From Patescibacteria group bacterium (GTDB taxonomy: Bacteria; Patescibacteriota; Minisyncoccia; Phycocordibacterales; UBA918), in assembly GCA_040386275.1 (NCBI GenBank), contig JAZKFU010000008.1, positions 6,853 through 70,852 of the forward strand: a stretch of DNA of 64,000 bases, given 5' to 3'. Position 1 is the stretch's first letter; each line of letters opens with the position of its first letter. This document shows, one piece after another, positions 1-64,000 of the stretch. The translations under genes and the position numbers were made by a program. The notes beneath the pieces are model-generated. The model was not told the origin of the DNA and did no database searches. It saw only the letters and a list, made by a program, of their open reading frames with translations.

Positions 1-843
1 CTCGCCATTCAAAAGTGGGGAAGCGAAGTCTTAGAACGCGTCGTCGTGATTACCGACGAAGGTTCTGTTTTTGCCGATACTGCTCAGACTAAAGGTATCG
101 CAGTACTAACCTTGCCGCCGATTATCGGTGGACGATTTTCAATGTTTACTGCCGTGGGTCTATTTCCCTTAGCGGCTTTAGGGGTATCAGTAACCGAGTT
201 ATTGAAGGGGGCCCAAGAAGTACGACGACAGAGTTTAAATCCTGACATTATGGTTAACCCGGCTGCACAGTCGGCGTTGGTAGCCTATCAGTGTTATCAG
301 CATGGGCAAATGGTGCATGATACCTTTGTGTTTAAACCCGAATTGGAGTCACTTGGTAAATGGTACCGCCAATTACTGGGAGAGAGTTTGGGAAAGACAG
401 TGGAAGGTGAAGGTGATACTGCACGGGTTGGGTTTGTTCCTACTGTGTCAGTAGGTTCAACTGATCTACATTCGGTCGCGCAATTATATCTCGGTGGTCC
501 GGCAAGAACGTTGACAACATTTATTCATTCAAATATAACAGCACATCCTCACACTAGTCCCGCCGAACGTGTTTTCCCAGAGCTGGCTCCGATGATAGCA
601 GGCAAAACGACCACCGAGATAATGGAGGCTATATTACAAGGGACTAAAACCGCCTACAATAATCAGTCATTGCCATTTATGGAAATTGTCTTTGATGATT
701 TGACCCCTTTTGAGCTAGGTGCCTTTATGCAATTTAAAATGATGGAAATAATGTACCTAGGGCGATTGTTCGGAGTCGATGCGTTTTCTCAGCCGGCGGT
801 GGAGTTGTATAAGGTAGAAACAAAGAAGTTGCTGGTAAGGTAA
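1..843 (+). CDS. pgi: glucose-6-phosphate isomerase, C-terminal part (5' end lies outside window)
   Basis: Reading frame open to the window edge; PGI signature PIIGGRFSMFTAVG and PGI-like C-terminal region. Confidence 0.8.
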   Translation, partial: LAIQKWGSEVLERVVVITDEGSVFADTAQTKGIAVLTLPPIIGGRFSMFTAVGLFPLAALGVSVTELLKGAQEVRRQSLNPDIMVNPAAQSALVAYQCYQHGQMVHDTFVFKPELESLGKWYRQLLGESLGKTVEGEGDTARVGFVPTVSVGSTDLHSVAQLYLGGPARTLTTFIHSNITAHPHTSPAERVFPELAPMIAGKTTTEIMEAILQGTKTAYNNQSLPFMEIVFDDLTPFELGAFMQFKMMEIMYLGRLFGVDAFSQPAVELYKVETKKLLVR

Positions 844-860
844 TAATAAAGTAATAACAA

Positions 861-887
861 AAAACCCCGGCAAACCGCAGGGGTTTT
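861..887. terminator. bidirectional hairpin AAAACCCC-N11-GGGGTTTT between convergent genes
   Basis: GC stem flanked by A/T runs immediately after pgi stop. Confidence 0.5.
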
Positions 888-894
888 CCGGAGA

Positions 895-1116
895 TTATGT
901 GACATCACCACGCCGTATTTCAAGGTGAAACACTCCGATTAGGAATGGTCCGCAGGCTATCACAAAGACAAAGTCAAGCACAATAGTTGATATATCCATC
1001 GCTTGCCCTCTTTTCTCACTGTAGGTTTTCAGTGAGTGGTACGCGAGCGGGATGGTATAGCATGTGCAGGCAACCCAGATTGCCAAAAGAACACTTAGAA
1101 AAATTGCCCAGTCCAT
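895..1116 (-). CDS. small hypothetical membrane protein (73 aa)
   Basis: ORF with two hydrophobic segments; no recognisable family. Confidence 0.3.
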   Translation of the reverse strand: MDWAIFLSVLLAIWVACTCYTIPLAYHSLKTYSEKRGQAMDISTIVLDFVFVIACGPFLIGVFHLEIRRGDVT

Positions 1117-1298
1117 TTTTTCGTCCCTTTTAACTAGCTGGTTTATTTCATTTAAAATAATAGCACAATTTTTTCAAATAGTCAATGTTTAGTAAATATT
1201 ATCGAAGCACTCATTTAATTTCTCCCCACAATATTAGGCTTTGATTATCAGCGTTTCTCTGGTATGATGCGGGCGCAACTGCAAAAGTTGCAAAAACG

Positions 1299-2084
1299 TT
1301 GATTTTTATGCTCGGAATTGCTACTGCGTACGCTGCTGAAGGCGGCATCCATGTTAAACTTGCTCCCTATATTGTGGGAGAGTTCCTTGGTGTGCCGATT
1401 ACCGCCACCATGCTCACCACCTGGCTTACGATGGCTATCTTGATTGGTTTGGCCTTTATGGTTAAAGCCAAAATTGCGACCGTACCCGGTAAATTGCAGA
1501 GTGTGTTTGAGCTCATGATTGGTGGGGTGTATGACTATATGAGTGATGTGCTTGAAAGTAAAAGCATGGCGCGGAAATATTTTCCGGTCATCATGACGAT
1601 TTTTTTGTTTGTGTTGGCGCTCAATTGGGTGGGGTTGTTACCCGGAGTAACTTCAATTGGACTCTATGAAGTACACGACGGCGCTGAACACTTTACACCC
1701 TTGTTATATCCAGCGGCGACTGACTTAAATATCACCATTGCTTTTGCGATTGTGGCGTTTTTCACCATTGAACTCGCGGGAGTGCTCGCGATTGGGTTGT
1801 TTAAATACACGGGCAAGTTTATTAATTTCAAATCACCGTTGGGGTTTGTGATTGGTATCATTGAATTAATTTCTGAATTGGCACGTCTGATTTCGTTTTC
1901 GTTCCGGTTGTTTGGAAATATCTTCGCCGGGAAAACGCTCTTGGTGGTCGTGATGTTTTTTGTGCCGTACATTGTACCGGTGCCACTGGTGGCGTTTGAA
2001 TTATTTGTGGGATTCATCCAGGCCTTTGTGTTTGCGATTTTGACCTTGTTCTTTATCAAGCTTGCCGTTGAAGCGCCACATTAG
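1299..2084 (+). CDS. atpB: F0F1 ATP synthase subunit a (TTG start)
   Basis: Polytopic membrane protein with subunit-a C-terminal helices (…FRLFGNIFAG…); first gene of the atp operon. Confidence 0.88.
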   Translation: MIFMLGIATAYAAEGGIHVKLAPYIVGEFLGVPITATMLTTWLTMAILIGLAFMVKAKIATVPGKLQSVFELMIGGVYDYMSDVLESKSMARKYFPVIMTIFLFVLALNWVGLLPGVTSIGLYEVHDGAEHFTPLLYPAATDLNITIAFAIVAFFTIELAGVLAIGLFKYTGKFINFKSPLGFVIGIIELISELARLISFSFRLFGNIFAGKTLLVVVMFFVPYIVPVPLVAFELFVGFIQAFVFAILTLFFIKLAVEAPH

Positions 2085-2182
2085 TAGATAGTCACGAGTT
2101 CCGTACATACTTCAATGTATAGGACGTAGCTCGTAGCTGTTTGGTAACACGCTAGAAGATTTATAAAAAAATAATTATATAA

Positions 2183-2446
<264 letters not shown>

Positions 2447-2464
2447 TCATTACAATATCACCCA

Positions 2465-2560
2465 GTCTACTGCGTTGTGCTGCAGTAAAATTATTTTCAC
2501 CGTACAAGGAGTACGGCTCAAACAATTTTCTTTGCACGCCTTGTATCTCGGGCAATCTTG
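2465..2560. repeat. intergenic hairpin repeat family member (CCGTAC-N5-GTACGG core)
   Basis: ctactgcgttg…cagtaaaat…caCCGTACaaggaGTACGGctc…attttctttg…cttgtatctc; the same architecture recurs at least 9 more times in the window. Confidence 0.7.
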
Positions 2561-2614
2561 TAAAGACTAGAGAAGTTAACGCCAGTTACATTAACTAGTA
2601 ATTAAATTAATAGC

Positions 2615-3064
2615 ATGGAAGAAATAATAAAAGCCTTCGGTATTGATGGTCGTCTGATCATCGTTCAAATCATCAACTTCGGGATTTTGATGGTGGCCTT
2701 GGTGTACTTCTTGTACAATCCGATTTTGAATCTCTTAGCCAGTCGCGAAGAGAAAATCGTGCAGGGTATCAAAGATGCTGAAGCCGCAGCAGCTGCTAAA
2801 GCCTCAGCCGATGCAGAGAAAAAAGTAATTTTAACTGACGCTCACAGTGAAGCGGCAGCGGTGAATGCGCGCGCTAAAGTGGCGGCTGACGCGACGGCAA
2901 GTGATATTCTCGCCAAAGCGCAAACTGACGCAGCAGCGGTGATTGCAGAAGCGGCAGTAAAGGCTGAACAATTAAAACTTCAAGCCGAACGTGATAGCGC
3001 TGCCGAGATTGCCAAAACTGCGATTCTTGCAGCCGAAAAAATTCTCACTCAAAAGAGTGCTTAA
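2615..3064 (+). CDS. atpF: ATP synthase subunit b
   Basis: N-terminal TM helix followed by a long Ala/Glu/Lys-rich helix; operon position. Confidence 0.8.
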   Translation: MEEIIKAFGIDGRLIIVQIINFGILMVALVYFLYNPILNLLASREEKIVQGIKDAEAAAAAKASADAEKKVILTDAHSEAAAVNARAKVAADATASDILAKAQTDAAAVIAEAAVKAEQLKLQAERDSAAEIAKTAILAAEKILTQKSA

Positions 3065-3070
3065 TAATTT

Positions 3071-3454
3071 ATGAAAGATACCTACGTTCACGCAGTGTTA
3101 GAACTTATTCAAGCCGGGCAACCGATTGAGACAGTTTTAACAAACCTTAAAAAGGTGCTGGCAACACGAGGTCATCTAAAATTACACGGTTCTATCTTGA
3201 ATGCGGTAATGACACAGTTAGAAGCAGCTCTCGCAAGTGAAGTGCCAACAGTAGTGCTCGCACGCGAAGGCGCAGTGACGGATGCCGCGATTAAAAATGC
3301 CCTAGCACAGCTCGGAGCTTCAGATGCTGACTATCGAGTGTCATATAATCCAAATATTATTGGCGGGCTTATCGCAACGTACAAGAGTAAACAGCTTGAT
3401 CAAAGTTACCAAACAAAGTTACGAGAATTATACCAATCCATTATTACCGCCTAA
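3071..3454 (+). CDS. atpH: ATP synthase subunit delta (short, 127 aa)
   Basis: Operon position between atpF and atpA; C-terminus IIGGLIATYKSKQLDQSYQTKLRELY resembles OSCP/delta. Confidence 0.6.
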   Translation: MKDTYVHAVLELIQAGQPIETVLTNLKKVLATRGHLKLHGSILNAVMTQLEAALASEVPTVVLAREGAVTDAAIKNALAQLGASDADYRVSYNPNIIGGLIATYKSKQLDQSYQTKLRELYQSIITA

Positions 3455-3471
3455 TTATTATCAAAACCACT

Positions 3472-5037
3472 ATGAGCACCACTATTATTGATCGCATTAA
3501 AAAAGAAATTGAAGCCCTAGACGTGGCTGTTGCTCCCAAAGAAATGGGGGTAGTGACTGCAGTCTCTGACGGAATCATTGAAATCACCGGCCTGACGAGT
3601 GCTCGGATGATGGAGATGGTTGTCTTTGGTGTCGGTGAAGGAGCAACGCTTGAAACTGCGCTCAAGCAAACGACTGTGCTGTATGGTTTGGTATTAAATC
3701 TTGAAGAGGATGTGGTGAAGGTGGTGGTCTTGGGTGAAAGTGCGGGCATTCGTGAAGGAATGACCGTGTTTCGTACAAACACCTTGCTTTCAGTACCTGT
3801 AGGTGACGGTATTGTGGGGCGGGTAGTTAATGCGCTTGGTGAAATGATTGATGGTAAAGGTGCTATTACGACAGATAAGAATATGCCGATTGAACGTGTA
3901 GCCTACGGTGTAATGGATCGCTCGTCGGTAAATGAACCGATTCACACGGGAATTAAAGCGATTGACGCGATGATTCCCATCGGACGTGGACAGCGCGAAC
4001 TTATTATTGGTGACCGCGGTACTGGGAAAACAACCATTGCAATTGATACTATCATCAACCAAAAGTACGAACCAAAAGAGAAACGACCAATTTGTATTTA
4101 CGTAGCAATTGGACAGAAGCGTTCTAAAACAGCGAACATCATGGCCCAGCTTGAAAAAGCCGGTGCGATGGAATACACAACGATTATCGCAACGAGTGCG
4201 TCTGAAGCCTCACCGCTACTTTTCCTTGCTCCGTTTACCGGTATGGCGATTGGTGAATACTTTATGGAACAAGGTCGGGATGTCGTTATTATTCTCGACG
4301 ATTTAAGTAAGCACGCGGTCGCGTACCGACAAATGTCACTCTTGCTCCGTCGTCCTCCAGGACGTGAAGCGTATCCAGGAGACATCTTTTACCTACACTC
4401 ACGTTTACTCGAACGATCAGCAAAGTTGTCTGCTGAACTCGGTGGGGGATCTATTACCGCCTTGCCGATTATTGAAACGCAAGAAGGTGACGTATCTGCG
4501 TATATTCCAACCAACGTAATTTCTATTACCGATGGTCAGATTTTCCTCGAGACTGATTTGTTTAACAAAGGAATTCGTCCAGCGCTTAACGTCGGTATCT
4601 CGGTATCTCGGGTAGGTTCTAGTGCACAAACTAAAGCCATGAAAGCCGTAGCCGGAAAGATTCGTCTTGAACTCGCACAATTCCGAGAGCTCGAAGCCTT
4701 TATGCAATTTGCGTCTGACCTGGATGCTGATACTAAAGCGCGGATTGATAGTGGTCGCAAGTATGTCGAGATGTTGAAGCAAACGCAAAACAACCCGATG
4801 CCGTTCTACAAACAAGTAATTTCAATTTATGGAGCTAACACTGGACTCTTCGACGGCGCTGATCCAAAAAACGTACGCGCTATTGAAGATGCGTACCAAG
4901 CCTTTATCGAGCGAGATCGAAAAGCGACGCTTGATGCGGTAGAAAGTACGCGCGCCTTGTCAGACGAACTAAAAGCTGATCTCGACAAATCAATTGTAGA
5001 TTTCAAAGAAGCCAATAGTAACTTGTATATTGCGTAA
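3472..5037 (+). CDS. atpA: ATP synthase F1 alpha subunit
   Basis: Walker A GDRGTGKTTIAIDTIINQK and alpha-subunit signature regions. Confidence 0.95.
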   Translation: MSTTIIDRIKKEIEALDVAVAPKEMGVVTAVSDGIIEITGLTSARMMEMVVFGVGEGATLETALKQTTVLYGLVLNLEEDVVKVVVLGESAGIREGMTVFRTNTLLSVPVGDGIVGRVVNALGEMIDGKGAITTDKNMPIERVAYGVMDRSSVNEPIHTGIKAIDAMIPIGRGQRELIIGDRGTGKTTIAIDTIINQKYEPKEKRPICIYVAIGQKRSKTANIMAQLEKAGAMEYTTIIATSASEASPLLFLAPFTGMAIGEYFMEQGRDVVIILDDLSKHAVAYRQMSLLLRRPPGREAYPGDIFYLHSRLLERSAKLSAELGGGSITALPIIETQEGDVSAYIPTNVISITDGQIFLETDLFNKGIRPALNVGISVSRVGSSAQTKAMKAVAGKIRLELAQFRELEAFMQFASDLDADTKARIDSGRKYVEMLKQTQNNPMPFYKQVISIYGANTGLFDGADPKNVRAIEDAYQAFIERDRKATLDAVESTRALSDELKADLDKSIVDFKEANSNLYIA

Positions 5038-5076
5038 TATTTTCTCTCTTCAATATTCCATCTTCAATATCCTCTC

Positions 5077-5979
5077 ATGGCACTCAAACAAATTAAAAAC
5101 AAAATAATCTCCACCAAGAAAACCGGTAAAGTTACCAAGGCGATGGAGGCGGTGTCGGCGGTTAAAATGCGCAAGAGTCAGATGCGTGCGTTTGAAAGCC
5201 GTCCGTATGTTCGTACGGCCATGCGAATCCTTTCTCGACTCGCTGATTCACACGAAGGACTGGCTCATCCGCTCGCGCAAAAACGTGAACGGGGACGACG
5301 CTTGCTGATTATTGTTACCAGTGACAAAGGGTTAGCCGGGAGTGTAAACAGTGCGGTTTTAAAACGAGTAGATCACACGGTACTAGCTCATCCGGAAACA
5401 GATGTGGTGTGTATTGGTCGCAAGGCAAGTGAGTATGCCCAAAGACAAAACCTCAAAGTGCTCTATGAGCACACGAATGTCTCGGATGATATTTCTCTAG
5501 CCGAAGTGTCTGAGATTTCTACACTAGCCGTGAACCATTTTACGCAAGGTACCTATACCGGTGTTGACGTGGTGTATCAAAACTTCCTTTCTACCTTTGA
5601 ACAAGAGCCCGTGAAGCGTCAAGTATTACCTCTTGATACTGCAGAAATTATGACCATTATGGAAGGTATTAAGCCACGCGCCGGGGCAAAGATTCCCGTA
5701 GAGTCTCAAGCTACCGCACAAGAAACCTATACCGTCGAACCTTCAGCTGAAGCAGTATTAAATATCCTGATTCCTCAATTGGTTCAAGTGGTGGTCTATC
5801 ACGCGTTGTTGGAAAGTAAGGCGAGTGAACATAGTGCTCGAATGGTAGCAATGAAAAACGCCACTGATAAGAGTAAGGAGGTAACAAGGTTCCTCACGCT
5901 TAAATACAACAAAGCCCGTCAAGCAGCAATCACAGCCGAAGTAGCAGAGATAACCGGCGGTATGGAAGCAATGAAATAA
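5077..5979 (+). CDS. atpG: ATP synthase F1 gamma subunit
   Basis: MALKQIKNKIISTKKTGKVTKAMEAVSAVKMRK N-terminus and conserved C-terminal helix (ITAEVAEITGG). Confidence 0.9.
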   Translation: MALKQIKNKIISTKKTGKVTKAMEAVSAVKMRKSQMRAFESRPYVRTAMRILSRLADSHEGLAHPLAQKRERGRRLLIIVTSDKGLAGSVNSAVLKRVDHTVLAHPETDVVCIGRKASEYAQRQNLKVLYEHTNVSDDISLAEVSEISTLAVNHFTQGTYTGVDVVYQNFLSTFEQEPVKRQVLPLDTAEIMTIMEGIKPRAGAKIPVESQATAQETYTVEPSAEAVLNILIPQLVQVVVYHALLESKASEHSARMVAMKNATDKSKEVTRFLTLKYNKARQAAITAEVAEITGGMEAMK

Positions 5980-5994
5980 ATCCTCGATATGACT

Positions 5995-6095
5995 TCATTT
6001 GCTTTGTCAGACTGCAGTAAAATAAAACTCACCGTACAGAAAGTACGGCTCGCATTATTTTCTTTGTCTTTCGCGCAACTAAAGCCATCTCAAGA
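5995..6095. repeat. intergenic hairpin repeat family member
   Basis: ctgcagtaaaat…tcaCCGTACagaaaGTACGGctcgc…attttctttg… downstream of atpG. Confidence 0.7.
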
Positions 6096-6120
6096 ATTTA
6101 TAAGTTAAATTCTTTGGAAC

Positions 6121-6496
6121 GTCAGACAAGACGTTAAAATCAATCTTAATCTATGAAAACTACATTAAAGTTAATATGTCTATTTACTGTACTGTATGCA
6201 ACTTTGCTATTAATTTGGTATGTAGTTTTTGATTTGGTTGGAGTGTCTAGTAATTTTAATACTTTGTATATCTACACAATTCTATATTTACCGCCTACGA
6301 TTTTTATAATTCTATTTATTAGAGCTTTGATAAATAAAAGTAATGTAAAGTCCATAGGTATGTATGTCCTTGTGGGTTTAATCCTAGGTCTGGTAACAGC
6401 CGGTATCTATAATGTTACTCACGGGGGTTTTGGTCCTGAGTCTCTTGATTCAATATCAGACCCATCATAAGTTTGTCAGACAAGACGTTAAAATCA
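6121..6496. mobile_element. putative insertion within the atp operon: small ORF flanked by perfect 22-bp direct repeats (6121-6142 and 6475-6496)
   Basis: gtcagacaagacgttaaaatca occurs identically on both sides of ORF 6153-6470; the segment is markedly AT-rich and splits atpG from atpD by about 600 bp. Confidence 0.4.
6153..6470 (+). CDS. hypothetical small membrane protein (105 aa, 3 predicted TM segments), AT-rich codon usage
   Basis: ORF with three hydrophobic segments, compositionally distinct from neighbouring atp genes. Confidence 0.45.
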   Translation: MKTTLKLICLFTVLYATLLLIWYVVFDLVGVSSNFNTLYIYTILYLPPTIFIILFIRALINKSNVKSIGMYVLVGLILGLVTAGIYNVTHGGFGPESLDSISDPS

Positions 6497-6555
6497 TAAG
6501 TACTTTTAAGTAGTGAGTATCTAAAATTTAGACTTTCACTACTCAGTGGTACTGA

Positions 6556-7953
<1,398 letters not shown>

Positions 7954-7956
7954 TCT

Positions 7957-8202
7957 ATGGCAAAACTGTTACAACTCTCTATATCTAAAGTTGATGCGTC
8001 GGTCTTTGATGGTCCGGTTGTTTCGGTGACGGTACCGGGGACAGAAGGGGAGATGACTATTTTGGCGGACCACACTGCTCTTATATCAGTGTTAAAACCG
8101 GGAGTGATTACCCTAATAGCCGAAGGGGGTGCTACACAGACTTTTGAAACTGCCGGAGGTACTCTGGAAATCAGTAACAATCACGCAACGGTATTAATTT
8201 AA
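7957..8202 (+). CDS. atpC: ATP synthase epsilon subunit, N-terminal beta-sandwich domain only (81 aa)
   Basis: 4 bp after atpD; sequence resembles epsilon N-domain; no C-terminal helical hairpin is encoded. Confidence 0.75.
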   Translation: MAKLLQLSISKVDASVFDGPVVSVTVPGTEGEMTILADHTALISVLKPGVITLIAEGGATQTFETAGGTLEISNNHATVLI

Positions 8203-8266
8203 CAGCACTATTAATTGGAGGGAAACTAAGCCTACCTCAAACACTATACCCAATTAGATTTTAGGT

Positions 8267-8295
8267 AAAACCTTCCATTCGAATGGAATGTTTTT
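8267..8295 (+). terminator. rho-independent terminator after atp operon
   Basis: aaaaCCTTCCATTCgAATGGAAtgttttt perfect hairpin plus T-run. Confidence 0.6.
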
Positions 8296-8347
8296 ACTTT
8301 GAAATTTTTCTATTAAACTCTGCGTAGTAAGAGTATAATTACAATAT

Positions 8348-8977
8348 ATGGATAAAAACCAAGTTACGATGATTGCAGTGGGAGCGGGTATTGTTGGTTT
8401 GCTCGTGGGTATGGCTGTTACTTCACTCGGTGATGCAGGGCGAGGAGGTAATCGCGAAAAGCATGAAGATAAAATGGGCATGATGGAACACCGTGATGAT
8501 GAAATGGGGATGGATCACTCTGGTATGGCGATGGAAAGTAACCGTGTAGAGAGCGAACGGGAATTTATTACCGAAATGATTCCACATCATGAAGAAGCGA
8601 TAAAAAGCGCCCAAGAAGTATTAGTGCGAGGCGGAACCACGCCCGAAATCAGAGCCTTAGCCCAAAATATTATTACCACGCAACAGGTTGAGGTAGATAG
8701 TATGAAAGCTATGTTTAAAGACTGGTATGGTGCTGACTATAAACCAGAAGGTAACTATGAAGCCATGATGCGCGATGTGCGTAGTCTCTCGGGAGTGGAA
8801 CTTGATAAAGCATTTTTGACCGACATGATTATGCATCACGAAATGGCTATTACTATGTCTAATGACGTGACCCCACACCTCGTCCATGAAGAACTAAAGA
8901 CGCTTTCAACGAATATCAAAACGACGCAAACCACTGAGTTAGAAACCATGAAAAAGCTCTTGGAAACCCTTAACTAA
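8348..8977 (+). CDS. DUF305 family metal-binding protein with His/Met-rich N-terminal linker
   Basis: N-terminal TM segment; two copies of the DUF305 MIPHHEEAI / MIMHHEMAI motifs. Confidence 0.7.
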   Translation: MDKNQVTMIAVGAGIVGLLVGMAVTSLGDAGRGGNREKHEDKMGMMEHRDDEMGMDHSGMAMESNRVESEREFITEMIPHHEEAIKSAQEVLVRGGTTPEIRALAQNIITTQQVEVDSMKAMFKDWYGADYKPEGNYEAMMRDVRSLSGVELDKAFLTDMIMHHEMAITMSNDVTPHLVHEELKTLSTNIKTTQTTELETMKKLLETLN

Positions 8978-9030
8978 CTATTTTTAAAAAAATGCTATAC
9001 TCCCCATACCATCTATAGAGGAGATGACAC

Positions 9031-9219
9031 GTGAAATTGTTCCTAAGTACTTTCCTGACGTTGGCAATCCAGACAGCGTCAGCACAGGCTTCATGTCCGG
9101 AAGGGCATATCAGCTGTGAGGAAGCAGCGCGACTCAATGGCGCCGCCAAAATCATGGGTATGATGACCGGGACCTCAATACCCACCATCCTCAACTGCGA
9201 AGAAACCACCACTTCATAA
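9031..9219 (+). CDS. small secreted Cys-containing peptide (62 aa; GTG start, RBS agaggag)
   Basis: Signal-peptide-like N-terminus, four Cys residues, strong terminator directly downstream. Confidence 0.3.
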   Translation: MKLFLSTFLTLAIQTASAQASCPEGHISCEEAARLNGAAKIMGMMTGTSIPTILNCEETTTS

Positions 9220-9223
9220 CGAT

Positions 9224-9262
9224 AAGGGCGACCCCGGCATATGCCAGGTCGCCCTTATTTTA
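9224..9262 (+). terminator. rho-independent terminator
   Basis: aAGGGCGACCccggcatatgccaGGTCGCCCTTatttt. Confidence 0.65.
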
Positions 9263-9343
9263 TGTATTACTCAAAAGCCCAAGTACAACGTCCTGCTCGT
9301 ACTTATTAAATAATTTAAATTAACATTACACCACGAAATTTTG

Positions 9344-9368
9344 AAGGAGGAGGCAAGACCTCCTCCTT
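9344..9368. terminator. hairpin AAGGAGGAGG-caaga-CCTCCTCCTT downstream of mutM (minus strand)
   Basis: Perfect 10-bp stem; its 19-nt core gaggaggcaagacctcctc is identical to the terminator at 28059-28077. Confidence 0.5.
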
Positions 9369-9370
9369 GG

Positions 9371-10237
9371 TTATTTTTGGCAAGTAGGGCAGTAGTGGGT
9401 GCCGCGGCCAGCGCAACGGATTTTTACTATGAGGGTTTTACACCGGGGGCAGGGGGTGCCTTGTTTGCCAAAAACTTGCAGGTACTCGGTAAAGTTACCG
9501 ACGTTTCCATTGCTATCAATAAAGTGTTTGAAGGTCGTGCCACCTACCTTGATAGATTCATTCATGACGTCTCCGGCAGCTTTGGCGAGCAATTTAGCTT
9601 CTTTATTAGTCAGTGTATTGGCGAGGCGAGTAGGGGCTATTTTGGCTCGCCAGAGGGCTTCGTCAACGTAGATGTTGCCGAGTCCGGCTACAAACGATTG
9701 ATTGAGTAAGGCGGCTTTGATAGGAGTTTTTCGGCGTTTAAGCGCAGTAGTGAACCAAGTTGTATCAAACTCACTATGAATTGGCTCTGGCCCATATTTT
9801 TCTTTTATCTTTTCTAGTTCCTCGTTGTTTACAATTTTAAGATAGCCAAATAAGCGCATGTCATTAAAATACATTGTGCCACTCGTGCCAAAATGTATCG
9901 CCAGGCGCGTGTGTTTGTGGGGAAACCCTGACCCATCACCATCAGACATTGAATGTCCACCTCCGATGACTGCACCTTTAGTATCAACAAAGAAAAACTG
10001 TCCGGTCATTTTGAGGTGTCCCAGCATAAATGTATCCGGTTGCTTAGCAAAGCAAAATATGAGCAACTTACCAACTCGGTCAATGTGATCGATGGTCAGG
10101 CCAACTATTTTTTTGGAAAATTGTGTATCACTGGCGGTAGTTTTAGGATGGTACACCGTAACACCAGAAATGGTTTTACCGCGTAGTTTATGGAGTAGTT
10201 GTAACCGTACAGTTTCGACTTCGGGGAGTTCGGGCAT
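9371..10237 (-). CDS. mutM: formamidopyrimidine-DNA glycosylase (Fpg/Nei family)
   Basis: N-terminal MPELPEVE catalytic motif and C-terminal CxxC…CxxC zinc finger (CPRCKTLIVKIRCAGRGTHYCPTCQK). Confidence 0.85.
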   Translation of the reverse strand: MPELPEVETVRLQLLHKLRGKTISGVTVYHPKTTASDTQFSKKIVGLTIDHIDRVGKLLIFCFAKQPDTFMLGHLKMTGQFFFVDTKGAVIGGGHSMSDGDGSGFPHKHTRLAIHFGTSGTMYFNDMRLFGYLKIVNNEELEKIKEKYGPEPIHSEFDTTWFTTALKRRKTPIKAALLNQSFVAGLGNIYVDEALWRAKIAPTRLANTLTNKEAKLLAKAAGDVMNESIKVGGTTFKHFIDSNGNVGNFTEYLQVFGKQGTPCPRCKTLIVKIRCAGRGTHYCPTCQK

Positions 10238-10315
10238 AATTACGCCATTTTACGTTAAATTTGTACAAAGCGCGATAATATTGTTTTTAAATAACGATAA
10301 CTGAGATAGAAAATA

Positions 10316-10594
10316 TTGACTTTTATATATAATTATGGTAATGTATTTCAGAAATCGCAAGCAGGAGAAAAAGAAATGTTTGTACTTGGAAGTTACAAGG
10401 GCAACATTCAGCTCGTAGAGGCTGATTTTCCCGGCGGCAATGTTGAGCCTGGCCAAAGGTTTGACCGTATGCCCACTACAGTTCTTGAAAAATGGCAAGT
10501 AATCAAGGCTTTCGACCATGAGAGCCAGCAGCGTCTCAAAGCATTGCAGGTTCTTATCGGGCACGTCGCCTTGTGCTCGCTGTTTGAAATTTAA
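10316..10594 (+). CDS. hypothetical protein (start may be ATG at 10376)
   Basis: ORF followed by two consecutive terminator hairpins (10600-10690). Confidence 0.35.
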   Translation: MTFIYNYGNVFQKSQAGEKEMFVLGSYKGNIQLVEADFPGGNVEPGQRFDRMPTTVLEKWQVIKAFDHESQQRLKALQVLIGHVALCSLFEI

Positions 10595-10656
10595 ATCAGG
10601 AGCATCGCAGATTGCTGGGGCAGCCTTGAGATTTTCAGGGCTGCTTTTTTTATATC

Positions 10657-10690
10657 AAAAATCCGGTCTTTCGACCGGATTTTTGTTAGC
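10657..10690. terminator. bidirectional terminator aaaaATCCGGTCtttcGACCGGATtttt
   Basis: Perfect hairpin flanked by A and T runs. Confidence 0.6.
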
Positions 10691-10923
10691 CTTCGCAACT
10701 GACACAGACAGATTCACTTGCCATGTGTATCCGCGGTTTAGTTGGAGCACTACTCGCGACTTCTGGTAAGTCAAAATCTACATTGAATGTGTTGTTTGCC
10801 ATATAAGACTATTTTACCATGTAGGAAAAATAGAAGTCTGACTGTAACTGTGTATAGAGACGTGATAGTGTTAGTTTTTGGTCGGTCAAGATACGCAATG
10901 TTTGGTTCGTCAAGATTAATGAG

Positions 10924-11109
10924 TTAATGAATGAGTTTAAAGGTGATATAAATTCCAATGAGTGCACCGATAGCGTTACCGATGAGGGCACTCATCGAAA
11001 ATGCTCCCGCATCCCACAACAGGCTTGGTACATACCCGCCAATTAAACCACCAATAAACATCCCGAAGTAAATCATGCGTTTTGATTCCATATCCTTGCA
11101 TCGTACCAC
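10924..11109 (-). CDS. small hypothetical membrane protein (Gly-rich TM helices)
   Basis: ORF with GxxxG-rich hydrophobic segments; hairpin downstream at 11110-11155. Confidence 0.3.
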   Translation of the reverse strand: MVRCKDMESKRMIYFGMFIGGLIGGYVPSLLWDAGAFSMSALIGNAIGALIGIYITFKLIH

Positions 11110-11192
11110 ACTAAAAAACCTCAGAATAAATCCTGAGGCCTTTTAGTGTGCTACTACGTCATAAGTTCGAGGCGAGACCTCGAACTTATATA

Positions 11193-11612
11193 TTAAGAGC
11201 CGGCAGGGAGGCTTTGGCAGGCGATGCCGTCACCATCTCGATCCAAGCCATGACGGTCACGATTCTCGGCTGAGGTACAGGTATCGTAGACTTCCTGGGC
11301 TTCTGGTTGCGTTGTAAAGTTACTACAATTGTAGACATTTTCTTCACAAGTGGCTCCATATAAGGCTTTGCCATTCTCGTCACGTTTAATCATTGATTCT
11401 GAGAGGGAACCAGTTTCCACCAGTCTGCCCAAATCAACATCAGTGTTACTCGCCTCAAGTCCTAAAGCGACCAGTAATACTACGCCGATACCAATCATGA
11501 ACAACCGAGTCTTTTCAAAGAAAAATCCGATTGCTACCACGAGTAGTAGTAAACCAATAATTATAATGAGTCGAGATTTTTTGTTTTGACGCCAATCTGC
11601 CACATCTTTCAT
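11193..11612 (-). CDS. membrane protein with C-terminal Excalibur calcium-binding domain
   Basis: N-terminal TM segments; C-terminal [10 protein letters not shown] matches the Excalibur DxDxDGxxCE motif; perfect hairpin terminator at 11161-11192. Confidence 0.55.
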
Positions 11613-11685
11613 ATATTCACATTAATAAATAATGATCTAAGTGTATGCCATTTTAATCCAATGTAAATATACAAGGGTATAGTAA

Positions 11686-12039
11686 TTATTCTTGTTGGTG
11701 GAGACGATCAGCCGCTTCAACGGTCGACACGTCTTGACCCATAAGCAGTAATTTTAGAATACCGTAGGCGAGTAAGTAGTAAATGAACATTGCTAATAAA
11801 GTTGTCCATTCAAACGCGGTACCAGCAGGGTAACTTGTTCTAAAGACTGAAACAAAGGGACTCACAAAGATACTGGTAATGGAATAAATAATATCAGTAA
11901 ACGTAGCGAGTGGATTTGCGCCGAGTAATTTTAGTATAAAGCGCAATCCTAATAACACCTCGATAATACCTAAAATGTACCAGACAATTTGTGTGCCGTG
12001 ATAAATGGGTTTTGTACTAGAAGCGTTGTATGTAGACAT
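11686..12039 (-). CDS. hypothetical integral membrane protein (possibly YggT-like)
   Basis: Three hydrophobic helices; weak resemblance to the YggT repeat (IVWYILGIIEVLLGLRFILKLLGAN). Confidence 0.4.
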   Translation of the reverse strand: MSTYNASSTKPIYHGTQIVWYILGIIEVLLGLRFILKLLGANPLATFTDIIYSITSIFVSPFVSVFRTSYPAGTAFEWTTLLAMFIYYLLAYGILKLLLMGQDVSTVEAADRLHQQE

Positions 12040-12155
12040 AGGTCGAAAAATTAAATATATAACATCCTTCTACCTACGCCGTATGAGGATGAAAATCATT
12101 GCAATCATGCCCCAAACAGCGTACAGTTTATATGTTACCATAAATTGTCAACTTT

Positions 12156-12713
12156 TTGTTGCGAAGGTATGTATTACGTATGAACCTATCAAAAGAAACT
12201 ATACAACTGCAGAATGTATTATCGAGCGCGCATACTGAATTTGAACAGGGGTTACTTAAACACGCTCGTTTTAAAGTAAGTGATAGCGGTACCTGTGATG
12301 ATTTGGTACAAGATACTTTTTTGAAGACGTGGGTGTATATGGTGAAGGCGGGGAAAATTAATCTCATGAAGCCATTTTTGTACCATGTATTAAATTGTCT
12401 TATCATTGATGAGTACCGCAAGAAAAAAAGTGTATCCCTCGATGTACTGATTGAAAATGGTTTTGAATTAGAAGAGGATGTACTCGAGCGCGCAATTAAT
12501 CAACTTGATGGTCAGGCGGCGGTATCCTTAATTGAAACGCTTCCGGTGGCGTATCAAAAAATTATTAGTTTGCGATACATTGATGATTTTTCATTGTCAG
12601 AAATTGCTGTTGAAACGGGGCTGACTAAAAATTTAGTAGCCGTAAAATCACACCGTGGTCTGGAAAAATTACGAACACTCTACGAAGAAAGGATGGTGGC
12701 AAAAATAGGGTAG
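12156..12713 (+). CDS. ECF-type RNA polymerase sigma-70 family factor
   Basis: Region 2 (FLKTWVYM…LYHVLNCLIIDEYRKKK) and region 4 HTH (LPVAYQKIISLRYIDDFSLSEIAVETGLTKNLVAVKSHRGLEKLR). Confidence 0.8.
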   Translation: MLRRYVLRMNLSKETIQLQNVLSSAHTEFEQGLLKHARFKVSDSGTCDDLVQDTFLKTWVYMVKAGKINLMKPFLYHVLNCLIIDEYRKKKSVSLDVLIENGFELEEDVLERAINQLDGQAAVSLIETLPVAYQKIISLRYIDDFSLSEIAVETGLTKNLVAVKSHRGLEKLRTLYEERMVAKIG

Positions 12714-12867
12714 TATGAGATGTGTGGTGTAATGTTGTCATTTGTTGATGACAAAGTGTAATAATAGACTGACTGAAGCGTCTTATAAAGGAAGGGAACG
12801 TATACGCTGTATGTGTACGCTAACCAAAGTTCAAAAGTGTTTCTATTAGCGATAATTTTATATTCTT

Positions 12868-13128
12868 ATGTTTACTAATACTCAATCAATGACTGGTATT
12901 GTTACTCTCGCAGTGACTGCCGCAGTTGTGTTTGCCGGCTTTACCGCTATGGCAAATGCCGCTACGTACGCCTACGTAGACGTAAATGGTGATGTTAAGT
13001 CAGTGGTGGCTGTCGATTGGAAAACAGCTATTGCAACTGCACCAAGCATTCACATGCACAGTGGCGTTTTGCTTTTAACTTCCGCAGCTGATTACGAAGT
13101 GGTGGGAGATTCTGTTTCAGGGTACTAA
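12868..13128 (+). CDS. small secreted hypothetical protein
   Basis: Signal peptide with AxA site (AMANAAT); terminator at 13146-13180. Confidence 0.4.
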   Translation: MFTNTQSMTGIVTLAVTAAVVFAGFTAMANAATYAYVDVNGDVKSVVAVDWKTAIATAPSIHMHSGVLLLTSAADYEVVGDSVSGY

Positions 13129-13201
13129 TACTTCTCAGACATGATCTAAAAGCTGAGCGCCTTGCGTTCAGCTTTTAGATTGTTCGCTCAAAATTATCCG
13201 T

Positions 13202-14323
13202 ATGTCACTTTTTACTTTTAACTCAAAATTTATGAATCAGGCTCTTTCTAAAAGCACTGCTTTTACCATTGCGCTGTGTCTCTTCGCTTCATTTGCATCA
13301 TTTGCAGTGCCGGCTGAAGCTGCTACCGCAAAACCTACCTGTACGCTAGCGTTTAGTTATGACGGCAAGACAGGTCAAACCAAATATGATGAAGAAATTT
13401 CTATCCTCAAAAATACTCCCATCACACTTGTCTGGAGTAGTAAAAATGCTACCAAGGCTATCGATGGAGATCGAAACACCGTGGCTACATCTGGAACTGC
13501 TACCGTCACACCAGCCGTTAAATCAGAGTATGCCTATACCTTTAGTCAGGGTAGTAAAAAGGTAACCTGTAGTGTGGAAGTGAGTATTATTTCTGGCACC
13601 ATTACTACCAAAACCGTAGCTAAAAATGGTGAAAAAATTAACCTAACCGGGAAAGTAACCGGTGTTAAAAAAGTAGCGGTAGTAGTGTATGCCGAAGGCA
13701 CCACCACCCCTGCCTATACCACCAAAGCCCTGTCGGTAAAAAACAAAAAATATAGTTTCAAAATGCCGAAGGCCTTGCCTGATGGAAATTACCGAATTGT
13801 GCTACAAACAACTGGTACAGCACCCGTAGTGCTCGCTTCTAGTACCTTGGCTGTTGGGAAAGTACAACCGCTTGCGCAATCACACTTGGTGGTAAAAACT
13901 ATTCCGTTACTCGTTGGTGGTACCGCCAAAGTGGGGAGTAGTGTAGCGGTGTCATACATCCAAGTTATTAACGTTGGTACCAAGCCCGCCAACCTGACTG
14001 GATTTACCTTTGCCCAAAATGGTACCGCTCCGGTGACTGCAATTGCCGGTATGACGATTAAAGATGAATCAGGGTTAATTCAAGGGTCAGTGGGGACTAT
14101 GGTAACCGGTACACCATTTGTGGGAACGAGTGCCGCTATTCCGGTAACTGCTACCTTGGCACCAAAAGAATCACGACTCTTTACGGCTCGGGCAGTGGTG
14201 AGTCCAACTGCCGTAGCAAACGTTGGACAAACTATGTCTTTGTCACTGCAAGCCATAACGGGTGATGCAAAAGTACAAAGTTCACTGCCACTTGCCGGTG
14301 TTACGTGGACGATTGTTCAGTAG
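13202..14323 (+). CDS. secreted Thr/Val-rich hypothetical protein (likely beta-sandwich surface protein)
   Basis: Signal peptide (…SFAVPAEAA), low-complexity T/V/G-rich body, perfect terminator downstream. Confidence 0.55.
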   Translation: MSLFTFNSKFMNQALSKSTAFTIALCLFASFASFAVPAEAATAKPTCTLAFSYDGKTGQTKYDEEISILKNTPITLVWSSKNATKAIDGDRNTVATSGTATVTPAVKSEYAYTFSQGSKKVTCSVEVSIISGTITTKTVAKNGEKINLTGKVTGVKKVAVVVYAEGTTTPAYTTKALSVKNKKYSFKMPKALPDGNYRIVLQTTGTAPVVLASSTLAVGKVQPLAQSHLVVKTIPLLVGGTAKVGSSVAVSYIQVINVGTKPANLTGFTFAQNGTAPVTAIAGMTIKDESGLIQGSVGTMVTGTPFVGTSAAIPVTATLAPKESRLFTARAVVSPTAVANVGQTMSLSLQAITGDAKVQSSLPLAGVTWTIVQ

Positions 14324-14337
14324 TCACTTATATAAAA

Positions 14338-14374
14338 TAAAAAGGGGGCCCGACAATGTCGGGCCCTTTTTTAT
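14338..14374. terminator. bidirectional terminator aaaaaGGGGGCCCGACAatgTCGGGCCCtttttt
   Basis: Perfect GC-rich hairpin between convergent genes. Confidence 0.7.
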
Positions 14375-14844
14375 GGTCGAGTAAATTTGTGAACGGTTTC
14401 TTCCATCACATCTTCAACGTGGACTTCAGCCTCGCTTTCGAAATCAAATACTCCAGCCATGATGCACGCGATCTTCCAGTCTTCCATGACCATTCGGTTG
14501 CTACGGGATTTCTTCCGTATTTTTGAAACAGACTGGTAGACAATTTTTTCTAGTTCCGCCACTTTTGTGGCGATTAAATCATCCAAGATGCGAATGGCGT
14601 GCTCACCCTCATCGGTATCCCATTCGTATTCTTGTGCTAGGCCGTACACCGTATCGCGACTAAGCATCATGAGAATAGATTTCAATGTTTGCTTAGTAAA
14701 TTGGCGATGATACTGATGGTGAAGGTGGTCAGGCTTCGAAATGGCTGAAAAAATCTCAGCACACAAATTAAGTATGATCTTCCCGTGAGAGTCCCGACTA
14801 TAGATTTCAGGAATCCCTATCACTTCCCAGACGCTTTTGTCCAT
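14371..14844 (-). CDS. hypothetical protein (157 aa)
   Basis: ORF only. Confidence 0.45.
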   Translation of the reverse strand: MDKSVWEVIGIPEIYSRDSHGKIILNLCAEIFSAISKPDHLHHQYHRQFTKQTLKSILMMLSRDTVYGLAQEYEWDTDEGEHAIRILDDLIATKVAELEKIVYQSVSKIRKKSRSNRMVMEDWKIACIMAGVFDFESEAEVHVEDVMEETVHKFTRP

Positions 14845-14942
14845 CGACGTGCCCTCGTGTTTTTATGACTGTCCACTACCTAGAGTGCCAAAATTATAGG
14901 TTTTTGGCAAGGTCAAAGGTTTAATTCCATAAACTTGCTATT

Positions 14943-16214
14943 TTGCGTGACGCTGGCATAATTTTGATAATATTATACTCATTAATAGAGATTATAGTGA
15001 TAATTTTAAAACACGGAACAATTGAAGCGGTTGAACTGGATAACGAGGTTTTTAAAACTTTGTTGGGTTTTTATCCTGAGGAAAATTTGGTTGAGTATCG
15101 TCTTTTTAAGGGTCCTATGGAAAAAGGTTCGATGACAATAACCGAGCTAAAGGACGCCAGTGAAAAAATTCACCTTCCATGGCAAATGTTCTTGTTAGAT
15201 ATGGTTAATCTAGAAAGAGAATTAAAAAATATTGAAGATAATCGACTTGATAAGTTCCCTAAAGGTACTTTAGAGATTCATAAGAGAAAAGGCGCTGGTT
15301 GTATTACCTCAAAACGTATTATAGACAGACAAATCAGAATTCAGGCGTTTGTAACTTCTCAGCTTCCAGCCAATTTTATTTGTGATTTTGTTGGTTCTCT
15401 GAAAAATAAAACAGTTGACCATGCAGTCAAGCATATCATTGAATATTTCCAAATCAACCTTAATCATTTTCGTACTTATGATGAAGCAGAGAAGGCGAAG
15501 AATTATTTGATCTCTCGTATACAGTCAAAACAAAACATAAATGTTGCCCAAGGGGTGCGAACAAATGGTATTTTACCTGAAATTAAAAATACTTTAGAGA
15601 TTTATAGAAATACGAGTGGTTTTGTGGTGCAAGACAAGAAACTTCCATTCATCTTTTTGCCAAGTGAAATAAATCCTGACGAAAATCATTATCGACAAAT
15701 TTACACCCTTCTTTATTTATTGGTAGTAGTTGGTATGAATGAGTTTTCTCACGCAATTGAAAATTACTCAATTAAGAAAATTAGAGAGGACAAAAAATTT
15801 AAAAAAATTAACATGATTGTTTCTGAGCTGTTTTTGCCGTCTTTAGTTACTAATACCCTAGATCAAAAAACGATAGATAAAGAAGCGATCAATAAATTGA
15901 AGATGGACTATAAGTTATCGTACTCTGCTGTGCTTTATGTCCTAAGAATGAGAAAAGTTATTGATGCTGATTTGGCTAAGGAGCTCGATTTGCCCAAGAG
16001 GCAACCTAGTAAGGTTAAAGAAGCTGTTGAATCAGCAAAGACATATTTCTCTCATCCTCACATTACTACTTCAGTTAAAAAATTCTGCGGGGACGTAGCA
16101 ACAGTAAGTATAAATACTGCTATTAGAGATGGACTATACCCTAATCGAAGTCAAATGATTGTGTTTGGTCGACCTAGAAAAGATAAATGGATTGAGCTCC
16201 GTTCAAGAATATGA
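14943..16214 (+). CDS. hypothetical protein of the AT-rich island; possible degenerate ImmA/IrrE (M78)-like domain. True start may be the internal Met at about 15115
   Basis: Segment VVVGMNEFSHAIENY…(about 25 aa)…SELFLPSLV resembles the M78 HExxH…E..F..L.P core but reads NEFSH, so it is probably inactive. The 3' end overlaps the next gene (ATGA). Confidence 0.45.
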   Translation: MRDAGIILIILYSLIEIIVIILKHGTIEAVELDNEVFKTLLGFYPEENLVEYRLFKGPMEKGSMTITELKDASEKIHLPWQMFLLDMVNLERELKNIEDNRLDKFPKGTLEIHKRKGAGCITSKRIIDRQIRIQAFVTSQLPANFICDFVGSLKNKTVDHAVKHIIEYFQINLNHFRTYDEAEKAKNYLISRIQSKQNINVAQGVRTNGILPEIKNTLEIYRNTSGFVVQDKKLPFIFLPSEINPDENHYRQIYTLLYLLVVVGMNEFSHAIENYSIKKIREDKKFKKINMIVSELFLPSLVTNTLDQKTIDKEAINKLKMDYKLSYSAVLYVLRMRKVIDADLAKELDLPKRQPSKVKEAVESAKTYFSHPHITTSVKKFCGDVATVSINTAIRDGLYPNRSQMIVFGRPRKDKWIELRSRI

Positions 16215-16675
16215 AAATAATCGATATGAACATTATTAGTAAGTATTGTGCTGGGGAAATTCAGGTTGATTTTACTGATCCGGTGTACGTTACTTCAGAA
16301 CTTAAGGATGAAATTGAAATACACAAAGCGTCTTTTCCAGGTCATCGTACAAAACTTCAAGGGATAAAGTTTGTAGATATTGAAATGTATCAATATCCTG
16401 GCGGAGAACATTTTGATGAAGCAAAATATTTATTCCATTACAAAAAACTTATTAATAAATATACCAAGATCACTTCATTCTACGGCCTAAAAGGTGTGGG
16501 CGATATGTCTATCTTGGCAGCTGTTGCAACACTTTTGGGTCGAAATAATCCATCTTTATTCGATGCACAAGAATCAATTGAAGTTATGACTCATGATATG
16601 GATTTAAAAGTAGCATTAACTGAAGAATTTGGAGATTTAATAGTTGTCATTGATCCGCTCACATTACAACAATAA
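16211..16675 (+). CDS. hypothetical protein, PIN-like nuclease fold suspected
   Basis: N-terminal IIDMNII motif, internal acidic residues, GDMSILAAVATLLG…THDMD pattern similar to PIN D…ilAaA…TrD; translationally coupled to the upstream gene. Confidence 0.4.
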   Translation: MKIIDMNIISKYCAGEIQVDFTDPVYVTSELKDEIEIHKASFPGHRTKLQGIKFVDIEMYQYPGGEHFDEAKYLFHYKKLINKYTKITSFYGLKGVGDMSILAAVATLLGRNNPSLFDAQESIEVMTHDMDLKVALTEEFGDLIVVIDPLTLQQ

Positions 16676-16781
16676 AACCAACAACAGCCCTCGGGTTTTT
16701 ACCCTCAAGCATCACAATAATCTCGTCTAGAAAAATAGGAATAAAATAGACCCGTATAGGTACTTCAGGTATACTCCAAAT

Positions 16782-18044
16782 ATGCCCGAAAAACGTTATG
16801 TGTTTAGAGTTAAGGAAAACAAACTCTATATAGTCTATATTGCTGAAGATGTAACTTGGGTGTTTGGTAATCTGGAACTTTCGGGCTCTGCTAGTCTGCG
16901 AGGAAAAGTTTTTACCGTTACAGGGGGTGAGATACTGAGTGGGGTTGAGCACTTATCACAAGAAGCAGAATTTCCAATAGGAAAAAAGGAAGGTGAGTAT
17001 TATAAAATTAGTCCTCAGATATTAAGTACTCAAAAACCTATTTTTATACATGAAAGTGTAATTGACGATTTTGAGCCCGAAGATTTTTTCGTAAGGCAGC
17101 CTTATTTTGAAAGAACTGCTGGTGACGGTTCTTCAATAGGAGTTCAAAATGAAAAATTTATTCCGATTTTCCCAGTACTAGAAAAAATGTTTGACGAAGT
17201 GTTGCGTATAGGAGGAGAGGAAGAAAATAGCATACCGTTAGAGGTGTTTAAAAAAGCCATTAGTGTTTTACCTGATAGAAAAGAAGTTAAAAGATATCTT
17301 GATGCAAGAATTGCACATATTATTGGTGAGTACATAACACCAAAAAGAGATTTTGACACTCATCACGAAAAGTTAATTGCACACCGTGAAGCACAACTAA
17401 CAAGGAGAAATTTAACTCCAACTCTGTTCCAAGAAACTAAAGAATTAAAAAAGGAAATTTTTCAGATTGCGTATGATGAACTTAAAAGGATGCTTAATGG
17501 CAATCTAGTAACTATACCTGAAAGTGAATGGCAAGATAAAATTTTGGACATCATATTACTTCTGTACCCCAAATACGTTCACAAAGAAAAGTCTGTGGAA
17601 GTCATTAAAGATCAAGGGTATGGTTTGGTCGATATTATGTTATTTGATGCTGCAGGATTTGTTGATTTGATTGAAGTTAAGAAACCTGAGGTAAATGGGG
17701 TGGGCGTGCTTAGAAAAGCTTTGTACCGTAAAAACTACGTACCGAGCAGAGAACTATCTGGTGCAATAATGCAGGTTGAGAAATATTCATTTTGGTTGTC
17801 TAGGTGGGGTAAAAAAGGAGAGGAAAAGATTCAGCAAAAATATGCGAACGAACTACCAGATGGTATGAAAGTTAAAATAGCGAATCCAACGGGAATAATT
17901 ATCTTCGGGCGAGATGAAGATTTCAACGAAGAAGAAAGACAGGATTTTGAGGTGATAAAAAGAAAATACAAGCATGTGGTCGATATATTGACCTATGATG
18001 ACTTACTAAGGAGGATTGCAAACATAATCAACATACTAGAATAA
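16782..18044 (+). CDS. Shedu-like (DUF4263) PD-(D/E)xK nuclease-domain protein
   Basis: C-terminal region GLVDIMLFDAAGFVDLIEVKKPE … ELSGAIMQVEKYSFWL … GIIIFGRDEDF…VVDILTYDDLLRRI matches my recollection of DUF4263 hallmarks (D…iElK, QxxxY, viiGr, iTYDdLl). Confidence 0.55.
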   Translation: MPEKRYVFRVKENKLYIVYIAEDVTWVFGNLELSGSASLRGKVFTVTGGEILSGVEHLSQEAEFPIGKKEGEYYKISPQILSTQKPIFIHESVIDDFEPEDFFVRQPYFERTAGDGSSIGVQNEKFIPIFPVLEKMFDEVLRIGGEEENSIPLEVFKKAISVLPDRKEVKRYLDARIAHIIGEYITPKRDFDTHHEKLIAHREAQLTRRNLTPTLFQETKELKKEIFQIAYDELKRMLNGNLVTIPESEWQDKILDIILLLYPKYVHKEKSVEVIKDQGYGLVDIMLFDAAGFVDLIEVKKPEVNGVGVLRKALYRKNYVPSRELSGAIMQVEKYSFWLSRWGKKGEEKIQQKYANELPDGMKVKIANPTGIIIFGRDEDFNEEERQDFEVIKRKYKHVVDILTYDDLLRRIANIINILE

Positions 18045-18268
18045 TAAGACAACCTAATTGGGGAGGTTGAGTATTTCACAAGACATACTTAGTTTAGCAG
18101 GGTATTTTTTTTACCCCTCTCTAAACGGCGCTTTTTGCAGGAATCGAACCTTTGTCAATAAAAGTATATACTTAAATAAGGGTCACTGAATCATGGACTT
18201 CAGAAAGTATCTACCTATCTATTTCTAAACGCTCTTTTAACAAAATGTAAAGTTCATTCTAATTAAGT

Positions 18269-18736
18269 ATGACCACCTCATCTAAAAAAAGTAGTAACCG
18301 AAGTGCGGGATTTACCCTGATGGAGCTGTTGGTTGTGATTGGTATTATTGCTATTTTAGCCTCCATTGTAGTGGTGGCGATAAATCCCTCGAGGCAATTT
18401 GCGCAATCACGTAATACGCAACGTGAGTCAAACGTGGCGACAATTCTCAATGCTATTGGGCAAAATATTGCAGACAATAAAGGTACATTTATTTGTACTT
18501 CTGACTCGGTGACGAACACTGAAACTAATATTGGAACAGCAGCGGGGAACATAGACCTTAGTTGCTTGGTGCCTACCTATATTCCGAGCGCCTTACCATT
18601 TGACCCTGATGGTGGCACTCCCGCAGATACGCAGTACACGGTACAAACAGACACGCTGGGTCGCTACACCGTGTGTTCACCTAATCACGCGGAGGCACCG
18701 ATAGCCGGCAGTAGTGAGTATTGTCTGACGCGGTAA
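18269..18736 (+). CDS. type IV pilin / pseudopilin with prepilin-type N-terminal methylation motif
   Basis: GFTLMELLVVIGIIAILASIVVVAI class-III signal peptide and cleavage motif. Confidence 0.8.
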   Translation: MTTSSKKSSNRSAGFTLMELLVVIGIIAILASIVVVAINPSRQFAQSRNTQRESNVATILNAIGQNIADNKGTFICTSDSVTNTETNIGTAAGNIDLSCLVPTYIPSALPFDPDGGTPADTQYTVQTDTLGRYTVCSPNHAEAPIAGSSEYCLTR

Positions 18737-18937
18737 ATAAATATCAGCTTAAAAAATCTTCAATCGTTTTTAAATTTTTTGCGTGACTGGTTTATTTTAT
18801 TAATTGAATCTAATAGAGAATCTATTGGTACAGCAGCACCTGTTTCTTTTTTAAAATCAATTATAGTTTCCCAAGTTTTTTTCATGTATCTAAAATTTTA
18901 CATCAAATAAACTATGTCAAAAATTACAATTCTAAGT

Positions 18938-19762
18938 TTACTGACACTGCGCTAAGTCGCCAGTTTCGTAACCGGTGGTGAACGCACCAACGCGTTGTTC
19001 AGAAGAACCGTGGGTCCACGATTCAGGGTGGACTTGGCCTTCGGTTTTGGTTTGGATGCTGTCGTCACCGACGGCGGAAGCTGCGTTTAAGGCTTCGGTA
19101 ATTTCATTTGTTTCAAAAATACCTTGGTCTTTAAGAGAGCTGGCCCAGAGTCCGGCGTAACAGTCGGCTTGGAGTTCGGTACGAACGGAATCTTCATTAC
19201 TGCCTTGGGCGCCATCAAGGGTGCCGGTGAGGTTTTGCACGTGGTGCGCTACTTCGTGTGCGATAACATACGCTTCAGCAACGTCCCCACCTTGGGCTCC
19301 TAGACGCGTGGTGAGCTCTTCAAAAAATGTTTCATCGAGATAGATGGTTGAATCAAGCGGGCAGTAGTGAGGTCCAACCGCGCTACTAGCGCCACTACAA
19401 CCAGAATTAGTGTATCCACGAAAAAGTACCAGGGTAGGGGGAACATACGGCGTGTCACTATTTTTCAGAGTCTCAGTCCAGTAATCATTGGTAGAGCCTA
19501 AGACGGCACTGACGAATTGTTCATAGGAGTCATTACCTTCAAATTCAGTCGAGTCAACCTGTGGAGCAGTTATTTGATTCACATCAACCTGTTGCAACAC
19601 ATCAAGCGGATTACCTCCCATAAGGTAGGTAACACCCATCATCAGTAAAATACCGGTGACACCAAGTCCACCCATGCCAGCGCCTGATAGACCACGTCTA
19701 TCCTGCACGTCGCCTCTACTCGTGAGTTTGTCCCAGTCGGCCATACTCTTATTATACAGCAT
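18938..19762 (-). CDS. YpfJ-family putative zinc metallopeptidase
   Basis: N-terminal TM segment, [30 protein letters not shown] and HEVAHHVQN motifs. Confidence 0.7.
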   Translation of the reverse strand: [274 protein letters not shown]

Positions 19763-19768
19763 TGAGGC

Positions 19769-20674
19769 CTAATCGCGTACCGTGACGGTGGTGCCGAGTT
19801 CTGCCCATTCAAAAATGGTACGGGCATCTGTGGGATTGAGATTTACACAGCCGTGAGAATATTTAGTTCCAAATTTATCGTGCCAGTACGCACCGTGAAT
19901 GACGGCACCACCATCGGTAAAGTATAAATTCCAAGGTACCCCCGGCAAGTCGTAGTAGTCGTCTGAATTAATATTTGGTAATGGTCCTTGCATATAGCGG
20001 CTGGGGGTCTTGCGGTAGACGGTAAAAATTCCGCGCGGAGTGGGTGTGCTATCCAGACCGGTTGAGGTGGTGGCTGACATAAATAACACTTCTCCGTCAT
20101 ATGCATACAGTCGTTGTTCGGAGCGATCAACTAAAATAGATTTAGTGGTAGGTGGGGTAGTAGAAGAAATTTCTTGGGTATCATAAGCGTCTACAATCGT
20201 GACATAGGTGCCAGCAATATACCAATCTCCCTTATGTCGTTCGGGGTAGCGTAACCACTCATCAAAAATTATTTTATGCCACGCAACACCATCGGTCACT
20301 ATAGTTTTATCAATTTTAAGCACCATACCATTACGTAGGGACGCTACTACGGGAAAGTCTGTGCCGGGGCCACTGCGAACACGTAGACATTCACCACCAA
20401 AATGAGCGCCACAGCTATCGGTGACTTCAAGATACTGTGCTTTGTTGTCGAGCGTTGATACGGGTGATACAGGAGCAGCAGGGACAGCTGCTACGACTGC
20501 CGCTTGTGATGACGAAGCGCTAGGGGTGACTAGTTTCGGTCGAATGGCTCTCTTTTCAACGGCTGATTTTTGAATATCGGTAGATATTTGTTTTGATATA
20601 GCAAAAAAGAGGCTTGCACTAACAAAAACAAACACCAGAAAATAAATTTGCATGGTGTTTGGTTTGTACCACAT
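19769..20674 (-). CDS. L,D-transpeptidase (YkuD domain) with N-terminal anchor
   Basis: Catalytic YSHGCVNLNPTDA motif near the C-terminus; signal/TM at the N-terminus. Confidence 0.7.
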   Translation of the reverse strand: MWYKPNTMQIYFLVFVFVSASLFFAISKQISTDIQKSAVEKRAIRPKLVTPSASSSQAAVVAAVPAAPVSPVSTLDNKAQYLEVTDSCGAHFGGECLRVRSGPGTDFPVVASLRNGMVLKIDKTIVTDGVAWHKIIFDEWLRYPERHKGDWYIAGTYVTIVDAYDTQEISSTTPPTTKSILVDRSEQRLYAYDGEVLFMSATTSTGLDSTPTPRGIFTVYRKTPSRYMQGPLPNINSDDYYDLPGVPWNLYFTDGGAVIHGAYWHDKFGTKYSHGCVNLNPTDARTIFEWAELGTTVTVRD

Positions 20675-20749
20675 ATACGATTTAGTATATGCCCAGAAGT
20701 GGAGGGGAGCAAATACCAGTTACGTATAGAGGATAATAAAATTTTTTGA

Positions 20750-21616
20750 CTAGCTACCCTCTGGAATCACTCCCGGATCATACGTTTCGCTGGCGCCTTC
20801 TCCGCGCTCACTCGCAAATAAATATGAGTCTACGGCAATGGCTTGGCGTGCCCGCATTATGAAGTTTATTGCTTCCGCAAATTTTCCATCAGAAATTGAT
20901 TCTCCGGCATCATCAATACGGGTTAACGCGAGACGTTGCGCGCGAGAATTTTGGGCCACCGTTTTGATTTCTTCTCCGACGAGGTTAATTTGCTCACCGA
21001 TAAATGCACTCACAATAGCGGAGTCCGTCGTGCTGGCAAATTTTTCAATTTCAGATTGTAGACTGTCTTGACTGAGGTTTTGAATATCACCACTGTAGTC
21101 TTTGATAGAATCAAATTCTTCCCAGTCATCAGTGAGAGTTTCAAAGGCACGGGTGGTATTCGTGATGCTTGCTAAAGAGTTAATTTTCTCTTGAGCAGAT
21201 AATGAGTTAGTGTTTTGAATAATCCAGACACTATCAGCGGTGTGTTGTTGGGTTAGACTCGCTAATCTATCGAGAGTTTGGGGAGTGGTGGTACTTTGGT
21301 CACTGTAGAGCGTTAAAAGTTCAGCTACTCGCTTCTGTAACAGGGAAGAGGTGTACTCTAACTTGCTATCATCGGATAATTTAGTAGAGCGAATAAACGG
21401 TTCAACTACATTAGTTTTAAAACCGTACAATTTTTGTTCGGGTGTACTCTTTTCAGATAAGACAGCAAGCGTAACACCGCCCAAAATAAGGGCAGTAACA
21501 ACACCTAAAAGACCTAATCCAAGGTATTTTTTGTTACTATTAAATGAATAAGGCTTTAATTTGGTTTGATCATGAACCGTTTGTGGGGGTTCGTTTGAAT
21601 TTGAAAGTGGGGGCAT
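20750..21616 (-). CDS. hypothetical membrane-anchored protein
   Basis: Single N-terminal TM segment, then hydrophilic Ser/Thr/Gln-rich domain. Confidence 0.5.
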   Translation of the reverse strand: MPPLSNSNEPPQTVHDQTKLKPYSFNSNKKYLGLGLLGVVTALILGGVTLAVLSEKSTPEQKLYGFKTNVVEPFIRSTKLSDDSKLEYTSSLLQKRVAELLTLYSDQSTTTPQTLDRLASLTQQHTADSVWIIQNTNSLSAQEKINSLASITNTTRAFETLTDDWEEFDSIKDYSGDIQNLSQDSLQSEIEKFASTTDSAIVSAFIGEQINLVGEEIKTVAQNSRAQRLALTRIDDAGESISDGKFAEAINFIMRARQAIAVDSYLFASERGEGASETYDPGVIPEGS

Positions 21617-21723
21617 AGGTTAATTATATAGCGAACAAAGGGGCATGTATATATTGCCGTTTTGGCACCAGATTTCTTACGAGAATTTTTCTAGAGACAA
21701 TATAACTGGTATACTGTAAACCT

Positions 21724-22254
21724 ATGCATCACATTTGTATTCGTTTGTTCTTTGTTGTTATTATTCTATTCTCATTACAGGTCCATACCGCAGAAACAGC
21801 TTCGGCCGCTACTGCGACCAGTACTCCGACTGTTATGACCACTCATGATGCGGTAGCGGTGGAAAAAAGAGTCCGTGAATATTTTGCGGATATTCCGGTT
21901 ATGATTGAAATTGCGCGCTGTGAATCAAAGTTTCGGCAGTTTACAGATAGCGGTTCGGTATTACGCGGAGGAGGCAATGCTGGCATGGTCGGCATTTTTC
22001 AGTTTTACGAAATAATTCACAAAAAAGCGGCGCTTGCGTTAGGGTTTGATATCGATACAGTTGAAGGTAACTTGGGCTACGCACGACATCTCTACACGCA
22101 GTCGGGTCATACACCCTGGGCATCATGTGTGCCTGACGTGATTCCTGTAGCCACCACTTTGTCTACCGCGAACAAAGAATTACAAATTAAACTGCTAACC
22201 CAAGTACTCGGATTATTACAAGAATTGCTTAAGATGGAGTTAGCTAGACGATAG
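21724..22254 (+). CDS. secreted transglycosylase-like (Rpf-type) domain protein
   Basis: Signal peptide; IARCESKFRQF…GMVGIFQF…GHTPWASC resembles the transglycosylase-like domain CES…G.fQ…W..C pattern. Confidence 0.5.
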   Translation: MHHICIRLFFVVIILFSLQVHTAETASAATATSTPTVMTTHDAVAVEKRVREYFADIPVMIEIARCESKFRQFTDSGSVLRGGGNAGMVGIFQFYEIIHKKAALALGFDIDTVEGNLGYARHLYTQSGHTPWASCVPDVIPVATTLSTANKELQIKLLTQVLGLLQELLKMELARR

Positions 22255-22324
22255 TTAGAAATTTTATTATAGATACGCCGCCGAACACAAAATGTGTTAG
22301 GCGGCGTTGCATGTGTGTGAGGCT

Positions 22325-22870
22325 TTAGGCGTGCATTTTATGGCGCGCGCAAGCCACATTTTGTTCGTACTCTTCACGGGTGAAGGTTCTTGGGGGGTTC
22401 AATCTTTCGAGAAAGAGAATGCCATCGAGGTGATCTTGCTCGTGTTGGCAGACTCGGGCTAGAAAACCTCTAAAGGTTTCCCGTACTCGTTTACCTTGGC
22501 GATTGGTGAAGGCCATGGTGACCGTTGCGTGTCGGGGGACTAACCCGTAAGTGTCCGGAATGCTCAGGCAGGATTCCCAGTCGGTAACCTTCCTCTTTGA
22601 TCGTCTGAGAATAACAGGATTGATCATTGCGGTTGGTTCGCGCGTGGGAGCGTCGGGGTAGAGGGGGCAGGGTTTTGAGGAGATAATGAAGATTCTCCGA
22701 TCCTCATTTACCTGCGGTCCAGCTATCCCAAGGCCATGTGCGTTCTGGTAGGTCTCAATCATATCGTCGATGAGTTTCTGAATAACAGGGTCATCGACCG
22801 CTTCAACTTCGTGGGCTTCCTCGGTGAGGATTGGATGCCCGATTTTTACGATGGGCAGCACGTTGGGCAT
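22325..22870 (-). CDS. def: peptide deformylase (copy 1; start taken at MPNVLPIV with RBS aaggaggg)
   Basis: GIAGPQV, CLSIPD and QHEQDHLDGILF motifs. Confidence 0.85.
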   Translation of the reverse strand: MPNVLPIVKIGHPILTEEAHEVEAVDDPVIQKLIDDMIETYQNAHGLGIAGPQVNEDRRIFIISSKPCPLYPDAPTREPTAMINPVILRRSKRKVTDWESCLSIPDTYGLVPRHATVTMAFTNRQGKRVRETFRGFLARVCQHEQDHLDGILFLERLNPPRTFTREEYEQNVACARHKMHA

Positions 22871-23196
22871 GATGCCCTCCTTTGAATTTGAATGATGGGG
22901 AACTGTTTCTGTAACTATCTTACAATTTGTTACTAACAAATACAAGCAATTGTACACACAAGTAGTTAACTAGGTTAAGATATTCGAAACGCAGCATGTC
23001 AACATACATTTCTACTATAATAATGAAATATAGGTTCAACCTGAATCTTAGAGACTTCGATTACTGTGCTAATCGCTGGGTAGGTTGGCTTTTTGGTCAT
23101 GGCTAACTCCTGTTAAGAACATCTACAATGTATAACGTACAAAATTAAAGTTTATTTCGGAAACTGATTTAATTAATACAAAAACTAACGTAAGAA

Positions 23197-23622
23197 TTAT
23201 TTTTCCGGAGAAAATTCAATTATCCACTCAATGCCGTATTTATCTCGGAACATTCCCGCATAGCTACCCCAAGGACTATCTCCCATTGCACCTTCAACTG
23301 AACCGTCAATTGAAAGTCCAGAAAATATTCTGTCAGCTTCTTCTTTGCTGTCGGTCTGAAGTGAAATTTTACTTCGGTTTTCGTTTTCACTCACCGTGCC
23401 CATAAACTCGGGAACGTCGTTCCCAATCAGTAGCGTATTACCGATAGGGAGGGCAATGTACATAATCTTGTTCTCCTCGCTTTCAGGAATCGTGACTTCG
23501 TCACTTGCTAAATCTTTAAAACGAATAATTTTAGTAAATTCACCACCAAAAACAGATTGGTAAAAGGTAAAGGCTTCAAATGCATTACCGTTAAAATTAA
23601 TCCAAGGGTGTATTGTTGTCAT
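23197..23622 (-). CDS. VOC/glyoxalase (PhnB-like) family protein
   Basis: MTTIHPWINFNGNAFEAFTFYQSVFGG… typical of the PhnB/VOC fold. Confidence 0.6.
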   Translation of the reverse strand: MTTIHPWINFNGNAFEAFTFYQSVFGGEFTKIIRFKDLASDEVTIPESEENKIMYIALPIGNTLLIGNDVPEFMGTVSENENRSKISLQTDSKEEADRIFSGLSIDGSVEGAMGDSPWGSYAGMFRDKYGIEWIIEFSPEK

Positions 23623-23646
23623 GGATTAATTTTACCACACTGTAAT

Positions 23647-24222
23647 TTAGGTTGATATGTAGGAGGCTATTGCAAGTTTAATTTCAGAATACGTCATATC
23701 ATCGGCATAATCAGTGCCATAGTGCACTTTTATAATGGTACCGTCAGAATCAATCAAAAACTGTGCGGGCACAAGCGTCACACTCCCATCAACTTCAGGT
23801 TGCTTGTAGTGGAGCTTGTACGACGAATATATCCATTCAGGAAGTTTTCTAAGAGACGTGAAATACTTAAGAGCACTTTCCTCAACTCCATATAATCCAT
23901 AGATTATTTTGTCGGGATCTGGAACCAGGTTGAATGGAGGTTTTACATCATGTCGGTTAATGACATTTTTCACGATATCTTCCTGTTTTGATTGCACGAA
24001 ACAAACGACTTTAACTCCTTGTGATTCTAATTCAGGCGCCATTTCGGTCAACCTATAGATTGCAAGATTACACCAGGGACACCCTGAGTATCTAAAAAAA
24101 GAAAGTAAGATTTTCTTCCCGTTATCTTTATTGATTTCTACTTTTCCACCGTTAATATCGACCACTGAAAAATATGGAGCTACATCTCCATCTTTAAGTT
24201 TCGGCGCTTCTTGCTTTGCCAT
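23647..24222 (-). CDS. redoxin/peroxiredoxin-like thiol-disulfide oxidoreductase
   Basis: Thioredoxin-fold with SGCPWC active site. Confidence 0.6.
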   Translation of the reverse strand: MAKQEAPKLKDGDVAPYFSVVDINGGKVEINKDNGKKILLSFFRYSGCPWCNLAIYRLTEMAPELESQGVKVVCFVQSKQEDIVKNVINRHDVKPPFNLVPDPDKIIYGLYGVEESALKYFTSLRKLPEWIYSSYKLHYKQPEVDGSVTLVPAQFLIDSDGTIIKVHYGTDYADDMTYSEIKLAIASYIST

Positions 24223-24376
24223 AGGTATTATAATAGCAAATTAAATAGGGGATAGCGGGAGTTATTATTGTATATGCTCTATGGAGGGATGATTTTAGGT
24301 TAATGGTAATGGGGGCGACTGAGCATATAAAAAGAAAGAGGTCAGCAAAACTTGCTGACCTCTTGCGCTTGGCGCC

Positions 24377-24793
24377 TTAATGACCCTGAAACACCAGTTC
24401 CCGGTATTCATAAGCGAGGACATCAACAGGTGGCTCTTCGATCGCCTTGTGTCGAACAAAGAGAACACCATTCCGTAGAAGCATGTTTGGCCCTGCGCTA
24501 CCCAGGTAGCGTCCGAACGAACCCACAACAGCGCCTGACTTAGCAAAGGCCTTACAAAGCTCGACAAGCAACTCTGTCGGCTTGTCGTCTTCGGAAATAT
24601 ACTTTTCAATCTGACCATCTACATCAATGTGGACTGTGCTGTGGTCAGAGCAATTCAGCACCTTGCTTTTATCACCCATCAGGTTAAGAACAAGAAAAGG
24701 TTGCTTGAACGGCAAAGGATTATCTGCATTTGCAGACATATGCGGATTGAACCGCATCATAATTCTTGCCATAAAGTCTGCTGCATCGGTCAA
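24377..24793 (-). CDS. hypothetical protein (138 aa)
   Basis: ORF only; alternative overlapping frame 24295-24618 judged less likely. Confidence 0.4.
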   Translation of the reverse strand: MTDAADFMARIMMRFNPHMSANADNPLPFKQPFLVLNLMGDKSKVLNCSDHSTVHIDVDGQIEKYISEDDKPTELLVELCKAFAKSGAVVGSFGRYLGSAGPNMLLRNGVLFVRHKAIEEPPVDVLAYEYRELVFQGH

Positions 24794-24910
24794 TTTAAAA
24801 TCCTCCTTGGATTGCTGGGAACAGGGTTTGAGTTCAACTAATAAATTAGAACACTAAGTGTGTTATGTCAATGTAAAGCTCGCAGGGCTGGATTCGAAGC
24901 TCACAGCTTC

Positions 24911-25140
24911 AGTACAGGTTGTCGCTCGTTTGTTTCCTTTCAGTCACAAACGTGACAGGCTACCTTTTCGAATCCTGCCGTAATTGACATTTAGTCACTT
25001 ACTCCCGGGGCAGGAATTTCGGTTGTTACACAACCAGTATCCCAATTGGTTCTTTTATTTCCTTTCAGTCATAAAAGTGCTCAATTGGGCTTCGAATCCT
25101 GACGTAAGGCACATTTAGTGCCTTACTCCCGGGGAGCATT
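24911..25140 (+). repeat. two tandem ~123-bp units containing tRNA-Asn 3'-end-like segments split by a stable 9-bp hairpin
   Basis: Units start tttcctttcagtca…; each has …cttcgaatcctg[c/a]cGTAA..CAtttaG..TTACtcccgggg…; a further tRNA-3'-end-like fragment in opposite orientation at 24868-24898. Confidence 0.6.
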
Positions 25141-25149
25141 AAAATCAAA

Positions 25150-25172
25150 AACACACCCGCAGGTGTGTTTAA
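25150..25172. terminator. bidirectional hairpin AAACACACC-cgca-GGTGTGTTT
   Basis: Perfect 9-bp stem between the tRNA 3' end (minus) and the plus-strand repeat array. Confidence 0.6.
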
Positions 25173-25183
25173 GATTTTATATG

Positions 25184-25506
25184 CTCCCCGGGCAGGATTC
25201 GAACCTGCGACCAATCGATTACACGTATTCATGCGTTACTGCATGGGTGGACTATATCATCACCGGTCACATTATTGTGCTGACGGTGCAAGGCGCTTCG
25301 AAAGTTTTCACTTCCTACTCCCGTTAGGGATAGTCTCTGAACCTTCAATTGGATTTCTCCAAAAGCTTGGCTGCTGATTGCCCTGGCTTGCGCCGTGGGG
25401 GTTCCAGCAATTCACCTTGTTTGCAATATCGATTTCTCGATAAGGCTGCTATTTTGAACATTGTTCAATGTTACAGTCGACTGCTCTACCGCTGAGCTAC
25501 CGAGGA
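25184..25506 (-). tRNA. tRNA-Asn(GUU) interrupted by a 251-nt group I intron (exon 1 = 25506-25473, exon 2 = 25221-25184)
   Basis: Minus strand: TCCTCGG-TA-GCTC-AGCGGTA-GAGC-A-GTCGA-CTGT | intron | TAA-TCGAT-TGGTC-GCAGG-TTCGAAT-CCTGC-CCGGGGA-G. All stems pair; the spliced anticodon loop CTGTTAA and discriminator G match bacterial tRNA-Asn. Confidence 0.8.
25222..25472 (-). ncRNA. group I (IC3-like) self-splicing intron in the anticodon loop
   Basis: Contains P (GAATTGCTGGAA), Q (AATCAGCAGCC), R (GGTTCAGAGACTATCC) and S (GATGATATAGTCC) core elements; IGS GCAG pairs with exon CUGU giving U:G at the 5' splice site; intron ends in G. Confidence 0.8.
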
Positions 25507-25665
25507 AGGTAACTTACTTCAACTTTATCCTAATGCTTAGGGTTCATGACTCTGGTTCGCAGTCGACCAAGGTCGACCTTCTTACTTTCAACTGAGTGAA
25601 CAAAGTGGACAAAATTATTTTGTACATTTTTGAACGAGGGAAGAAAGGAAGTTTACTTACAGAAG

Positions 25666-25746
25666 CTGTTCACTCATTGGGTATTTTTACAAAATCCCTC
25701 AATGAGTCTTGCGAACTGACATTGAGTCAGTTCTCACTCTACCGCT
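25666..25746 (+). ncRNA. structured RNA-like motif, copy 1 (two hairpins between conserved CUUACAGAAGCUGUUCA … UCUUGCGAA … UUCUCAC)
   Basis: Conserved single-stranded segments and hairpins whose stems differ from copies 2 and 3 by fully compensatory changes. Confidence 0.4.
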
Positions 25747-25859
25747 TACGCTACCTCAGGAAGGTGGCTACTTTTTCCTTGAAAATGCTTAACAAATTCA
25801 AGTGCCTGTATTGTACAGAAAAATAGAATATATTCAATACGATGGGCGGGGAGGGGAGT

Positions 25860-26396
25860 TTAGTGGTCTTCCCGGTGTTTTTGATTATTGAGTACCACCG
25901 TTTTCATAACGGTAATAAAACCTTTAACATCAAGTGGGCCAACGCCTTTGAGCCACTGTCTACTCGCATTACGTAAGATGGGTTCAATGGTAGTAACTAG
26001 GGTTGTGCCAGCGGGAGTGATGGTTGCTAAGCGTTCGCGTTTGTCAGTAGCCCCACTTTTTATGCTAATAAGCTGGCGTGCATGGAGTCGTTTAACACGG
26101 AGCGTGACAAATGGTGCTTCAACCCCGAGTTCTTCGGAGAGATCAATTAGTTTCATACCTACCGCCTTATCATCATATAAAAGGCCTAAGATAGCCCAGT
26201 CTACACTGGTGAGCTCATACGGAGATAACACAGCGTCAGTATGCGCCTTCAGGACCCGATGGGTACGCGCCACCAATACCCCTATCTGGTAGGTGGTGAG
26301 GAGATGTTTGGAAATTAGGCGTTTAATTAAAGACATACTGTAGCTTAGAACTTTACGGGAATTTAGTAAATACTTGGTATGTAATAAGTTTCCCAC
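25860..26396 (-). CDS. MarR-family transcriptional regulator
   Basis: Winged-helix region LSPYELTSVDWAILGLL…LIDLSEELGVEAPFVTLRVKRLHARQLISIKSGATDKRERLATITPAGT. Confidence 0.7.
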   Translation of the reverse strand: MGNLLHTKYLLNSRKVLSYSMSLIKRLISKHLLTTYQIGVLVARTHRVLKAHTDAVLSPYELTSVDWAILGLLYDDKAVGMKLIDLSEELGVEAPFVTLRVKRLHARQLISIKSGATDKRERLATITPAGTTLVTTIEPILRNASRQWLKGVGPLDVKGFITVMKTVVLNNQKHREDH

Positions 26397-26510
26397 TGAG
26401 TCGGCATAACTTATGTTGCGTAAGTAAGTATCTTTACGTATACTAACATAAATACTTAATTAAGTTAAGTATATTACAAATTTACTACATTAAGAAATCA
26501 AGTCACTCGT
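26397..26510. promoter_or_regulatory. divergent promoter region with AT-rich palindromes (candidate MarR operators)
   Basis: ttacgtaagtaagtatctttacgtatacta and atacttaattaagttaagtat dyad-like repeats between the marR-like gene and the fasciclin gene. Confidence 0.3.
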
Positions 26511-27167
26511 ATGAACAATTATGTAATAGCAGCGATTGTCGGAATTCTCCTGATTGGAGGAATTATTTATGCTTCACAGCAAAATACCGGCGACATGGTA
26601 ACGATGGAAGAAAAAGCTTCAATGGAACAAGCAGCCATGGCAAAAATGGAAGCTGAAGCCCAAGCTAAAGCTGATCGAGACCAAAAAGCGCAAATGGAAG
26701 CTGAAACTGAAGCAGGAGTTATGGTGGGGGGCGCAATGATGTTGCCTTCACTTGATATTGTTGATAATGCAGTTAAAGCAGGTAATGTGACTACCGTTGT
26801 GGCAGCTGTTAAAGCGGCAGGCTTGGTAGACACCTTAAAGGGTCCTGGACCATTTACGGTATTCGCACCAACAAATGATGCGTTTGCAAAATTGCCAGCG
26901 GGAACAGTTGATACTCTGCTTAAAGCAGACATGAAAGCTGATTTAACCAGTATCCTCACGTACCACGTGGTGCCGGGACGCTACACAGCAGCTGATCTTA
27001 AGGACGGGATGACTCTCAAAACAGTTAATGGCGCTACTCTTAAAGTAAGTAATGTAAATGGGGTAGTGAAGATTAACGGGGCAGCCATGGTTGAAACGGC
27101 TGATGTGATTTCAAGTAACGGCGTAACGCACGTTATTGATACGGTGTTAATGCCTCCAAAGGCCTAA
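26511..27167 (+). CDS. fasciclin (FAS1) domain protein with N-terminal anchor
   Basis: [17 protein letters not shown]…TYHVVPGRY…[17 protein letters not shown]1 hallmarks. Confidence 0.8.
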
Positions 27168-27182
27168 CCCTCACAGCGTGAT

Positions 27183-27215
27183 AAAAAATGCGGGCTTAGA
27201 GAGCCCGCATTTTTT
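27183..27215 (+). terminator. rho-independent terminator
   Basis: aaaaaaTGCGGGCTtagagAGCCCGCAttttttg. Confidence 0.7.
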
Positions 27216-27268
27216 GTATCACTCTGTCTATACGGTATAATGAAAGTATTAGCCACTAAGTAATTCGT

Positions 27269-27556
27269 ATGCTTAATCTCTATATTAAAACCCACTGTCC
27301 ATATTCAATTCGGGTTTTGGAGGCCAATGCTGTGATTCAAGCACCACTTACTATACTCGACATGAATGTACAGCCTGAATTAAAAAATGAATTGTTAGAG
27401 AAGGGTGGAAAAATTCAAGCGCCCTATTTAGAAGACACTGACCGCGGTGTATCAATGTACGAATCAATTGATATTATCGAGTACCTCAAGGAACACTACG
27501 GAAACGGAGAAGAGGTTACGGTAAAAAATGTCGGCAATGTCTGCCCGATTGATTAG
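27269..27556 (+). CDS. glutaredoxin-like protein (CPYS active site)
   Basis: Short thioredoxin-fold ORF with HCPYS motif near the N-terminus. Confidence 0.5.
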   Translation: MLNLYIKTHCPYSIRVLEANAVIQAPLTILDMNVQPELKNELLEKGGKIQAPYLEDTDRGVSMYESIDIIEYLKEHYGNGEEVTVKNVGNVCPID

Positions 27557-27653
27557 AAGCGGGGAAAGCGGTCTCTAAGTGGTATACTTAAGGTGTCAGT
27601 AAGTCCGGTGGTGTCAGTAAGATAAACTGTAGTTATCAGTGTAATTCTACATA

Positions 27654-28016
27654 ATGTCATTCCCAAACATTTCTTTTAAGCATTCACAAACGGAAGTAAA
27701 TTATAAACTGCAAAATATAATTACCTCCAAGTTAGCAACACTCGAACGATACATTGGTGGGAAGGGGGATAATCGGTGTGAGGTGGAGTTTTCAAAAGTT
27801 GCTCCCCATCAAAATGGAGACATCTATCGTGTTGAAGTAAATATCTGGAGTGACGGCGTGTTATACCGAGCCGCTGAAACAGCCAGCAGTTTTGAAAACG
27901 CGATCGACGCAGTGCGGAGTGCACTTGATGCTGAACTCAAGCGAGCTCGAACGCGAAAAATGAGTTTATGGCGCAAAGGAGCGAGAAAAATGAAAATGAT
28001 GATGCGCTTTGGTTAG
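27654..28016 (+). CDS. hpf: ribosome hibernation-promoting factor / RaiA family
   Basis: Beta-alpha-beta-beta-beta-alpha pattern with RVEVNIWSDGVLYRAAETASSFENAIDAVRSALDAELKRARTRK. Confidence 0.7.
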   Translation: MSFPNISFKHSQTEVNYKLQNIITSKLATLERYIGGKGDNRCEVEFSKVAPHQNGDIYRVEVNIWSDGVLYRAAETASSFENAIDAVRSALDAELKRARTRKMSLWRKGARKMKMMMRFG

Positions 28017-28050
28017 AAGTAACCACGTAAAAATGATTACACCACAAAAA

Positions 28051-28083
28051 TCACCACGAGGAGGCAAGACCTCCTCGTGGTGA
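28051..28083. terminator. bidirectional terminator TCACCACGAGGAGG-caagac-CTCCTCGTGGTGA
   Basis: 13-bp perfect stem; loop and inner stem identical to the hairpin at 9344-9368. Confidence 0.7.
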
Positions 28084-28106
28084 TTTTTTTGTTGTTAATT
28101 GATGGG

Positions 28107-28982
28107 TTAACGGAAGTATTGGGACCAGTCCATTTCGTTTTTTCCTTCGGGGATGATGCGAGTGATTACTAACGTGCCATCGGCTGCCAGGTTGGCGTGT
28201 TTAATTTTGATACGTTTCCCTTCGTGCATAAAAAATGTTTCAGGCCAACCATCAAACGCGCGAATAGTGCAGAGGTACTCAATGGCGGTAGTGCCTGAGG
28301 GTAGGTTATGTGGGTCAATCGCAAGTTCACTCATGCTTTTATTAATCTTGGTACAAAACGTTGCGTCGGCGTGATTTTGCTCTTGGGCGATAATTGTACC
28401 TTCAATCCAGGCCGGAATGACGGACGCTAGTAATGCACCGCCTTGACGGGCGAGACCTTCATCTAAAATTGAACCAGAAACCGGCCAGTGTTCGGCGGGA
28501 ATATTGGCAGGTAGTTGGGCAATGATGGGGCCGTGATCAAGTTCCGCATCTAGCTTCATAATCGTGACGCCGGTTTCACGGAGGTTATGTAAAATGGCAC
28601 TGCGAATGGGGCTCGCTCCTCTTAGTTTCGGTAGTAACGACGGGTGCACATTTAAAATTCCGTGCTTGGGTAACGCGAGCAACCATTCCGGGATAATTTT
28701 GCCGTAAGCAGCAACTATCATAAGGTCCCAGTCAGTTCCCGTTAATTCAGGTACTGCACGAGCGTCTTTAAGGGACGAGGGCTGGATGACAGGAACTTTG
28801 TTTTCTTCCGCCCAGGTTTTTGCTGGCGGGGGAGTAAGGATTTGTTTCCGACCGACCGGGGCATCAGGGTTCGTGACAATAAGTGCGGGTACATACCCAG
28901 CTTTTTTAAGCTCATCTAAAATTATCACCGCAATATCGGGGGTTCCAAAAAAAGCGAATTTGAGGCGACTTGTGTTTTCCAT
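28107..28982 (-). CDS. fmt: methionyl-tRNA formyltransferase
   Basis: FFGTPDIAV N-terminus, NVHPSLLPKLRGASPI active-site region. Confidence 0.9.
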   Translation of the reverse strand: MENTSRLKFAFFGTPDIAVIILDELKKAGYVPALIVTNPDAPVGRKQILTPPPAKTWAEENKVPVIQPSSLKDARAVPELTGTDWDLMIVAAYGKIIPEWLLALPKHGILNVHPSLLPKLRGASPIRSAILHNLRETGVTIMKLDAELDHGPIIAQLPANIPAEHWPVSGSILDEGLARQGGALLASVIPAWIEGTIIAQEQNHADATFCTKINKSMSELAIDPHNLPSGTTAIEYLCTIRAFDGWPETFFMHEGKRIKIKHANLAADGTLVITRIIPEGKNEMDWSQYFR

Positions 28983-29032
28983 ATATTGTCATACTATACC
29001 CGATAGAAACGTATCAGCAACAGGAGTTTGCA

Positions 29033-29410
29033 ATGTCATCACTGCAATTCATAAAAGCACCTCCACGTCCAAATCATATAGATTCACAATTGTGGGAATC
29101 TGAATGGATTGGTCTCATGGTTGGTCTGGCCTCAGTTTTTCCACGTTACATTGGCTATTTAGGTGAGGGGCACGCACGTATTTTTGATGATGCACTTAAA
29201 GTGTATCGGAATCCTATCCCAGGTGACGCAATGAATTTCATTACGAATCAGTTGATTGACCCAATGTGGGTTTCAAGGGACGCACTCATTCATACCTGTA
29301 AGTTTTCACTACCACCGCGGCCTATAATTCTCGCTTGGTTGGATGAAGAGGGTCAAATAAATCGCGAAATGTTTGCCGTCCCTCATTCGATAGCGACCTA
29401 TCTGCCCTAG
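29033..29410 (+). CDS. hypothetical protein (start chosen at ATG 29033 with RBS caggag)
   Basis: ORF between def and fmt on the opposite strand; no known family. Confidence 0.35.
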   Translation: MSSLQFIKAPPRPNHIDSQLWESEWIGLMVGLASVFPRYIGYLGEGHARIFDDALKVYRNPIPGDAMNFITNQLIDPMWVSRDALIHTCKFSLPPRPIILAWLDEEGQINREMFAVPHSIATYLP

Positions 29411-29494
29411 AAAAACCCGCACGGCAACGTGCGGGTTTTCATCTTATTAATTAACTCTATCATCAGGAAACTTAGGAAACAGTAAAATTAAATT

Positions 29495-30097
29495 TTACGT
29501 TACCAACTTTTCTTTCTCTTCTTTCTTTAATTTCTTTTTAGCTTTTTCGAGTTCGTCCTTGTGCCAGATTTCTTCGGCGCGATCGGTGAATAAAATGCCA
29601 TCAAGGTGGTCATATTCGTGTTGGATGATTTGCGCAAGTAGAGAACCGGCGCCACGTTCGTACACTTTGCCGTGTTCATCTTGAGCACGAATGGTGACGT
29701 TGGTGGACCGGCGGACAATACCGTAGTACTCAGGAATTGAAAGGCAGCCTTCGCCCACTTCATGTGTCTTTTTTGAATACTTCACAATTACGGGATTGAT
29801 GGCAATGAGAGACGGTAAGGCGTCACGATCTTTACTTTGGTCTTCAATCAGGAAAATACGCTTACTGACACCAATTTGCGGAGCAGCAATGGCTACTGCG
29901 GTGTATCCGTCTACTTTGTAAGTATGAAGCGCAGACCGCATATCTTTTAAGATTTTAGCAACCGTGCCATCAGAAAATTCTCCCGAAGTAATTTCTTCGG
30001 CAATGGTATGGAGGGCAGGGTGATTTTCGGGTACGAGCTTGGCCATAATTAATGAGCGTACTATAGCGTATTTACAGAGAAAAATGAAGTAAAACAA
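29495..30097 (-). CDS. def: peptide deformylase (copy 2; true start probably MAKLVPEN at 30046)
   Basis: GIAAPQIGV, GCLSIPE and QHEYDHLDGILF motifs. Confidence 0.85.
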   Translation of the reverse strand: MFYFIFLCKYAIVRSLIMAKLVPENHPALHTIAEEITSGEFSDGTVAKILKDMRSALHTYKVDGYTAVAIAAPQIGVSKRIFLIEDQSKDRDALPSLIAINPVIVKYSKKTHEVGEGCLSIPEYYGIVRRSTNVTIRAQDEHGKVYERGAGSLLAQIIQHEYDHLDGILFTDRAEEIWHKDELEKAKKKLKKEEKEKLVT

Positions 30098-30256
30098 CCA
30101 CTGCCAGGTGGTATGTTTTTACTTCGTTTCCGATTGGTCCTCCTCAAGTAAATCGCTGGAACTTAAACTCTCAGTGAGGGCAAAATCACCCAAGTCAAAA
30201 GGTTCTGCTTAGTTAGTAAAAACCGCGCAACCAAAATTGATGCGCGGCGATACTGA

Positions 30257-30724
30257 TTATTGTTGGGTCAAAATTGAAGCTACTTCTTCGGAGTTCACGG
30301 AGATTTTGTAGTAAAATCCTCCGAAGGTAATTGTTTCGATAACAATTTTTTTGTATTGAGCTTTTGCTTGTTTACACAAGAAAGATTTTTTGGTTTCAAA
30401 GGTGCAAGCACTCTCATAATTTTGTTCGATGGTTTCGAACATCAACCTTCCTCGTTTTTTCATACGCACGAGCACATGATTTGTTTGATCAACATATAGT
30501 TGAAATCCCTCCATTTCATCCGGGGTCAGCGGGAGAAAAGAAGGTCGAGAGCTCAAAATCTCATCGCGTCTCTTTGCTGCCATAAGATTAAGCATCTCAA
30601 GCGTTTGCTTGTCATACGCTTGATCAGCAAATGACTTCTCAATAGTTGGTGGCAGGGTGGTATCTGCCATTATATTACTAGCACACAACGCGATGAGCGT
30701 GAGAGTGAGTAGAACACTACGCAT
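30257..30724 (-). CDS. secreted hypothetical protein
   Basis: Signal peptide MRSVLLTLTLIALCASNIMA. Confidence 0.5.
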   Translation of the reverse strand: MRSVLLTLTLIALCASNIMADTTLPPTIEKSFADQAYDKQTLEMLNLMAAKRRDEILSSRPSFLPLTPDEMEGFQLYVDQTNHVLVRMKKRGRLMFETIEQNYESACTFETKKSFLCKQAKAQYKKIVIETITFGGFYYKISVNSEEVASILTQQ

Positions 30725-30867
30725 GATTAGTCCCCCTGGTGTGAAGATCAGTTTCCCTATTTCGTATAGTAGGCGCAGAACCCCAAACGGTCAATGAACA
30801 AAATGTTTAAAACAAAAAATATCGCGCAGTCCCTTGGGATTGCGCGATACGTCTCATTGCCCCATGA

Positions 30868-31146
30868 CTAAGGTGCTTGTTTGCCGTGAATCAGTTGGAC
30901 CAAAATGTCCGCTTGCAGTTGGTAATGTTCTCTTGCCCGTTTACAATCATCCGGCAGTCTACCAAAAATTCTATTTTTGGCTTTCTCATCTTTGTCCAAG
31001 TTAATGCAGGTTTCCACATACTGAGCATACGCATCATGGAACCGCGTCGCTTGTAGATTGATGACCTTTTCGGCTGTACTCATTCCCTGAGCCGCTACTG
31101 GCGAGCACATCATCAGAGCAAACAATACCTGCAAAGTATTCCGCAT
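30868..31146 (-). CDS. small secreted hypothetical protein (start MRNTLQVL)
   Basis: Signal peptide; helical Cys-containing body. Confidence 0.4.
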   Translation of the reverse strand: MRNTLQVLFALMMCSPVAAQGMSTAEKVINLQATRFHDAYAQYVETCINLDKDEKAKNRIFGRLPDDCKRAREHYQLQADILVQLIHGKQAP

Positions 31147-31289
31147 CTCATTTCCTTCCGAGGTTAAATCTACCAAAAACTATACTATTAATAAAATAAA
31201 TGTCAATAATTTTAGTTATCTCAAAAATATTGAGAAGTATTGGATTAAATTTTAGTTTCGTCAAAAAGTACTTAGATGCAAGGCAGTCA

Positions 31290-31330
31290 AAGAAAATAAT
31301 GCGAGCCGTACTTCTTGTACAGTGAGAATT
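31290..31330 (-). repeat. hairpin repeat family member (reverse orientation)
   Basis: gcgagCCGTACttcttGTACagtgag = reverse complement of the ctcaCCGTAC…GTACGGctc core. Confidence 0.55.
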
Positions 31331-31374
31331 TTTAAATAACCTAATTTGTTTCAAAAAGCGTTCAGATACTAGGT

Positions 31375-31454
31375 GTGAGAAAGTCTGGGAGACTTTCGTA
31401 AGACTCATTGTGGTATTTTGAAAAAATACCCAATGAGTGGATAGTTTCTGTAAG
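31375..31454 (-). ncRNA. structured RNA-like motif, copy 2
   Basis: Reverse complement gives CUUACAGAAACUAUCCA-[CUCAUUGGGUAUUUUUUCAAAAUACCACAAUGAG]-UCUUACGAA-AGUCUCCCAGACU-UUCUCAC. Confidence 0.4.
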
Positions 31455-31464
31455 AAAGAAGTAA

Positions 31465-31505
31465 AATGATGCGAGACGTACTTTTTGTACGTTGAACAGC
31501 ATTTT
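31465..31505 (-). repeat. hairpin repeat family member (reverse orientation)
   Basis: gcgagACGTACtttttGTACGTtgaac. Confidence 0.55.
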
Positions 31506-31546
31506 GCGCACCACAACAACGTAGATGAATGTTTTTTGAAACAAAT

Positions 31547-33445
31547 TTATACGATGCGGTCGGGGTTGATGGTGATGGCTACATACGGCGGCACATGTCG
31601 CAACGTGTCTATCAAATCTTTAGTATCTACACTCGGGTCAAGCCGAAGCAAACAATGCCGTAATTGCTCTTTGGCTTTGGAGTGCGGGTTGGTGTAAAAC
31701 GAGCCGGTAAGATTGTGCATGGCGAGCATCTTTTTAATTACTGCTTCGGTCTCAGTGATAACCGTAGCGTTTCCTTGCCAGGAAAAGAAAATAAACTTGG
31801 CAAACGGTGGATACTTGAGCATTTGTCTGAGGGCAATCTCATCATCATGAAAACGGTCTACTGCAGCGCGAGAGGCGTATATAAGTAAGTCATCGGTCTC
31901 GCTACGCGTTTGAATCATTACTTCGCGACTACTGTGTTCGCGAAGTTCTAAAATCATACGAAATACTGTCTCGTCGGCTCGCCAGGAGGGAATTGCGCGC
32001 ACCGCGTCGAGGGATACAATAGCCGACATACTAATGTTGGTTGGGATATAGGGCATGACCATCTGCGTGCCCAGTAAAATTGCCCCTTTTTGTTTTTCAA
32101 AATCTTTTGTCAGTTGGGTTGCGCGTTTGTGAGTGGTCGCTGTCGTGTGGTCAAAAATAGTGAGGGGAGTTTTGGGAAATACTTTGCGGCACTCATCTTC
32201 AACTTGTTGGATACCAATCCCACGTTCACGCAATCGCCAAGAACCACATTGAGCACACACATCAGCAGCCCGAACTCGTTTGCCTGAGGTGCTTGAGACA
32301 AACCATCGTTCTTCAACGTGTTCTTTGTTTAGGGTACGCAAAAGTGAGTAGGGTGTACCTGAATCAGGACAGCGAAAAATATACCCACAGTCAACACACG
32401 CAACAACTGGTGCGAGGCCGCGCCTCGCAGCAAATAAAAATACATTGTGCCTGCCTTCGAGAGTAGTTTCTATGCGCTTAATCAGTTCCGGCGAAAATAA
32501 TTGAAACGGAATATCGTTTTTAGGTTTATCGGTTTGATTGATGATGGTTAATTTCGCGGGGAGCTCGAGACGAATGGGATGTTCACCAAAAGTCTGGTAG
32601 ATATCATTTCTTCGTTTGTATTCATCTTCAGTAGCGATAAGTGTGTCACCTAAAATAATGCTGCGTTTAGTGATAGCAGCTAAAGTTTTAAGGACGGCAC
32701 GGTGGTCAAGGTGCGGTCGCGTTCGCATTACGTAATGTGGACTGGCGGCATTTTCCATAATGATGGTTGTGCTGTCGGCTCGTTCCAAATAGGCAAAGCT
32801 CGGAGTGGCGATAGTGAGGGTGGCGTGGGTGAGGTCACCAAAGGCCGTGTACGCTCGTTCACGTTCTTTTTTGGTTTGGTGGCTTGAGAAACAAATGACG
32901 CGTTCGCTAATGCCTCGTTCGAGCGCCCGTTTCATTGTATCGACGGCAGTACTTGTTGGTACAACAAGCAGGACTGATCCGCGGTGGGCAAATGCGCTAC
33001 GAATTATAGTTTGGTACTGAATGATACGGTCACCTTCACTAGCACAGAGAATTTGGGGCGTGCTATCTTCGTTGTTTATTTCATTAAGGGGAGTGCTGGG
33101 GTATGGGGCGACTCCTGTGCGGATATCAGGTGGTAAAAGACTAAATAAAATCGCTCCTCGTTTGGAAGGATTTTCAGTATACAGTTTGTCGACGGTAGCG
33201 AGTAAGCTTGGCGCAATTTTTTGGACGTCTTTTTGTTCCGGAAGTTTCCGCAGAGAAAAGGTAGCCGCTTTAAGCGCCGTTTTAGTGGTGGAAACAGCTT
33301 TGCCGTCGACGACAATGCCGCGAATAGTCTTGCCACGTACCGGAATGGCTATAATTGAACCCACATCATAGTTGGTGCTGGAAAAATACGATAAGGACTC
33401 AATTTGGATACCGCGAACGAGAGGAATTACTTCAATAACAAACAT
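31547..33445 (-). CDS. priA: primosomal protein N' (PriA helicase)
   Basis: Helicase core (LLVVPTSTAVD…), Cys-rich zinc-binding insert (CVDCGYIFRCP…CAQCGSWRL), C-terminal domain. Confidence 0.85.
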   Translation of the reverse strand: MFVIEVIPLVRGIQIESLSYFSSTNYDVGSIIAIPVRGKTIRGIVVDGKAVSTTKTALKAATFSLRKLPEQKDVQKIAPSLLATVDKLYTENPSKRGAILFSLLPPDIRTGVAPYPSTPLNEINNEDSTPQILCASEGDRIIQYQTIIRSAFAHRGSVLLVVPTSTAVDTMKRALERGISERVICFSSHQTKKERERAYTAFGDLTHATLTIATPSFAYLERADSTTIIMENAASPHYVMRTRPHLDHRAVLKTLAAITKRSIILGDTLIATEDEYKRRNDIYQTFGEHPIRLELPAKLTIINQTDKPKNDIPFQLFSPELIKRIETTLEGRHNVFLFAARRGLAPVVACVDCGYIFRCPDSGTPYSLLRTLNKEHVEERWFVSSTSGKRVRAADVCAQCGSWRLRERGIGIQQVEDECRKVFPKTPLTIFDHTTATTHKRATQLTKDFEKQKGAILLGTQMVMPYIPTNISMSAIVSLDAVRAIPSWRADETVFRMILELREHSSREVMIQTRSETDDLLIYASRAAVDRFHDDEIALRQMLKYPPFAKFIFFSWQGNATVITETEAVIKKMLAMHNLTGSFYTNPHSKAKEQLRHCLLRLDPSVDTKDLIDTLRHVPPYVAITINPDRIV

Positions 33446-33557
33446 TATGATCAGTATAGCATTTTTGCCATTTAATTTTTTTGGTATTATTGGTAGATAT
33501 TCAAAGTGAAATATTGACGTACTTGGGTGTAATATTTTATAATAAAACAGTGATCAG

Positions 33558-33992
33558 TTGAGCATATCCAGGGAAAAGGAGTACATAATGCCCTTAGCGT
33601 CACGTCTTGTCAGCAATCGCAATCAAGTTGCAGTTGGAGAAATCCTGATTGCTGTTGAAGCCAATAACTACCAATTATCTGTTACTACCCTATTGGTTTC
33701 AAAAATTCCGTCCATATACGATTTTAACGGCCCATACTTTTTTTGTAGCTTAAATAAACATTATAAGTTTATTGACTACAATCTTCCTCCGAATAACTAT
33801 AATCAGAATTCCTTGTGGCGTTTTTCATTACCTATATGGCGAAACTTACAAGATTTACAGATGCGAGGAGAGTCGGGGTACCAACTATACCTCCGCGCGC
33901 TCACTGATTGTCGGCAGGGACGCATACCAATAATGTCTGAAGAAACTGAACAAAACCCCACTGATAAGATGCTGTCCGGGGTAGATGCTTAA
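33558..33992 (+). CDS. hypothetical protein (weak)
   Basis: AT-rich ORF between two minus-strand genes; could be non-coding. Confidence 0.2.
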   Translation: MSISREKEYIMPLASRLVSNRNQVAVGEILIAVEANNYQLSVTTLLVSKIPSIYDFNGPYFFCSLNKHYKFIDYNLPPNNYNQNSLWRFSLPIWRNLQDLQMRGESGYQLYLRALTDCRQGRIPIMSEETEQNPTDKMLSGVDA

Positions 33993-33999
33993 ATAAAAA

Positions 34000-34031
34000 A
34001 CGGACATCGTCACTGATGTCCGTTATTTTAT
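34000..34031. terminator. bidirectional terminator aaaaAACGGACATCgtcactGATGTCCGTTatttt
   Basis: Perfect hairpin directly 3' of murA. Confidence 0.65.
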
Positions 34032-35540
34032 TTAAAATTCGTCTAGATATTTTATATCCGCTCCTAAGGAAGCGAGGCGGGCTACTAGATTTTCATAACC
34101 CCGATTGATACTGTAGATGTTACGCAAGACCGAGCGACCAGAACCACCAAGCATCGCGATGAGAAGAATTGTTGCAGGACGCAGAGCGGGCGGACAGATA
34201 AGCTCGGCTGATTTAAGTGGGGTCGGGCCCGTAATGTAAATACGGTGCGGGTCCGCCAAGACCGTGTCCGCTCCAAGTTTCTCGAGTTCAGTAAAATAGA
34301 TGGCTCGCTTTTCATACATCCAATCGTGAATCAGGGTTTGGCCCGAGGCTTGAGTAGCAATCACCGCAAAGAAGGGGAGGTTGTCTGCGTTGAGTCCCGG
34401 GTACGGGCGAGAGTGAACTTTTTCTGGTGAAGCTACTAATTTGCTTGGTTTGATTTTTAGGTCCACCAACTTGGTGTATCCATTTACTGCCAAGTACGGT
34501 TTGGAGGTTGAGTATTGCAAGCCCATTTTTTCCAGCACCAACAGTTCTAGTTCTAAAAACTCAATCGGTGCGCGAGTTATGGTGACTGCTGAGTTAGTTA
34601 CAATCGCTGCTGCGATAAAGAACATACTATCGGTTGGATCTTCTGCTAAGGTGTATTCAATATCTGTATGGATGTCGGCCACCCCGGTGACAGTTAAGGT
34701 GGTAGTCCCAATACCTTCAATCTGTACGCCAAATAGTTTAAGAAAGACACAAATTTCTTGCACCATGTAGTTAGCACTCGCATATTTAATCACCGTTGTG
34801 CCTTCATGTAAGGCTGCGGCAAATAAAACATTTTCCGTAACCGTGTCACCTGATTCATAAAGAATAATTTCAGTCGGTTTTTTTACGTCAGTTGTGACTT
34901 TAAATTCTTTTTCGGTTGTCTCGATGTGCACGCCATAATGTTCAAGCGCGTAAAAATGAGGACGAACGGTCCGACTACCCAATTTACATCCACCAGACTG
35001 TGGGAGACTAAATGAAGACATCTTGTGAATCAGTGCGCCGATGAACATGACGATGCTGCGGGTTTTTCGCGCGGCTTCAACATCAATTTTTTTGAGGTCA
35101 AACTTTTTTGGGGGTGTAATGGTGATGGTGCTACCGGTCCAGACTATGTGCATCCCGATACTTTGCAGTACCTCGATGATTCGGTGTACTTCTTCTATGC
35201 GGGGCATACGATGGAGGGTAGTCACGCCACGGTTTAATAACGAAGCACACAATAGGCCGACAGCGCCGTTTTTACTGGTATTGGTTTCAATGGTACCGGA
35301 GAGTTTTTTGCGTCCGTTAATTTCAACGTTCACCGTGCCAGGTGAAAGGGTAATTAGATTTTTACCTAACGCTACACCAATTTTTTTTAACATCTCAGCA
35401 CTGATATTTTGTGTGCCTGATTCTAAACGAGCGACGGCACTTTGGGTGGTTTTTAATTTTTTAGCCAGTTGGGTTTGCGTAAGGCCGACGGATTCTCTTA
35501 AATCTGCAATTCGATTTCCAATATTTTCCATAGTTCTCAA
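34032..35540 (-). CDS. murA: UDP-N-acetylglucosamine 1-carboxyvinyltransferase fused to an N-terminal XRE-type HTH domain
   Basis: Residues 1-62 (…IADLRESVGLTQTQLAKKLKTTQSAVARLESGTQNISAEMLKKIGVALG) are a Cro/C1 HTH. The remainder is MurA (INGRKKLSGTIETNTSKNGAVGLLCASLL…LPQSGGCKLGSRTVRPHFYALEHYGV with the catalytic Cys). Single uninterrupted 502-aa ORF. Confidence 0.85.
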   Translation of the reverse strand: MRTMENIGNRIADLRESVGLTQTQLAKKLKTTQSAVARLESGTQNISAEMLKKIGVALGKNLITLSPGTVNVEINGRKKLSGTIETNTSKNGAVGLLCASLLNRGVTTLHRMPRIEEVHRIIEVLQSIGMHIVWTGSTITITPPKKFDLKKIDVEAARKTRSIVMFIGALIHKMSSFSLPQSGGCKLGSRTVRPHFYALEHYGVHIETTEKEFKVTTDVKKPTEIILYESGDTVTENVLFAAALHEGTTVIKYASANYMVQEICVFLKLFGVQIEGIGTTTLTVTGVADIHTDIEYTLAEDPTDSMFFIAAAIVTNSAVTITRAPIEFLELELLVLEKMGLQYSTSKPYLAVNGYTKLVDLKIKPSKLVASPEKVHSRPYPGLNADNLPFFAVIATQASGQTLIHDWMYEKRAIYFTELEKLGADTVLADPHRIYITGPTPLKSAELICPPALRPATILLIAMLGGSGRSVLRNIYSINRGYENLVARLASLGADIKYLDEF

Positions 35541-35618
35541 AATATAGCATATCTGCTATATAGCATCAAAATATAACATGGTGGAAAAGTAGCGGGGATG
35601 ATACACTAGGTACCTTAT

Positions 35619-36632
35619 ATGTTCGAGAGATTTACTCCAAAAATTGGTATCGATTTGGGAACTACCAATGTTTTAGTGTTTGTACCTGGTCAGGGGATTG
35701 TATTAAATGAACCATCGGTCGTGGCCGTAGGAGAAAATAATCAAGTTCTGGCGGTAGGAGTTGAAGCTAAGCGTATGATTGGGAGAACACCTGAGAGTAT
35801 TAAGGCCTACAGGCCAATGAAAGACGGTGTCATCGCTGACTATCGCGTGACGGAGGCGATGTTACGGTACTTTTTGCAAAAGGCCCTCAGTAAATACAAT
35901 ATCTTTAAACCAGATGTGATGGTATCGGTTCCCGCGGGAGTAACATCAACAGAAAGACGAGCGGTAGTTGAGGCCACGATTAAAGCTGGTGCTCGTAATG
36001 CGTACGTGGTGAAAGAACCTATCCTCGCAGCGATTGGTGCGGGTGTACCGATTTATGAGCCCCAAGGGCACATGATTGTTGATATTGGTGGTGGAACGAT
36101 TGACGTGGCGGTGATTTCGCTTGGAGGGATTGTAGCTGCTAACTCGGTGAAGTGTGCGGGGAATCGGATTGATGCAGCGATTATTAACTTTGTGAAAAAA
36201 ACGCGGAACCTATCAATTGGTGAAAAAACTGCTGAAGAAGTAAAAATTAAGGTTGGTTCGGCGTTACCCTTGGAAGAAGAGCTCGTGATGGAACTAAAAG
36301 GACGAGATGTGTTTACGGGACTTCCGCGAACTACCGAAATTAAAACCAATGAAGTTGTGCGGGCAATCGCCGTTGAATTACGCGAAATGATTAAAGCGAT
36401 TAAAGATGTGTTTCAAGATACGCCACCCGAGTTAGCTTCAGATATTATTGATGGCGGAATTATTATGACTGGTGGGACTTCTCAATTACGAAATTTTCCA
36501 GAATTAGTAAAACGCAGGACAGGAGTGAAAGCGCAGTTGGCGGATCAGGCGTTGTTTTGTGTGGTGAAAGGGACTGGCGTGGCTCTGGAGCATTTAACTA
36601 CCTACAAGCGAGCTATTTTGACTAAAAGGTAG
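35619..36632 (+). CDS. mreB: rod shape-determining protein MreB (paralog 1)
   Basis: IGIDLGTTNVLVF, actin-fold phosphate and adenosine motifs (DIGGGTIDVAVIS). Confidence 0.9.
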   Translation: MFERFTPKIGIDLGTTNVLVFVPGQGIVLNEPSVVAVGENNQVLAVGVEAKRMIGRTPESIKAYRPMKDGVIADYRVTEAMLRYFLQKALSKYNIFKPDVMVSVPAGVTSTERRAVVEATIKAGARNAYVVKEPILAAIGAGVPIYEPQGHMIVDIGGGTIDVAVISLGGIVAANSVKCAGNRIDAAIINFVKKTRNLSIGEKTAEEVKIKVGSALPLEEELVMELKGRDVFTGLPRTTEIKTNEVVRAIAVELREMIKAIKDVFQDTPPELASDIIDGGIIMTGGTSQLRNFPELVKRRTGVKAQLADQALFCVVKGTGVALEHLTTYKRAILTKR

Positions 36633-36639
36633 AGTCGGT

Positions 36640-37010
36640 CGTGCATTTCACTGCATCTACGTCGTCAGCCTACGCAACACTGCGCTCACCGTATAAAAAT
36701 ACGGCTCTCTTGCGTTACTTGTCTTCCTAGTATCTACAGCAAACTGCCCAACCGTTTCATTACTTTACATTCGACTCGCACCATTTCGTTTGAGCGCCTA
36801 GCCCCTACTGCAAAATAACCTCTTCTCTATAGGTTGATGAATATTTAAAGTACGGCTCACGCGTTCGTTCGGTCGCGCCTAGCATCTACCATAAATTAAG
36901 CAGTCCTCGGATTTTTAAATCACATATTAGCTTTAAGTGTAGAGATAAGTAAGGCTCCCTTGCGTTACTTGTCTTTCTCGTATCTACAGCAATGGGTGTG
37001 CAGAGACTGC
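36640..37010. repeat. cluster of three to four copies of the intergenic hairpin repeat family
   Basis: …ctgcatctacg…ctcaCCGTATaaaaATACGGctc…gtatctacagcaa… ; …aaaGTACGGctcacg… ; …cttgcgttacttgtctttctcgtatctacagcaa. Confidence 0.6.
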
Positions 37011-37061
37011 CGGTTATTATAGAAGTGGTGCGGTACACTATGGGTATACTTTGTACCTACA

Positions 37062-39830
37062 ATGTTCGAGCGTTCATCAAAACAATTTGCGTCGCCAGAG
37101 GAGGAAGTGCAATATTTGCGCGAGCGGATTGCGGTGCGCGAACGAGAAATATTAGGACGGACAACGGAAGTTGATCACGCTGATTACGAAACCATTGCCA
37201 AACAAGAGTTACACGACTATGGCATGTTTACACCCAAGGTTATTCTAAATCCCGACCACGCGTTAACTGATCATGAAGTGGCGTCTCATAAAGAAGCACT
37301 CATCACCAGTCGGGACCCGGCTGAACAAATCGTGCAAGTTGCCTTTGAAAAGGGAATTCGCAATGCGCTAACGCTTTTGGAAAAAGTATCCAACCCCTTT
37401 GTGATTGATGAAGTGCATCGGCAATTAATTGAACACATAAAACAAGGGCAAACGGTCCAAGATATGAAAGAAGGGGTACCACCCTGGGGCATATTACACA
37501 TGACGCTGTTTGAAGTGACCTTGCCCGAACTTAAGGGAGTGAATGATAAAGAGTATCAACTAGCTGATTTGGTGGGGATGATGGAGCAGTTGTTTGCGGG
37601 TATGCGCAGTATTGCACATACCGATACCCGTAATACTTTTGTGTTTGAAATTGCGGTGGCTGACAATAGTGATGACATTATTTTTTATACCGCGGTACCA
37701 ACGCAGTTCGTTACCTTGTTTGAAAAACAAACTTTGTCCCTATTCCCGCATGCCGTAATTATCGAACAGCTCCATGACTACAATATTTTTGTACCTAATG
37801 GTACGAGTATTATTGCTGATGTCACCTTAGAGAAACATCCCATTTATCCATTACGCAGTTACGATCAATTTAGTGCTGATCCACTCAATGTAATTTTAAA
37901 TGCTTTTTCAAAAATCGAACGCGAAGGAGGAGGTGCGGCGATGCAATTTATTGTCCGGTATCCAAAAAACGATTACCGTAAAACGTATTCCGAAATATTA
38001 AAGAAAGTGCAAAAAGGCACCAAGCCAAAAGAAGCCATTGCGCGCAGTACGATTGGTGGCGAAATCGGAGCGTCGGTTTCTGAGTTGTTTTTCTCTAAAC
38101 CAAAAAAAGAAGGGGAGTATGAACCACCAAAGGAAGTAGATACTGAAGCGGTAGAATTATTCTCTAAAAAAATTACGAGTCAGATAGTCGAAACTAATAT
38201 TCGGATTGCGGTTTCAGCTACCGTGCCTCACCGAGCTGGTCAAATCATGTCTGAGCTTGCCGCCACCCTGCATCAATTTGCGACGGTTGATAGTAACCAG
38301 TTTGTCATTACTGAACGAAAGGGAACTGCTCTTAAGGTAGCCGAGAAAGCATTTTCATTCCGAGAATTTAATCCTAAAGTCACCATTCCGTTGTCCTTGA
38401 CTGAATTATCTACCATCATGCACTTTACGGGTAATGGTATCTCAACGTCGCCACAATTTAAACAATCAGGCGCCCTGACCGCAGCTGCACCAACTGAAAC
38501 TCCGACCGAGGGGACTCTGCTTGGGATAAACAAACACCGCAACTTGGAGAAGAAAATATTTATGACCGAGAAGGACCGCATGCGCCATTTCTACGTCATT
38601 GGGCAAACCGGTACCGGTAAGTCAGTGTTTTTGAAAAACCTCATTACACAGGATATTTTGCGCGGGGACGGAGTCTGTATGATTGATCCGCACGGGACTG
38701 ATATCGTTGATATATTAGGAGCAATTCCACCGGAACGAGAAAAGGATGTGATTTATTTTGATCCCTCTAATTTGGATATGCCAATTGGGCTTAACATGTT
38801 GGAGTACGACCAAAACAAGCCCGAGCAAAAGACGTTTGTGGTTAATGAGTTGTTTTCAATTTTCCAAAAGTTATACGGTGGCAACCCAGAATCAATGGGT
38901 CCAATGTTTGAACAGTATTTCCGAAATGCGACGTTACTCGTGATGGAAGATCCCGATTCAGGAAATACCTTAATGGATATTTCGCGCGTAATGGCAGACG
39001 CCAAGTACCGTCGAATGAAATTAGAGAAAGCCAAAAATCCAGTGGTGGTGCAATTTTGGCGTGAGATTGCAACCAAAGCCGGTGGGGAGGCATCGCTCGA
39101 AAACATTGTGCCGTACATCGTATCTAAATTTGATGTGTTTACCGCCAACGATTACATGCGTCCAATTATTGGCCAGCAAAAATCAGCGTTTAATTTCCGT
39201 GAAATCATGGATGAGAAAAAAATTCTTCTCGTGAATCTTTCTAAAGGACGATTGGGTGAGATTAACGCTAACTTAATTGGGATGATAATTGTCGGCAAGC
39301 TGTTGATGGCGGCGTTGTCTCGCGTAGATAATGAAGCGATGGATTTCCCACCGTTTTATTTACACATTGATGAGTTCCAAAACGTATCAACACCGTCAAT
39401 TGCCTCAATTTTGTCTGAAGCGCGCAAGTACAAATTAAGTCTCACCATGGCCCATCAGTTTATTGCTCAGCTTGATACTGATATTAAAGATGCGGTGTTT
39501 GGTAACGTAGGCTCTATAGCGTCATTCCGAATTGGTTCAGATGACGCGCAGTTTTTAGAGAGTCAATTTGCTCCCGTATTCCAAGCATCAGATTTAATGC
39601 AGGTACCTAATTACAACGCGATGATTAAAATGCTCGCTAATGGTACGCCAACTAAACCGTTTAGTTTAGCCACGATGCCACCGTTTACCGCCAATAGTAG
39701 TAAGGTGGCCGAACTTAAATCTCGTTCAGCACAACGGTATGGACGCCCGAGAGCCGAAGTAGAAGCTGAAATTGACGCTCGCTATGTGAAAGAGCCACTG
39801 TTGCCACCACCACTTAGTGGTATGATGTAG
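37062..39830 (+). CDS. VirB4/TraC/TraG-superfamily (type IV secretion-like) P-loop ATPase, 922 aa
   Basis: Walker A GQTGTGKS, Walker B LHIDEFQNV, C-terminal ARKYKLSLTMAHQFIAQLD (RKY…Q motif of T4SS ATPases); about 500-aa N-terminal domain without homology I can name. Confidence 0.55.
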   Translation: MFERSSKQFASPEEEVQYLRERIAVREREILGRTTEVDHADYETIAKQELHDYGMFTPKVILNPDHALTDHEVASHKEALITSRDPAEQIVQVAFEKGIRNALTLLEKVSNPFVIDEVHRQLIEHIKQGQTVQDMKEGVPPWGILHMTLFEVTLPELKGVNDKEYQLADLVGMMEQLFAGMRSIAHTDTRNTFVFEIAVADNSDDIIFYTAVPTQFVTLFEKQTLSLFPHAVIIEQLHDYNIFVPNGTSIIADVTLEKHPIYPLRSYDQFSADPLNVILNAFSKIEREGGGAAMQFIVRYPKNDYRKTYSEILKKVQKGTKPKEAIARSTIGGEIGASVSELFFSKPKKEGEYEPPKEVDTEAVELFSKKITSQIVETNIRIAVSATVPHRAGQIMSELAATLHQFATVDSNQFVITERKGTALKVAEKAFSFREFNPKVTIPLSLTELSTIMHFTGNGISTSPQFKQSGALTAAAPTETPTEGTLLGINKHRNLEKKIFMTEKDRMRHFYVIGQTGTGKSVFLKNLITQDILRGDGVCMIDPHGTDIVDILGAIPPEREKDVIYFDPSNLDMPIGLNMLEYDQNKPEQKTFVVNELFSIFQKLYGGNPESMGPMFEQYFRNATLLVMEDPDSGNTLMDISRVMADAKYRRMKLEKAKNPVVVQFWREIATKAGGEASLENIVPYIVSKFDVFTANDYMRPIIGQQKSAFNFREIMDEKKILLVNLSKGRLGEINANLIGMIIVGKLLMAALSRVDNEAMDFPPFYLHIDEFQNVSTPSIASILSEARKYKLSLTMAHQFIAQLDTDIKDAVFGNVGSIASFRIGSDDAQFLESQFAPVFQASDLMQVPNYNAMIKMLANGTPTKPFSLATMPPFTANSSKVAELKSRSAQRYGRPRAEVEAEIDARYVKEPLLPPPLSGMM

Positions 39831-39836
39831 GTATTT

Positions 39837-42314
39837 ATGGAGCGACAGCCGACTGTAATTCGTCCCAACATTGTGTCTTCTGAGGCTTTTTTGCAGCCTC
39901 CGGTGAATAATGAGCGAATTGAACCCCAAGCAATTGATCCAGCCTACCCACGGTACGAAAAAACTACTACAGAAATACTGCCCACCATCCCAACTAAAAT
40001 TGTTCCCATTATTCCAGAAAATATTGTAGTGATGGATGCGTCATTACAAGCGCTCAAAAAATTTATTGATAATCCGGTTACGGCCGAAGAAATTCCCAAC
40101 AAAGAAGCATTTATGCGGAATGTTTTTCCATGGATTGTTAACGCGCTTTCAAACGCCGAATATGATGCTGCCGGAATTGATGCATTTTTAAAGCAATCAA
40201 TTGATACGATTGATTTTCACGCCCCAACCGAAAAATATTTACATGATATCAACCGAGTGTTACAAAATATCTGGAAGCAGGTAGTGGTAGAAAAAGGAGC
40301 TACACCGCATGAGGTACGACCGGTAGTGCCTGTTAGTGAACCTTTACTGCTTACGAAAAAGGAACAAGTACAAGATATACTTGTTTCAAGTGGCCCAATG
40401 GTAGAAAAGGTTGATGCAAGCAAAGTGTCCAGCGCGACTACAAAAGCGTTTGAGAATACATTAGAATCTTTGGATAGCGAGCCGTTTAATCGAGAAGCGT
40501 ATTTGCAGTTTGTGTATGAAGTACATACGTCACTTCGTGATCGGTATGATGCGGTAACAAAAAGTGCTCAACAAAATCTCAAACGGTATAGCGAATTTTA
40601 CACACCTTCACCAACCGAAAAAGAAGCGTTACAGTTTTTGTCTACCCTTAAATCACAGTATGTACGTTTGCAGTCAAAAAACTCGCTTTTGGGAGTTACG
40701 CGCGCTGAAGTAATGAATAGCTTAAATAAAACTGATGGGTTTACCAAAGAAGACGAGGTGAAAACATTTATCCATGATTACCTCGCGGGGACAGAAAATT
40801 TGTTTACCAGTATTGAACGGCTCGAAGCAATGATTGAGTCGGCTAAAGGAGAAGAAAAGCCAGCCTTGGGCGAGGCGTACCGCACCCAGTTTGAAAGTTT
40901 GCGTGTTGCCGGTGAAAAAATTCTCACCACGTTACCTACCAGTCATCCACTGTATAACGATTTTAAAGTAGTAGTTGAAAAAGGGATAGGGGATTTAATT
41001 ACGGCCGCGGCCGTAGAAAATAACGGAGACAAAGCAGTCCTCGAGCGTTCATCATATTTTATAATTTTGCGTGACCGGGTAAAAGCATCTATCGCGTATA
41101 TTCAAGCGGAGCAAGAATTTGAAAACTTTAAACAACGACAACTTCGGTTAGTGCAAACATTAGAGTCGTCCCTAACGGCTGGCACCGAAATGTTACCGCA
41201 AGAAAAGGTAGTGCTTAAAAAAACAATTCTTGAAAATATTGAAAAGATTAATCATGCGCTTACTAAAGCGGGTGCCTTGCCCGCGGGCGCCAGTTTGTTG
41301 TCATTATCGCAATCAACTCTAGAGAGCGCCACAAAAGACTTTGCGACTGAACGTGAACAAGTGAAGTTGCTGTTGGGTGAAACAAAAGAAATCCTGAAAG
41401 AATTACAAAACGATACATCGTTATTGATGACTACCGAGTCACCAGATACAGAGAAAGTGAGTGAGTCAGTGCCAGAGCCAACTCCAGTAGTAGACGCCAT
41501 ACTAGTGCCGTTACATGAACGTTCGCAAAGGTACGCATCGGAAATTTCTGAATCGGCAGTTAGTCGTGACCGTTTACGTCAAATCCGCTCACTTTTTAAA
41601 CCAGCGCGTATCGGGATGTTGGCTCTTGTAGCCGCTGCGTTTGGTTCAGATCAATATAAACCAACTAACACTAATGGGGGAGCATTATCACTTTCTACGT
41701 TAATGGGTGTATCAACTTCCGCTATCACCCCGGAATTATCGCTTGATAGAATGGCGATTGAAGAATTTTTAAAGCATGCAACGCAATCTAAAGAAGAGGT
41801 ACAAGGAAACGTTGACAGTCTGCCGTTGGTAGAAATTCCTAAGCTGACATCGATACCTGAAGTGACTGAAGAAGTGCCGGGGGTAGTGTTGCCTTCTACG
41901 GTGTATTCTGTGCCTGAAGCAAATATTCCACGGGAATTAAAAATATTTGGTGCAGCTGACACGATACCGTTTGACCCGAAAATGAGTTTTAATTCGCCAA
42001 CCCAATCAGAACAAGGAGCGATGTATACCGAAAAAGACTTTCATACCCTACAGTACGGCGATATATTTTGGGATATTAGTGAAGGCGAGACGCTTGCCGG
42101 GACGTTGCCGGTAATGAAGCAAATCAATCCTTATTTTAAGCAGCATCTGATTGATCGTCTGCGAGATCGAATCAACAAGAGTCCTGAATTACGTAAAAAA
42201 ATTGGTGGCTTTGGCGATACCGCTAATGAATTAGTTACCGGAGCACGTATGAATCTCAAAGTCCTTAATGAAGAGTTTACGATAGAAGCAGTTAACGCGG
42301 GTTATTTACAATAA
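39837..42314 (+). CDS. large hypothetical protein (825 aa), mostly alpha-helical with one probable TM segment
   Basis: Starts 7 bp after the ATPase gene; coiled-coil-like; hydrophobic stretch ARIGMLALVAAAFG. Confidence 0.55.
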   Translation: MERQPTVIRPNIVSSEAFLQPPVNNERIEPQAIDPAYPRYEKTTTEILPTIPTKIVPIIPENIVVMDASLQALKKFIDNPVTAEEIPNKEAFMRNVFPWIVNALSNAEYDAAGIDAFLKQSIDTIDFHAPTEKYLHDINRVLQNIWKQVVVEKGATPHEVRPVVPVSEPLLLTKKEQVQDILVSSGPMVEKVDASKVSSATTKAFENTLESLDSEPFNREAYLQFVYEVHTSLRDRYDAVTKSAQQNLKRYSEFYTPSPTEKEALQFLSTLKSQYVRLQSKNSLLGVTRAEVMNSLNKTDGFTKEDEVKTFIHDYLAGTENLFTSIERLEAMIESAKGEEKPALGEAYRTQFESLRVAGEKILTTLPTSHPLYNDFKVVVEKGIGDLITAAAVENNGDKAVLERSSYFIILRDRVKASIAYIQAEQEFENFKQRQLRLVQTLESSLTAGTEMLPQEKVVLKKTILENIEKINHALTKAGALPAGASLLSLSQSTLESATKDFATEREQVKLLLGETKEILKELQNDTSLLMTTESPDTEKVSESVPEPTPVVDAILVPLHERSQRYASEISESAVSRDRLRQIRSLFKPARIGMLALVAAAFGSDQYKPTNTNGGALSLSTLMGVSTSAITPELSLDRMAIEEFLKHATQSKEEVQGNVDSLPLVEIPKLTSIPEVTEEVPGVVLPSTVYSVPEANIPRELKIFGAADTIPFDPKMSFNSPTQSEQGAMYTEKDFHTLQYGDIFWDISEGETLAGTLPVMKQINPYFKQHLIDRLRDRINKSPELRKKIGGFGDTANELVTGARMNLKVLNEEFTIEAVNAGYLQ

Positions 42315-42323
42315 TTATTTGGT

Positions 42324-42614
42324 ATGCACATTACACCCACTATGATGCAAGAGATATCGCAGGTACTGCAAATTGATACGCTATCAGAAGCAGAGCAAAA
42401 TGCTCTTAATGAACGAGTAGGAAATGAAGTGTTGGAAAATACCTTGCTTTTGTATTTGAACGGGTTAAATGAGTGGGAACAATCTTCGTTTCAACAATGG
42501 ATAACTGCTCATGCTGGTGATGCTGATATGATGGCCGATTTATTATTGCTGTATCCTGATTTTGGAAAAATACTCTCCCAACAAATAATATTACTTGCCC
42601 AAAAATCTCAGTAA
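42324..42614 (+). CDS. small hypothetical protein (96 aa)
   Basis: Tightly linked ORF in the same cluster. Confidence 0.4.
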   Translation: MHITPTMMQEISQVLQIDTLSEAEQNALNERVGNEVLENTLLLYLNGLNEWEQSSFQQWITAHAGDADMMADLLLLYPDFGKILSQQIILLAQKSQ

Positions 42615-42662
42615 TATATTTTTACGTTTCAGTAATACACAGGTGATGGTGAGTGGTCAGTA

Positions 42663-44441
42663 ATGACTGACAGATATCAATGGTATGATAGGGTATCTAT
42701 GACAGCAGACGTACGTTCTTTGCAGGCGACAGTGCCTGAAACATTTGATTTTGATTCTCAGTCGGGAATACTTTTTATTCTGCGTGCCATTCGTGTTGCT
42801 CCGATTGAACAAGCGGTTAAAAACTCGCTTAAAGACCAAGTTTTTTTGTATAACACCGGTGCCAAAGACCCAACAATTAAACAAAAATTAGAACAAAGTC
42901 TTCATGATGCAGCGGTGACTCCAGAAGTAGTTGCGCATGATATCGCGCGGACGGCTGAAGCTACAAAAGCGACGGTAGAGACCGCACCAGTTTCTGGGTT
43001 TGGGTTGGGTAGATTAGCACCAGTTTTTGCGACCAGTGCCGTTACGAGCGAACCAGTGTCCGCACCTGTGGCAAATGTCACTGACGCCCCAATTAAAAAA
43101 ATTGCACCGAGCATCCCGATGCCTTCTCGACCAGTAGTAGCGGTACCGGTTGCACCAACTATTGTTAAAGTTTCAGTACCAACCGCACCAAGTGCTGATC
43201 AAGCTCTTGTTGATGTGGTGGTTCCCGAAAAAAATCCTGAACCAATTGTACCGGTGGCACCAGTAGTTCCGATTGCAGTGGTGGCTCCAGCTCCCGTTGC
43301 TCCGCCAGTTATAGCTCCAGAACCGGTAGCTCCGCAAGCACCCACTATGTCACATGATGCAGCCTCCCGCATGGAGCGAATTCGGGTAATAAAATCTACC
43401 GTTAATGACCGCATTGGTAATCCCGTTAATTTGGTGGATGTCGACAATGGGTTAGGACGTGAATATATGAGTGCCTTGCTTGAAGCCATGAAGTTACTCA
43501 GCAGTGCTTCTGAAGCCGAATCTATGCAGGCTATGAATCGGTTGGAGTCTGTCTACACGCAAGTGCTCACGTTACTTGATACCTTAGAAGCAAAATCGCA
43601 ACCGGCCCCCGTTGCTGCACCAGCCCCCGCACCAACTCCTGTGATTACGCCAATTACTCCGGTACCTCCTATCAGTGCTCCGGTTGTTCCAGCTCCTATG
43701 GTGGATGCGTCTGCGGTTGAACGAATTGCTCCGGTAGTCCCTCTGGCAGCAGCACCGGTAGCGCAAACCCCGGCACCTGACTTTTTAATGCGCAGTAAAG
43801 TAGTTGATAAGATTGTTCCGGAAGGTCCGGTGAGTGGTTGGAGTCAGAGTGAACAGGTTGAGAGTGTATCACCAGTAGCTTCGATGGAGACACTTGATTC
43901 GGTTGCTAATCGGGTCGCACCTCAAGATGCGGTAGTGGTTAATCGTTTATCAACCCCTCCAGCCGAACCCCTACGACAAATTAAAGCTACTAGTGTGCCG
44001 TCATACCAACCTGAATCGGTACAGTCAGTTACTGATCAAGCGGCGCCATTACGTAATTTAAGCGAACTTAAAACTGCTGATGAAGTGAGTGCTATTGAGG
44101 CGATGCAAAACAATCCTTTGTATACCAAAGATGTAGATGCAGGCCTGGAGCAGTTACTAGGAGAATGGTCAATCTTTAAAAAGAGTGGACTGTTTGGTAC
44201 GGGACCTAAAGGACGGGAACACCCGTTGTACCAAAAAATTTCCACCATGCACCTTCCGCTAATTTTGGCAGGACGATTTGAAGGATCAACCCAAGAAATA
44301 AAGCAAAGTATTACCGACTATATGAACGGTTGGCGCTATGAACAGGGAATTGTCTATGATCAGGGAGAGACACTTGATCAGTATTTGCGCCGTGTCATCC
44401 GCCATATCATTGATTTGCAGAAATCTAAACGTCGTCCATAA
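42663..44441 (+). CDS. Pro/Ala/Val-rich hypothetical protein (592 aa)
   Basis: Two long PAPVxP low-complexity linkers separating globular segments. Confidence 0.5.
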   Translation: MTDRYQWYDRVSMTADVRSLQATVPETFDFDSQSGILFILRAIRVAPIEQAVKNSLKDQVFLYNTGAKDPTIKQKLEQSLHDAAVTPEVVAHDIARTAEATKATVETAPVSGFGLGRLAPVFATSAVTSEPVSAPVANVTDAPIKKIAPSIPMPSRPVVAVPVAPTIVKVSVPTAPSADQALVDVVVPEKNPEPIVPVAPVVPIAVVAPAPVAPPVIAPEPVAPQAPTMSHDAASRMERIRVIKSTVNDRIGNPVNLVDVDNGLGREYMSALLEAMKLLSSASEAESMQAMNRLESVYTQVLTLLDTLEAKSQPAPVAAPAPAPTPVITPITPVPPISAPVVPAPMVDASAVERIAPVVPLAAAPVAQTPAPDFLMRSKVVDKIVPEGPVSGWSQSEQVESVSPVASMETLDSVANRVAPQDAVVVNRLSTPPAEPLRQIKATSVPSYQPESVQSVTDQAAPLRNLSELKTADEVSAIEAMQNNPLYTKDVDAGLEQLLGEWSIFKKSGLFGTGPKGREHPLYQKISTMHLPLILAGRFEGSTQEIKQSITDYMNGWRYEQGIVYDQGETLDQYLRRVIRHIIDLQKSKRRP

Positions 44442-44450
44442 TAGAGAGTA

Positions 44451-45077
44451 ATGATTCGTCATCACGCACTGTTACTCCAGGGGAAGTCTTTTACTGACAG
44501 TGAATATTTCACCCGTGATTTTGATTCTACTTCAGAATATGAAGTCTTTCACTTTGAAACCCTCTCAATCGGGGAAGTGCGAAAAATAATTCAAGCTGCC
44601 TACGTAAAGCCATTTCATGGTGAAGTCAAAACCATGGTTTTAGAAGCGCAGTCAATTGCCATTGAAGCCCAGCACGCGCTCTTAAAGGTTCTCGAGGAAC
44701 CACCGCTGACCACCCAGTTTATTTTAGTACTTAATTCAACCGAGGGGTTGTTGCCGACATTACTGTCCCGGGTGATGCAACCGGCGGACACAAGTCGGTT
44801 ACCGAGAACAACCAATTCATTTTTTACCATATTTCAAACCAGTTCGTACGCAGCGCGGCTCGATGTTATTAGTCGAATTACTAAAGACAAAGATGTTAGT
44901 CAAATAGATTTACTCCGCGATGGGATATTGTGGTATTTAGAACAACAACCTCCAACTCCGAGTTCTGCAGTGATGCTCGACTGTGTCACTAAATTAAACC
45001 TCCGTGGGTCATCAAAAAAAATGCTGTTGGAAGAGATAGCGTTGACGTTGCCTATCACTAATCCTGAAACTAAATAA
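44451..45077 (+). CDS. holB: DNA polymerase III delta-prime-like subunit (minimal, no Walker A)
   Basis: HALLLQG, ALLKVLEEPP and LLPTLLSRV correspond to HolB HALLIQA / ALLKTLEEPP / LLATLRSRC. Confidence 0.55.
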   Translation: MIRHHALLLQGKSFTDSEYFTRDFDSTSEYEVFHFETLSIGEVRKIIQAAYVKPFHGEVKTMVLEAQSIAIEAQHALLKVLEEPPLTTQFILVLNSTEGLLPTLLSRVMQPADTSRLPRTTNSFFTIFQTSSYAARLDVISRITKDKDVSQIDLLRDGILWYLEQQPPTPSSAVMLDCVTKLNLRGSSKKMLLEEIALTLPITNPETK

Positions 45078-45081
45078 TAAA

Positions 45082-45284
45082 GAAGCTATGAAAACGGCAC
45101 ATTGCGTTGTCACTGCTGCGGTACATTTCCTTCCGCCGTGAGAAAGTCTGGGAGACTTTCGCAAGAGGTTGCCAGCTCTTTTGTAAAAGAGCGATAACCT
45201 GAACAGCTTCTGTAAGAAGCAAGAAGTACGTCTACAGAAAATGTCCTTGCGTTCCTAGCACTGCACTCGTTTTCATAGCTTCTT
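45082..45284. mobile_element. MITE-like element with perfect 16-bp terminal inverted repeats
   Basis: agaagctatgaaaacg (45082-45097) and cgttttcatagcttct (45269-45284) are exact reverse complements; interior carries structured-motif copy 3 and a hairpin-repeat fragment. Confidence 0.45.
45138..45216 (-). ncRNA. structured RNA-like motif, copy 3
   Basis: Reverse complement gives CUUACAGAAGCUGUUCA-[GGUUAUCGCUCUUUUACAAAAGAGCUGGCAACC]-UCUUGCGAA-AGUCUCCCAGACU-UUCUCAC. Confidence 0.4.
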
Positions 45285-45330
45285 ATGATATACTCATAAA
45301 AACAACAATATAAATTAATTTGACCACGGT

Positions 45331-45873
45331 ATGGATTCTGAATACGAAAAAAAATTAAAAGAGGTCATTGAATTTTTACAAAAGGAATTCGTGACAATTC
45401 GAACAGGGCAGGCAACTCCGGCTTTGCTTGATAGTATCAAGGTAGAATCCTACGGTACGTATATGCCAATTGTGCAGGTGGGATCAATTGGGGTAGAAGA
45501 TGCCCGCACGTTGCGTATTTCTACCTGGGACGCGTCTTTGATTCCCGCTATTGAACGGGCGATTCGTGATTCAGATTTAGGGGTATCGGTATCTTCGGAT
45601 TCAGCGGGGTTGCGAGTTATCTTTCCTGATCTCACTGCTGAACGACGTCAACAAATTGTAAAAATTGCAAAAAGTAAATTAGAAGATGCACGCGTAGCGG
45701 TTAGAGCGGTACGGGATGATGCCATGAAGGCTATTGATAGTGCGCTAAAAGCTGGTGACATTAGTGAAGATGATAAACACACGCAACGCGAAAAGGTTCA
45801 AAAAGCGGTAGATGTAACCAATCGCACCCTGGAAGCGGTCTTTGAAAAGAAAGAAGTTGAAATTTCTAAATAA
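45331..45873 (+). CDS. frr: ribosome recycling factor
   Basis: Full-length RRF similarity (…VESYGTYMPIVQVGSIGVEDARTLRISTWD…). Confidence 0.9.
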   Translation: MDSEYEKKLKEVIEFLQKEFVTIRTGQATPALLDSIKVESYGTYMPIVQVGSIGVEDARTLRISTWDASLIPAIERAIRDSDLGVSVSSDSAGLRVIFPDLTAERRQQIVKIAKSKLEDARVAVRAVRDDAMKAIDSALKAGDISEDDKHTQREKVQKAVDVTNRTLEAVFEKKEVEISK

Positions 45874-45878
45874 TATCT

Positions 45879-46976
45879 ATGTCAACCATCCTCATTTTTT
45901 TGGCTGTATTGTTCGTACTCATTTTAGTCCATGAATGGGGGCATTTTATTGTTGCCAAGTTAACCAAAATGCGCGTTGACGAATTTGCGATTGGCTTTCC
46001 ACCGCGATTATTCTCGTGGAAACGAGGGGAAACTGAATACAGTTTAAATGCATTGCCATTAGGTGGTTATGTTCGTATTTACGGGGAAGACCCAACAGCT
46101 GTCGCAGGAACTGATCCTGATAGTGCCCGCGCGTTTGGATCACGACCAAAATGGGCTCAGGCATTAGTGTTAATTGCCGGGGTAACCATGAACTGGATTT
46201 TTGCCTGGCTATTGCTCGTAATTATTATGTTGGTCGGTGTGCCTACTCAAATTGAGGAACAAAACGCCACACCACAATCCGTGGTCTATATTGATAGTGT
46301 ATTACCGGGAGCCCCCGCTGATACCGTATTACCGCCTCAATCAAAAATCGTAAGCGTCGTACAAGGTGACAATGAGCTCTCGCCCATACTCCCGTCAACC
46401 TTTAGTGACTTTGTAGCCGAAAATGCGGGTAACGCAATTGATGTGACCTACGAAACCAGTGCCGGTGTAGTAGAAACAGCAACACTTATTCCGCAAACTG
46501 GCGTTATTGAAAGTTCGCCTGATCGAGCGGCGTTGGGAGTTGGATTGACGCTTGTTGATACCGTTAAGAAATCATTTGGCGATGCAATTATTGAAGCGAG
46601 TGTACAAACTTACACTCTGACGAAAGCGATAACCGTAGGGTTATTTAGTTTAATTGGTTCAGTATTTCAAGGAGACGCTGACTTTTCACAAGTGTCGGGA
46701 CCAGTGGGAATTGTAAAGTACGTAGGGGAAGCTGCTTCGGTAGGGCTCACCTCATTGTTATTTTTCACCGCGATAATTTCTATTAACTTAGCGGTAATAA
46801 ACTTATTACCAATCCCTGCGCTTGACGGCGGACGGTTAGTGTTTGTAGCTATAGAAGCTATCACTCGTCGACCAATTCCACCGGTTTGGGCTTCGAGAGT
46901 TAACTTGGTTGGGTTTGCGGCTTTGATGCTGCTGATGCTAGCAGCAACCATCAGCGACATTAACAAGTTGTTTTAA
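45879..46976 (+). CDS. rseP: RIP metalloprotease RseP (site-2 protease)
   Basis: HEWGHFIVAKL HExxH motif, PDZ-like middle region, NLLPIPALDGGRLVF motif. Confidence 0.85.
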   Translation: MSTILIFLAVLFVLILVHEWGHFIVAKLTKMRVDEFAIGFPPRLFSWKRGETEYSLNALPLGGYVRIYGEDPTAVAGTDPDSARAFGSRPKWAQALVLIAGVTMNWIFAWLLLVIIMLVGVPTQIEEQNATPQSVVYIDSVLPGAPADTVLPPQSKIVSVVQGDNELSPILPSTFSDFVAENAGNAIDVTYETSAGVVETATLIPQTGVIESSPDRAALGVGLTLVDTVKKSFGDAIIEASVQTYTLTKAITVGLFSLIGSVFQGDADFSQVSGPVGIVKYVGEAASVGLTSLLFFTAIISINLAVINLLPIPALDGGRLVFVAIEAITRRPIPPVWASRVNLVGFAALMLLMLAATISDINKLF

Positions 46977-46989
46977 CGGCTTTCGTAAG

Positions 46990-47095
46990 CGGCGCACTTC
47001 TGCGTTGAATTTCATAAAATAAACTTCAACGTACAAAAAGTACGCCTCAGCTTATTTTCTTCATTCGCCTTGAATTGCATCCACTTACAAAACCC
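46990..47095. repeat. intergenic hairpin repeat family member (variant AACGTAC…GTACGCC)
   Basis: ttctgcgttgaatttcataaaat…tcaACGTACaaaaaGTACGCctc…attttcttca…ccttgaattgcatc. Confidence 0.6.
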
Positions 47096-47144
47096 TCACA
47101 AGTCTAAACTTGGAGAATTTATTTTTTAATGGTATTTTTAAAAT

Positions 47145-48401
47145 ATGCGACAGACACATTTGTTTACGAAGACTCGGAAGGAGGCACCAGCGGATGAAGT
47201 GGCCAAGAATGCTCAGTTATTGATTCGTGCTGGATACGTTTATAAGAATATGGCGGGAGCGTATACGTTTTTGCCGTTAGGGCTTCGGGTGATTAGTAAA
47301 ATTAACCAGATTATCCGTGAAGAAATGGATGCTATCGGTGGGCAAGAGCTCACTATGCCAGCCCTGCAGGACACTGAATTGTGGGAGAAATCGGGACGCT
47401 GGAGTGATGATGTGGTGGATGTGTGGTTTAAGTCTGAACTTAAAGCCGGTGGCGTGATTGGTTTTGGGTGGACTCACGAAGAAGTGATAACAAACTTAAT
47501 GCGACAGTTTATTTCATCGTATAAAGATTTGCCAAAATTCCCCTACCAAATTCAAAAAAAGTTTCGTAACGAAATGCGCGCTAAGAGTGGCATTATGCGT
47601 ACGCGCGAGTTTGATATGAAAGATCTCTATTCTTTTTGTGCTACGCAAGAACAGCACGATGCGTTTTATGCAGCTTGTGCCGGAGCGTACAAAAAAGTAT
47701 TTATACGCTTAGGAATAGGCGAGCAAACGTTTCAGACGTTTGCCTCGGGCGGAGCGTTTTGTAAGTTTAGTCATGAATTCCAAACAATAGCTGAAGCTGG
47801 CGAAGATATTGTGTATGTAAACGAAGGTAAGGGAATTGCCGTGAATGAAGAAGTGCTTGAAGAAGCAGATTTAAGTGAACTCGGTGTTACGAGAGAAGAG
47901 CTTGTGAAAAAGAGTAGTATTGAAGTCGGTAATATTTTCTCACTCGGAACTAAATTCTCAGAAGCACTCGACCTCACCTTTACCGATGAAAACGGAGAAC
48001 AAAAACCAGTCATTATGGGTAGTTACGGTATTGGACCGGCGCGGTCTATGGGTACTATCGTTGATTTACTCTCAGACGAGAAAGGAATTGTCTGGCCCGA
48101 ATCAGTGGCACCGTTTCTAGTGCACTTGGTAGCACTTAATACTGATGATGCTGAAATTCGAGATTACGCTGAGGGGGTATACGCGTCGTTTAAAGATCGT
48201 GGTGTTGAAGTATTGTTTGATGATCGAGACGCGCGAGCCGGGGAGAAATTTGCCGACAGTGATTTATTAGGGATGCCGTACCGCGTGGTAGTAAGTAAAA
48301 AACTCAAAGAATCAGGACAATTTGAAGTAGTGACGCGTAAAACCGGTGAAGTGCGGTTACTGACAGAGGAGGAATTATTTGCGGATTTAGTGGGTGAATA
48401 G
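47145..48401 (+). CDS. proS: prolyl-tRNA synthetase, short bacterial form lacking the INS editing domain
   Basis: MRQTHLFTKTRKEAPADEVAKNAQLLIRAGYV N-terminus, class II motifs, anticodon-binding domain; only 418 aa. Confidence 0.85.
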   Translation: MRQTHLFTKTRKEAPADEVAKNAQLLIRAGYVYKNMAGAYTFLPLGLRVISKINQIIREEMDAIGGQELTMPALQDTELWEKSGRWSDDVVDVWFKSELKAGGVIGFGWTHEEVITNLMRQFISSYKDLPKFPYQIQKKFRNEMRAKSGIMRTREFDMKDLYSFCATQEQHDAFYAACAGAYKKVFIRLGIGEQTFQTFASGGAFCKFSHEFQTIAEAGEDIVYVNEGKGIAVNEEVLEEADLSELGVTREELVKKSSIEVGNIFSLGTKFSEALDLTFTDENGEQKPVIMGSYGIGPARSMGTIVDLLSDEKGIVWPESVAPFLVHLVALNTDDAEIRDYAEGVYASFKDRGVEVLFDDRDARAGEKFADSDLLGMPYRVVVSKKLKESGQFEVVTRKTGEVRLLTEEELFADLVGE

Positions 48402-48467
48402 GCAACTACACATCAATTAGTGTAATCTTTTGGTAATACTGCCCATTCGTAGTAAGATAAGTCATCT

Positions 48468-49544
48468 ATGAGTTTTATTGGTCGCAGCTTTGGAAAACTA
48501 CTTAATTCGTTGTCGACGGACATTGGAATTGATTTGGGAACAGCCAATACATTAATGTATGTCAAAGGAAAAGGCATCATTTTAAATGAACCAACCATTG
48601 TTGCGATAAATAAAAAAACCGGTCAGTTGGTAGCAGTGGGAAATGAAGCGCGTGCGATGCAGGGTCGTACGCCGACACATATTGAAGTAGTGCGCCCTTT
48701 AGTTGATGGGGTGATTTCTGACTTTGAAGTGACCGAAGAAATGTTAGGGTATTTGATTGCCAAGGTACGGAGTGAAATGCGAACATTAATTGCCCCGCGC
48801 GTACTCGTGGGGGTGCCGTCAGGTATTACCAACGTAGAGATGCGCGCCGCGCGAGATGCCGCTCGTAACGCTGGCGCCCGTGAAGTATTTTTAATTGAAG
48901 AACCGATGGCGGCCGCTATTGGTGCAAAATTACCGGTGGGTAAAGCGGTAGGGAGCATGATTATTGATATTGGTGGCGGGACTACTGACATTGCCGTCAT
49001 TTCACTTAATGGAATAGTGGTTGCAAAAAATCTACGGGTAGCCGGTGATCATTTGAGTACTGCCATTTCCACCTACATTCGTGATCAGTTTAAGGTGTAT
49101 GTTGGAGAAAAAACTGCTGAAGATGTTAAAATTGCGTTAGCGGCCGTTGAACATAAAGATGGTGCCAAAGAACATGTTATTCGCGGTCGCGATGTGATGA
49201 CGGGTCTTCCCCGTGAAGTAGTTATTACCGACAGTGATGTGCGAGATGCAATTGCGCCACAAGTTGATAGTATAGTAGAAGCAGTACGTACGGTACTGGA
49301 GAAAACCCCACCGGAAGTATTAGCTGATATCATGCAACGAGGCATCCATCTTTCAGGCGGTGGAGCCCTAATTCCTGGACTCCAACAACTATTACAAGAA
49401 GTGCTTGAAGTGCCAGTGATTGTAGTGCCTGATCCACTTCGGGCTGTGGTACGCGGGACGGGAATCGTAATCGAGAACTTAGAATTCTATGCAGAAATCC
49501 TCATTGATAAAGAAGGCGAACTCTCGCCGCACCTCACCGACTAG
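48468..49544 (+). CDS. mreB: rod shape-determining protein MreB (paralog 2, heads the mreBCD-mrdA cluster)
   Basis: IGIDLGTANTLMYV, DIGGGTTDIAVIS. Confidence 0.9.
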   Translation: MSFIGRSFGKLLNSLSTDIGIDLGTANTLMYVKGKGIILNEPTIVAINKKTGQLVAVGNEARAMQGRTPTHIEVVRPLVDGVISDFEVTEEMLGYLIAKVRSEMRTLIAPRVLVGVPSGITNVEMRAARDAARNAGAREVFLIEEPMAAAIGAKLPVGKAVGSMIIDIGGGTTDIAVISLNGIVVAKNLRVAGDHLSTAISTYIRDQFKVYVGEKTAEDVKIALAAVEHKDGAKEHVIRGRDVMTGLPREVVITDSDVRDAIAPQVDSIVEAVRTVLEKTPPEVLADIMQRGIHLSGGGALIPGLQQLLQEVLEVPVIVVPDPLRAVVRGTGIVIENLEFYAEILIDKEGELSPHLTD

Positions 49545-50466
49545 AAAAACGTTTCTGGTGGTTTTATTAATGTTAGGTATCGGAGGGGTTTTATTTGTAG
49601 CGCCATTTTTTATACGAACTGCAGTCACCATTGCATGGTATCCATTTGATATGGTGCGCGTGTGGGTAGCCGAATCAGGGAGTTCACTCCCGATGTATAT
49701 CAGAGAGCGAGGTGTACTCGTGCGGGAGTTAGAGGATTTAAAAATTAAAATTGCGACCGAGCAGGGGACTGATAGTACGATTAAAAAATTGCAGATTGAA
49801 AATACTGAGTTACGTAATCTCGCTGGCGCGCTCCCAGAAGCACGAGTGCTCGCGCGCGTGATTGGTCGACCAAACTCATTACCGTACGATATGTTGATGC
49901 TCGATCGGGGCAGTAATCATGGTGTGTTACAACATGCACCAGTGTTTTTAGGGGCTGACCAAGTTATCGGGTTTGTGTCTAAGGTGACCGAAAAAACCTC
50001 GCTCGTCACATTGGTCACGACGGCCGGCTTTACGTCCTCGGCGTACGTAATTGGACCTAACATATATACCTATGCTGAAGGTATGGGTGGTGGGATATTA
50101 CGTGTACGGGTACCACAAGGGATTATGCTTCGAACGGGCGATTTAGTGTTGCTACCGGCAATTGATTCTGGTTTGTATGGCACTATTAGTTACATCGAAA
50201 CATCAGCCACCCAACCTGAACAATATGGCTTTGTGACCACTTCGATTCCAATTCAAAGTCTGTATTACGTATCGGTAGGGAGAGAGGCAGTTGTCCCGCA
50301 TACCTACGAAGAAGCTGAAACGTTAATTGATGAAACGAAAGCCACGTTATTTAAAGTAGAGCTACCCGAAGGTGTGCTTGTCACGCCTGAAACCAGTACG
50401 ACGACAGTTGTGGGAAGTACTACTATTTCTAACACAGCCACTACGGCAGCGACCACCACACCATAA
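49489..50466 (+). CDS. mreC: rod shape-determining protein MreC (start uncertain; annotated ORF overlaps mreB 3' end)
   Basis: N-terminal TM segment, coiled coil, beta-rich C-terminal domain; position between mreB and mreD. Confidence 0.65.
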   Translation: MQKSSLIKKANSRRTSPTRKTFLVVLLMLGIGGVLFVAPFFIRTAVTIAWYPFDMVRVWVAESGSSLPMYIRERGVLVRELEDLKIKIATEQGTDSTIKKLQIENTELRNLAGALPEARVLARVIGRPNSLPYDMLMLDRGSNHGVLQHAPVFLGADQVIGFVSKVTEKTSLVTLVTTAGFTSSAYVIGPNIYTYAEGMGGGILRVRVPQGIMLRTGDLVLLPAIDSGLYGTISYIETSATQPEQYGFVTTSIPIQSLYYVSVGREAVVPHTYEEAETLIDETKATLFKVELPEGVLVTPETSTTTVVGSTTISNTATTAATTTP

Positions 50467-50471
50467 TAATT

Positions 50472-50741
50472 ATGATTTCTAGCCCACTTTTTATTCGGTT
50501 ACTCACTTTTTTCGGGGTTACTCTCGGGTGGTATTTTGGTATTTTATTGCTGGCGTTTCCGCTCACGCTCTGGTACCTGCTTAATTTTAAAGCCTATGAA
50601 TTGATTGCCTTGGGCATGCTCATTGATATGTATTTTATGCCCATACGGTTAGTCCCAGTGTATACAATCTGTTTTGCTGGTGCGTTTATCATTATTGAAA
50701 TTATAAAACCGCGATTTAAAAGTGGTGTTACTACAATATGA
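50472..50741 (+). CDS. mreD: MreD-like small polytopic membrane protein
   Basis: 89-aa three-helix membrane protein between mreC and mrdA; 3' end overlaps the mrdA start. Confidence 0.45.
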   Translation: MISSPLFIRLLTFFGVTLGWYFGILLLAFPLTLWYLLNFKAYELIALGMLIDMYFMPIRLVPVYTICFAGAFIIIEIIKPRFKSGVTTI

Positions 50742-52453
50742 AATTTCGCTCCAAAAAAAAGCGAATAGTGGAACTCGACGAGATTTTACTTGATGTATCT
50801 AATCTCCCTTCTTTTAACACCGGCCGGATGGAAGGTCGTCGCGAGTTGCCCATAAAACCGGTCAACGTCTATTTAATTGGTGTGTGTTTTATAATTGTGG
50901 CCATCGCTTTTTTTGGAAAAATATTTCACCTGCAAGTCACCGAAGGGGCACGTTTCCGAACTATCAGTGACAATAATAGTGTGAATACCAGCGTCATCAT
51001 TGCCGAACGGGGAGTTGTGTTTGATCGAAAAGGTGAGCCGTTAATTTGGAATGAACATGATTTTACCGATCAGTATGATTTTCCGGTACGTGCGTATACG
51101 GACCGGCTCGGGATGGGGCAATTGATAGGGTACGTGAGTTACCCGCAACGAGATAAAAAAGGTGTGTACTACCGAACCGAATACCTCGGCAGAACGGGGG
51201 TAGAGAGTGCGTTTGAAGATGACCTACATGGCACTAATGGTGAAAAAATTATCGAGCAAGATGCGCTCGGGGAAATTATCGGTGAACATGCCTTATCTGC
51301 CCCGGTTGAGGGTAAAGCCATCACACTTTCAGTAGATGCTGGTTTATCGGAAGCTATGTACCAAATCATCGCCACCAGTAGTGCGCAAGCTGGGTTTCGG
51401 AGTGGAGCGGGGGCAATTATGGATATTCATACCGGAGAGATTTTAGCCATGACGAGCTATCCTTCGTACGATCCTGAAGTTATGGCTGATGGAGACAACA
51501 CGACCTTGATTAGTGAATACAACAAAGATGATCGGTTGCCGTTTTTAAATAAAGTAGTGAGTGGTGTCTATACACCTGGCTCGATTGTAAAGCCATTTGT
51601 GGCCTACGCGGCATTGTCAGAAAAAATTATCGATCCCAATAAAACTATCGTCAGTAACGGGTACTTAGTTGTGCCTAATCCGTATAATCCTAGTAACCCG
51701 TCACGATTTAATGACTGGCGAGCGCATGGGGCGATGACAATGCGTGAAGCAATTGCATTCTCCTCTAACGTCTATTTTTATATCATTGGTGGTGGCTTTG
51801 GTGATCAGGCGGGACTCGGGATTACAAAAATGAGTCAGTACTACAAATTATTTGGGATGGGTAGTACAACGGGCATTACCATCGCGTCCGAACAGGAAGG
51901 AGTTGTACCAACCCCGGCCTGGAAAAAAGAAACATTTGATGATGATTGGCGACTAGGAGACACGTACTTTACCGCTATTGGTCAGTATGGTTTCCAGGCT
52001 ACACCCCTACAAATGTTACGTGCCTACGGTGCGCTAGCTTCTGGCGGAACCCTCGTTACGCCACACGTAATAAAAGGTGAGGTGAGTAGTACTACCGACA
52101 TAGGACTAAATCGCGAGTATTTAAAGGTGGTGCACGAAGGAATGCGCAAGACAGTGATTATCGCGGGCGGTACCGCGCGGGGATTAGAGCGAAAAGATGT
52201 AGCCATTGCGGCCAAGTCAGGTACAGCAGAAATTGGAGCCGGTAATGCGTTTGTGAATTCTTGGGCGGCTGGTTTTTGGCCGTACGAAGACCCGAAGTTT
52301 GCGTTTATATTGCTGATGGATAAGGCACCTCGTAGTAATGCGCTGGGGGCTACACGAATCATGGGTGGGGTATTTGATTGGATGGCACTCAATCGTCCAG
52401 AGTACATTAATCCAGATAAAGCCATTGAAATACCTGATAATACATCAGAGTAG
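50738..52453 (+). CDS. mrdA: penicillin-binding protein 2 (elongasome transpeptidase)
   Basis: SxxK (GSIVKP), SxN (FSSNVYF), KSGT (AAKSGTAE) motifs; N-terminal anchor. Confidence 0.85.
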   Translation: MKFRSKKKRIVELDEILLDVSNLPSFNTGRMEGRRELPIKPVNVYLIGVCFIIVAIAFFGKIFHLQVTEGARFRTISDNNSVNTSVIIAERGVVFDRKGEPLIWNEHDFTDQYDFPVRAYTDRLGMGQLIGYVSYPQRDKKGVYYRTEYLGRTGVESAFEDDLHGTNGEKIIEQDALGEIIGEHALSAPVEGKAITLSVDAGLSEAMYQIIATSSAQAGFRSGAGAIMDIHTGEILAMTSYPSYDPEVMADGDNTTLISEYNKDDRLPFLNKVVSGVYTPGSIVKPFVAYAALSEKIIDPNKTIVSNGYLVVPNPYNPSNPSRFNDWRAHGAMTMREAIAFSSNVYFYIIGGGFGDQAGLGITKMSQYYKLFGMGSTTGITIASEQEGVVPTPAWKKETFDDDWRLGDTYFTAIGQYGFQATPLQMLRAYGALASGGTLVTPHVIKGEVSSTTDIGLNREYLKVVHEGMRKTVIIAGGTARGLERKDVAIAAKSGTAEIGAGNAFVNSWAAGFWPYEDPKFAFILLMDKAPRSNALGATRIMGGVFDWMALNRPEYINPDKAIEIPDNTSE

Positions 52454-52511
52454 TCCACAAGTTGACCTGATAGAGTAAGTGCGTATAATTGTGGTACATT
52501 AATTTTGCATT

Positions 52512-52982
52512 ATGAACGATCAACAATCCTATTTGACTGCTGAGAAGTTTGACGAATTGAAGAAAGAATTAGATCATTTAAAAACAGTTCGTCGTAAAGA
52601 AGTAGCTGAATCTTTGGAGTACGCTCGAAGTCTCGGTGACCTTTCTGAAAACGCTGAATATCAAGAAGCTCGTGATATGCAGGCTGCCATTGAGGAACGT
52701 ATTGCTCACCTCGAAAAGGTAATCAAAGAAGCAAAAATCGTTGCCCATGACAAAAAAGGTGATGTGATTGTGCTCGGTTCAACCGTAACTATTCAAAAAG
52801 ACAAAGATAAAGATAGTCACAGTTACACCATCGTCGGAGCTGAAGAAGCCAACATCCACGAAAAGAAACTCTCATACCTTTCACCACTAGGAGAATCACT
52901 GATGGGAAAGTTTAAGGGAGATGAGTTTAGTTTTGAGACGCCGGGAGGGAAGCAAAAATACAAGGTATTGAAAGTCGAATAA
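52512..52982 (+). CDS. greA: transcription elongation factor GreA
   Basis: Full-length GreA similarity including the acidic coiled-coil tip (DLSENAEYQEARD). Confidence 0.9.
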   Translation: MNDQQSYLTAEKFDELKKELDHLKTVRRKEVAESLEYARSLGDLSENAEYQEARDMQAAIEERIAHLEKVIKEAKIVAHDKKGDVIVLGSTVTIQKDKDKDSHSYTIVGAEEANIHEKKLSYLSPLGESLMGKFKGDEFSFETPGGKQKYKVLKVE

Positions 52983-53004
52983 AGGGGGTGAAAGTCCAAA
53001 AATA

Positions 53005-53090
53005 ATTTTATACTGCGTTGCCTGCATTATTTTAGTCCTCACCGTACAAAAAGTACGGCTCGAACAAAAATAACTAGTCGCCTTGTCTAA
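53005..53090. repeat. intergenic hairpin repeat family member
   Basis: tactgcgttgcctgcattatttt…tcaCCGTACaaaaaGTACGGctcgaac…. Confidence 0.65.
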
Positions 53091-53131
53091 AAAGATTTTT
53101 GAACTTCCATCGATGAATTACATTTTATTTC

Positions 53132-53162
53132 AAAAAACCAATCGCTTTGCGATTGGTTTTTT
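53132..53162. terminator. bidirectional terminator aaaaaACCAATCGCtttgGCGATTGGTttttt
   Basis: Perfect hairpin with flanking A/T runs. Confidence 0.65.
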
Positions 53163-53227
53163 GTTGTGGATGTTTATAAATGTGGTAGTGTTTATGCGGA
53201 ATCGACATTCTCATGCAGGAGCTTTAG

Positions 53228-53503
53228 ATGGAACAGATGGACAGAATTGCGCATTTGACGTATTCGATACAACATAATCCAAATTGTCCGAGTAAATATT
53301 TGATTCGGTTAATTGGGGATGAAGCGGGAATAATTGATAATCTCCCTCATAGTTCGTATATAGTAAAAAGAACTAATGACAGATTATTTTACGGCAAGAC
53401 TTTAGAAGAGGCGATTGATAAAGTGCTGGCTGATGAACGAGTGGCTCGCACTCGCCGAATGCAAAAGATGCACTATAAACCCTCATTAGTCTTGCAGGAA
53501 TAA
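53228..53503 (+). CDS. hypothetical protein (weak)
   Basis: AT-rich 91-aa ORF without family assignment. Confidence 0.2.
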   Translation: MEQMDRIAHLTYSIQHNPNCPSKYLIRLIGDEAGIIDNLPHSSYIVKRTNDRLFYGKTLEEAIDKVLADERVARTRRMQKMHYKPSLVLQE

Positions 53504-53712
53504 TATTTTAAAATCGACCTTTCCGTACCACGGGGAGGTCTTATTTTAAATACCACTTAATTTTAAATAGACTTACGATAATAGATGCAGTTCTAGACGA
53601 CGTGTTAAAAATGCTGCGAGGCGTATCGAGTATACGATGAGTGGCATTTTTGACTCGTCACCAACGAAATGCGCTATTTGCGTAAGTTGCTGTTACCCGC
53701 TAATATACACAA

Positions 53713-55212
53713 ATGTCTACACATGATGACCTAATGAACGAACGTCGGAAAAAGCGGGATGTGCTTGTGGCGGCGGGGATGAACCCTTACACAGCCAAGG
53801 CCAATGCTACTCACACAAATGGGGTTGTTTTAGAGAAGTTTAGCGAACTAGTCGCTTCGGGAGAATCAGTTACTATTGCCGGGCGGGTGATGGCTTTGCG
53901 CTTGCATGGAGCGCTTGCGTTTGCTGATATCTTTGATGGCTCGGCTCGCGTACAGGCGATGTTTACCAAAGAGAACATCGGTGAAGAACTATTTGCCCTC
54001 TTTGTAGATACTATTGATGGGGGAGATTTTATTGAAATAACGGGGAATGCGTTTATTACTAAACGCGAAACCCAGGCGCTACAAGTGGCGTCATGGCGTA
54101 TTTTAACGAAGTCTCTTGCTCCATTACCGGCTGAACACTTTGGTATTAAGGACGAAGATATGCGGTACCGCAAGCGGTATCTCGATTTGTTGCTTGATGA
54201 TGAAGCCCGAGCCTTGTTTATTCAAAAAGCAAAATTCTGGGAAGTGACACGTCGGTTTATGGTGGATCATGGGTTTCTAGAAGTGGAAACACCCACGCTT
54301 GAAGTAACGACCGGCGGAGCTGAAGCACGTCCGTTTAAAACCTACCATAATGATTTTGATATGCAGGTGTATATGCGTATCTGTATTGGTGAACTCTGGC
54401 AGAAGCGCTTGATGGCTGCTGGCTATGCTAAAACGTTTGAAATTGGACGAGCGTATCGCAATGAGGGTACCAGTCCTGAACACCTCCAAGAATTTACCAA
54501 CTGTGAATTCTACTGGGCCTATGCTGATTACCGGGACGGCATGACGTTTGTGCGTGATCTCTACCGCACCATTGCTACCGAAGTATTTGGTACGACAAAA
54601 TTCACTATGCGGAATCACACCTTTGATTTGGCAGACGAATGGGTTGAAATTGATTATGTCGAAACCATTAAAGATAAAACGGGTATCGACATTTTAACGG
54701 CCACAACCGAGGCTATGGAAGAAAAGCTCGCAGAACTGGGAGTGAAGTACGATGGGAACAATCGCGAGCGCCTAACCGATACTCTTTGGAAGTACTGTCG
54801 CAAACAAATTGCCGGACCAGCCTTTCTCATTAATCACCCAACACTCGTGGCACCGCTTGCGAAAACACGACCGGGCACTGATACGGTTGAAATGTTCCAA
54901 CCAATTATCGCGGGAAGTGAAGTAGGGCGGGGGTACAGCGAGTTAAATGACCCGGATGACCAGCGCGCTCGGTTTGAAGCGCAAAAGAAATTGCTCGATG
55001 CAGGTGATGATGAGGCGATGATGTCTGACTGGGAATTTGTGGAGATGCTCGAACATGGTATGCCACCAACCTGCGGGTTTGGTTTTGGCGAGCGCTTGTT
55101 TGCGTTCCTCGCGGGTAAGCCACTACGTGAAGTGCAATTATTCCCGTTGATGAAACCAAAAGTTGAAGTAGAGGAACAATCGCTTCCAGACTGCGTAGCG
55201 TGTGAAGGGTAA
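53713..55212 (+). CDS. lysS: lysyl-tRNA synthetase, class II
   Basis: OB-fold N-domain plus class II motifs (FLEVETPTL…, FEIGRAYRNEG, GFGFGERL). Confidence 0.9.
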   Translation: MSTHDDLMNERRKKRDVLVAAGMNPYTAKANATHTNGVVLEKFSELVASGESVTIAGRVMALRLHGALAFADIFDGSARVQAMFTKENIGEELFALFVDTIDGGDFIEITGNAFITKRETQALQVASWRILTKSLAPLPAEHFGIKDEDMRYRKRYLDLLLDDEARALFIQKAKFWEVTRRFMVDHGFLEVETPTLEVTTGGAEARPFKTYHNDFDMQVYMRICIGELWQKRLMAAGYAKTFEIGRAYRNEGTSPEHLQEFTNCEFYWAYADYRDGMTFVRDLYRTIATEVFGTTKFTMRNHTFDLADEWVEIDYVETIKDKTGIDILTATTEAMEEKLAELGVKYDGNNRERLTDTLWKYCRKQIAGPAFLINHPTLVAPLAKTRPGTDTVEMFQPIIAGSEVGRGYSELNDPDDQRARFEAQKKLLDAGDDEAMMSDWEFVEMLEHGMPPTCGFGFGERLFAFLAGKPLREVQLFPLMKPKVEVEEQSLPDCVACEG

Positions 55213-55354
55213 ATAATATAGAAAATTGAAGAGGGAATATTGATAATATACAAAACAGTGAGAACTTTGTTCTCGCTGTTTTGTGTTATGAGGCAAAGCC
55301 TCTGTACAAAAAACACCTTTGTGTTGTTTTTTTGTTTTTTATTGGTTATCCACC

Positions 55355-55430
55355 GGGAAAGTGTGGGGAAATACTGCAGGGTGGGTCAAAGTGGTGTATA
55401 GTGTAAGTGTGGTGGGAGATAGTGGTATAC
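55355..55430 (+). promoter_or_regulatory. array of GTGG(G/T) direct repeats upstream of mraZ (candidate MraZ operator)
   Basis: gtgtgggg…gggtgggt…agtggtgt…gtgtggtggg…agtggta spaced roughly one helical turn apart. Confidence 0.35.
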
Positions 55431-55534
55431 GCGACCGCAAGGAACCGTATACAGGAGGGAGGTACTCTCTAAACCTACTGGAATCACTCCACTGATTGCG
55501 GTTGGTTTAGAGGGTACCTTCAAACTTTTAAGAT

Positions 55535-55969
55535 ATGCTAATTGGCGAATACAAGCACACGTTGGACCCCAAGAAAAGGCTGTCACTTCCGTCTAAATGG
55601 CGGGGTGAACTTGGGGCATCGCTTGTCGTCACACGCGGTCTTGATAATTGTCTCTTTGTATATCCGCTTCTTGAGTGGCAGAAAATCACCGACAAAATTG
55701 GTGAACTGCCACTGGGGACCGCGGACACCAGAAGTTTCAATCGATTCTTCTTATCAGGAGCAGTAGAGGTGGAGGTAGATTCAGTTGGACGTATTCTCGT
55801 GCCAGATTTTTTAAAGGAGTTTGCTCACTTAGACTCAAAGGTAGTCTTAGCGGGTATCCATAACCGAATAGAAATTTGGGATGAGAACAAGTGGACAGAG
55901 TACAAAGCACAAATCGAACTACAAGCAGATTCCCTCGCGGAAAAGCTCGGAGCGATTGGTGTCCTCTAA
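55535..55969 (+). CDS. mraZ: division/cell wall cluster transcriptional regulator MraZ
   Basis: MLIGEYKHTLDPKKRLSLPSKWR…, two SpoVT/AbrB-like halves. Confidence 0.9.
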   Translation: MLIGEYKHTLDPKKRLSLPSKWRGELGASLVVTRGLDNCLFVYPLLEWQKITDKIGELPLGTADTRSFNRFFLSGAVEVEVDSVGRILVPDFLKEFAHLDSKVVLAGIHNRIEIWDENKWTEYKAQIELQADSLAEKLGAIGVL

Positions 55970-55993
55970 GTCACCCAACCACTCTCTATATAT

Positions 55994-56881
55994 ATGAAGC
56001 ACATTACTGTTTTGCTCGAAGAAGCGATAGACGCCTTAGCGCTTAGTAAAAACGCAACCGTGGTCGACGCTACCTTGGGTGCTGGAGGACATGCCAGGCA
56101 CATACTCAAGCAATTGGGTGCCAAGGGAACCTTTATCGGGTTTGATGCCGACAGTACTGCTTTATCGGAATTACATGATTTAAAGAAATCAAAATCCACC
56201 GTGCATTTAGTGCATAGTAATTTTGCACACATTCAATCAGAACTTCTGAAATTAAATATAGAACACGTTGATGCGATTCTCGCCGACCTTGGTTGGCGTA
56301 CGGATCAATTCACGGATGGGGGAAAGGGGTTCTCGTTCACTTCAGACGATAGCTTGTACATGACGTATGGAGCGCCAGACACGTATTCATTTACGGCCGG
56401 AGACATCGTCAACGACTGGAAAGAGGAAGATATTGCGAACGTATTGTATGGGTACGGGGAAGAGCGATATTCAAGACCGATTGCCAAAGCAATCGTTGCC
56501 TATCGCAAGAACAAAAAAATTATGACCGCCGCAGAACTGGCAGAAATAATTTTTACTTCTGTCCCTGTGTCATATCGCCATGGTCGCATTCATCCAGCAA
56601 CAAAATCCTTTCAGGGTTTACGCATTGCAGTGAATGACGAGTTTACGGTCCTGGAGCAATTCATCGCGGGAGCCTGGCAATGCTTAGCTCCCCAAGGACG
56701 TTTGGCTATCATTTCCTTCCATAGTCTTGAAGATAGAATTGTAAAACATACATTCAAAAATTACGTACAAGCTGCCGCCGGTGTCCTCATAACCAAAAAA
56801 CCGATAGTAGCAAGCAGAGAAGAGTTGGTAGCAAACCCCCGATCCCGCAGTGCCAAATTACGAATTATTCAAAAAATTTAA
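55994..56881 (+). CDS. rsmH: 16S rRNA (cytosine1402-N4)-methyltransferase
   Basis: HITVLLEEAIDAL…DATLGAGGHARHIL SAM-binding motif. Confidence 0.9.
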   Translation: MKHITVLLEEAIDALALSKNATVVDATLGAGGHARHILKQLGAKGTFIGFDADSTALSELHDLKKSKSTVHLVHSNFAHIQSELLKLNIEHVDAILADLGWRTDQFTDGGKGFSFTSDDSLYMTYGAPDTYSFTAGDIVNDWKEEDIANVLYGYGEERYSRPIAKAIVAYRKNKKIMTAAELAEIIFTSVPVSYRHGRIHPATKSFQGLRIAVNDEFTVLEQFIAGAWQCLAPQGRLAIISFHSLEDRIVKHTFKNYVQAAAGVLITKKPIVASREELVANPRSRSAKLRIIQKI

Positions 56882-56892
56882 TTATTACTACA

Positions 56893-57207
56893 ATGCTCGC
56901 GAATGTAATTTCCAAACCCACCCATGCATTCTACTTTAATGCTGGCGTTGCCACCCTTTTTACATTGGTCTTTTTGTACATGTATTTCCTCTCAATGTCG
57001 GTAGTACACGTAGTACTGCGCAAGGAAATTATGAATGATGTTGCCAAAGTTGAGTCTCAAATTGCTCAACTAGAATCTTCTTATATTACTGCGCAACACA
57101 AAGTGAGTAATAAAATTGCCGCCCTAGAAAACTTCACCGCTAACGAAACCAAAATCTTTGTCAGTCGTGAGGAATCAACGTTGGTACTCTCTGAATCGGC
57201 CCGGTAG
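56893..57207 (+). CDS. ftsL: FtsL-like cell division protein
   Basis: Single TM segment then coiled coil; canonical position between rsmH and ftsI. Confidence 0.5.
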   Translation: MLANVISKPTHAFYFNAGVATLFTLVFLYMYFLSMSVVHVVLRKEIMNDVAKVESQIAQLESSYITAQHKVSNKIAALENFTANETKIFVSREESTLVLSESAR

Positions 57208-58932
57208 TTGTTCTCTATGCGTAAAAGTACCACAGCGCGAATACGAATTATCTCCGCGGTGATTTTTTTTATAGGCTTTTTATTGATTGTTCGTTTGTAT
57301 CATATACAAATAAATCAAGCTGAAGCCTATCGCGAAAAAGCCCAACGCCAATACGTACACACCGCTAAAGACGTCTATAACCGAGGCAGTATATATTTCA
57401 CCACCAAAGATGGAGAAAAAGTTTCAGCTGCCTCAGTCACCTCAGGGTATCTCGTGGCGGTGAATCCAACCATCATTACTGATCCCGAAGCAGTCTACGA
57501 AAAGATAAAGATGCACGTAGCAATATCAAAAGATGACTTTATTGCTAAAGCCACGTTACCGAACCGTACCTATGTAGAAATTGATCCAAAGGTAAATGAA
57601 GCGACTTACGAATTATTATCTAAAGAATCAGTCGAAGGAGTGATGTTGTACCGAAATCAGTGGCGATACTATCCGGGCGATACGATGTCTGCTCGGTCAA
57701 TTGGGTTTGTGGGATTTGGTAGTGATGACGGACAGTTACGCGGGAAGTATGGTCTTGAACGTTACTATGACGAAACCCTCTACCGGGACAATACCAAACT
57801 TTCAGTGAACTTTTTTGCAGAGATCTTTTCTAATCTCGGTAGTTTAGTGTTTGAAAACTCTGAACAAAAAAGTGGGAGTGTAGTAACGACAATTGAACCA
57901 ACCGTAGCACGTATGCTTGACCGGGTGTTACAAGAAACCCAAGACGAGTATAAAAGTAAACTCACGGGTGGAATCATCATGGATCCTAAAACGGGAGCAA
58001 TTTATGCGTTAAACGTGGCGCCAACCTTTGATTTAAACACTCGTGGCACAAGTTCAATCGATCAATTCCAAAATCCGTTAGTGGAAAACGTGTACGAGAT
58101 GGGTTCGATTATTAAAGCCCTTACCATGGCAGCTGGACTTGATAGTAAAGTAGTAACACCTCAATCGACGTACTACGACGCCGGATTCCTTGATCTTAAT
58201 GGATACACTATTAAAAACTTTGACGGTAAAGGTCGTGGTACCGTTCCGATGCAAACGGTCTTGGATCAATCACTCAATACCGGAGTATCACACATTGTAA
58301 AATTAATGGGGCGAGAAAAATTCCGCAGCTATTTTGAAGGTCTGAAATTAGGAAGTGAAACAGGAATTGATTTACCGAGTGAAGCCCAGGGACTGATGAA
58401 GAACCTGCAGTCTCCGCGTGATGTAGAGTACGCAACCGCCTCATTCGGGCAGGGAATTGCGATGACTCCGATAGCAACCGCGAGAGCCTTAGCGACGTTA
58501 GGTAATGGTGGTCATCTAGTAACTCCTCATATTGTTAAAGCTATTGAATACGATGATGGTACTAAAAAAGAAGTGGTCTACCCAAATGGTGCTCAAGTCT
58601 TTACGCCCGAAACAAGCGAAACCGTATCACGCATGCTCACGAGCGTCGTCGACACTGCTTTGCGTGGGGGAGATGTAGCACTTCCACACCATACTATTGC
58701 CGCCAAAACCGGTACAGCGCAGATGTCTAATCCAAATGGGGGTGGGTATTATGAAGACAAATACCTCCACTCATTCTTCGGGTATTTCCCCGCCTATGAT
58801 CCGAAGTTTATTGTGTTCTTGTATACGGTAGATCCACGAGGCGTGCAGTATGCGTCTGAGACGTTGACGACGCCGTTTATGGATATAACCAAGTTTTTAA
58901 TAAATTACTACAGCATCCCCCCAGACCGATAA
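57208..58932 (+). CDS. ftsI: penicillin-binding protein (FtsI/PBP3-like divisome transpeptidase)
   Basis: SxxK (GSIIKA), SxN (SLNTG), KTGT (AAKTGTAQ). Confidence 0.85.
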   Translation: MFSMRKSTTARIRIISAVIFFIGFLLIVRLYHIQINQAEAYREKAQRQYVHTAKDVYNRGSIYFTTKDGEKVSAASVTSGYLVAVNPTIITDPEAVYEKIKMHVAISKDDFIAKATLPNRTYVEIDPKVNEATYELLSKESVEGVMLYRNQWRYYPGDTMSARSIGFVGFGSDDGQLRGKYGLERYYDETLYRDNTKLSVNFFAEIFSNLGSLVFENSEQKSGSVVTTIEPTVARMLDRVLQETQDEYKSKLTGGIIMDPKTGAIYALNVAPTFDLNTRGTSSIDQFQNPLVENVYEMGSIIKALTMAAGLDSKVVTPQSTYYDAGFLDLNGYTIKNFDGKGRGTVPMQTVLDQSLNTGVSHIVKLMGREKFRSYFEGLKLGSETGIDLPSEAQGLMKNLQSPRDVEYATASFGQGIAMTPIATARALATLGNGGHLVTPHIVKAIEYDDGTKKEVVYPNGAQVFTPETSETVSRMLTSVVDTALRGGDVALPHHTIAAKTGTAQMSNPNGGGYYEDKYLHSFFGYFPAYDPKFIVFLYTVDPRGVQYASETLTTPFMDITKFLINYYSIPPDR

Positions 58933-58939
58933 TTTATTC

Positions 58940-59045
58940 CAGAATCCCTGCATCTACTGCGTTGCTGCTCAGTAAAATGAAGTTCAACGTACTAATGTAC
59001 GCCTCACTTTATTTTCTTCGCGCGTCTTGTATCTACAGCAATTCT
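58940..59045. repeat. intergenic hairpin repeat family member
   Basis: cctgcatctactgcgttgctgctcagtaaaat…tcaACGTACtaatGTACGCctc…attttcttcg…cttgtatctacagcaa. Confidence 0.65.
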
Positions 59046-59074
59046 GAAACAAATTAAAATTTGCGCCAAACTAC

Positions 59075-59175
59075 GCCCATCTGCTGCGTTGTTGCTGTTC
59101 GCTTTTTCACTCACCGTACATTTAGGTACGACTCGCAAAAAAGCGAACAGCACGCCTTGCATCTGGACGCATTTT
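59075..59175. repeat. intergenic hairpin repeat family member
   Basis: cccatctgctgcgttgttgctg…tcaCCGTACatttagGTACGActcgc…cgccttgcatctggacgc. Confidence 0.6.
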
Positions 59176-59224
59176 GACACAAATTTGGTCAAACCGGCTA
59201 CTTAAAAAATATTTTACTTTAATA

Positions 59225-59290
59225 AAAACAAAAACCGCCACCTCGTTGAAACGAAGCTTTGGCTTTCGTTTCGTGGGTAGCGGCTATATT
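59225..59290. terminator. long compound hairpin (CCGCCACC…AAACGAAGCtttgGCTTTCGTTT…GGTAGCGG)
   Basis: Nested inverted repeats downstream of the minus-strand ORF 59312-59533. Confidence 0.5.
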
Positions 59291-59311
59291 CTAGGTGGCT
59301 CCTGAAAGATT

Positions 59312-59533
59312 TCAGATTACGCGTTCAGCGAGCCATGCTTGTTCGGTAGGGAACATGCTGGAAATTTTGAAGCTGAGATCCCAGTCAAGCTGGGTACGGT
59401 CAGCTGCGGTCAGTACCACCTGGATGTCAGGATCCTTTTCCGCCAGACACTGAGGACAAGGTGTCATCGGGATGCCGTGCTTACCGCACGATCCGACTTG
59501 TTCGTCCCATTCAGGATGATAGAGATTTGGCAT
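59312..59533 (-). CDS. small Cys-rich (CxxC-type) hypothetical protein, compositionally GC-rich
   Basis: MPNLYHPEWDEQVGSCGKHGIPMTPCPQCLAEK…; visibly higher GC than flanking DNA. Confidence 0.4.
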   Translation of the reverse strand: MPNLYHPEWDEQVGSCGKHGIPMTPCPQCLAEKDPDIQVVLTAADRTQLDWDLSFKISSMFPTEQAWLAERVI

Positions 59534-59680
59534 AGTATTCTCCAAAAGTTCAATTCGAATAATATAATACACTTATTATGTATTTTTGTCAAGTAAATTC
59601 AGTATATTTGATAATTAGAGGATTTAATAATAAGACAATGCTAATATAATCAAATATATTTATAGTTTTACGAATTTACA

Positions 59681-60970
59681 ATGAAAAACGCGTTAAAAAA
59701 AGTGGTGGTGGCTGTTTTAACTTTTGAGGCTAAGGTGTTGTTACGGCGGACAAAGCCGACTATTATTGCGGTGACGGGAAGTGTGGGAAAAACTTCAACC
59801 AAAGATGCAATTTTTTCAGTGCTTAAAAATCATCGAAAGACACGGAAGAGTCAAAAAAGTTTTAACTCTGAGATTGGAGTGCCGTTATCTATCCTAGGAC
59901 TACCAAATGCGTGGGATAACCCGTTCTCGTGGCTCAAAAACTTTTTTGATGGATTTATTATTGCCTTCTTTAGTCGCAACTATCCAGAAGTGTTAGTGCT
60001 TGAATGTGGAGTAGATAGACCGGGTGATATGGCCGCGCTAACTAAATGGTTATCGCCGGATATTGTGGTCATGACACGATTGCCAGATGTGCCGGTGCAC
60101 GTTGAGTTTTTTGGCACACCTGAAGCCGTAGTAGCTGAAAAGATGGAGTTGCTCAAAGCACTTAAACCTGAGGGAGTGTTTGTCTACAACCATGACGATA
60201 TTAAGCTACAAAATGCCGTCAAAGAAGTACGGCAGTCCGCAGTTGGGTTTAGTCGATATTTACCAACTCACTTCACTGCTTCATCAGATGCTATTGTCTA
60301 CCACAACGACGAACCAGTTGGCTCAACCTTTACCCTGACTCATTTAGATGAATCGGTACCAGTTAAAGTGATGGGTTCAATAGGTATGCAAAACGCGTAT
60401 ACCTTTGCCGCCGCGGCAGCTGTAGCTGCACAGTTTGATATTAGTTTGCCTGAAGTCGCTCAATCGGTCCTAGAGCACCAAAGCCCACAGGGACGGATGC
60501 GCATGATTTCGGGAATCAAAGGTACCTTGATTATTGATGATACGTACAACTCTTCACCGGTAGCGGTAGAAGCAGCGCTCACCTCGCTCTCAGAAATCCG
60601 CGGGGCCAAGCGTAAAATTGCAGTGATTGGTGATATGTTGGAACTGGGACAATTCTCAAGTCGAGCACATGAAAAAGTAGGGGAGCAAGTACCAAAGTGT
60701 GCGGATGTTCTCTTTACTTTGGGCGTTCGGGCGCGAAAAATTGCGGAAACAGCAATTGAATTTGGGATGCACGAAAAAAATGTATTTCAACATGAAGACA
60801 CTGCGCGAGCTGGACGGGAATTACAAGCGTTTATCAATCCCGGAGACGTCATCTTGATTAAAGCCTCTCAAGGCATTAGAGCCGAGAAAATTGTGGAAGA
60901 GATAATGGCCCATCCCGAGACCGCTTCTCAACTTTTGGTGAGACAAGACTCATCGTGGAAATCACGATAA
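59681..60970 (+). CDS. murF: UDP-N-acetylmuramoyl-tripeptide--D-alanyl-D-alanine ligase
   Basis: Mur ligase P-loop IIAVTGSVGKTSTK, NSEIGVPLSILGL, C-terminal domain TLIIDDTYNSSP…RKIAVIGDMLELG. Confidence 0.8.
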   Translation: MKNALKKVVVAVLTFEAKVLLRRTKPTIIAVTGSVGKTSTKDAIFSVLKNHRKTRKSQKSFNSEIGVPLSILGLPNAWDNPFSWLKNFFDGFIIAFFSRNYPEVLVLECGVDRPGDMAALTKWLSPDIVVMTRLPDVPVHVEFFGTPEAVVAEKMELLKALKPEGVFVYNHDDIKLQNAVKEVRQSAVGFSRYLPTHFTASSDAIVYHNDEPVGSTFTLTHLDESVPVKVMGSIGMQNAYTFAAAAAVAAQFDISLPEVAQSVLEHQSPQGRMRMISGIKGTLIIDDTYNSSPVAVEAALTSLSEIRGAKRKIAVIGDMLELGQFSSRAHEKVGEQVPKCADVLFTLGVRARKIAETAIEFGMHEKNVFQHEDTARAGRELQAFINPGDVILIKASQGIRAEKIVEEIMAHPETASQLLVRQDSSWKSR

Positions 60971-61044
60971 TAGTCTTTAATATAAGGTTATTTTGACGGA
61001 CCTCTTGGTTGTATTTACTTCAAAATATGATATAATGTGTTTAT

Positions 61045-61959
61045 ATGAATAAATATATATTTACGTTAGCGTGTATTCCACTGGTACTTGGTATGGTAAT
61101 CATTCCAAATGCTGCCCTAGCCGATAATAGTAAAAGTTACGGTAATGGTAAGGCACATCAAAACCAGATGAATCCGTATCACCAATCAAATCTGGTTAAA
61201 CAAAACAAGAATAAATACAATTATTACTATGCTTCGCAGGATCAACAAGTAGCTCAGCTGTATGCACTACTTGCTCAATTGCAAGCCCAATTAGCAGCCT
61301 TACAAGGTAATATTCCAAATTATCAAGGCGGAAATAGTAGTACTCGTGACATTAGTCGTGTAATTACAGGGGGAGTAGAAGCTGATGAAGATGATAATTC
61401 TGTATGGTTTGACGGTGAAGTAGTGTTCGCTCGCGATGCTGAAGCTCGGGTGTGGTTTGAATATGGAACTAACACCAATATGCCATACAGTACCGCTTCA
61501 ATTAGTATTGATGGCGATGCTCGAGAAACCCAAGAGTTTGAACTCGAAGCGACTAATCTCGACGATGATGGAACGTATTACTACCGCTTGGTAGCCGAAG
61601 ATGAGGACGGTGATTATGCTGAAGGAGTTATTAAATCATTCCGTTTTGACAGTCGAAACGATGATGACGACGATGATGATGACAACAACGATTGGTCACT
61701 TGAAATCGATGATGACATGTATGAAACCGGTGACAATGTACGCGTTGATTACGAAGTAGAGGATGAAGACAATGACAACTGGATTGGACTATACGAAACA
61801 GGAGATAATGATGACGACTACATTTCTCGAGTCTACGTTGATGATGAAGAAGGATACGTAAACTTCCGTGTGAATAACGAAGGAGAATACGAATTCCGAC
61901 TCTTTGACGAAGATGATGACGAACAAGCTACTAGTGATGAATTTGAAGTAGAGGATTAA
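61045..61959 (+). CDS. secreted highly acidic repeat protein (D/E-rich)
   Basis: Signal peptide, Gln/Ala coiled segment, then repeated acidic blocks (DDDDDDDDNND, YEVEDEDNDNW…). Confidence 0.55.
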   Translation: MNKYIFTLACIPLVLGMVIIPNAALADNSKSYGNGKAHQNQMNPYHQSNLVKQNKNKYNYYYASQDQQVAQLYALLAQLQAQLAALQGNIPNYQGGNSSTRDISRVITGGVEADEDDNSVWFDGEVVFARDAEARVWFEYGTNTNMPYSTASISIDGDARETQEFELEATNLDDDGTYYYRLVAEDEDGDYAEGVIKSFRFDSRNDDDDDDDDNNDWSLEIDDDMYETGDNVRVDYEVEDEDNDNWIGLYETGDNDDDYISRVYVDDEEGYVNFRVNNEGEYEFRLFDEDDDEQATSDEFEVED

Positions 61960-61971
61960 TCACTTCACACA

Positions 61972-62006
61972 AAAAAAGCGCGACTCTATGGGCCGCGTTT
62001 TTTTGT
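61972..62006. terminator. bidirectional terminator aaaaaaAGCGCGACtctatgGGCCGCGTttttttg
   Basis: GC hairpin with flanking A/T runs. Confidence 0.65.
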
Positions 62007-62034
62007 GGTTGCTTTATTAGTAATAATGAATAGT

Positions 62035-63054
62035 TTATTGAGGATGGGCAAAGTGCACTACCATATAGATATTGGTATCATCAAACGTTACGCCAATACC
62101 TTGATGCGTGAACGCTGTAGAGAGTAGATTTTTGCGGTGGCCGGCACTCTTTTGCCATTGCGTCATAAAATAGTTAGCAATGTACTCAACGCTTGGTTGT
62201 TCCTCGTAGGTCATCATGGCGAGGTTTTCACCCCAGGCGTCTGCTTCGTAGCCTTTGTTTAGAAAGCGACAACTAATATCACAGCCTTTCTTGTCGGTAT
62301 GAGAAAGAAATGAATGGGTAAATAAATACGCGCTGTATTGCGTCGCATTGCGGGCTAGCGCGGTATCTATAGAGAGCGGGGAACGTTTATTACGTTTTCG
62401 AAATTCATTGGTTTGCTTTTCTATCTCTGCAATCAGAGCTTGTTTAAAATCTGCGGTGGGGGCAGGAACACTTGTTGTTCGAGCTGGTTTGTTAGTGTTG
62501 GGCTTAACGGTAGTCTTGGTGGTAAGCGGTGCTTTTGTGGCGTTTGGAACAGTAGTTGCAGTAGTGGTAGCGATAAGAACAACCGGTGTGCTTATTGGTG
62601 TAATAATAATGGTAGCTTCGCTTTCTGAAGTATTTACGAGCGTAAACGTATAGTCTGACGTTTGAAATTTGGTCGTGCGAACTGAACCCAGTACCACGGT
62701 ATCGCTCGTGGTGCCTGTTTTAGTTTGAATTAAAAATTCCGGCGCCAGTTCACCGGCCCAGATACATTGTACTTCCGGTTTGCAACGGGAATCGCTAATA
62801 GCTCGGAGGGTAATCATGCTCCCGTCGGGATATATGTTAGTCGCACCAATTTTGTAGGTTATGGGAACGGTAAACGGTTGATTGTTCGGCGTGGGAGGTA
62901 CGGGGGTAGTTTGTTCAACAATGGGTGGTGTTACCGTTGCTACAAGATACGGAGTAGGGGGTGTGGTAGTCGTTGGTTTAATTTCACTTAAAAAGGCTAC
63001 TGACGTAATCAGTGCAAGGAAACAACATCCCATAACAATGGCCACTGTTTTCAT
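62035..63054 (-). CDS. secreted CAP/SCP/PR1-like domain protein with Thr/Pro-rich linker (start taken at MKTVAIVMG)
   Basis: C-terminal region …NATQYSAYLFTHSFLSHTD…GENLAMM…HRKNLLSTAFTHQGIGV… typical of the CAP domain. Confidence 0.6.
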   Translation of the reverse strand: MKTVAIVMGCCFLALITSVAFLSEIKPTTTTPPTPYLVATVTPPIVEQTTPVPPTPNNQPFTVPITYKIGATNIYPDGSMITLRAISDSRCKPEVQCIWAGELAPEFLIQTKTGTTSDTVVLGSVRTTKFQTSDYTFTLVNTSESEATIIITPISTPVVLIATTTATTVPNATKAPLTTKTTVKPNTNKPARTTSVPAPTADFKQALIAEIEKQTNEFRKRNKRSPLSIDTALARNATQYSAYLFTHSFLSHTDKKGCDISCRFLNKGYEADAWGENLAMMTYEEQPSVEYIANYFMTQWQKSAGHRKNLLSTAFTHQGIGVTFDDTNIYMVVHFAHPQ

Positions 63055-63100
63055 TCCAATTAGTATATCATTTCCACCCACTGAACCGTTTACCACATAC

Positions 63101-63126
63101 TAAAAGCCCGCGTACGCGGGCTTTTA
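63101..63126. terminator. terminator AAAAGCCCGCGtaCGCGGGCTTTT
   Basis: Perfect palindromic hairpin between two minus-strand genes. Confidence 0.65.
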
Positions 63127-63144
63127 GGGGTATTTATGGGCTGA

Positions 63145-63642
63145 TTAGATTGCTTTGATGTAGAATCCTTCGCTTCCATAGAGGGTATACGTCCCGTCGG
63201 CCATTACTTGCGCGTACACTTCCACTTGTTTACCAATGTGTTGTTCCAAATCGCCAAAACCTTCGACTCCCATTACTTTACCAACAATATCAGTACTAAA
63301 ACCAATAAGTGCGGTTACTTTTTTACCATCAACCACTACAAAACATTCACCGTCAGCAAAACATCCGGTATCTACTTTTGTGAGCGTTCCGGTAAAGGTG
63401 TCGGCTTTTAGTTTGCCGTCTGGTGACGTTGTTGTGACAGTAGTGGTACTGTTCGTGGTTACTGATAATCCCGAATTTTCATCCATGGTTGATTCTGATC
63501 CTGATTGTGGAATGGTGGTAGCAGTGTCAGTACTTGAACTCATGGTGTTAAGCGTTTCGGCAGTATCTTTGGTACCACCCAGCACTAATATTAATCCCAG
63601 CACAACAATAATAATGGCTCCTAAAATTAAAATATTTTTCAT
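63145..63642 (-). CDS. secreted/membrane-anchored Thr/Ser-rich hypothetical protein (start MKNILILG)
   Basis: N-terminal TM/signal segment, low-complexity S/T linker, Cys-containing C-terminal domain. Confidence 0.5.
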   Translation of the reverse strand: MKNILILGAIIIVVLGLILVLGGTKDTAETLNTMSSSTDTATTIPQSGSESTMDENSGLSVTTNSTTTVTTTSPDGKLKADTFTGTLTKVDTGCFADGECFVVVDGKKVTALIGFSTDIVGKVMGVEGFGDLEQHIGKQVEVYAQVMADGTYTLYGSEGFYIKAI

Positions 63643-63800
63643 ATCTCTTATTATCGCACACGCCAACAAGCGAGCCTAGAAAGTGCTTCAGGAGGACGTT
63701 TTAACGGTACGTTTAGCTGTATCGCAAAAGTAAATTAGGTAGCTGTCAAAGTATCTATTCGTGGCTTGCTCCAAGTACACGGTACGTTTACAATAGATGC

Positions 63801-64000
63801 ATGATATATACAACCACCCCGACACTACAGGGAAAAACCATCACCGCGTATAAAGGCATTGTAACCGGAGAAACTATTTTTGGTGCCAATGTCGTAAAAG
63901 ATATTATGGCAAGTATTCGAGATTTGGTGGGTGGGCGATCAACGACCTACGAAAAAACTATTATTGACGCACGCGAAGCTTCGTTCAAAGAAATTCAAGA
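63801..64000 (+). CDS. YbjQ/UPF0145-family protein, N-terminal part (3' end outside window)
   Basis: [47 protein letters not shown] matches the UPF0145 pattern; frame open to the window end. Confidence 0.5.

Follow-up and report, generated by a model that had tools for sequence, protein, structure and literature searches.

REP/BIME sequences of enterobacteria are short imperfect palindromes, which are present in many copies per genome at the transcribed intergenic 3'-ends of genes and form mosaics with other small motifs. The BOX elements of Streptococcus pneumoniae have a modular boxA-boxB-boxC structure, and the ERIC/IRU elements of enterobacteria include copies with internal insertions at fixed points. 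A further group, the attC sites, directly follows stop codons, shares the orientation of the open reading frame (ORF) and folds on the antisense strand. The genomes of the CPR (Patescibacteria) are tiny and are usually called poor in repeats and mobile DNA. The window analyzed here, a stretch of 64 kb from the genome of a Patescibacteria group bacterium, suggests otherwise. About one in five to six of its intergenic spacers carried a structured palindromic element, and close strains differed at these spacers. In the spacer between a holB-like gene and frr two such elements are nested, and mosaic repeats such as BIME, BOX and ERIC are their closest analogues.

Like REP/BIME, the elements described below are multi-copy imperfect palindromes of extragenic transcribed regions that form mosaics, and structure outweighs sequence. 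Unlike REP/BIME, to which they have no sequence similarity, they are rods of about 125 nt and thus much longer, their copies lie within a few nucleotides of a stop codon, and a RAYT (Y1 HUH transposase) gene was not found in the window. With BOX and ERIC/IRU they share the modular design, the long stable hairpins, the intergenic location and the lack of a known mobilizing enzyme. They differ from BOX and ERIC in an unrelated module sequence, in the phylum (CPR), and in that the inserted module is a widespread independent unit, which also occurs in tRNA leaders.

The segment between holB and frr

The segment is flanked by the stop codon of the holB-like gene (PF13177; stop codon at 45075-45077) and by the start of frr (PF01765) at 45331, in agreement with the position given in an earlier note on this DNA. 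That note had proposed a MITE-like element with perfect terminal inverted repeats of 16 bp. The two 16-mers are indeed exact reverse complements, but they are located at 45081-45096 and 45268-45283, one base to the left of the positions originally given, and a scan of the window revealed that the perfect repeat extends to 17 bp (Table 1). When the window was resampled 40 times with a first-order Markov model, no perfect inverted repeat of at least 16 nt within 300 nt arose, and therefore the 17-bp repeat is far beyond chance. The real window contained two repeats of this kind; the second one is a terminator-like hairpin at 28046-28088. The segment was also predicted to fold far more stably than shuffled sequence, with z values of -4.7 and -6.0 on the two strands. 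An interior without ORFs had been noted as well, and this holds true for ORFs of at least 60 aa; two overlapping minus-strand ORFs of 50 aa each with TTG start codons (45012-45164 and 45070-45222) are probably spurious.

The segment consists of two nested, non-coding repeat elements that conserve their structure, and it is not a transposon with terminal inverted repeats. The presumed 16-bp terminal repeat is the basal helix of a copy of the outer element, and the inner element, a module of about 85 nt, is located in the apical loop of this copy. The interior had been said to hold a copy of a structured motif and a hairpin-repeat unit. Both are present, the former as the module and the latter in two halves (Table 1).

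Gene order in related genomes supported the view that the segment is a lineage-specific insertion. The adjacency of holB and frr was kept in ten related species (Frr identity 88-61%), in which empty sites were found: the spacers have a length of 17-69 nt and contain little beyond a TGnTAYACT motif. In relatives this motif was kept about 35-45 nt upstream of frr, and it presumably represents an extended -10 element and thus the frr promoter. In the window, a block of 205 bp exactly fills the interval from the stop codon of holB to this motif. The same block was present at holB-frr in three loci with an identical Frr protein (L001, L003 and L004). The strain represented by L002 and L005 had a different family member of 115 nt at this position, the arms of which have another sequence and are still complementary (TAGGACCTTAAAAACG / CGTTTTCTAAGGTCCTA).

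Both the outer and the inner elements have been gained, lost and swapped between close strains. The genes of the window and of the sister strain (L002/L123) are 94-96% identical, and collinearity breaks exactly at spacers that carry elements (45077-45262, 46975-47144, 53173-53713 and 59062-59692). At the greA locus four alleles were found, which have the outer stem GGAAGTCCAAAA / TTTTGAACTTCC in common and differ in their interiors. This constant outer stem is as compatible with exchange by recombination or with a conserved function as with transposition. Between strains that otherwise differ by 4-6%, the element at 58939 has 100% identity, and the copy between rseP and proS has stayed in place in species with Frr identities as low as 78%. 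These two observations speak more for selection for a host function than for pure selfishness.

Table 1. Features of the holB-frr segment and related copies in the window (R1, model of the module; R2, model of the outer, or host, element; positions refer to the window).
Feature	Position	Strand	Description
5' arm of basal stem	45080..45096	+	17 bp; starts 3 nt past the stop codon of the holB-like gene
3' arm of basal stem	45268..45284	+	Ends 1 nt before the TGnTAYACT motif
Outer (host) element	45088..45276	+	R2, full length; aligned with uninterrupted relatives
Host 5' conserved box	45101..45109	+	ATTGCGTTG here; consensus CTGCGTTG
Host inner stem and apical hairpin, 5' half	45120..45139	+	GGTACATTTCC TTCCGCCGT; cut after CCGT by the module
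Nested three-hairpin module	45136..45223	+	R1, 92.7 bits, rough E-value 1e-21; covariation; GUGAGAA, GCAAGA and UGAACAG junctions
Module hairpin 1	45139..45163	+	UGAGAAAGUCU GGG AGACUUUCGCA; stem varies and covaries between copies
Module hairpin 2	45166..45200	+	GGUUGCC...GAUAACC type; CUCAUUG...CAAUGAG type in other copies
Module hairpin 3	45207..45220	+	GCUUC UGUAA GAAGC; invariant core UUCUGUAAGAA; covarying C-G/U-A closing pair
Host apical hairpin and inner stem, 3' half	45221..45246	+	AAGAAGTACGTCTACAGAAAATGTCC
Host 3' conserved box region	45245..45267	+	CCTTGCGTTCCTAGCACTGCACT; consensus CGCCTTG.ATYTRC / GAATTGCAC
Extended -10-like motif	45286..45294	+	TGATATACT; outside the element, upstream of frr
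Sister composite	31343..31547	-	205 bp; directly after the stop codon of a priA-like gene; 15-bp perfect basal stem
Module copy in sister composite	31373..31461	+	R1, 86.6 bits
Partial host element beside sister composite	31261..31344	-	R2 model positions 23-108
Third module copy	25649..25739	-	After a pseudo 5' half of tRNA-Asn, upstream of intron-containing tRNA-Asn
Host-family copy	2452..2561	+	R2
Host-family copy	5984..6093	+	R2
Host-family copy after mreB	36642..36748	+	R2; followed by truncated 3' half-copies
Host-family copy after rseP	46983..47090	+	Best-scoring copy; orthologous in L006-L010
Host-family copy after greA	52996..53103	+	R2; the L122 ortholog has the module at the same CCGT/C junction
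Host-family copy	53575..53683	-	R2; one of three copies that do not share the orientation of the upstream ORF
Two tandem host-family copies	58939..59177	+	58939-59047 and 59066-59177

The outer family of rod-like palindromes

The outer element is a non-coding, rod-like palindrome of about 125 nt and belongs to a family of the Candidatus Kaiserbacteria lineage. With the covariance model R2, 11-12 copies were detected in the window, and the earlier proposal of a modular, non-coding multi-copy family was borne out. The model also matched other Kaiserbacteria-like contigs, and no copies were found in the more distant loci L011-L016. At holB-frr the match covered the full length of the model (positions 1-108) with an insertion of about 80 nt (36.6 bits, E 3e-5; the E-values of both models are rough).

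The aligned copies have a 5' box and a 3' box in common, the latter with the consensus CGCCTTG.ATCT or the variant GAATTGCAC. The stems between the boxes covary, with compensatory changes at 17 of 23 predicted pairs. The outer stems differ from copy to copy and covary as well; in several copies they follow a loose AGAC.TCCA.AAACG-like consensus. An apical hairpin of the form CTCACCGTAC-N4-GTACGGCTC recurs in the window, always 48-59 nt past a stop codon. The half-sites of this hairpin are not enriched inside genes, and a DNA uptake sequence was rejected on this ground. The truncated 3' half-copies downstream of mreB are located at about 36848-36993.

The position of the copies relative to genes is far from random: 34 of 37 R2 copies have the same orientation as the upstream ORF, and about 29 of the 37 matches begin 2-13 nt past the stop codon. 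Canonical bidirectional terminators follow many of the copies, and therefore the elements lie inside 3'-UTRs and are not terminators themselves. An intrinsic terminator was also rejected because the A-rich and U-rich sides of the inner stem are exchanged in several copies.

For all 25 simple outer copies tested, folding was far better on the antisense than on the sense strand of the upstream gene. The summed minimum free energy was -1263 kcal/mol for the antisense strands versus -868 kcal/mol for the sense strands, and the numbers of G·U pairs were 119 versus 41. On the antisense strand each copy forms a near-continuous rod of about 125 nt, in which two internal loops are conserved and which has the apical hairpin GAGCCGUAC-N4-GUACGGUGAG. 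The A·C mismatches of the sense strand are G·U wobbles on the antisense strand, and therefore an agent that selects for structure would see a single strand of antisense polarity. Transcription through the outer element seems to run in the sense direction, opposite to the strand that folds best. Next to the outer elements no conserved antisense promoter was found, and such a promoter was thus rejected as the cause of the bias; a consensus scan for terminator-like or promoter-like sites yielded hits at chance level only. The antisense apical hairpin resembles the lower stem of domain V of group II introns. A remnant of this domain was rejected, since RF00029 had no match in the window, nor at E-values up to 10 in the two-hairpin region.

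Strand-specific folding, the tolerance of G·T pairs and the maintenance of structure while the sequence varies are shared with palindrome-associated elements derived from IS200/IS605 and with attC sites. Unlike for these, no Y1 (HUH) transposase, TnpB or IntI was seen, and attC core motifs were not present.

The three-hairpin module and its sites

The inner element has the layout GU-GAGAA, hairpin 1, (C/U)GCAAGA, hairpin 2, UG(A/G)ACAG and hairpin 3, and hairpin 3 has the form (C/U)UUC-UGUAA-GAA(G/A). A match of 29 nt between 45138 and 31375 is part of this module. With the model R1 three copies scored 78-93 bits in the window (Table 1), and two divergent copies were found on the minus strand at 25018-25105 and 24893-24990. 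A degenerate pattern of the module retrieved 91 stretches in metagenome contigs, the sources of which include, by record name, activated-sludge assemblies and "Hain ... 01um" samples. R1 was built from an alignment of 71 distinct copies, and it yielded 133 matches in 637 kb of metagenome loci, often two to five per contig and sometimes in head-to-tail arrays.

The alignment of the 71 copies has 27 invariant columns, all of which belong to the junctions and hairpin 3, and the stems vary; the copies had been gathered with a pattern that fixes the junctions, so that junction invariance is partly by construction, which is not the case for the covariation of the stems. Of the module cells, 96.4% were paired, compared with 75% after shuffling and 38-50% after the partners had been slid. 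In 366 cells both sides had changed, and none of 500 shuffles reached the observed values. With 47 G·U pairs versus 10 A·C mismatches, the folding strand is therefore the GUGAGAA strand, which is the plus strand at holB-frr. The module and the outer element each keep a secondary structure by compensatory changes, with the wobbles on one strand, which for the outer element is the one antisense to holB.

With its invariant junctions and covarying stems the module is similar to the RNA families of Rfam, and it covaries as strongly as curated families, yet it is absent from Rfam. A comparison with Rfam 15 (4227 families) gave no match that overlaps the module, even at E-values of 5-10. Only tRNAs, group I introns and chance matches were obtained at the gathering threshold with the window and 20 loci, and the same was true at permissive E-values with three regions. 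The module pattern had no match in a viral collection, and the pattern of the apical hairpin matched only unrelated phage coding sequence there. A literature search for MITEs, REPs and structured RNAs of CPR/Patescibacteria and for the module sequence retrieved nothing relevant. When 343 ORFs within 2.5 kb of modules were clustered, no widespread shared protein family was found.

The way in which the two elements are joined was revealed by uninterrupted relatives of the outer element at holB-frr, such as those between rseP and proS in L007 and L009. One A of the apical loop is exchanged for the module, i.e., CCGT-A-CAAGAAGTACG becomes CCGT-(80 nt)-CAAGAAGTACG. The element of L007 and the window element at 45081 differ by the absence and presence of the module at an identical junction. 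Likewise, the greA copy of the window (53038) is devoid of the module, while the ortholog in L122 has it at the same junction, with nearly identical flanks. In total, 11 composites with a CCGT/module/C junction were found, which are located at different loci. Apart from the one A that is replaced, no target-site duplication was present at the module junctions. A direct repeat was also not found at the outer flanks (...AAATAATA/A...T/ATGATATA), which is a weaker test, as a near-identical empty site is lacking.

Other sites in the outer element are also used. In the sister composite the module lies between the 3' inner stem of the host and the 3' box, and in the rseP-proS spacer of L002 it is likewise located away from the apical loop; in both cases its relative orientation is reversed. 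Relative to neighboring ORFs the orientation of the module is random (37 same, 45 opposite). The various insertion sites and orientations, together with the random orientation to genes, therefore indicate that the module is an independent unit and not an optional domain of its host. The sister locus had been described as bounded by direct repeats. This had to be corrected: the 205-bp unit is bounded by a perfect inverted repeat of 15 bp (31343-31357 / 31533-31547), and the direct repeats correspond to the apical hairpins of two neighboring elements.

The module was also found at tRNA genes, namely within an upstream partial copy of the tRNA gene for at least three tRNA species (Asn, Val and Thr). 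The order is tRNA positions 1-25, the module, a part with the anticodon stem and loop, a spacer and the intact tRNA. The window contains the same arrangement upstream of its tRNA-Asn gene, which has a group I intron. Divergent lineages have kept the arrangement at tRNA-Asn, -Val and -Thr, which is preceded by a promoter-like motif, TGTACAAT. Judging from the invariant junctions and from the placement in tRNA leaders, it is possible that the module is a new ribozyme or a protein-binding RNA.

Proposed modes of spread and alternative explanations

We assume with a probability of roughly 0.6 that both are non-autonomous elements, which would spread via folded single strands or by recombination between copies. 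In this explanation the two elements would be selfish, and their spread and exchange would involve either folded single-stranded intermediates recognized by a trans-acting factor encoded elsewhere, or inter-copy recombination, in a mode that resembles that of REP/BIME, BOX or ERIC. A mobility enzyme was not identified for either element in the genome fragments. At holB-frr the effect would be a very stable structure at the 3'-end of the holB transcript, upstream of the frr promoter motif, and this structure would be a by-product.

The main alternative, which is less likely, is that one or both of the elements are functional RNAs that were repeatedly recruited and are not selfish DNA; this and the spread of non-autonomous elements are not mutually exclusive. 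The outer hairpin could then act in the 3'-UTR, where it would block exonucleases, serve for processing or termination, or insulate against antisense transcription, and the module could be a protein-binding site, a self-cleaving ribozyme or an element associated with tRNA precursors. Several observations point in this direction. The junction nucleotides of the module are strongly conserved while its stems covary, the G·U bias toward one strand suggests selection on a single-stranded form, and the arrangement upstream of three tRNA species is kept in divergent lineages. The outer family is tightly linked to stop codons and to the direction of the gene before it, different species have kept orthologous outer elements after rseP and greA, and the outer element at 58939 is completely conserved between strains. 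However, the module is oriented randomly to the flanking genes and occurs both ways round inside the outer element, and therefore it is not always present in the folding-competent sense in the transcript of its host. Moreover, it is the complement of the mRNA that gives the best fold of the outer element, truncated half-copies exist, and ten related species do well without the copy at holB-frr.

A more far-reaching explanation concerns the module itself and is speculative and unlikely. It might represent an undescribed class of small structured elements that propagate themselves and are abundant in apparently CPR-like genomes, with the outer family as a second, lineage-specific class that would serve as a landing pad. 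Such a module could be a new self-cleaving or self-inserting RNA or, alternatively, a single-stranded DNA element recognized by its structure, which could target hairpin loops and the junction between D-arm and anticodon stem in tRNA gene copies. If the module were a functional RNA or a new mobile element, it would offer a handle on gene-end architecture, rearrangements at tRNA loci and strain-level genome plasticity in a phylum without cultures, and it would lend itself readily to assays of ribozyme activity or protein binding. If both elements were merely selfish repeats, the two covariance models would explain many "orphan" spacers in MAGs of Kaiserbacteria.

A classical MITE, i.e., a deletion derivative of an IS with transposase-binding terminal repeats that is mobilized in trans by a DDE transposase, is improbable. 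Like the MITEs with terminal inverted repeats (Correia/NEMIS, RUP), the holB-frr segment has a size of 100-200 bp, a perfect terminal inverted repeat and no coding capacity, it belongs to a multi-copy family with filled and empty sites, and the loose consensus of several outer stems would also agree with such an origin. In contrast to Correia/NEMIS and RUP, a target-site duplication or other flanking direct repeat, a common terminal repeat and a cognate IS were not found, and the orientation is strongly biased relative to genes. In the 64-kb window the exact 16-mer occurs at the holB-frr locus only, and the nearest other matches have three mismatches, which is at chance level. The outer stems vary and covary and are not the most conserved part of the family. 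Random transposition would not yield the highly non-random orientation and stop-codon position, and a wobble bias toward one strand is not expected if terminal repeats are recognized as double strands. Mobilization by a transposase, as suggested in the earlier note, found no counterpart among the annotated ORFs of the window, which include no transposase, integrase or RAYT by Pfam or look-up. Since a target-site duplication, a shared terminal repeat sequence and a transposase were not found, the term "MITE-like" is only partly right: it applies to the insertion, the copy number and the polymorphism between strains.

A cis-regulatory leader of frr, such as a riboswitch or an attenuator, is very improbable: the segment is highly structured (z = -4.7) and is located upstream of frr on the same strand, but the promoter-like motif lies downstream of it, related species lack it, the same modules are found before or after unrelated genes in either orientation, and Rfam gave no match. 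Equally remote is a folded bottom-strand site after a gene that is related to integron attC sites, or a retron-like RNA of the msr/msd type with a1/a2 repeats. The terminal inverted repeats do enclose structured parts with wobble biases on opposite strands, and the outer elements share the stop-codon position, orientation and antisense folding of attC sites, but no reverse transcriptase or integron integrase gene is nearby, consistent RYYYAAC / GTTRRRY core sites were not seen when the copies were read by eye, and the genes before the elements are syntenic housekeeping genes and not cassettes. A retron ncRNA was rejected, because the neighbors are the holB-like gene, frr and rseP without an adjacent reverse transcriptase, and because the module is nested in the loop of a hairpin and does not lie beside it.

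A last observation concerns the tRNA loci. A large serine recombinase gene adjoins tRNA-Asn, and therefore the tRNA fragments may have been left behind by site-specific integration. This observation is a lead and does not explain the copies in Kaiserbacteria; no recombinase is located in the 64-kb window. The recombinase was present in 8 loci from about 3-4 independent lineages and formed the largest cluster of neighboring ORFs.

The tRNA-Asn locus and partial tRNA copies

The anticodon loop of the tRNA-Asn gene was found to be split by a group I intron, which was identified with Rfam at positions 25229-25467 (RF00028, 79.9 bits). ARAGORN called no tRNAs across the whole 64-kb window. A sequence comparison revealed that the exons of the split gene match tRNA-Asn genes that are intact in L044 and L089, two of the loci fetched from related strains, related species or metagenome contigs (L-numbers).

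Partial copies of the 5′ half of a tRNA, combined with the approximately 85-nt three-hairpin module, are listed in the table. These pseudo-halves span tRNA positions 1 to about 38, the intact downstream gene encodes tRNA-Asn, tRNA-Val or tRNA-Thr, and in every one of them positions 25-26 are replaced by the module. The acceptor-stem sequence of each pseudo-half follows that of its own tRNA, and L033 contains three tandem repeats of the tRNA-Thr 5′ part. In addition, two inverted partial copies of a tRNA 3′ end (T-arm and acceptor strand) are present at 24893-25134, beyond the terminator on the downstream side of tRNA-Asn. In each, a 24-nt hairpin interrupts the copy, and divergent module-like hairpins come after it, which the covariance model of the module (R1) scored with 31.7 and 21 bits.

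The tRNA-Asn locus may be an integration site. Large serine recombinases of about 600 aa are encoded convergently with a tRNA-Asn gene whose leader carries the pseudo-half and the module; apart from the two tabulated genes, they occur at tRNA-Asn in L046, L058, L068, L073, L083 and L108.

Features of the window and of related loci
Feature	Location	Strand	Remark
Shedu SduA C-terminal domain protein	window 16782-18044	+	PF14082, E 2e-33
tRNA-Asn(GUU) gene, anticodon loop split by group I intron	window 25180-25505	-	RF00028
tRNA 5′-half partial copy with module	window 25740-25790	-	upstream of intact tRNA gene
tRNA 5′-half partial copies with module	L044 540-660; L048 6003-6125; L082 400-560; L033 80-440		upstream of intact tRNA gene
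Large serine recombinase gene	L048 6430-7995	-	Resolvase and Recombinase domains
Large serine recombinase gene	L077 2165-3970	+	Resolvase and Recombinase domains
Canonical bidirectional intrinsic terminators	window 28046-28088; 53128-53163		A-tract, perfect GC-containing stem, T-tract
VirD4/TraG/HerA-like ATPase (922 aa), then large proteins of 825 aa and 592 aa	window 37062-44441	+	
Head-to-tail module arrays, two or three units	L061 3495-3741; L107 56-408; L041 819-997		

Module arrays, palindromic repeats and terminators

The units of the L061 array are 81 nt long and directly abut without a spacer. Among the units of one array the sequence of hairpin 1 or hairpin 2 can differ. Hairpin 3 (e.g., window 45207-45220) has the invariant loop CUGUAAG when it is taken as a 7-nt loop. 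This loop is similar to an anticodon loop, in which it would provide U33, a GUA triplet and A37, and it includes a UGU motif. Several module copies reside in leaders of tRNA-Asn, the anticodon of which is GUU.

The copy of the outer family (rod-like palindromic repeats of about 125 nt after stop codons) at 58939-59047 was compared with its counterpart in the sister strain (L123 13405-13513). Over about 145 nt, the copy and its flanks differ by a single substitution, located just upstream of the copy, while the genes of the two strains diverge by 4-6%. Just downstream of the copy, the sequences diverge completely. A "minimal" outer element is present at L123 13545-13580, in which the 5′ and 3′ boxes are directly joined (CATTTATCTACGTCGTC|GCCTTGTATCTGC), and the central stems and the apical hairpin are absent. 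The two canonical terminators of the window indicate that the organism uses ordinary terminators beside the palindromic elements.

Gene content

This CPR genome encodes an anti-phage defence protein, the one with the Shedu SduA domain. The cluster headed by the VirD4/TraG/HerA-like ATPase possibly forms a module for secretion or DNA transfer; its two downstream proteins yielded no Pfam match, and low-complexity PAPV-type sequence is abundant in the smaller one. The sister strain carries a 3.7-kb insertion (L123 6003-9666) between a class II aminoacyl-tRNA synthetase gene (aspS/asnS-like) and mraZ, which comprises four genes without confident Pfam matches, and the counterpart in the window is a mere 323-nt spacer (55212-55535).
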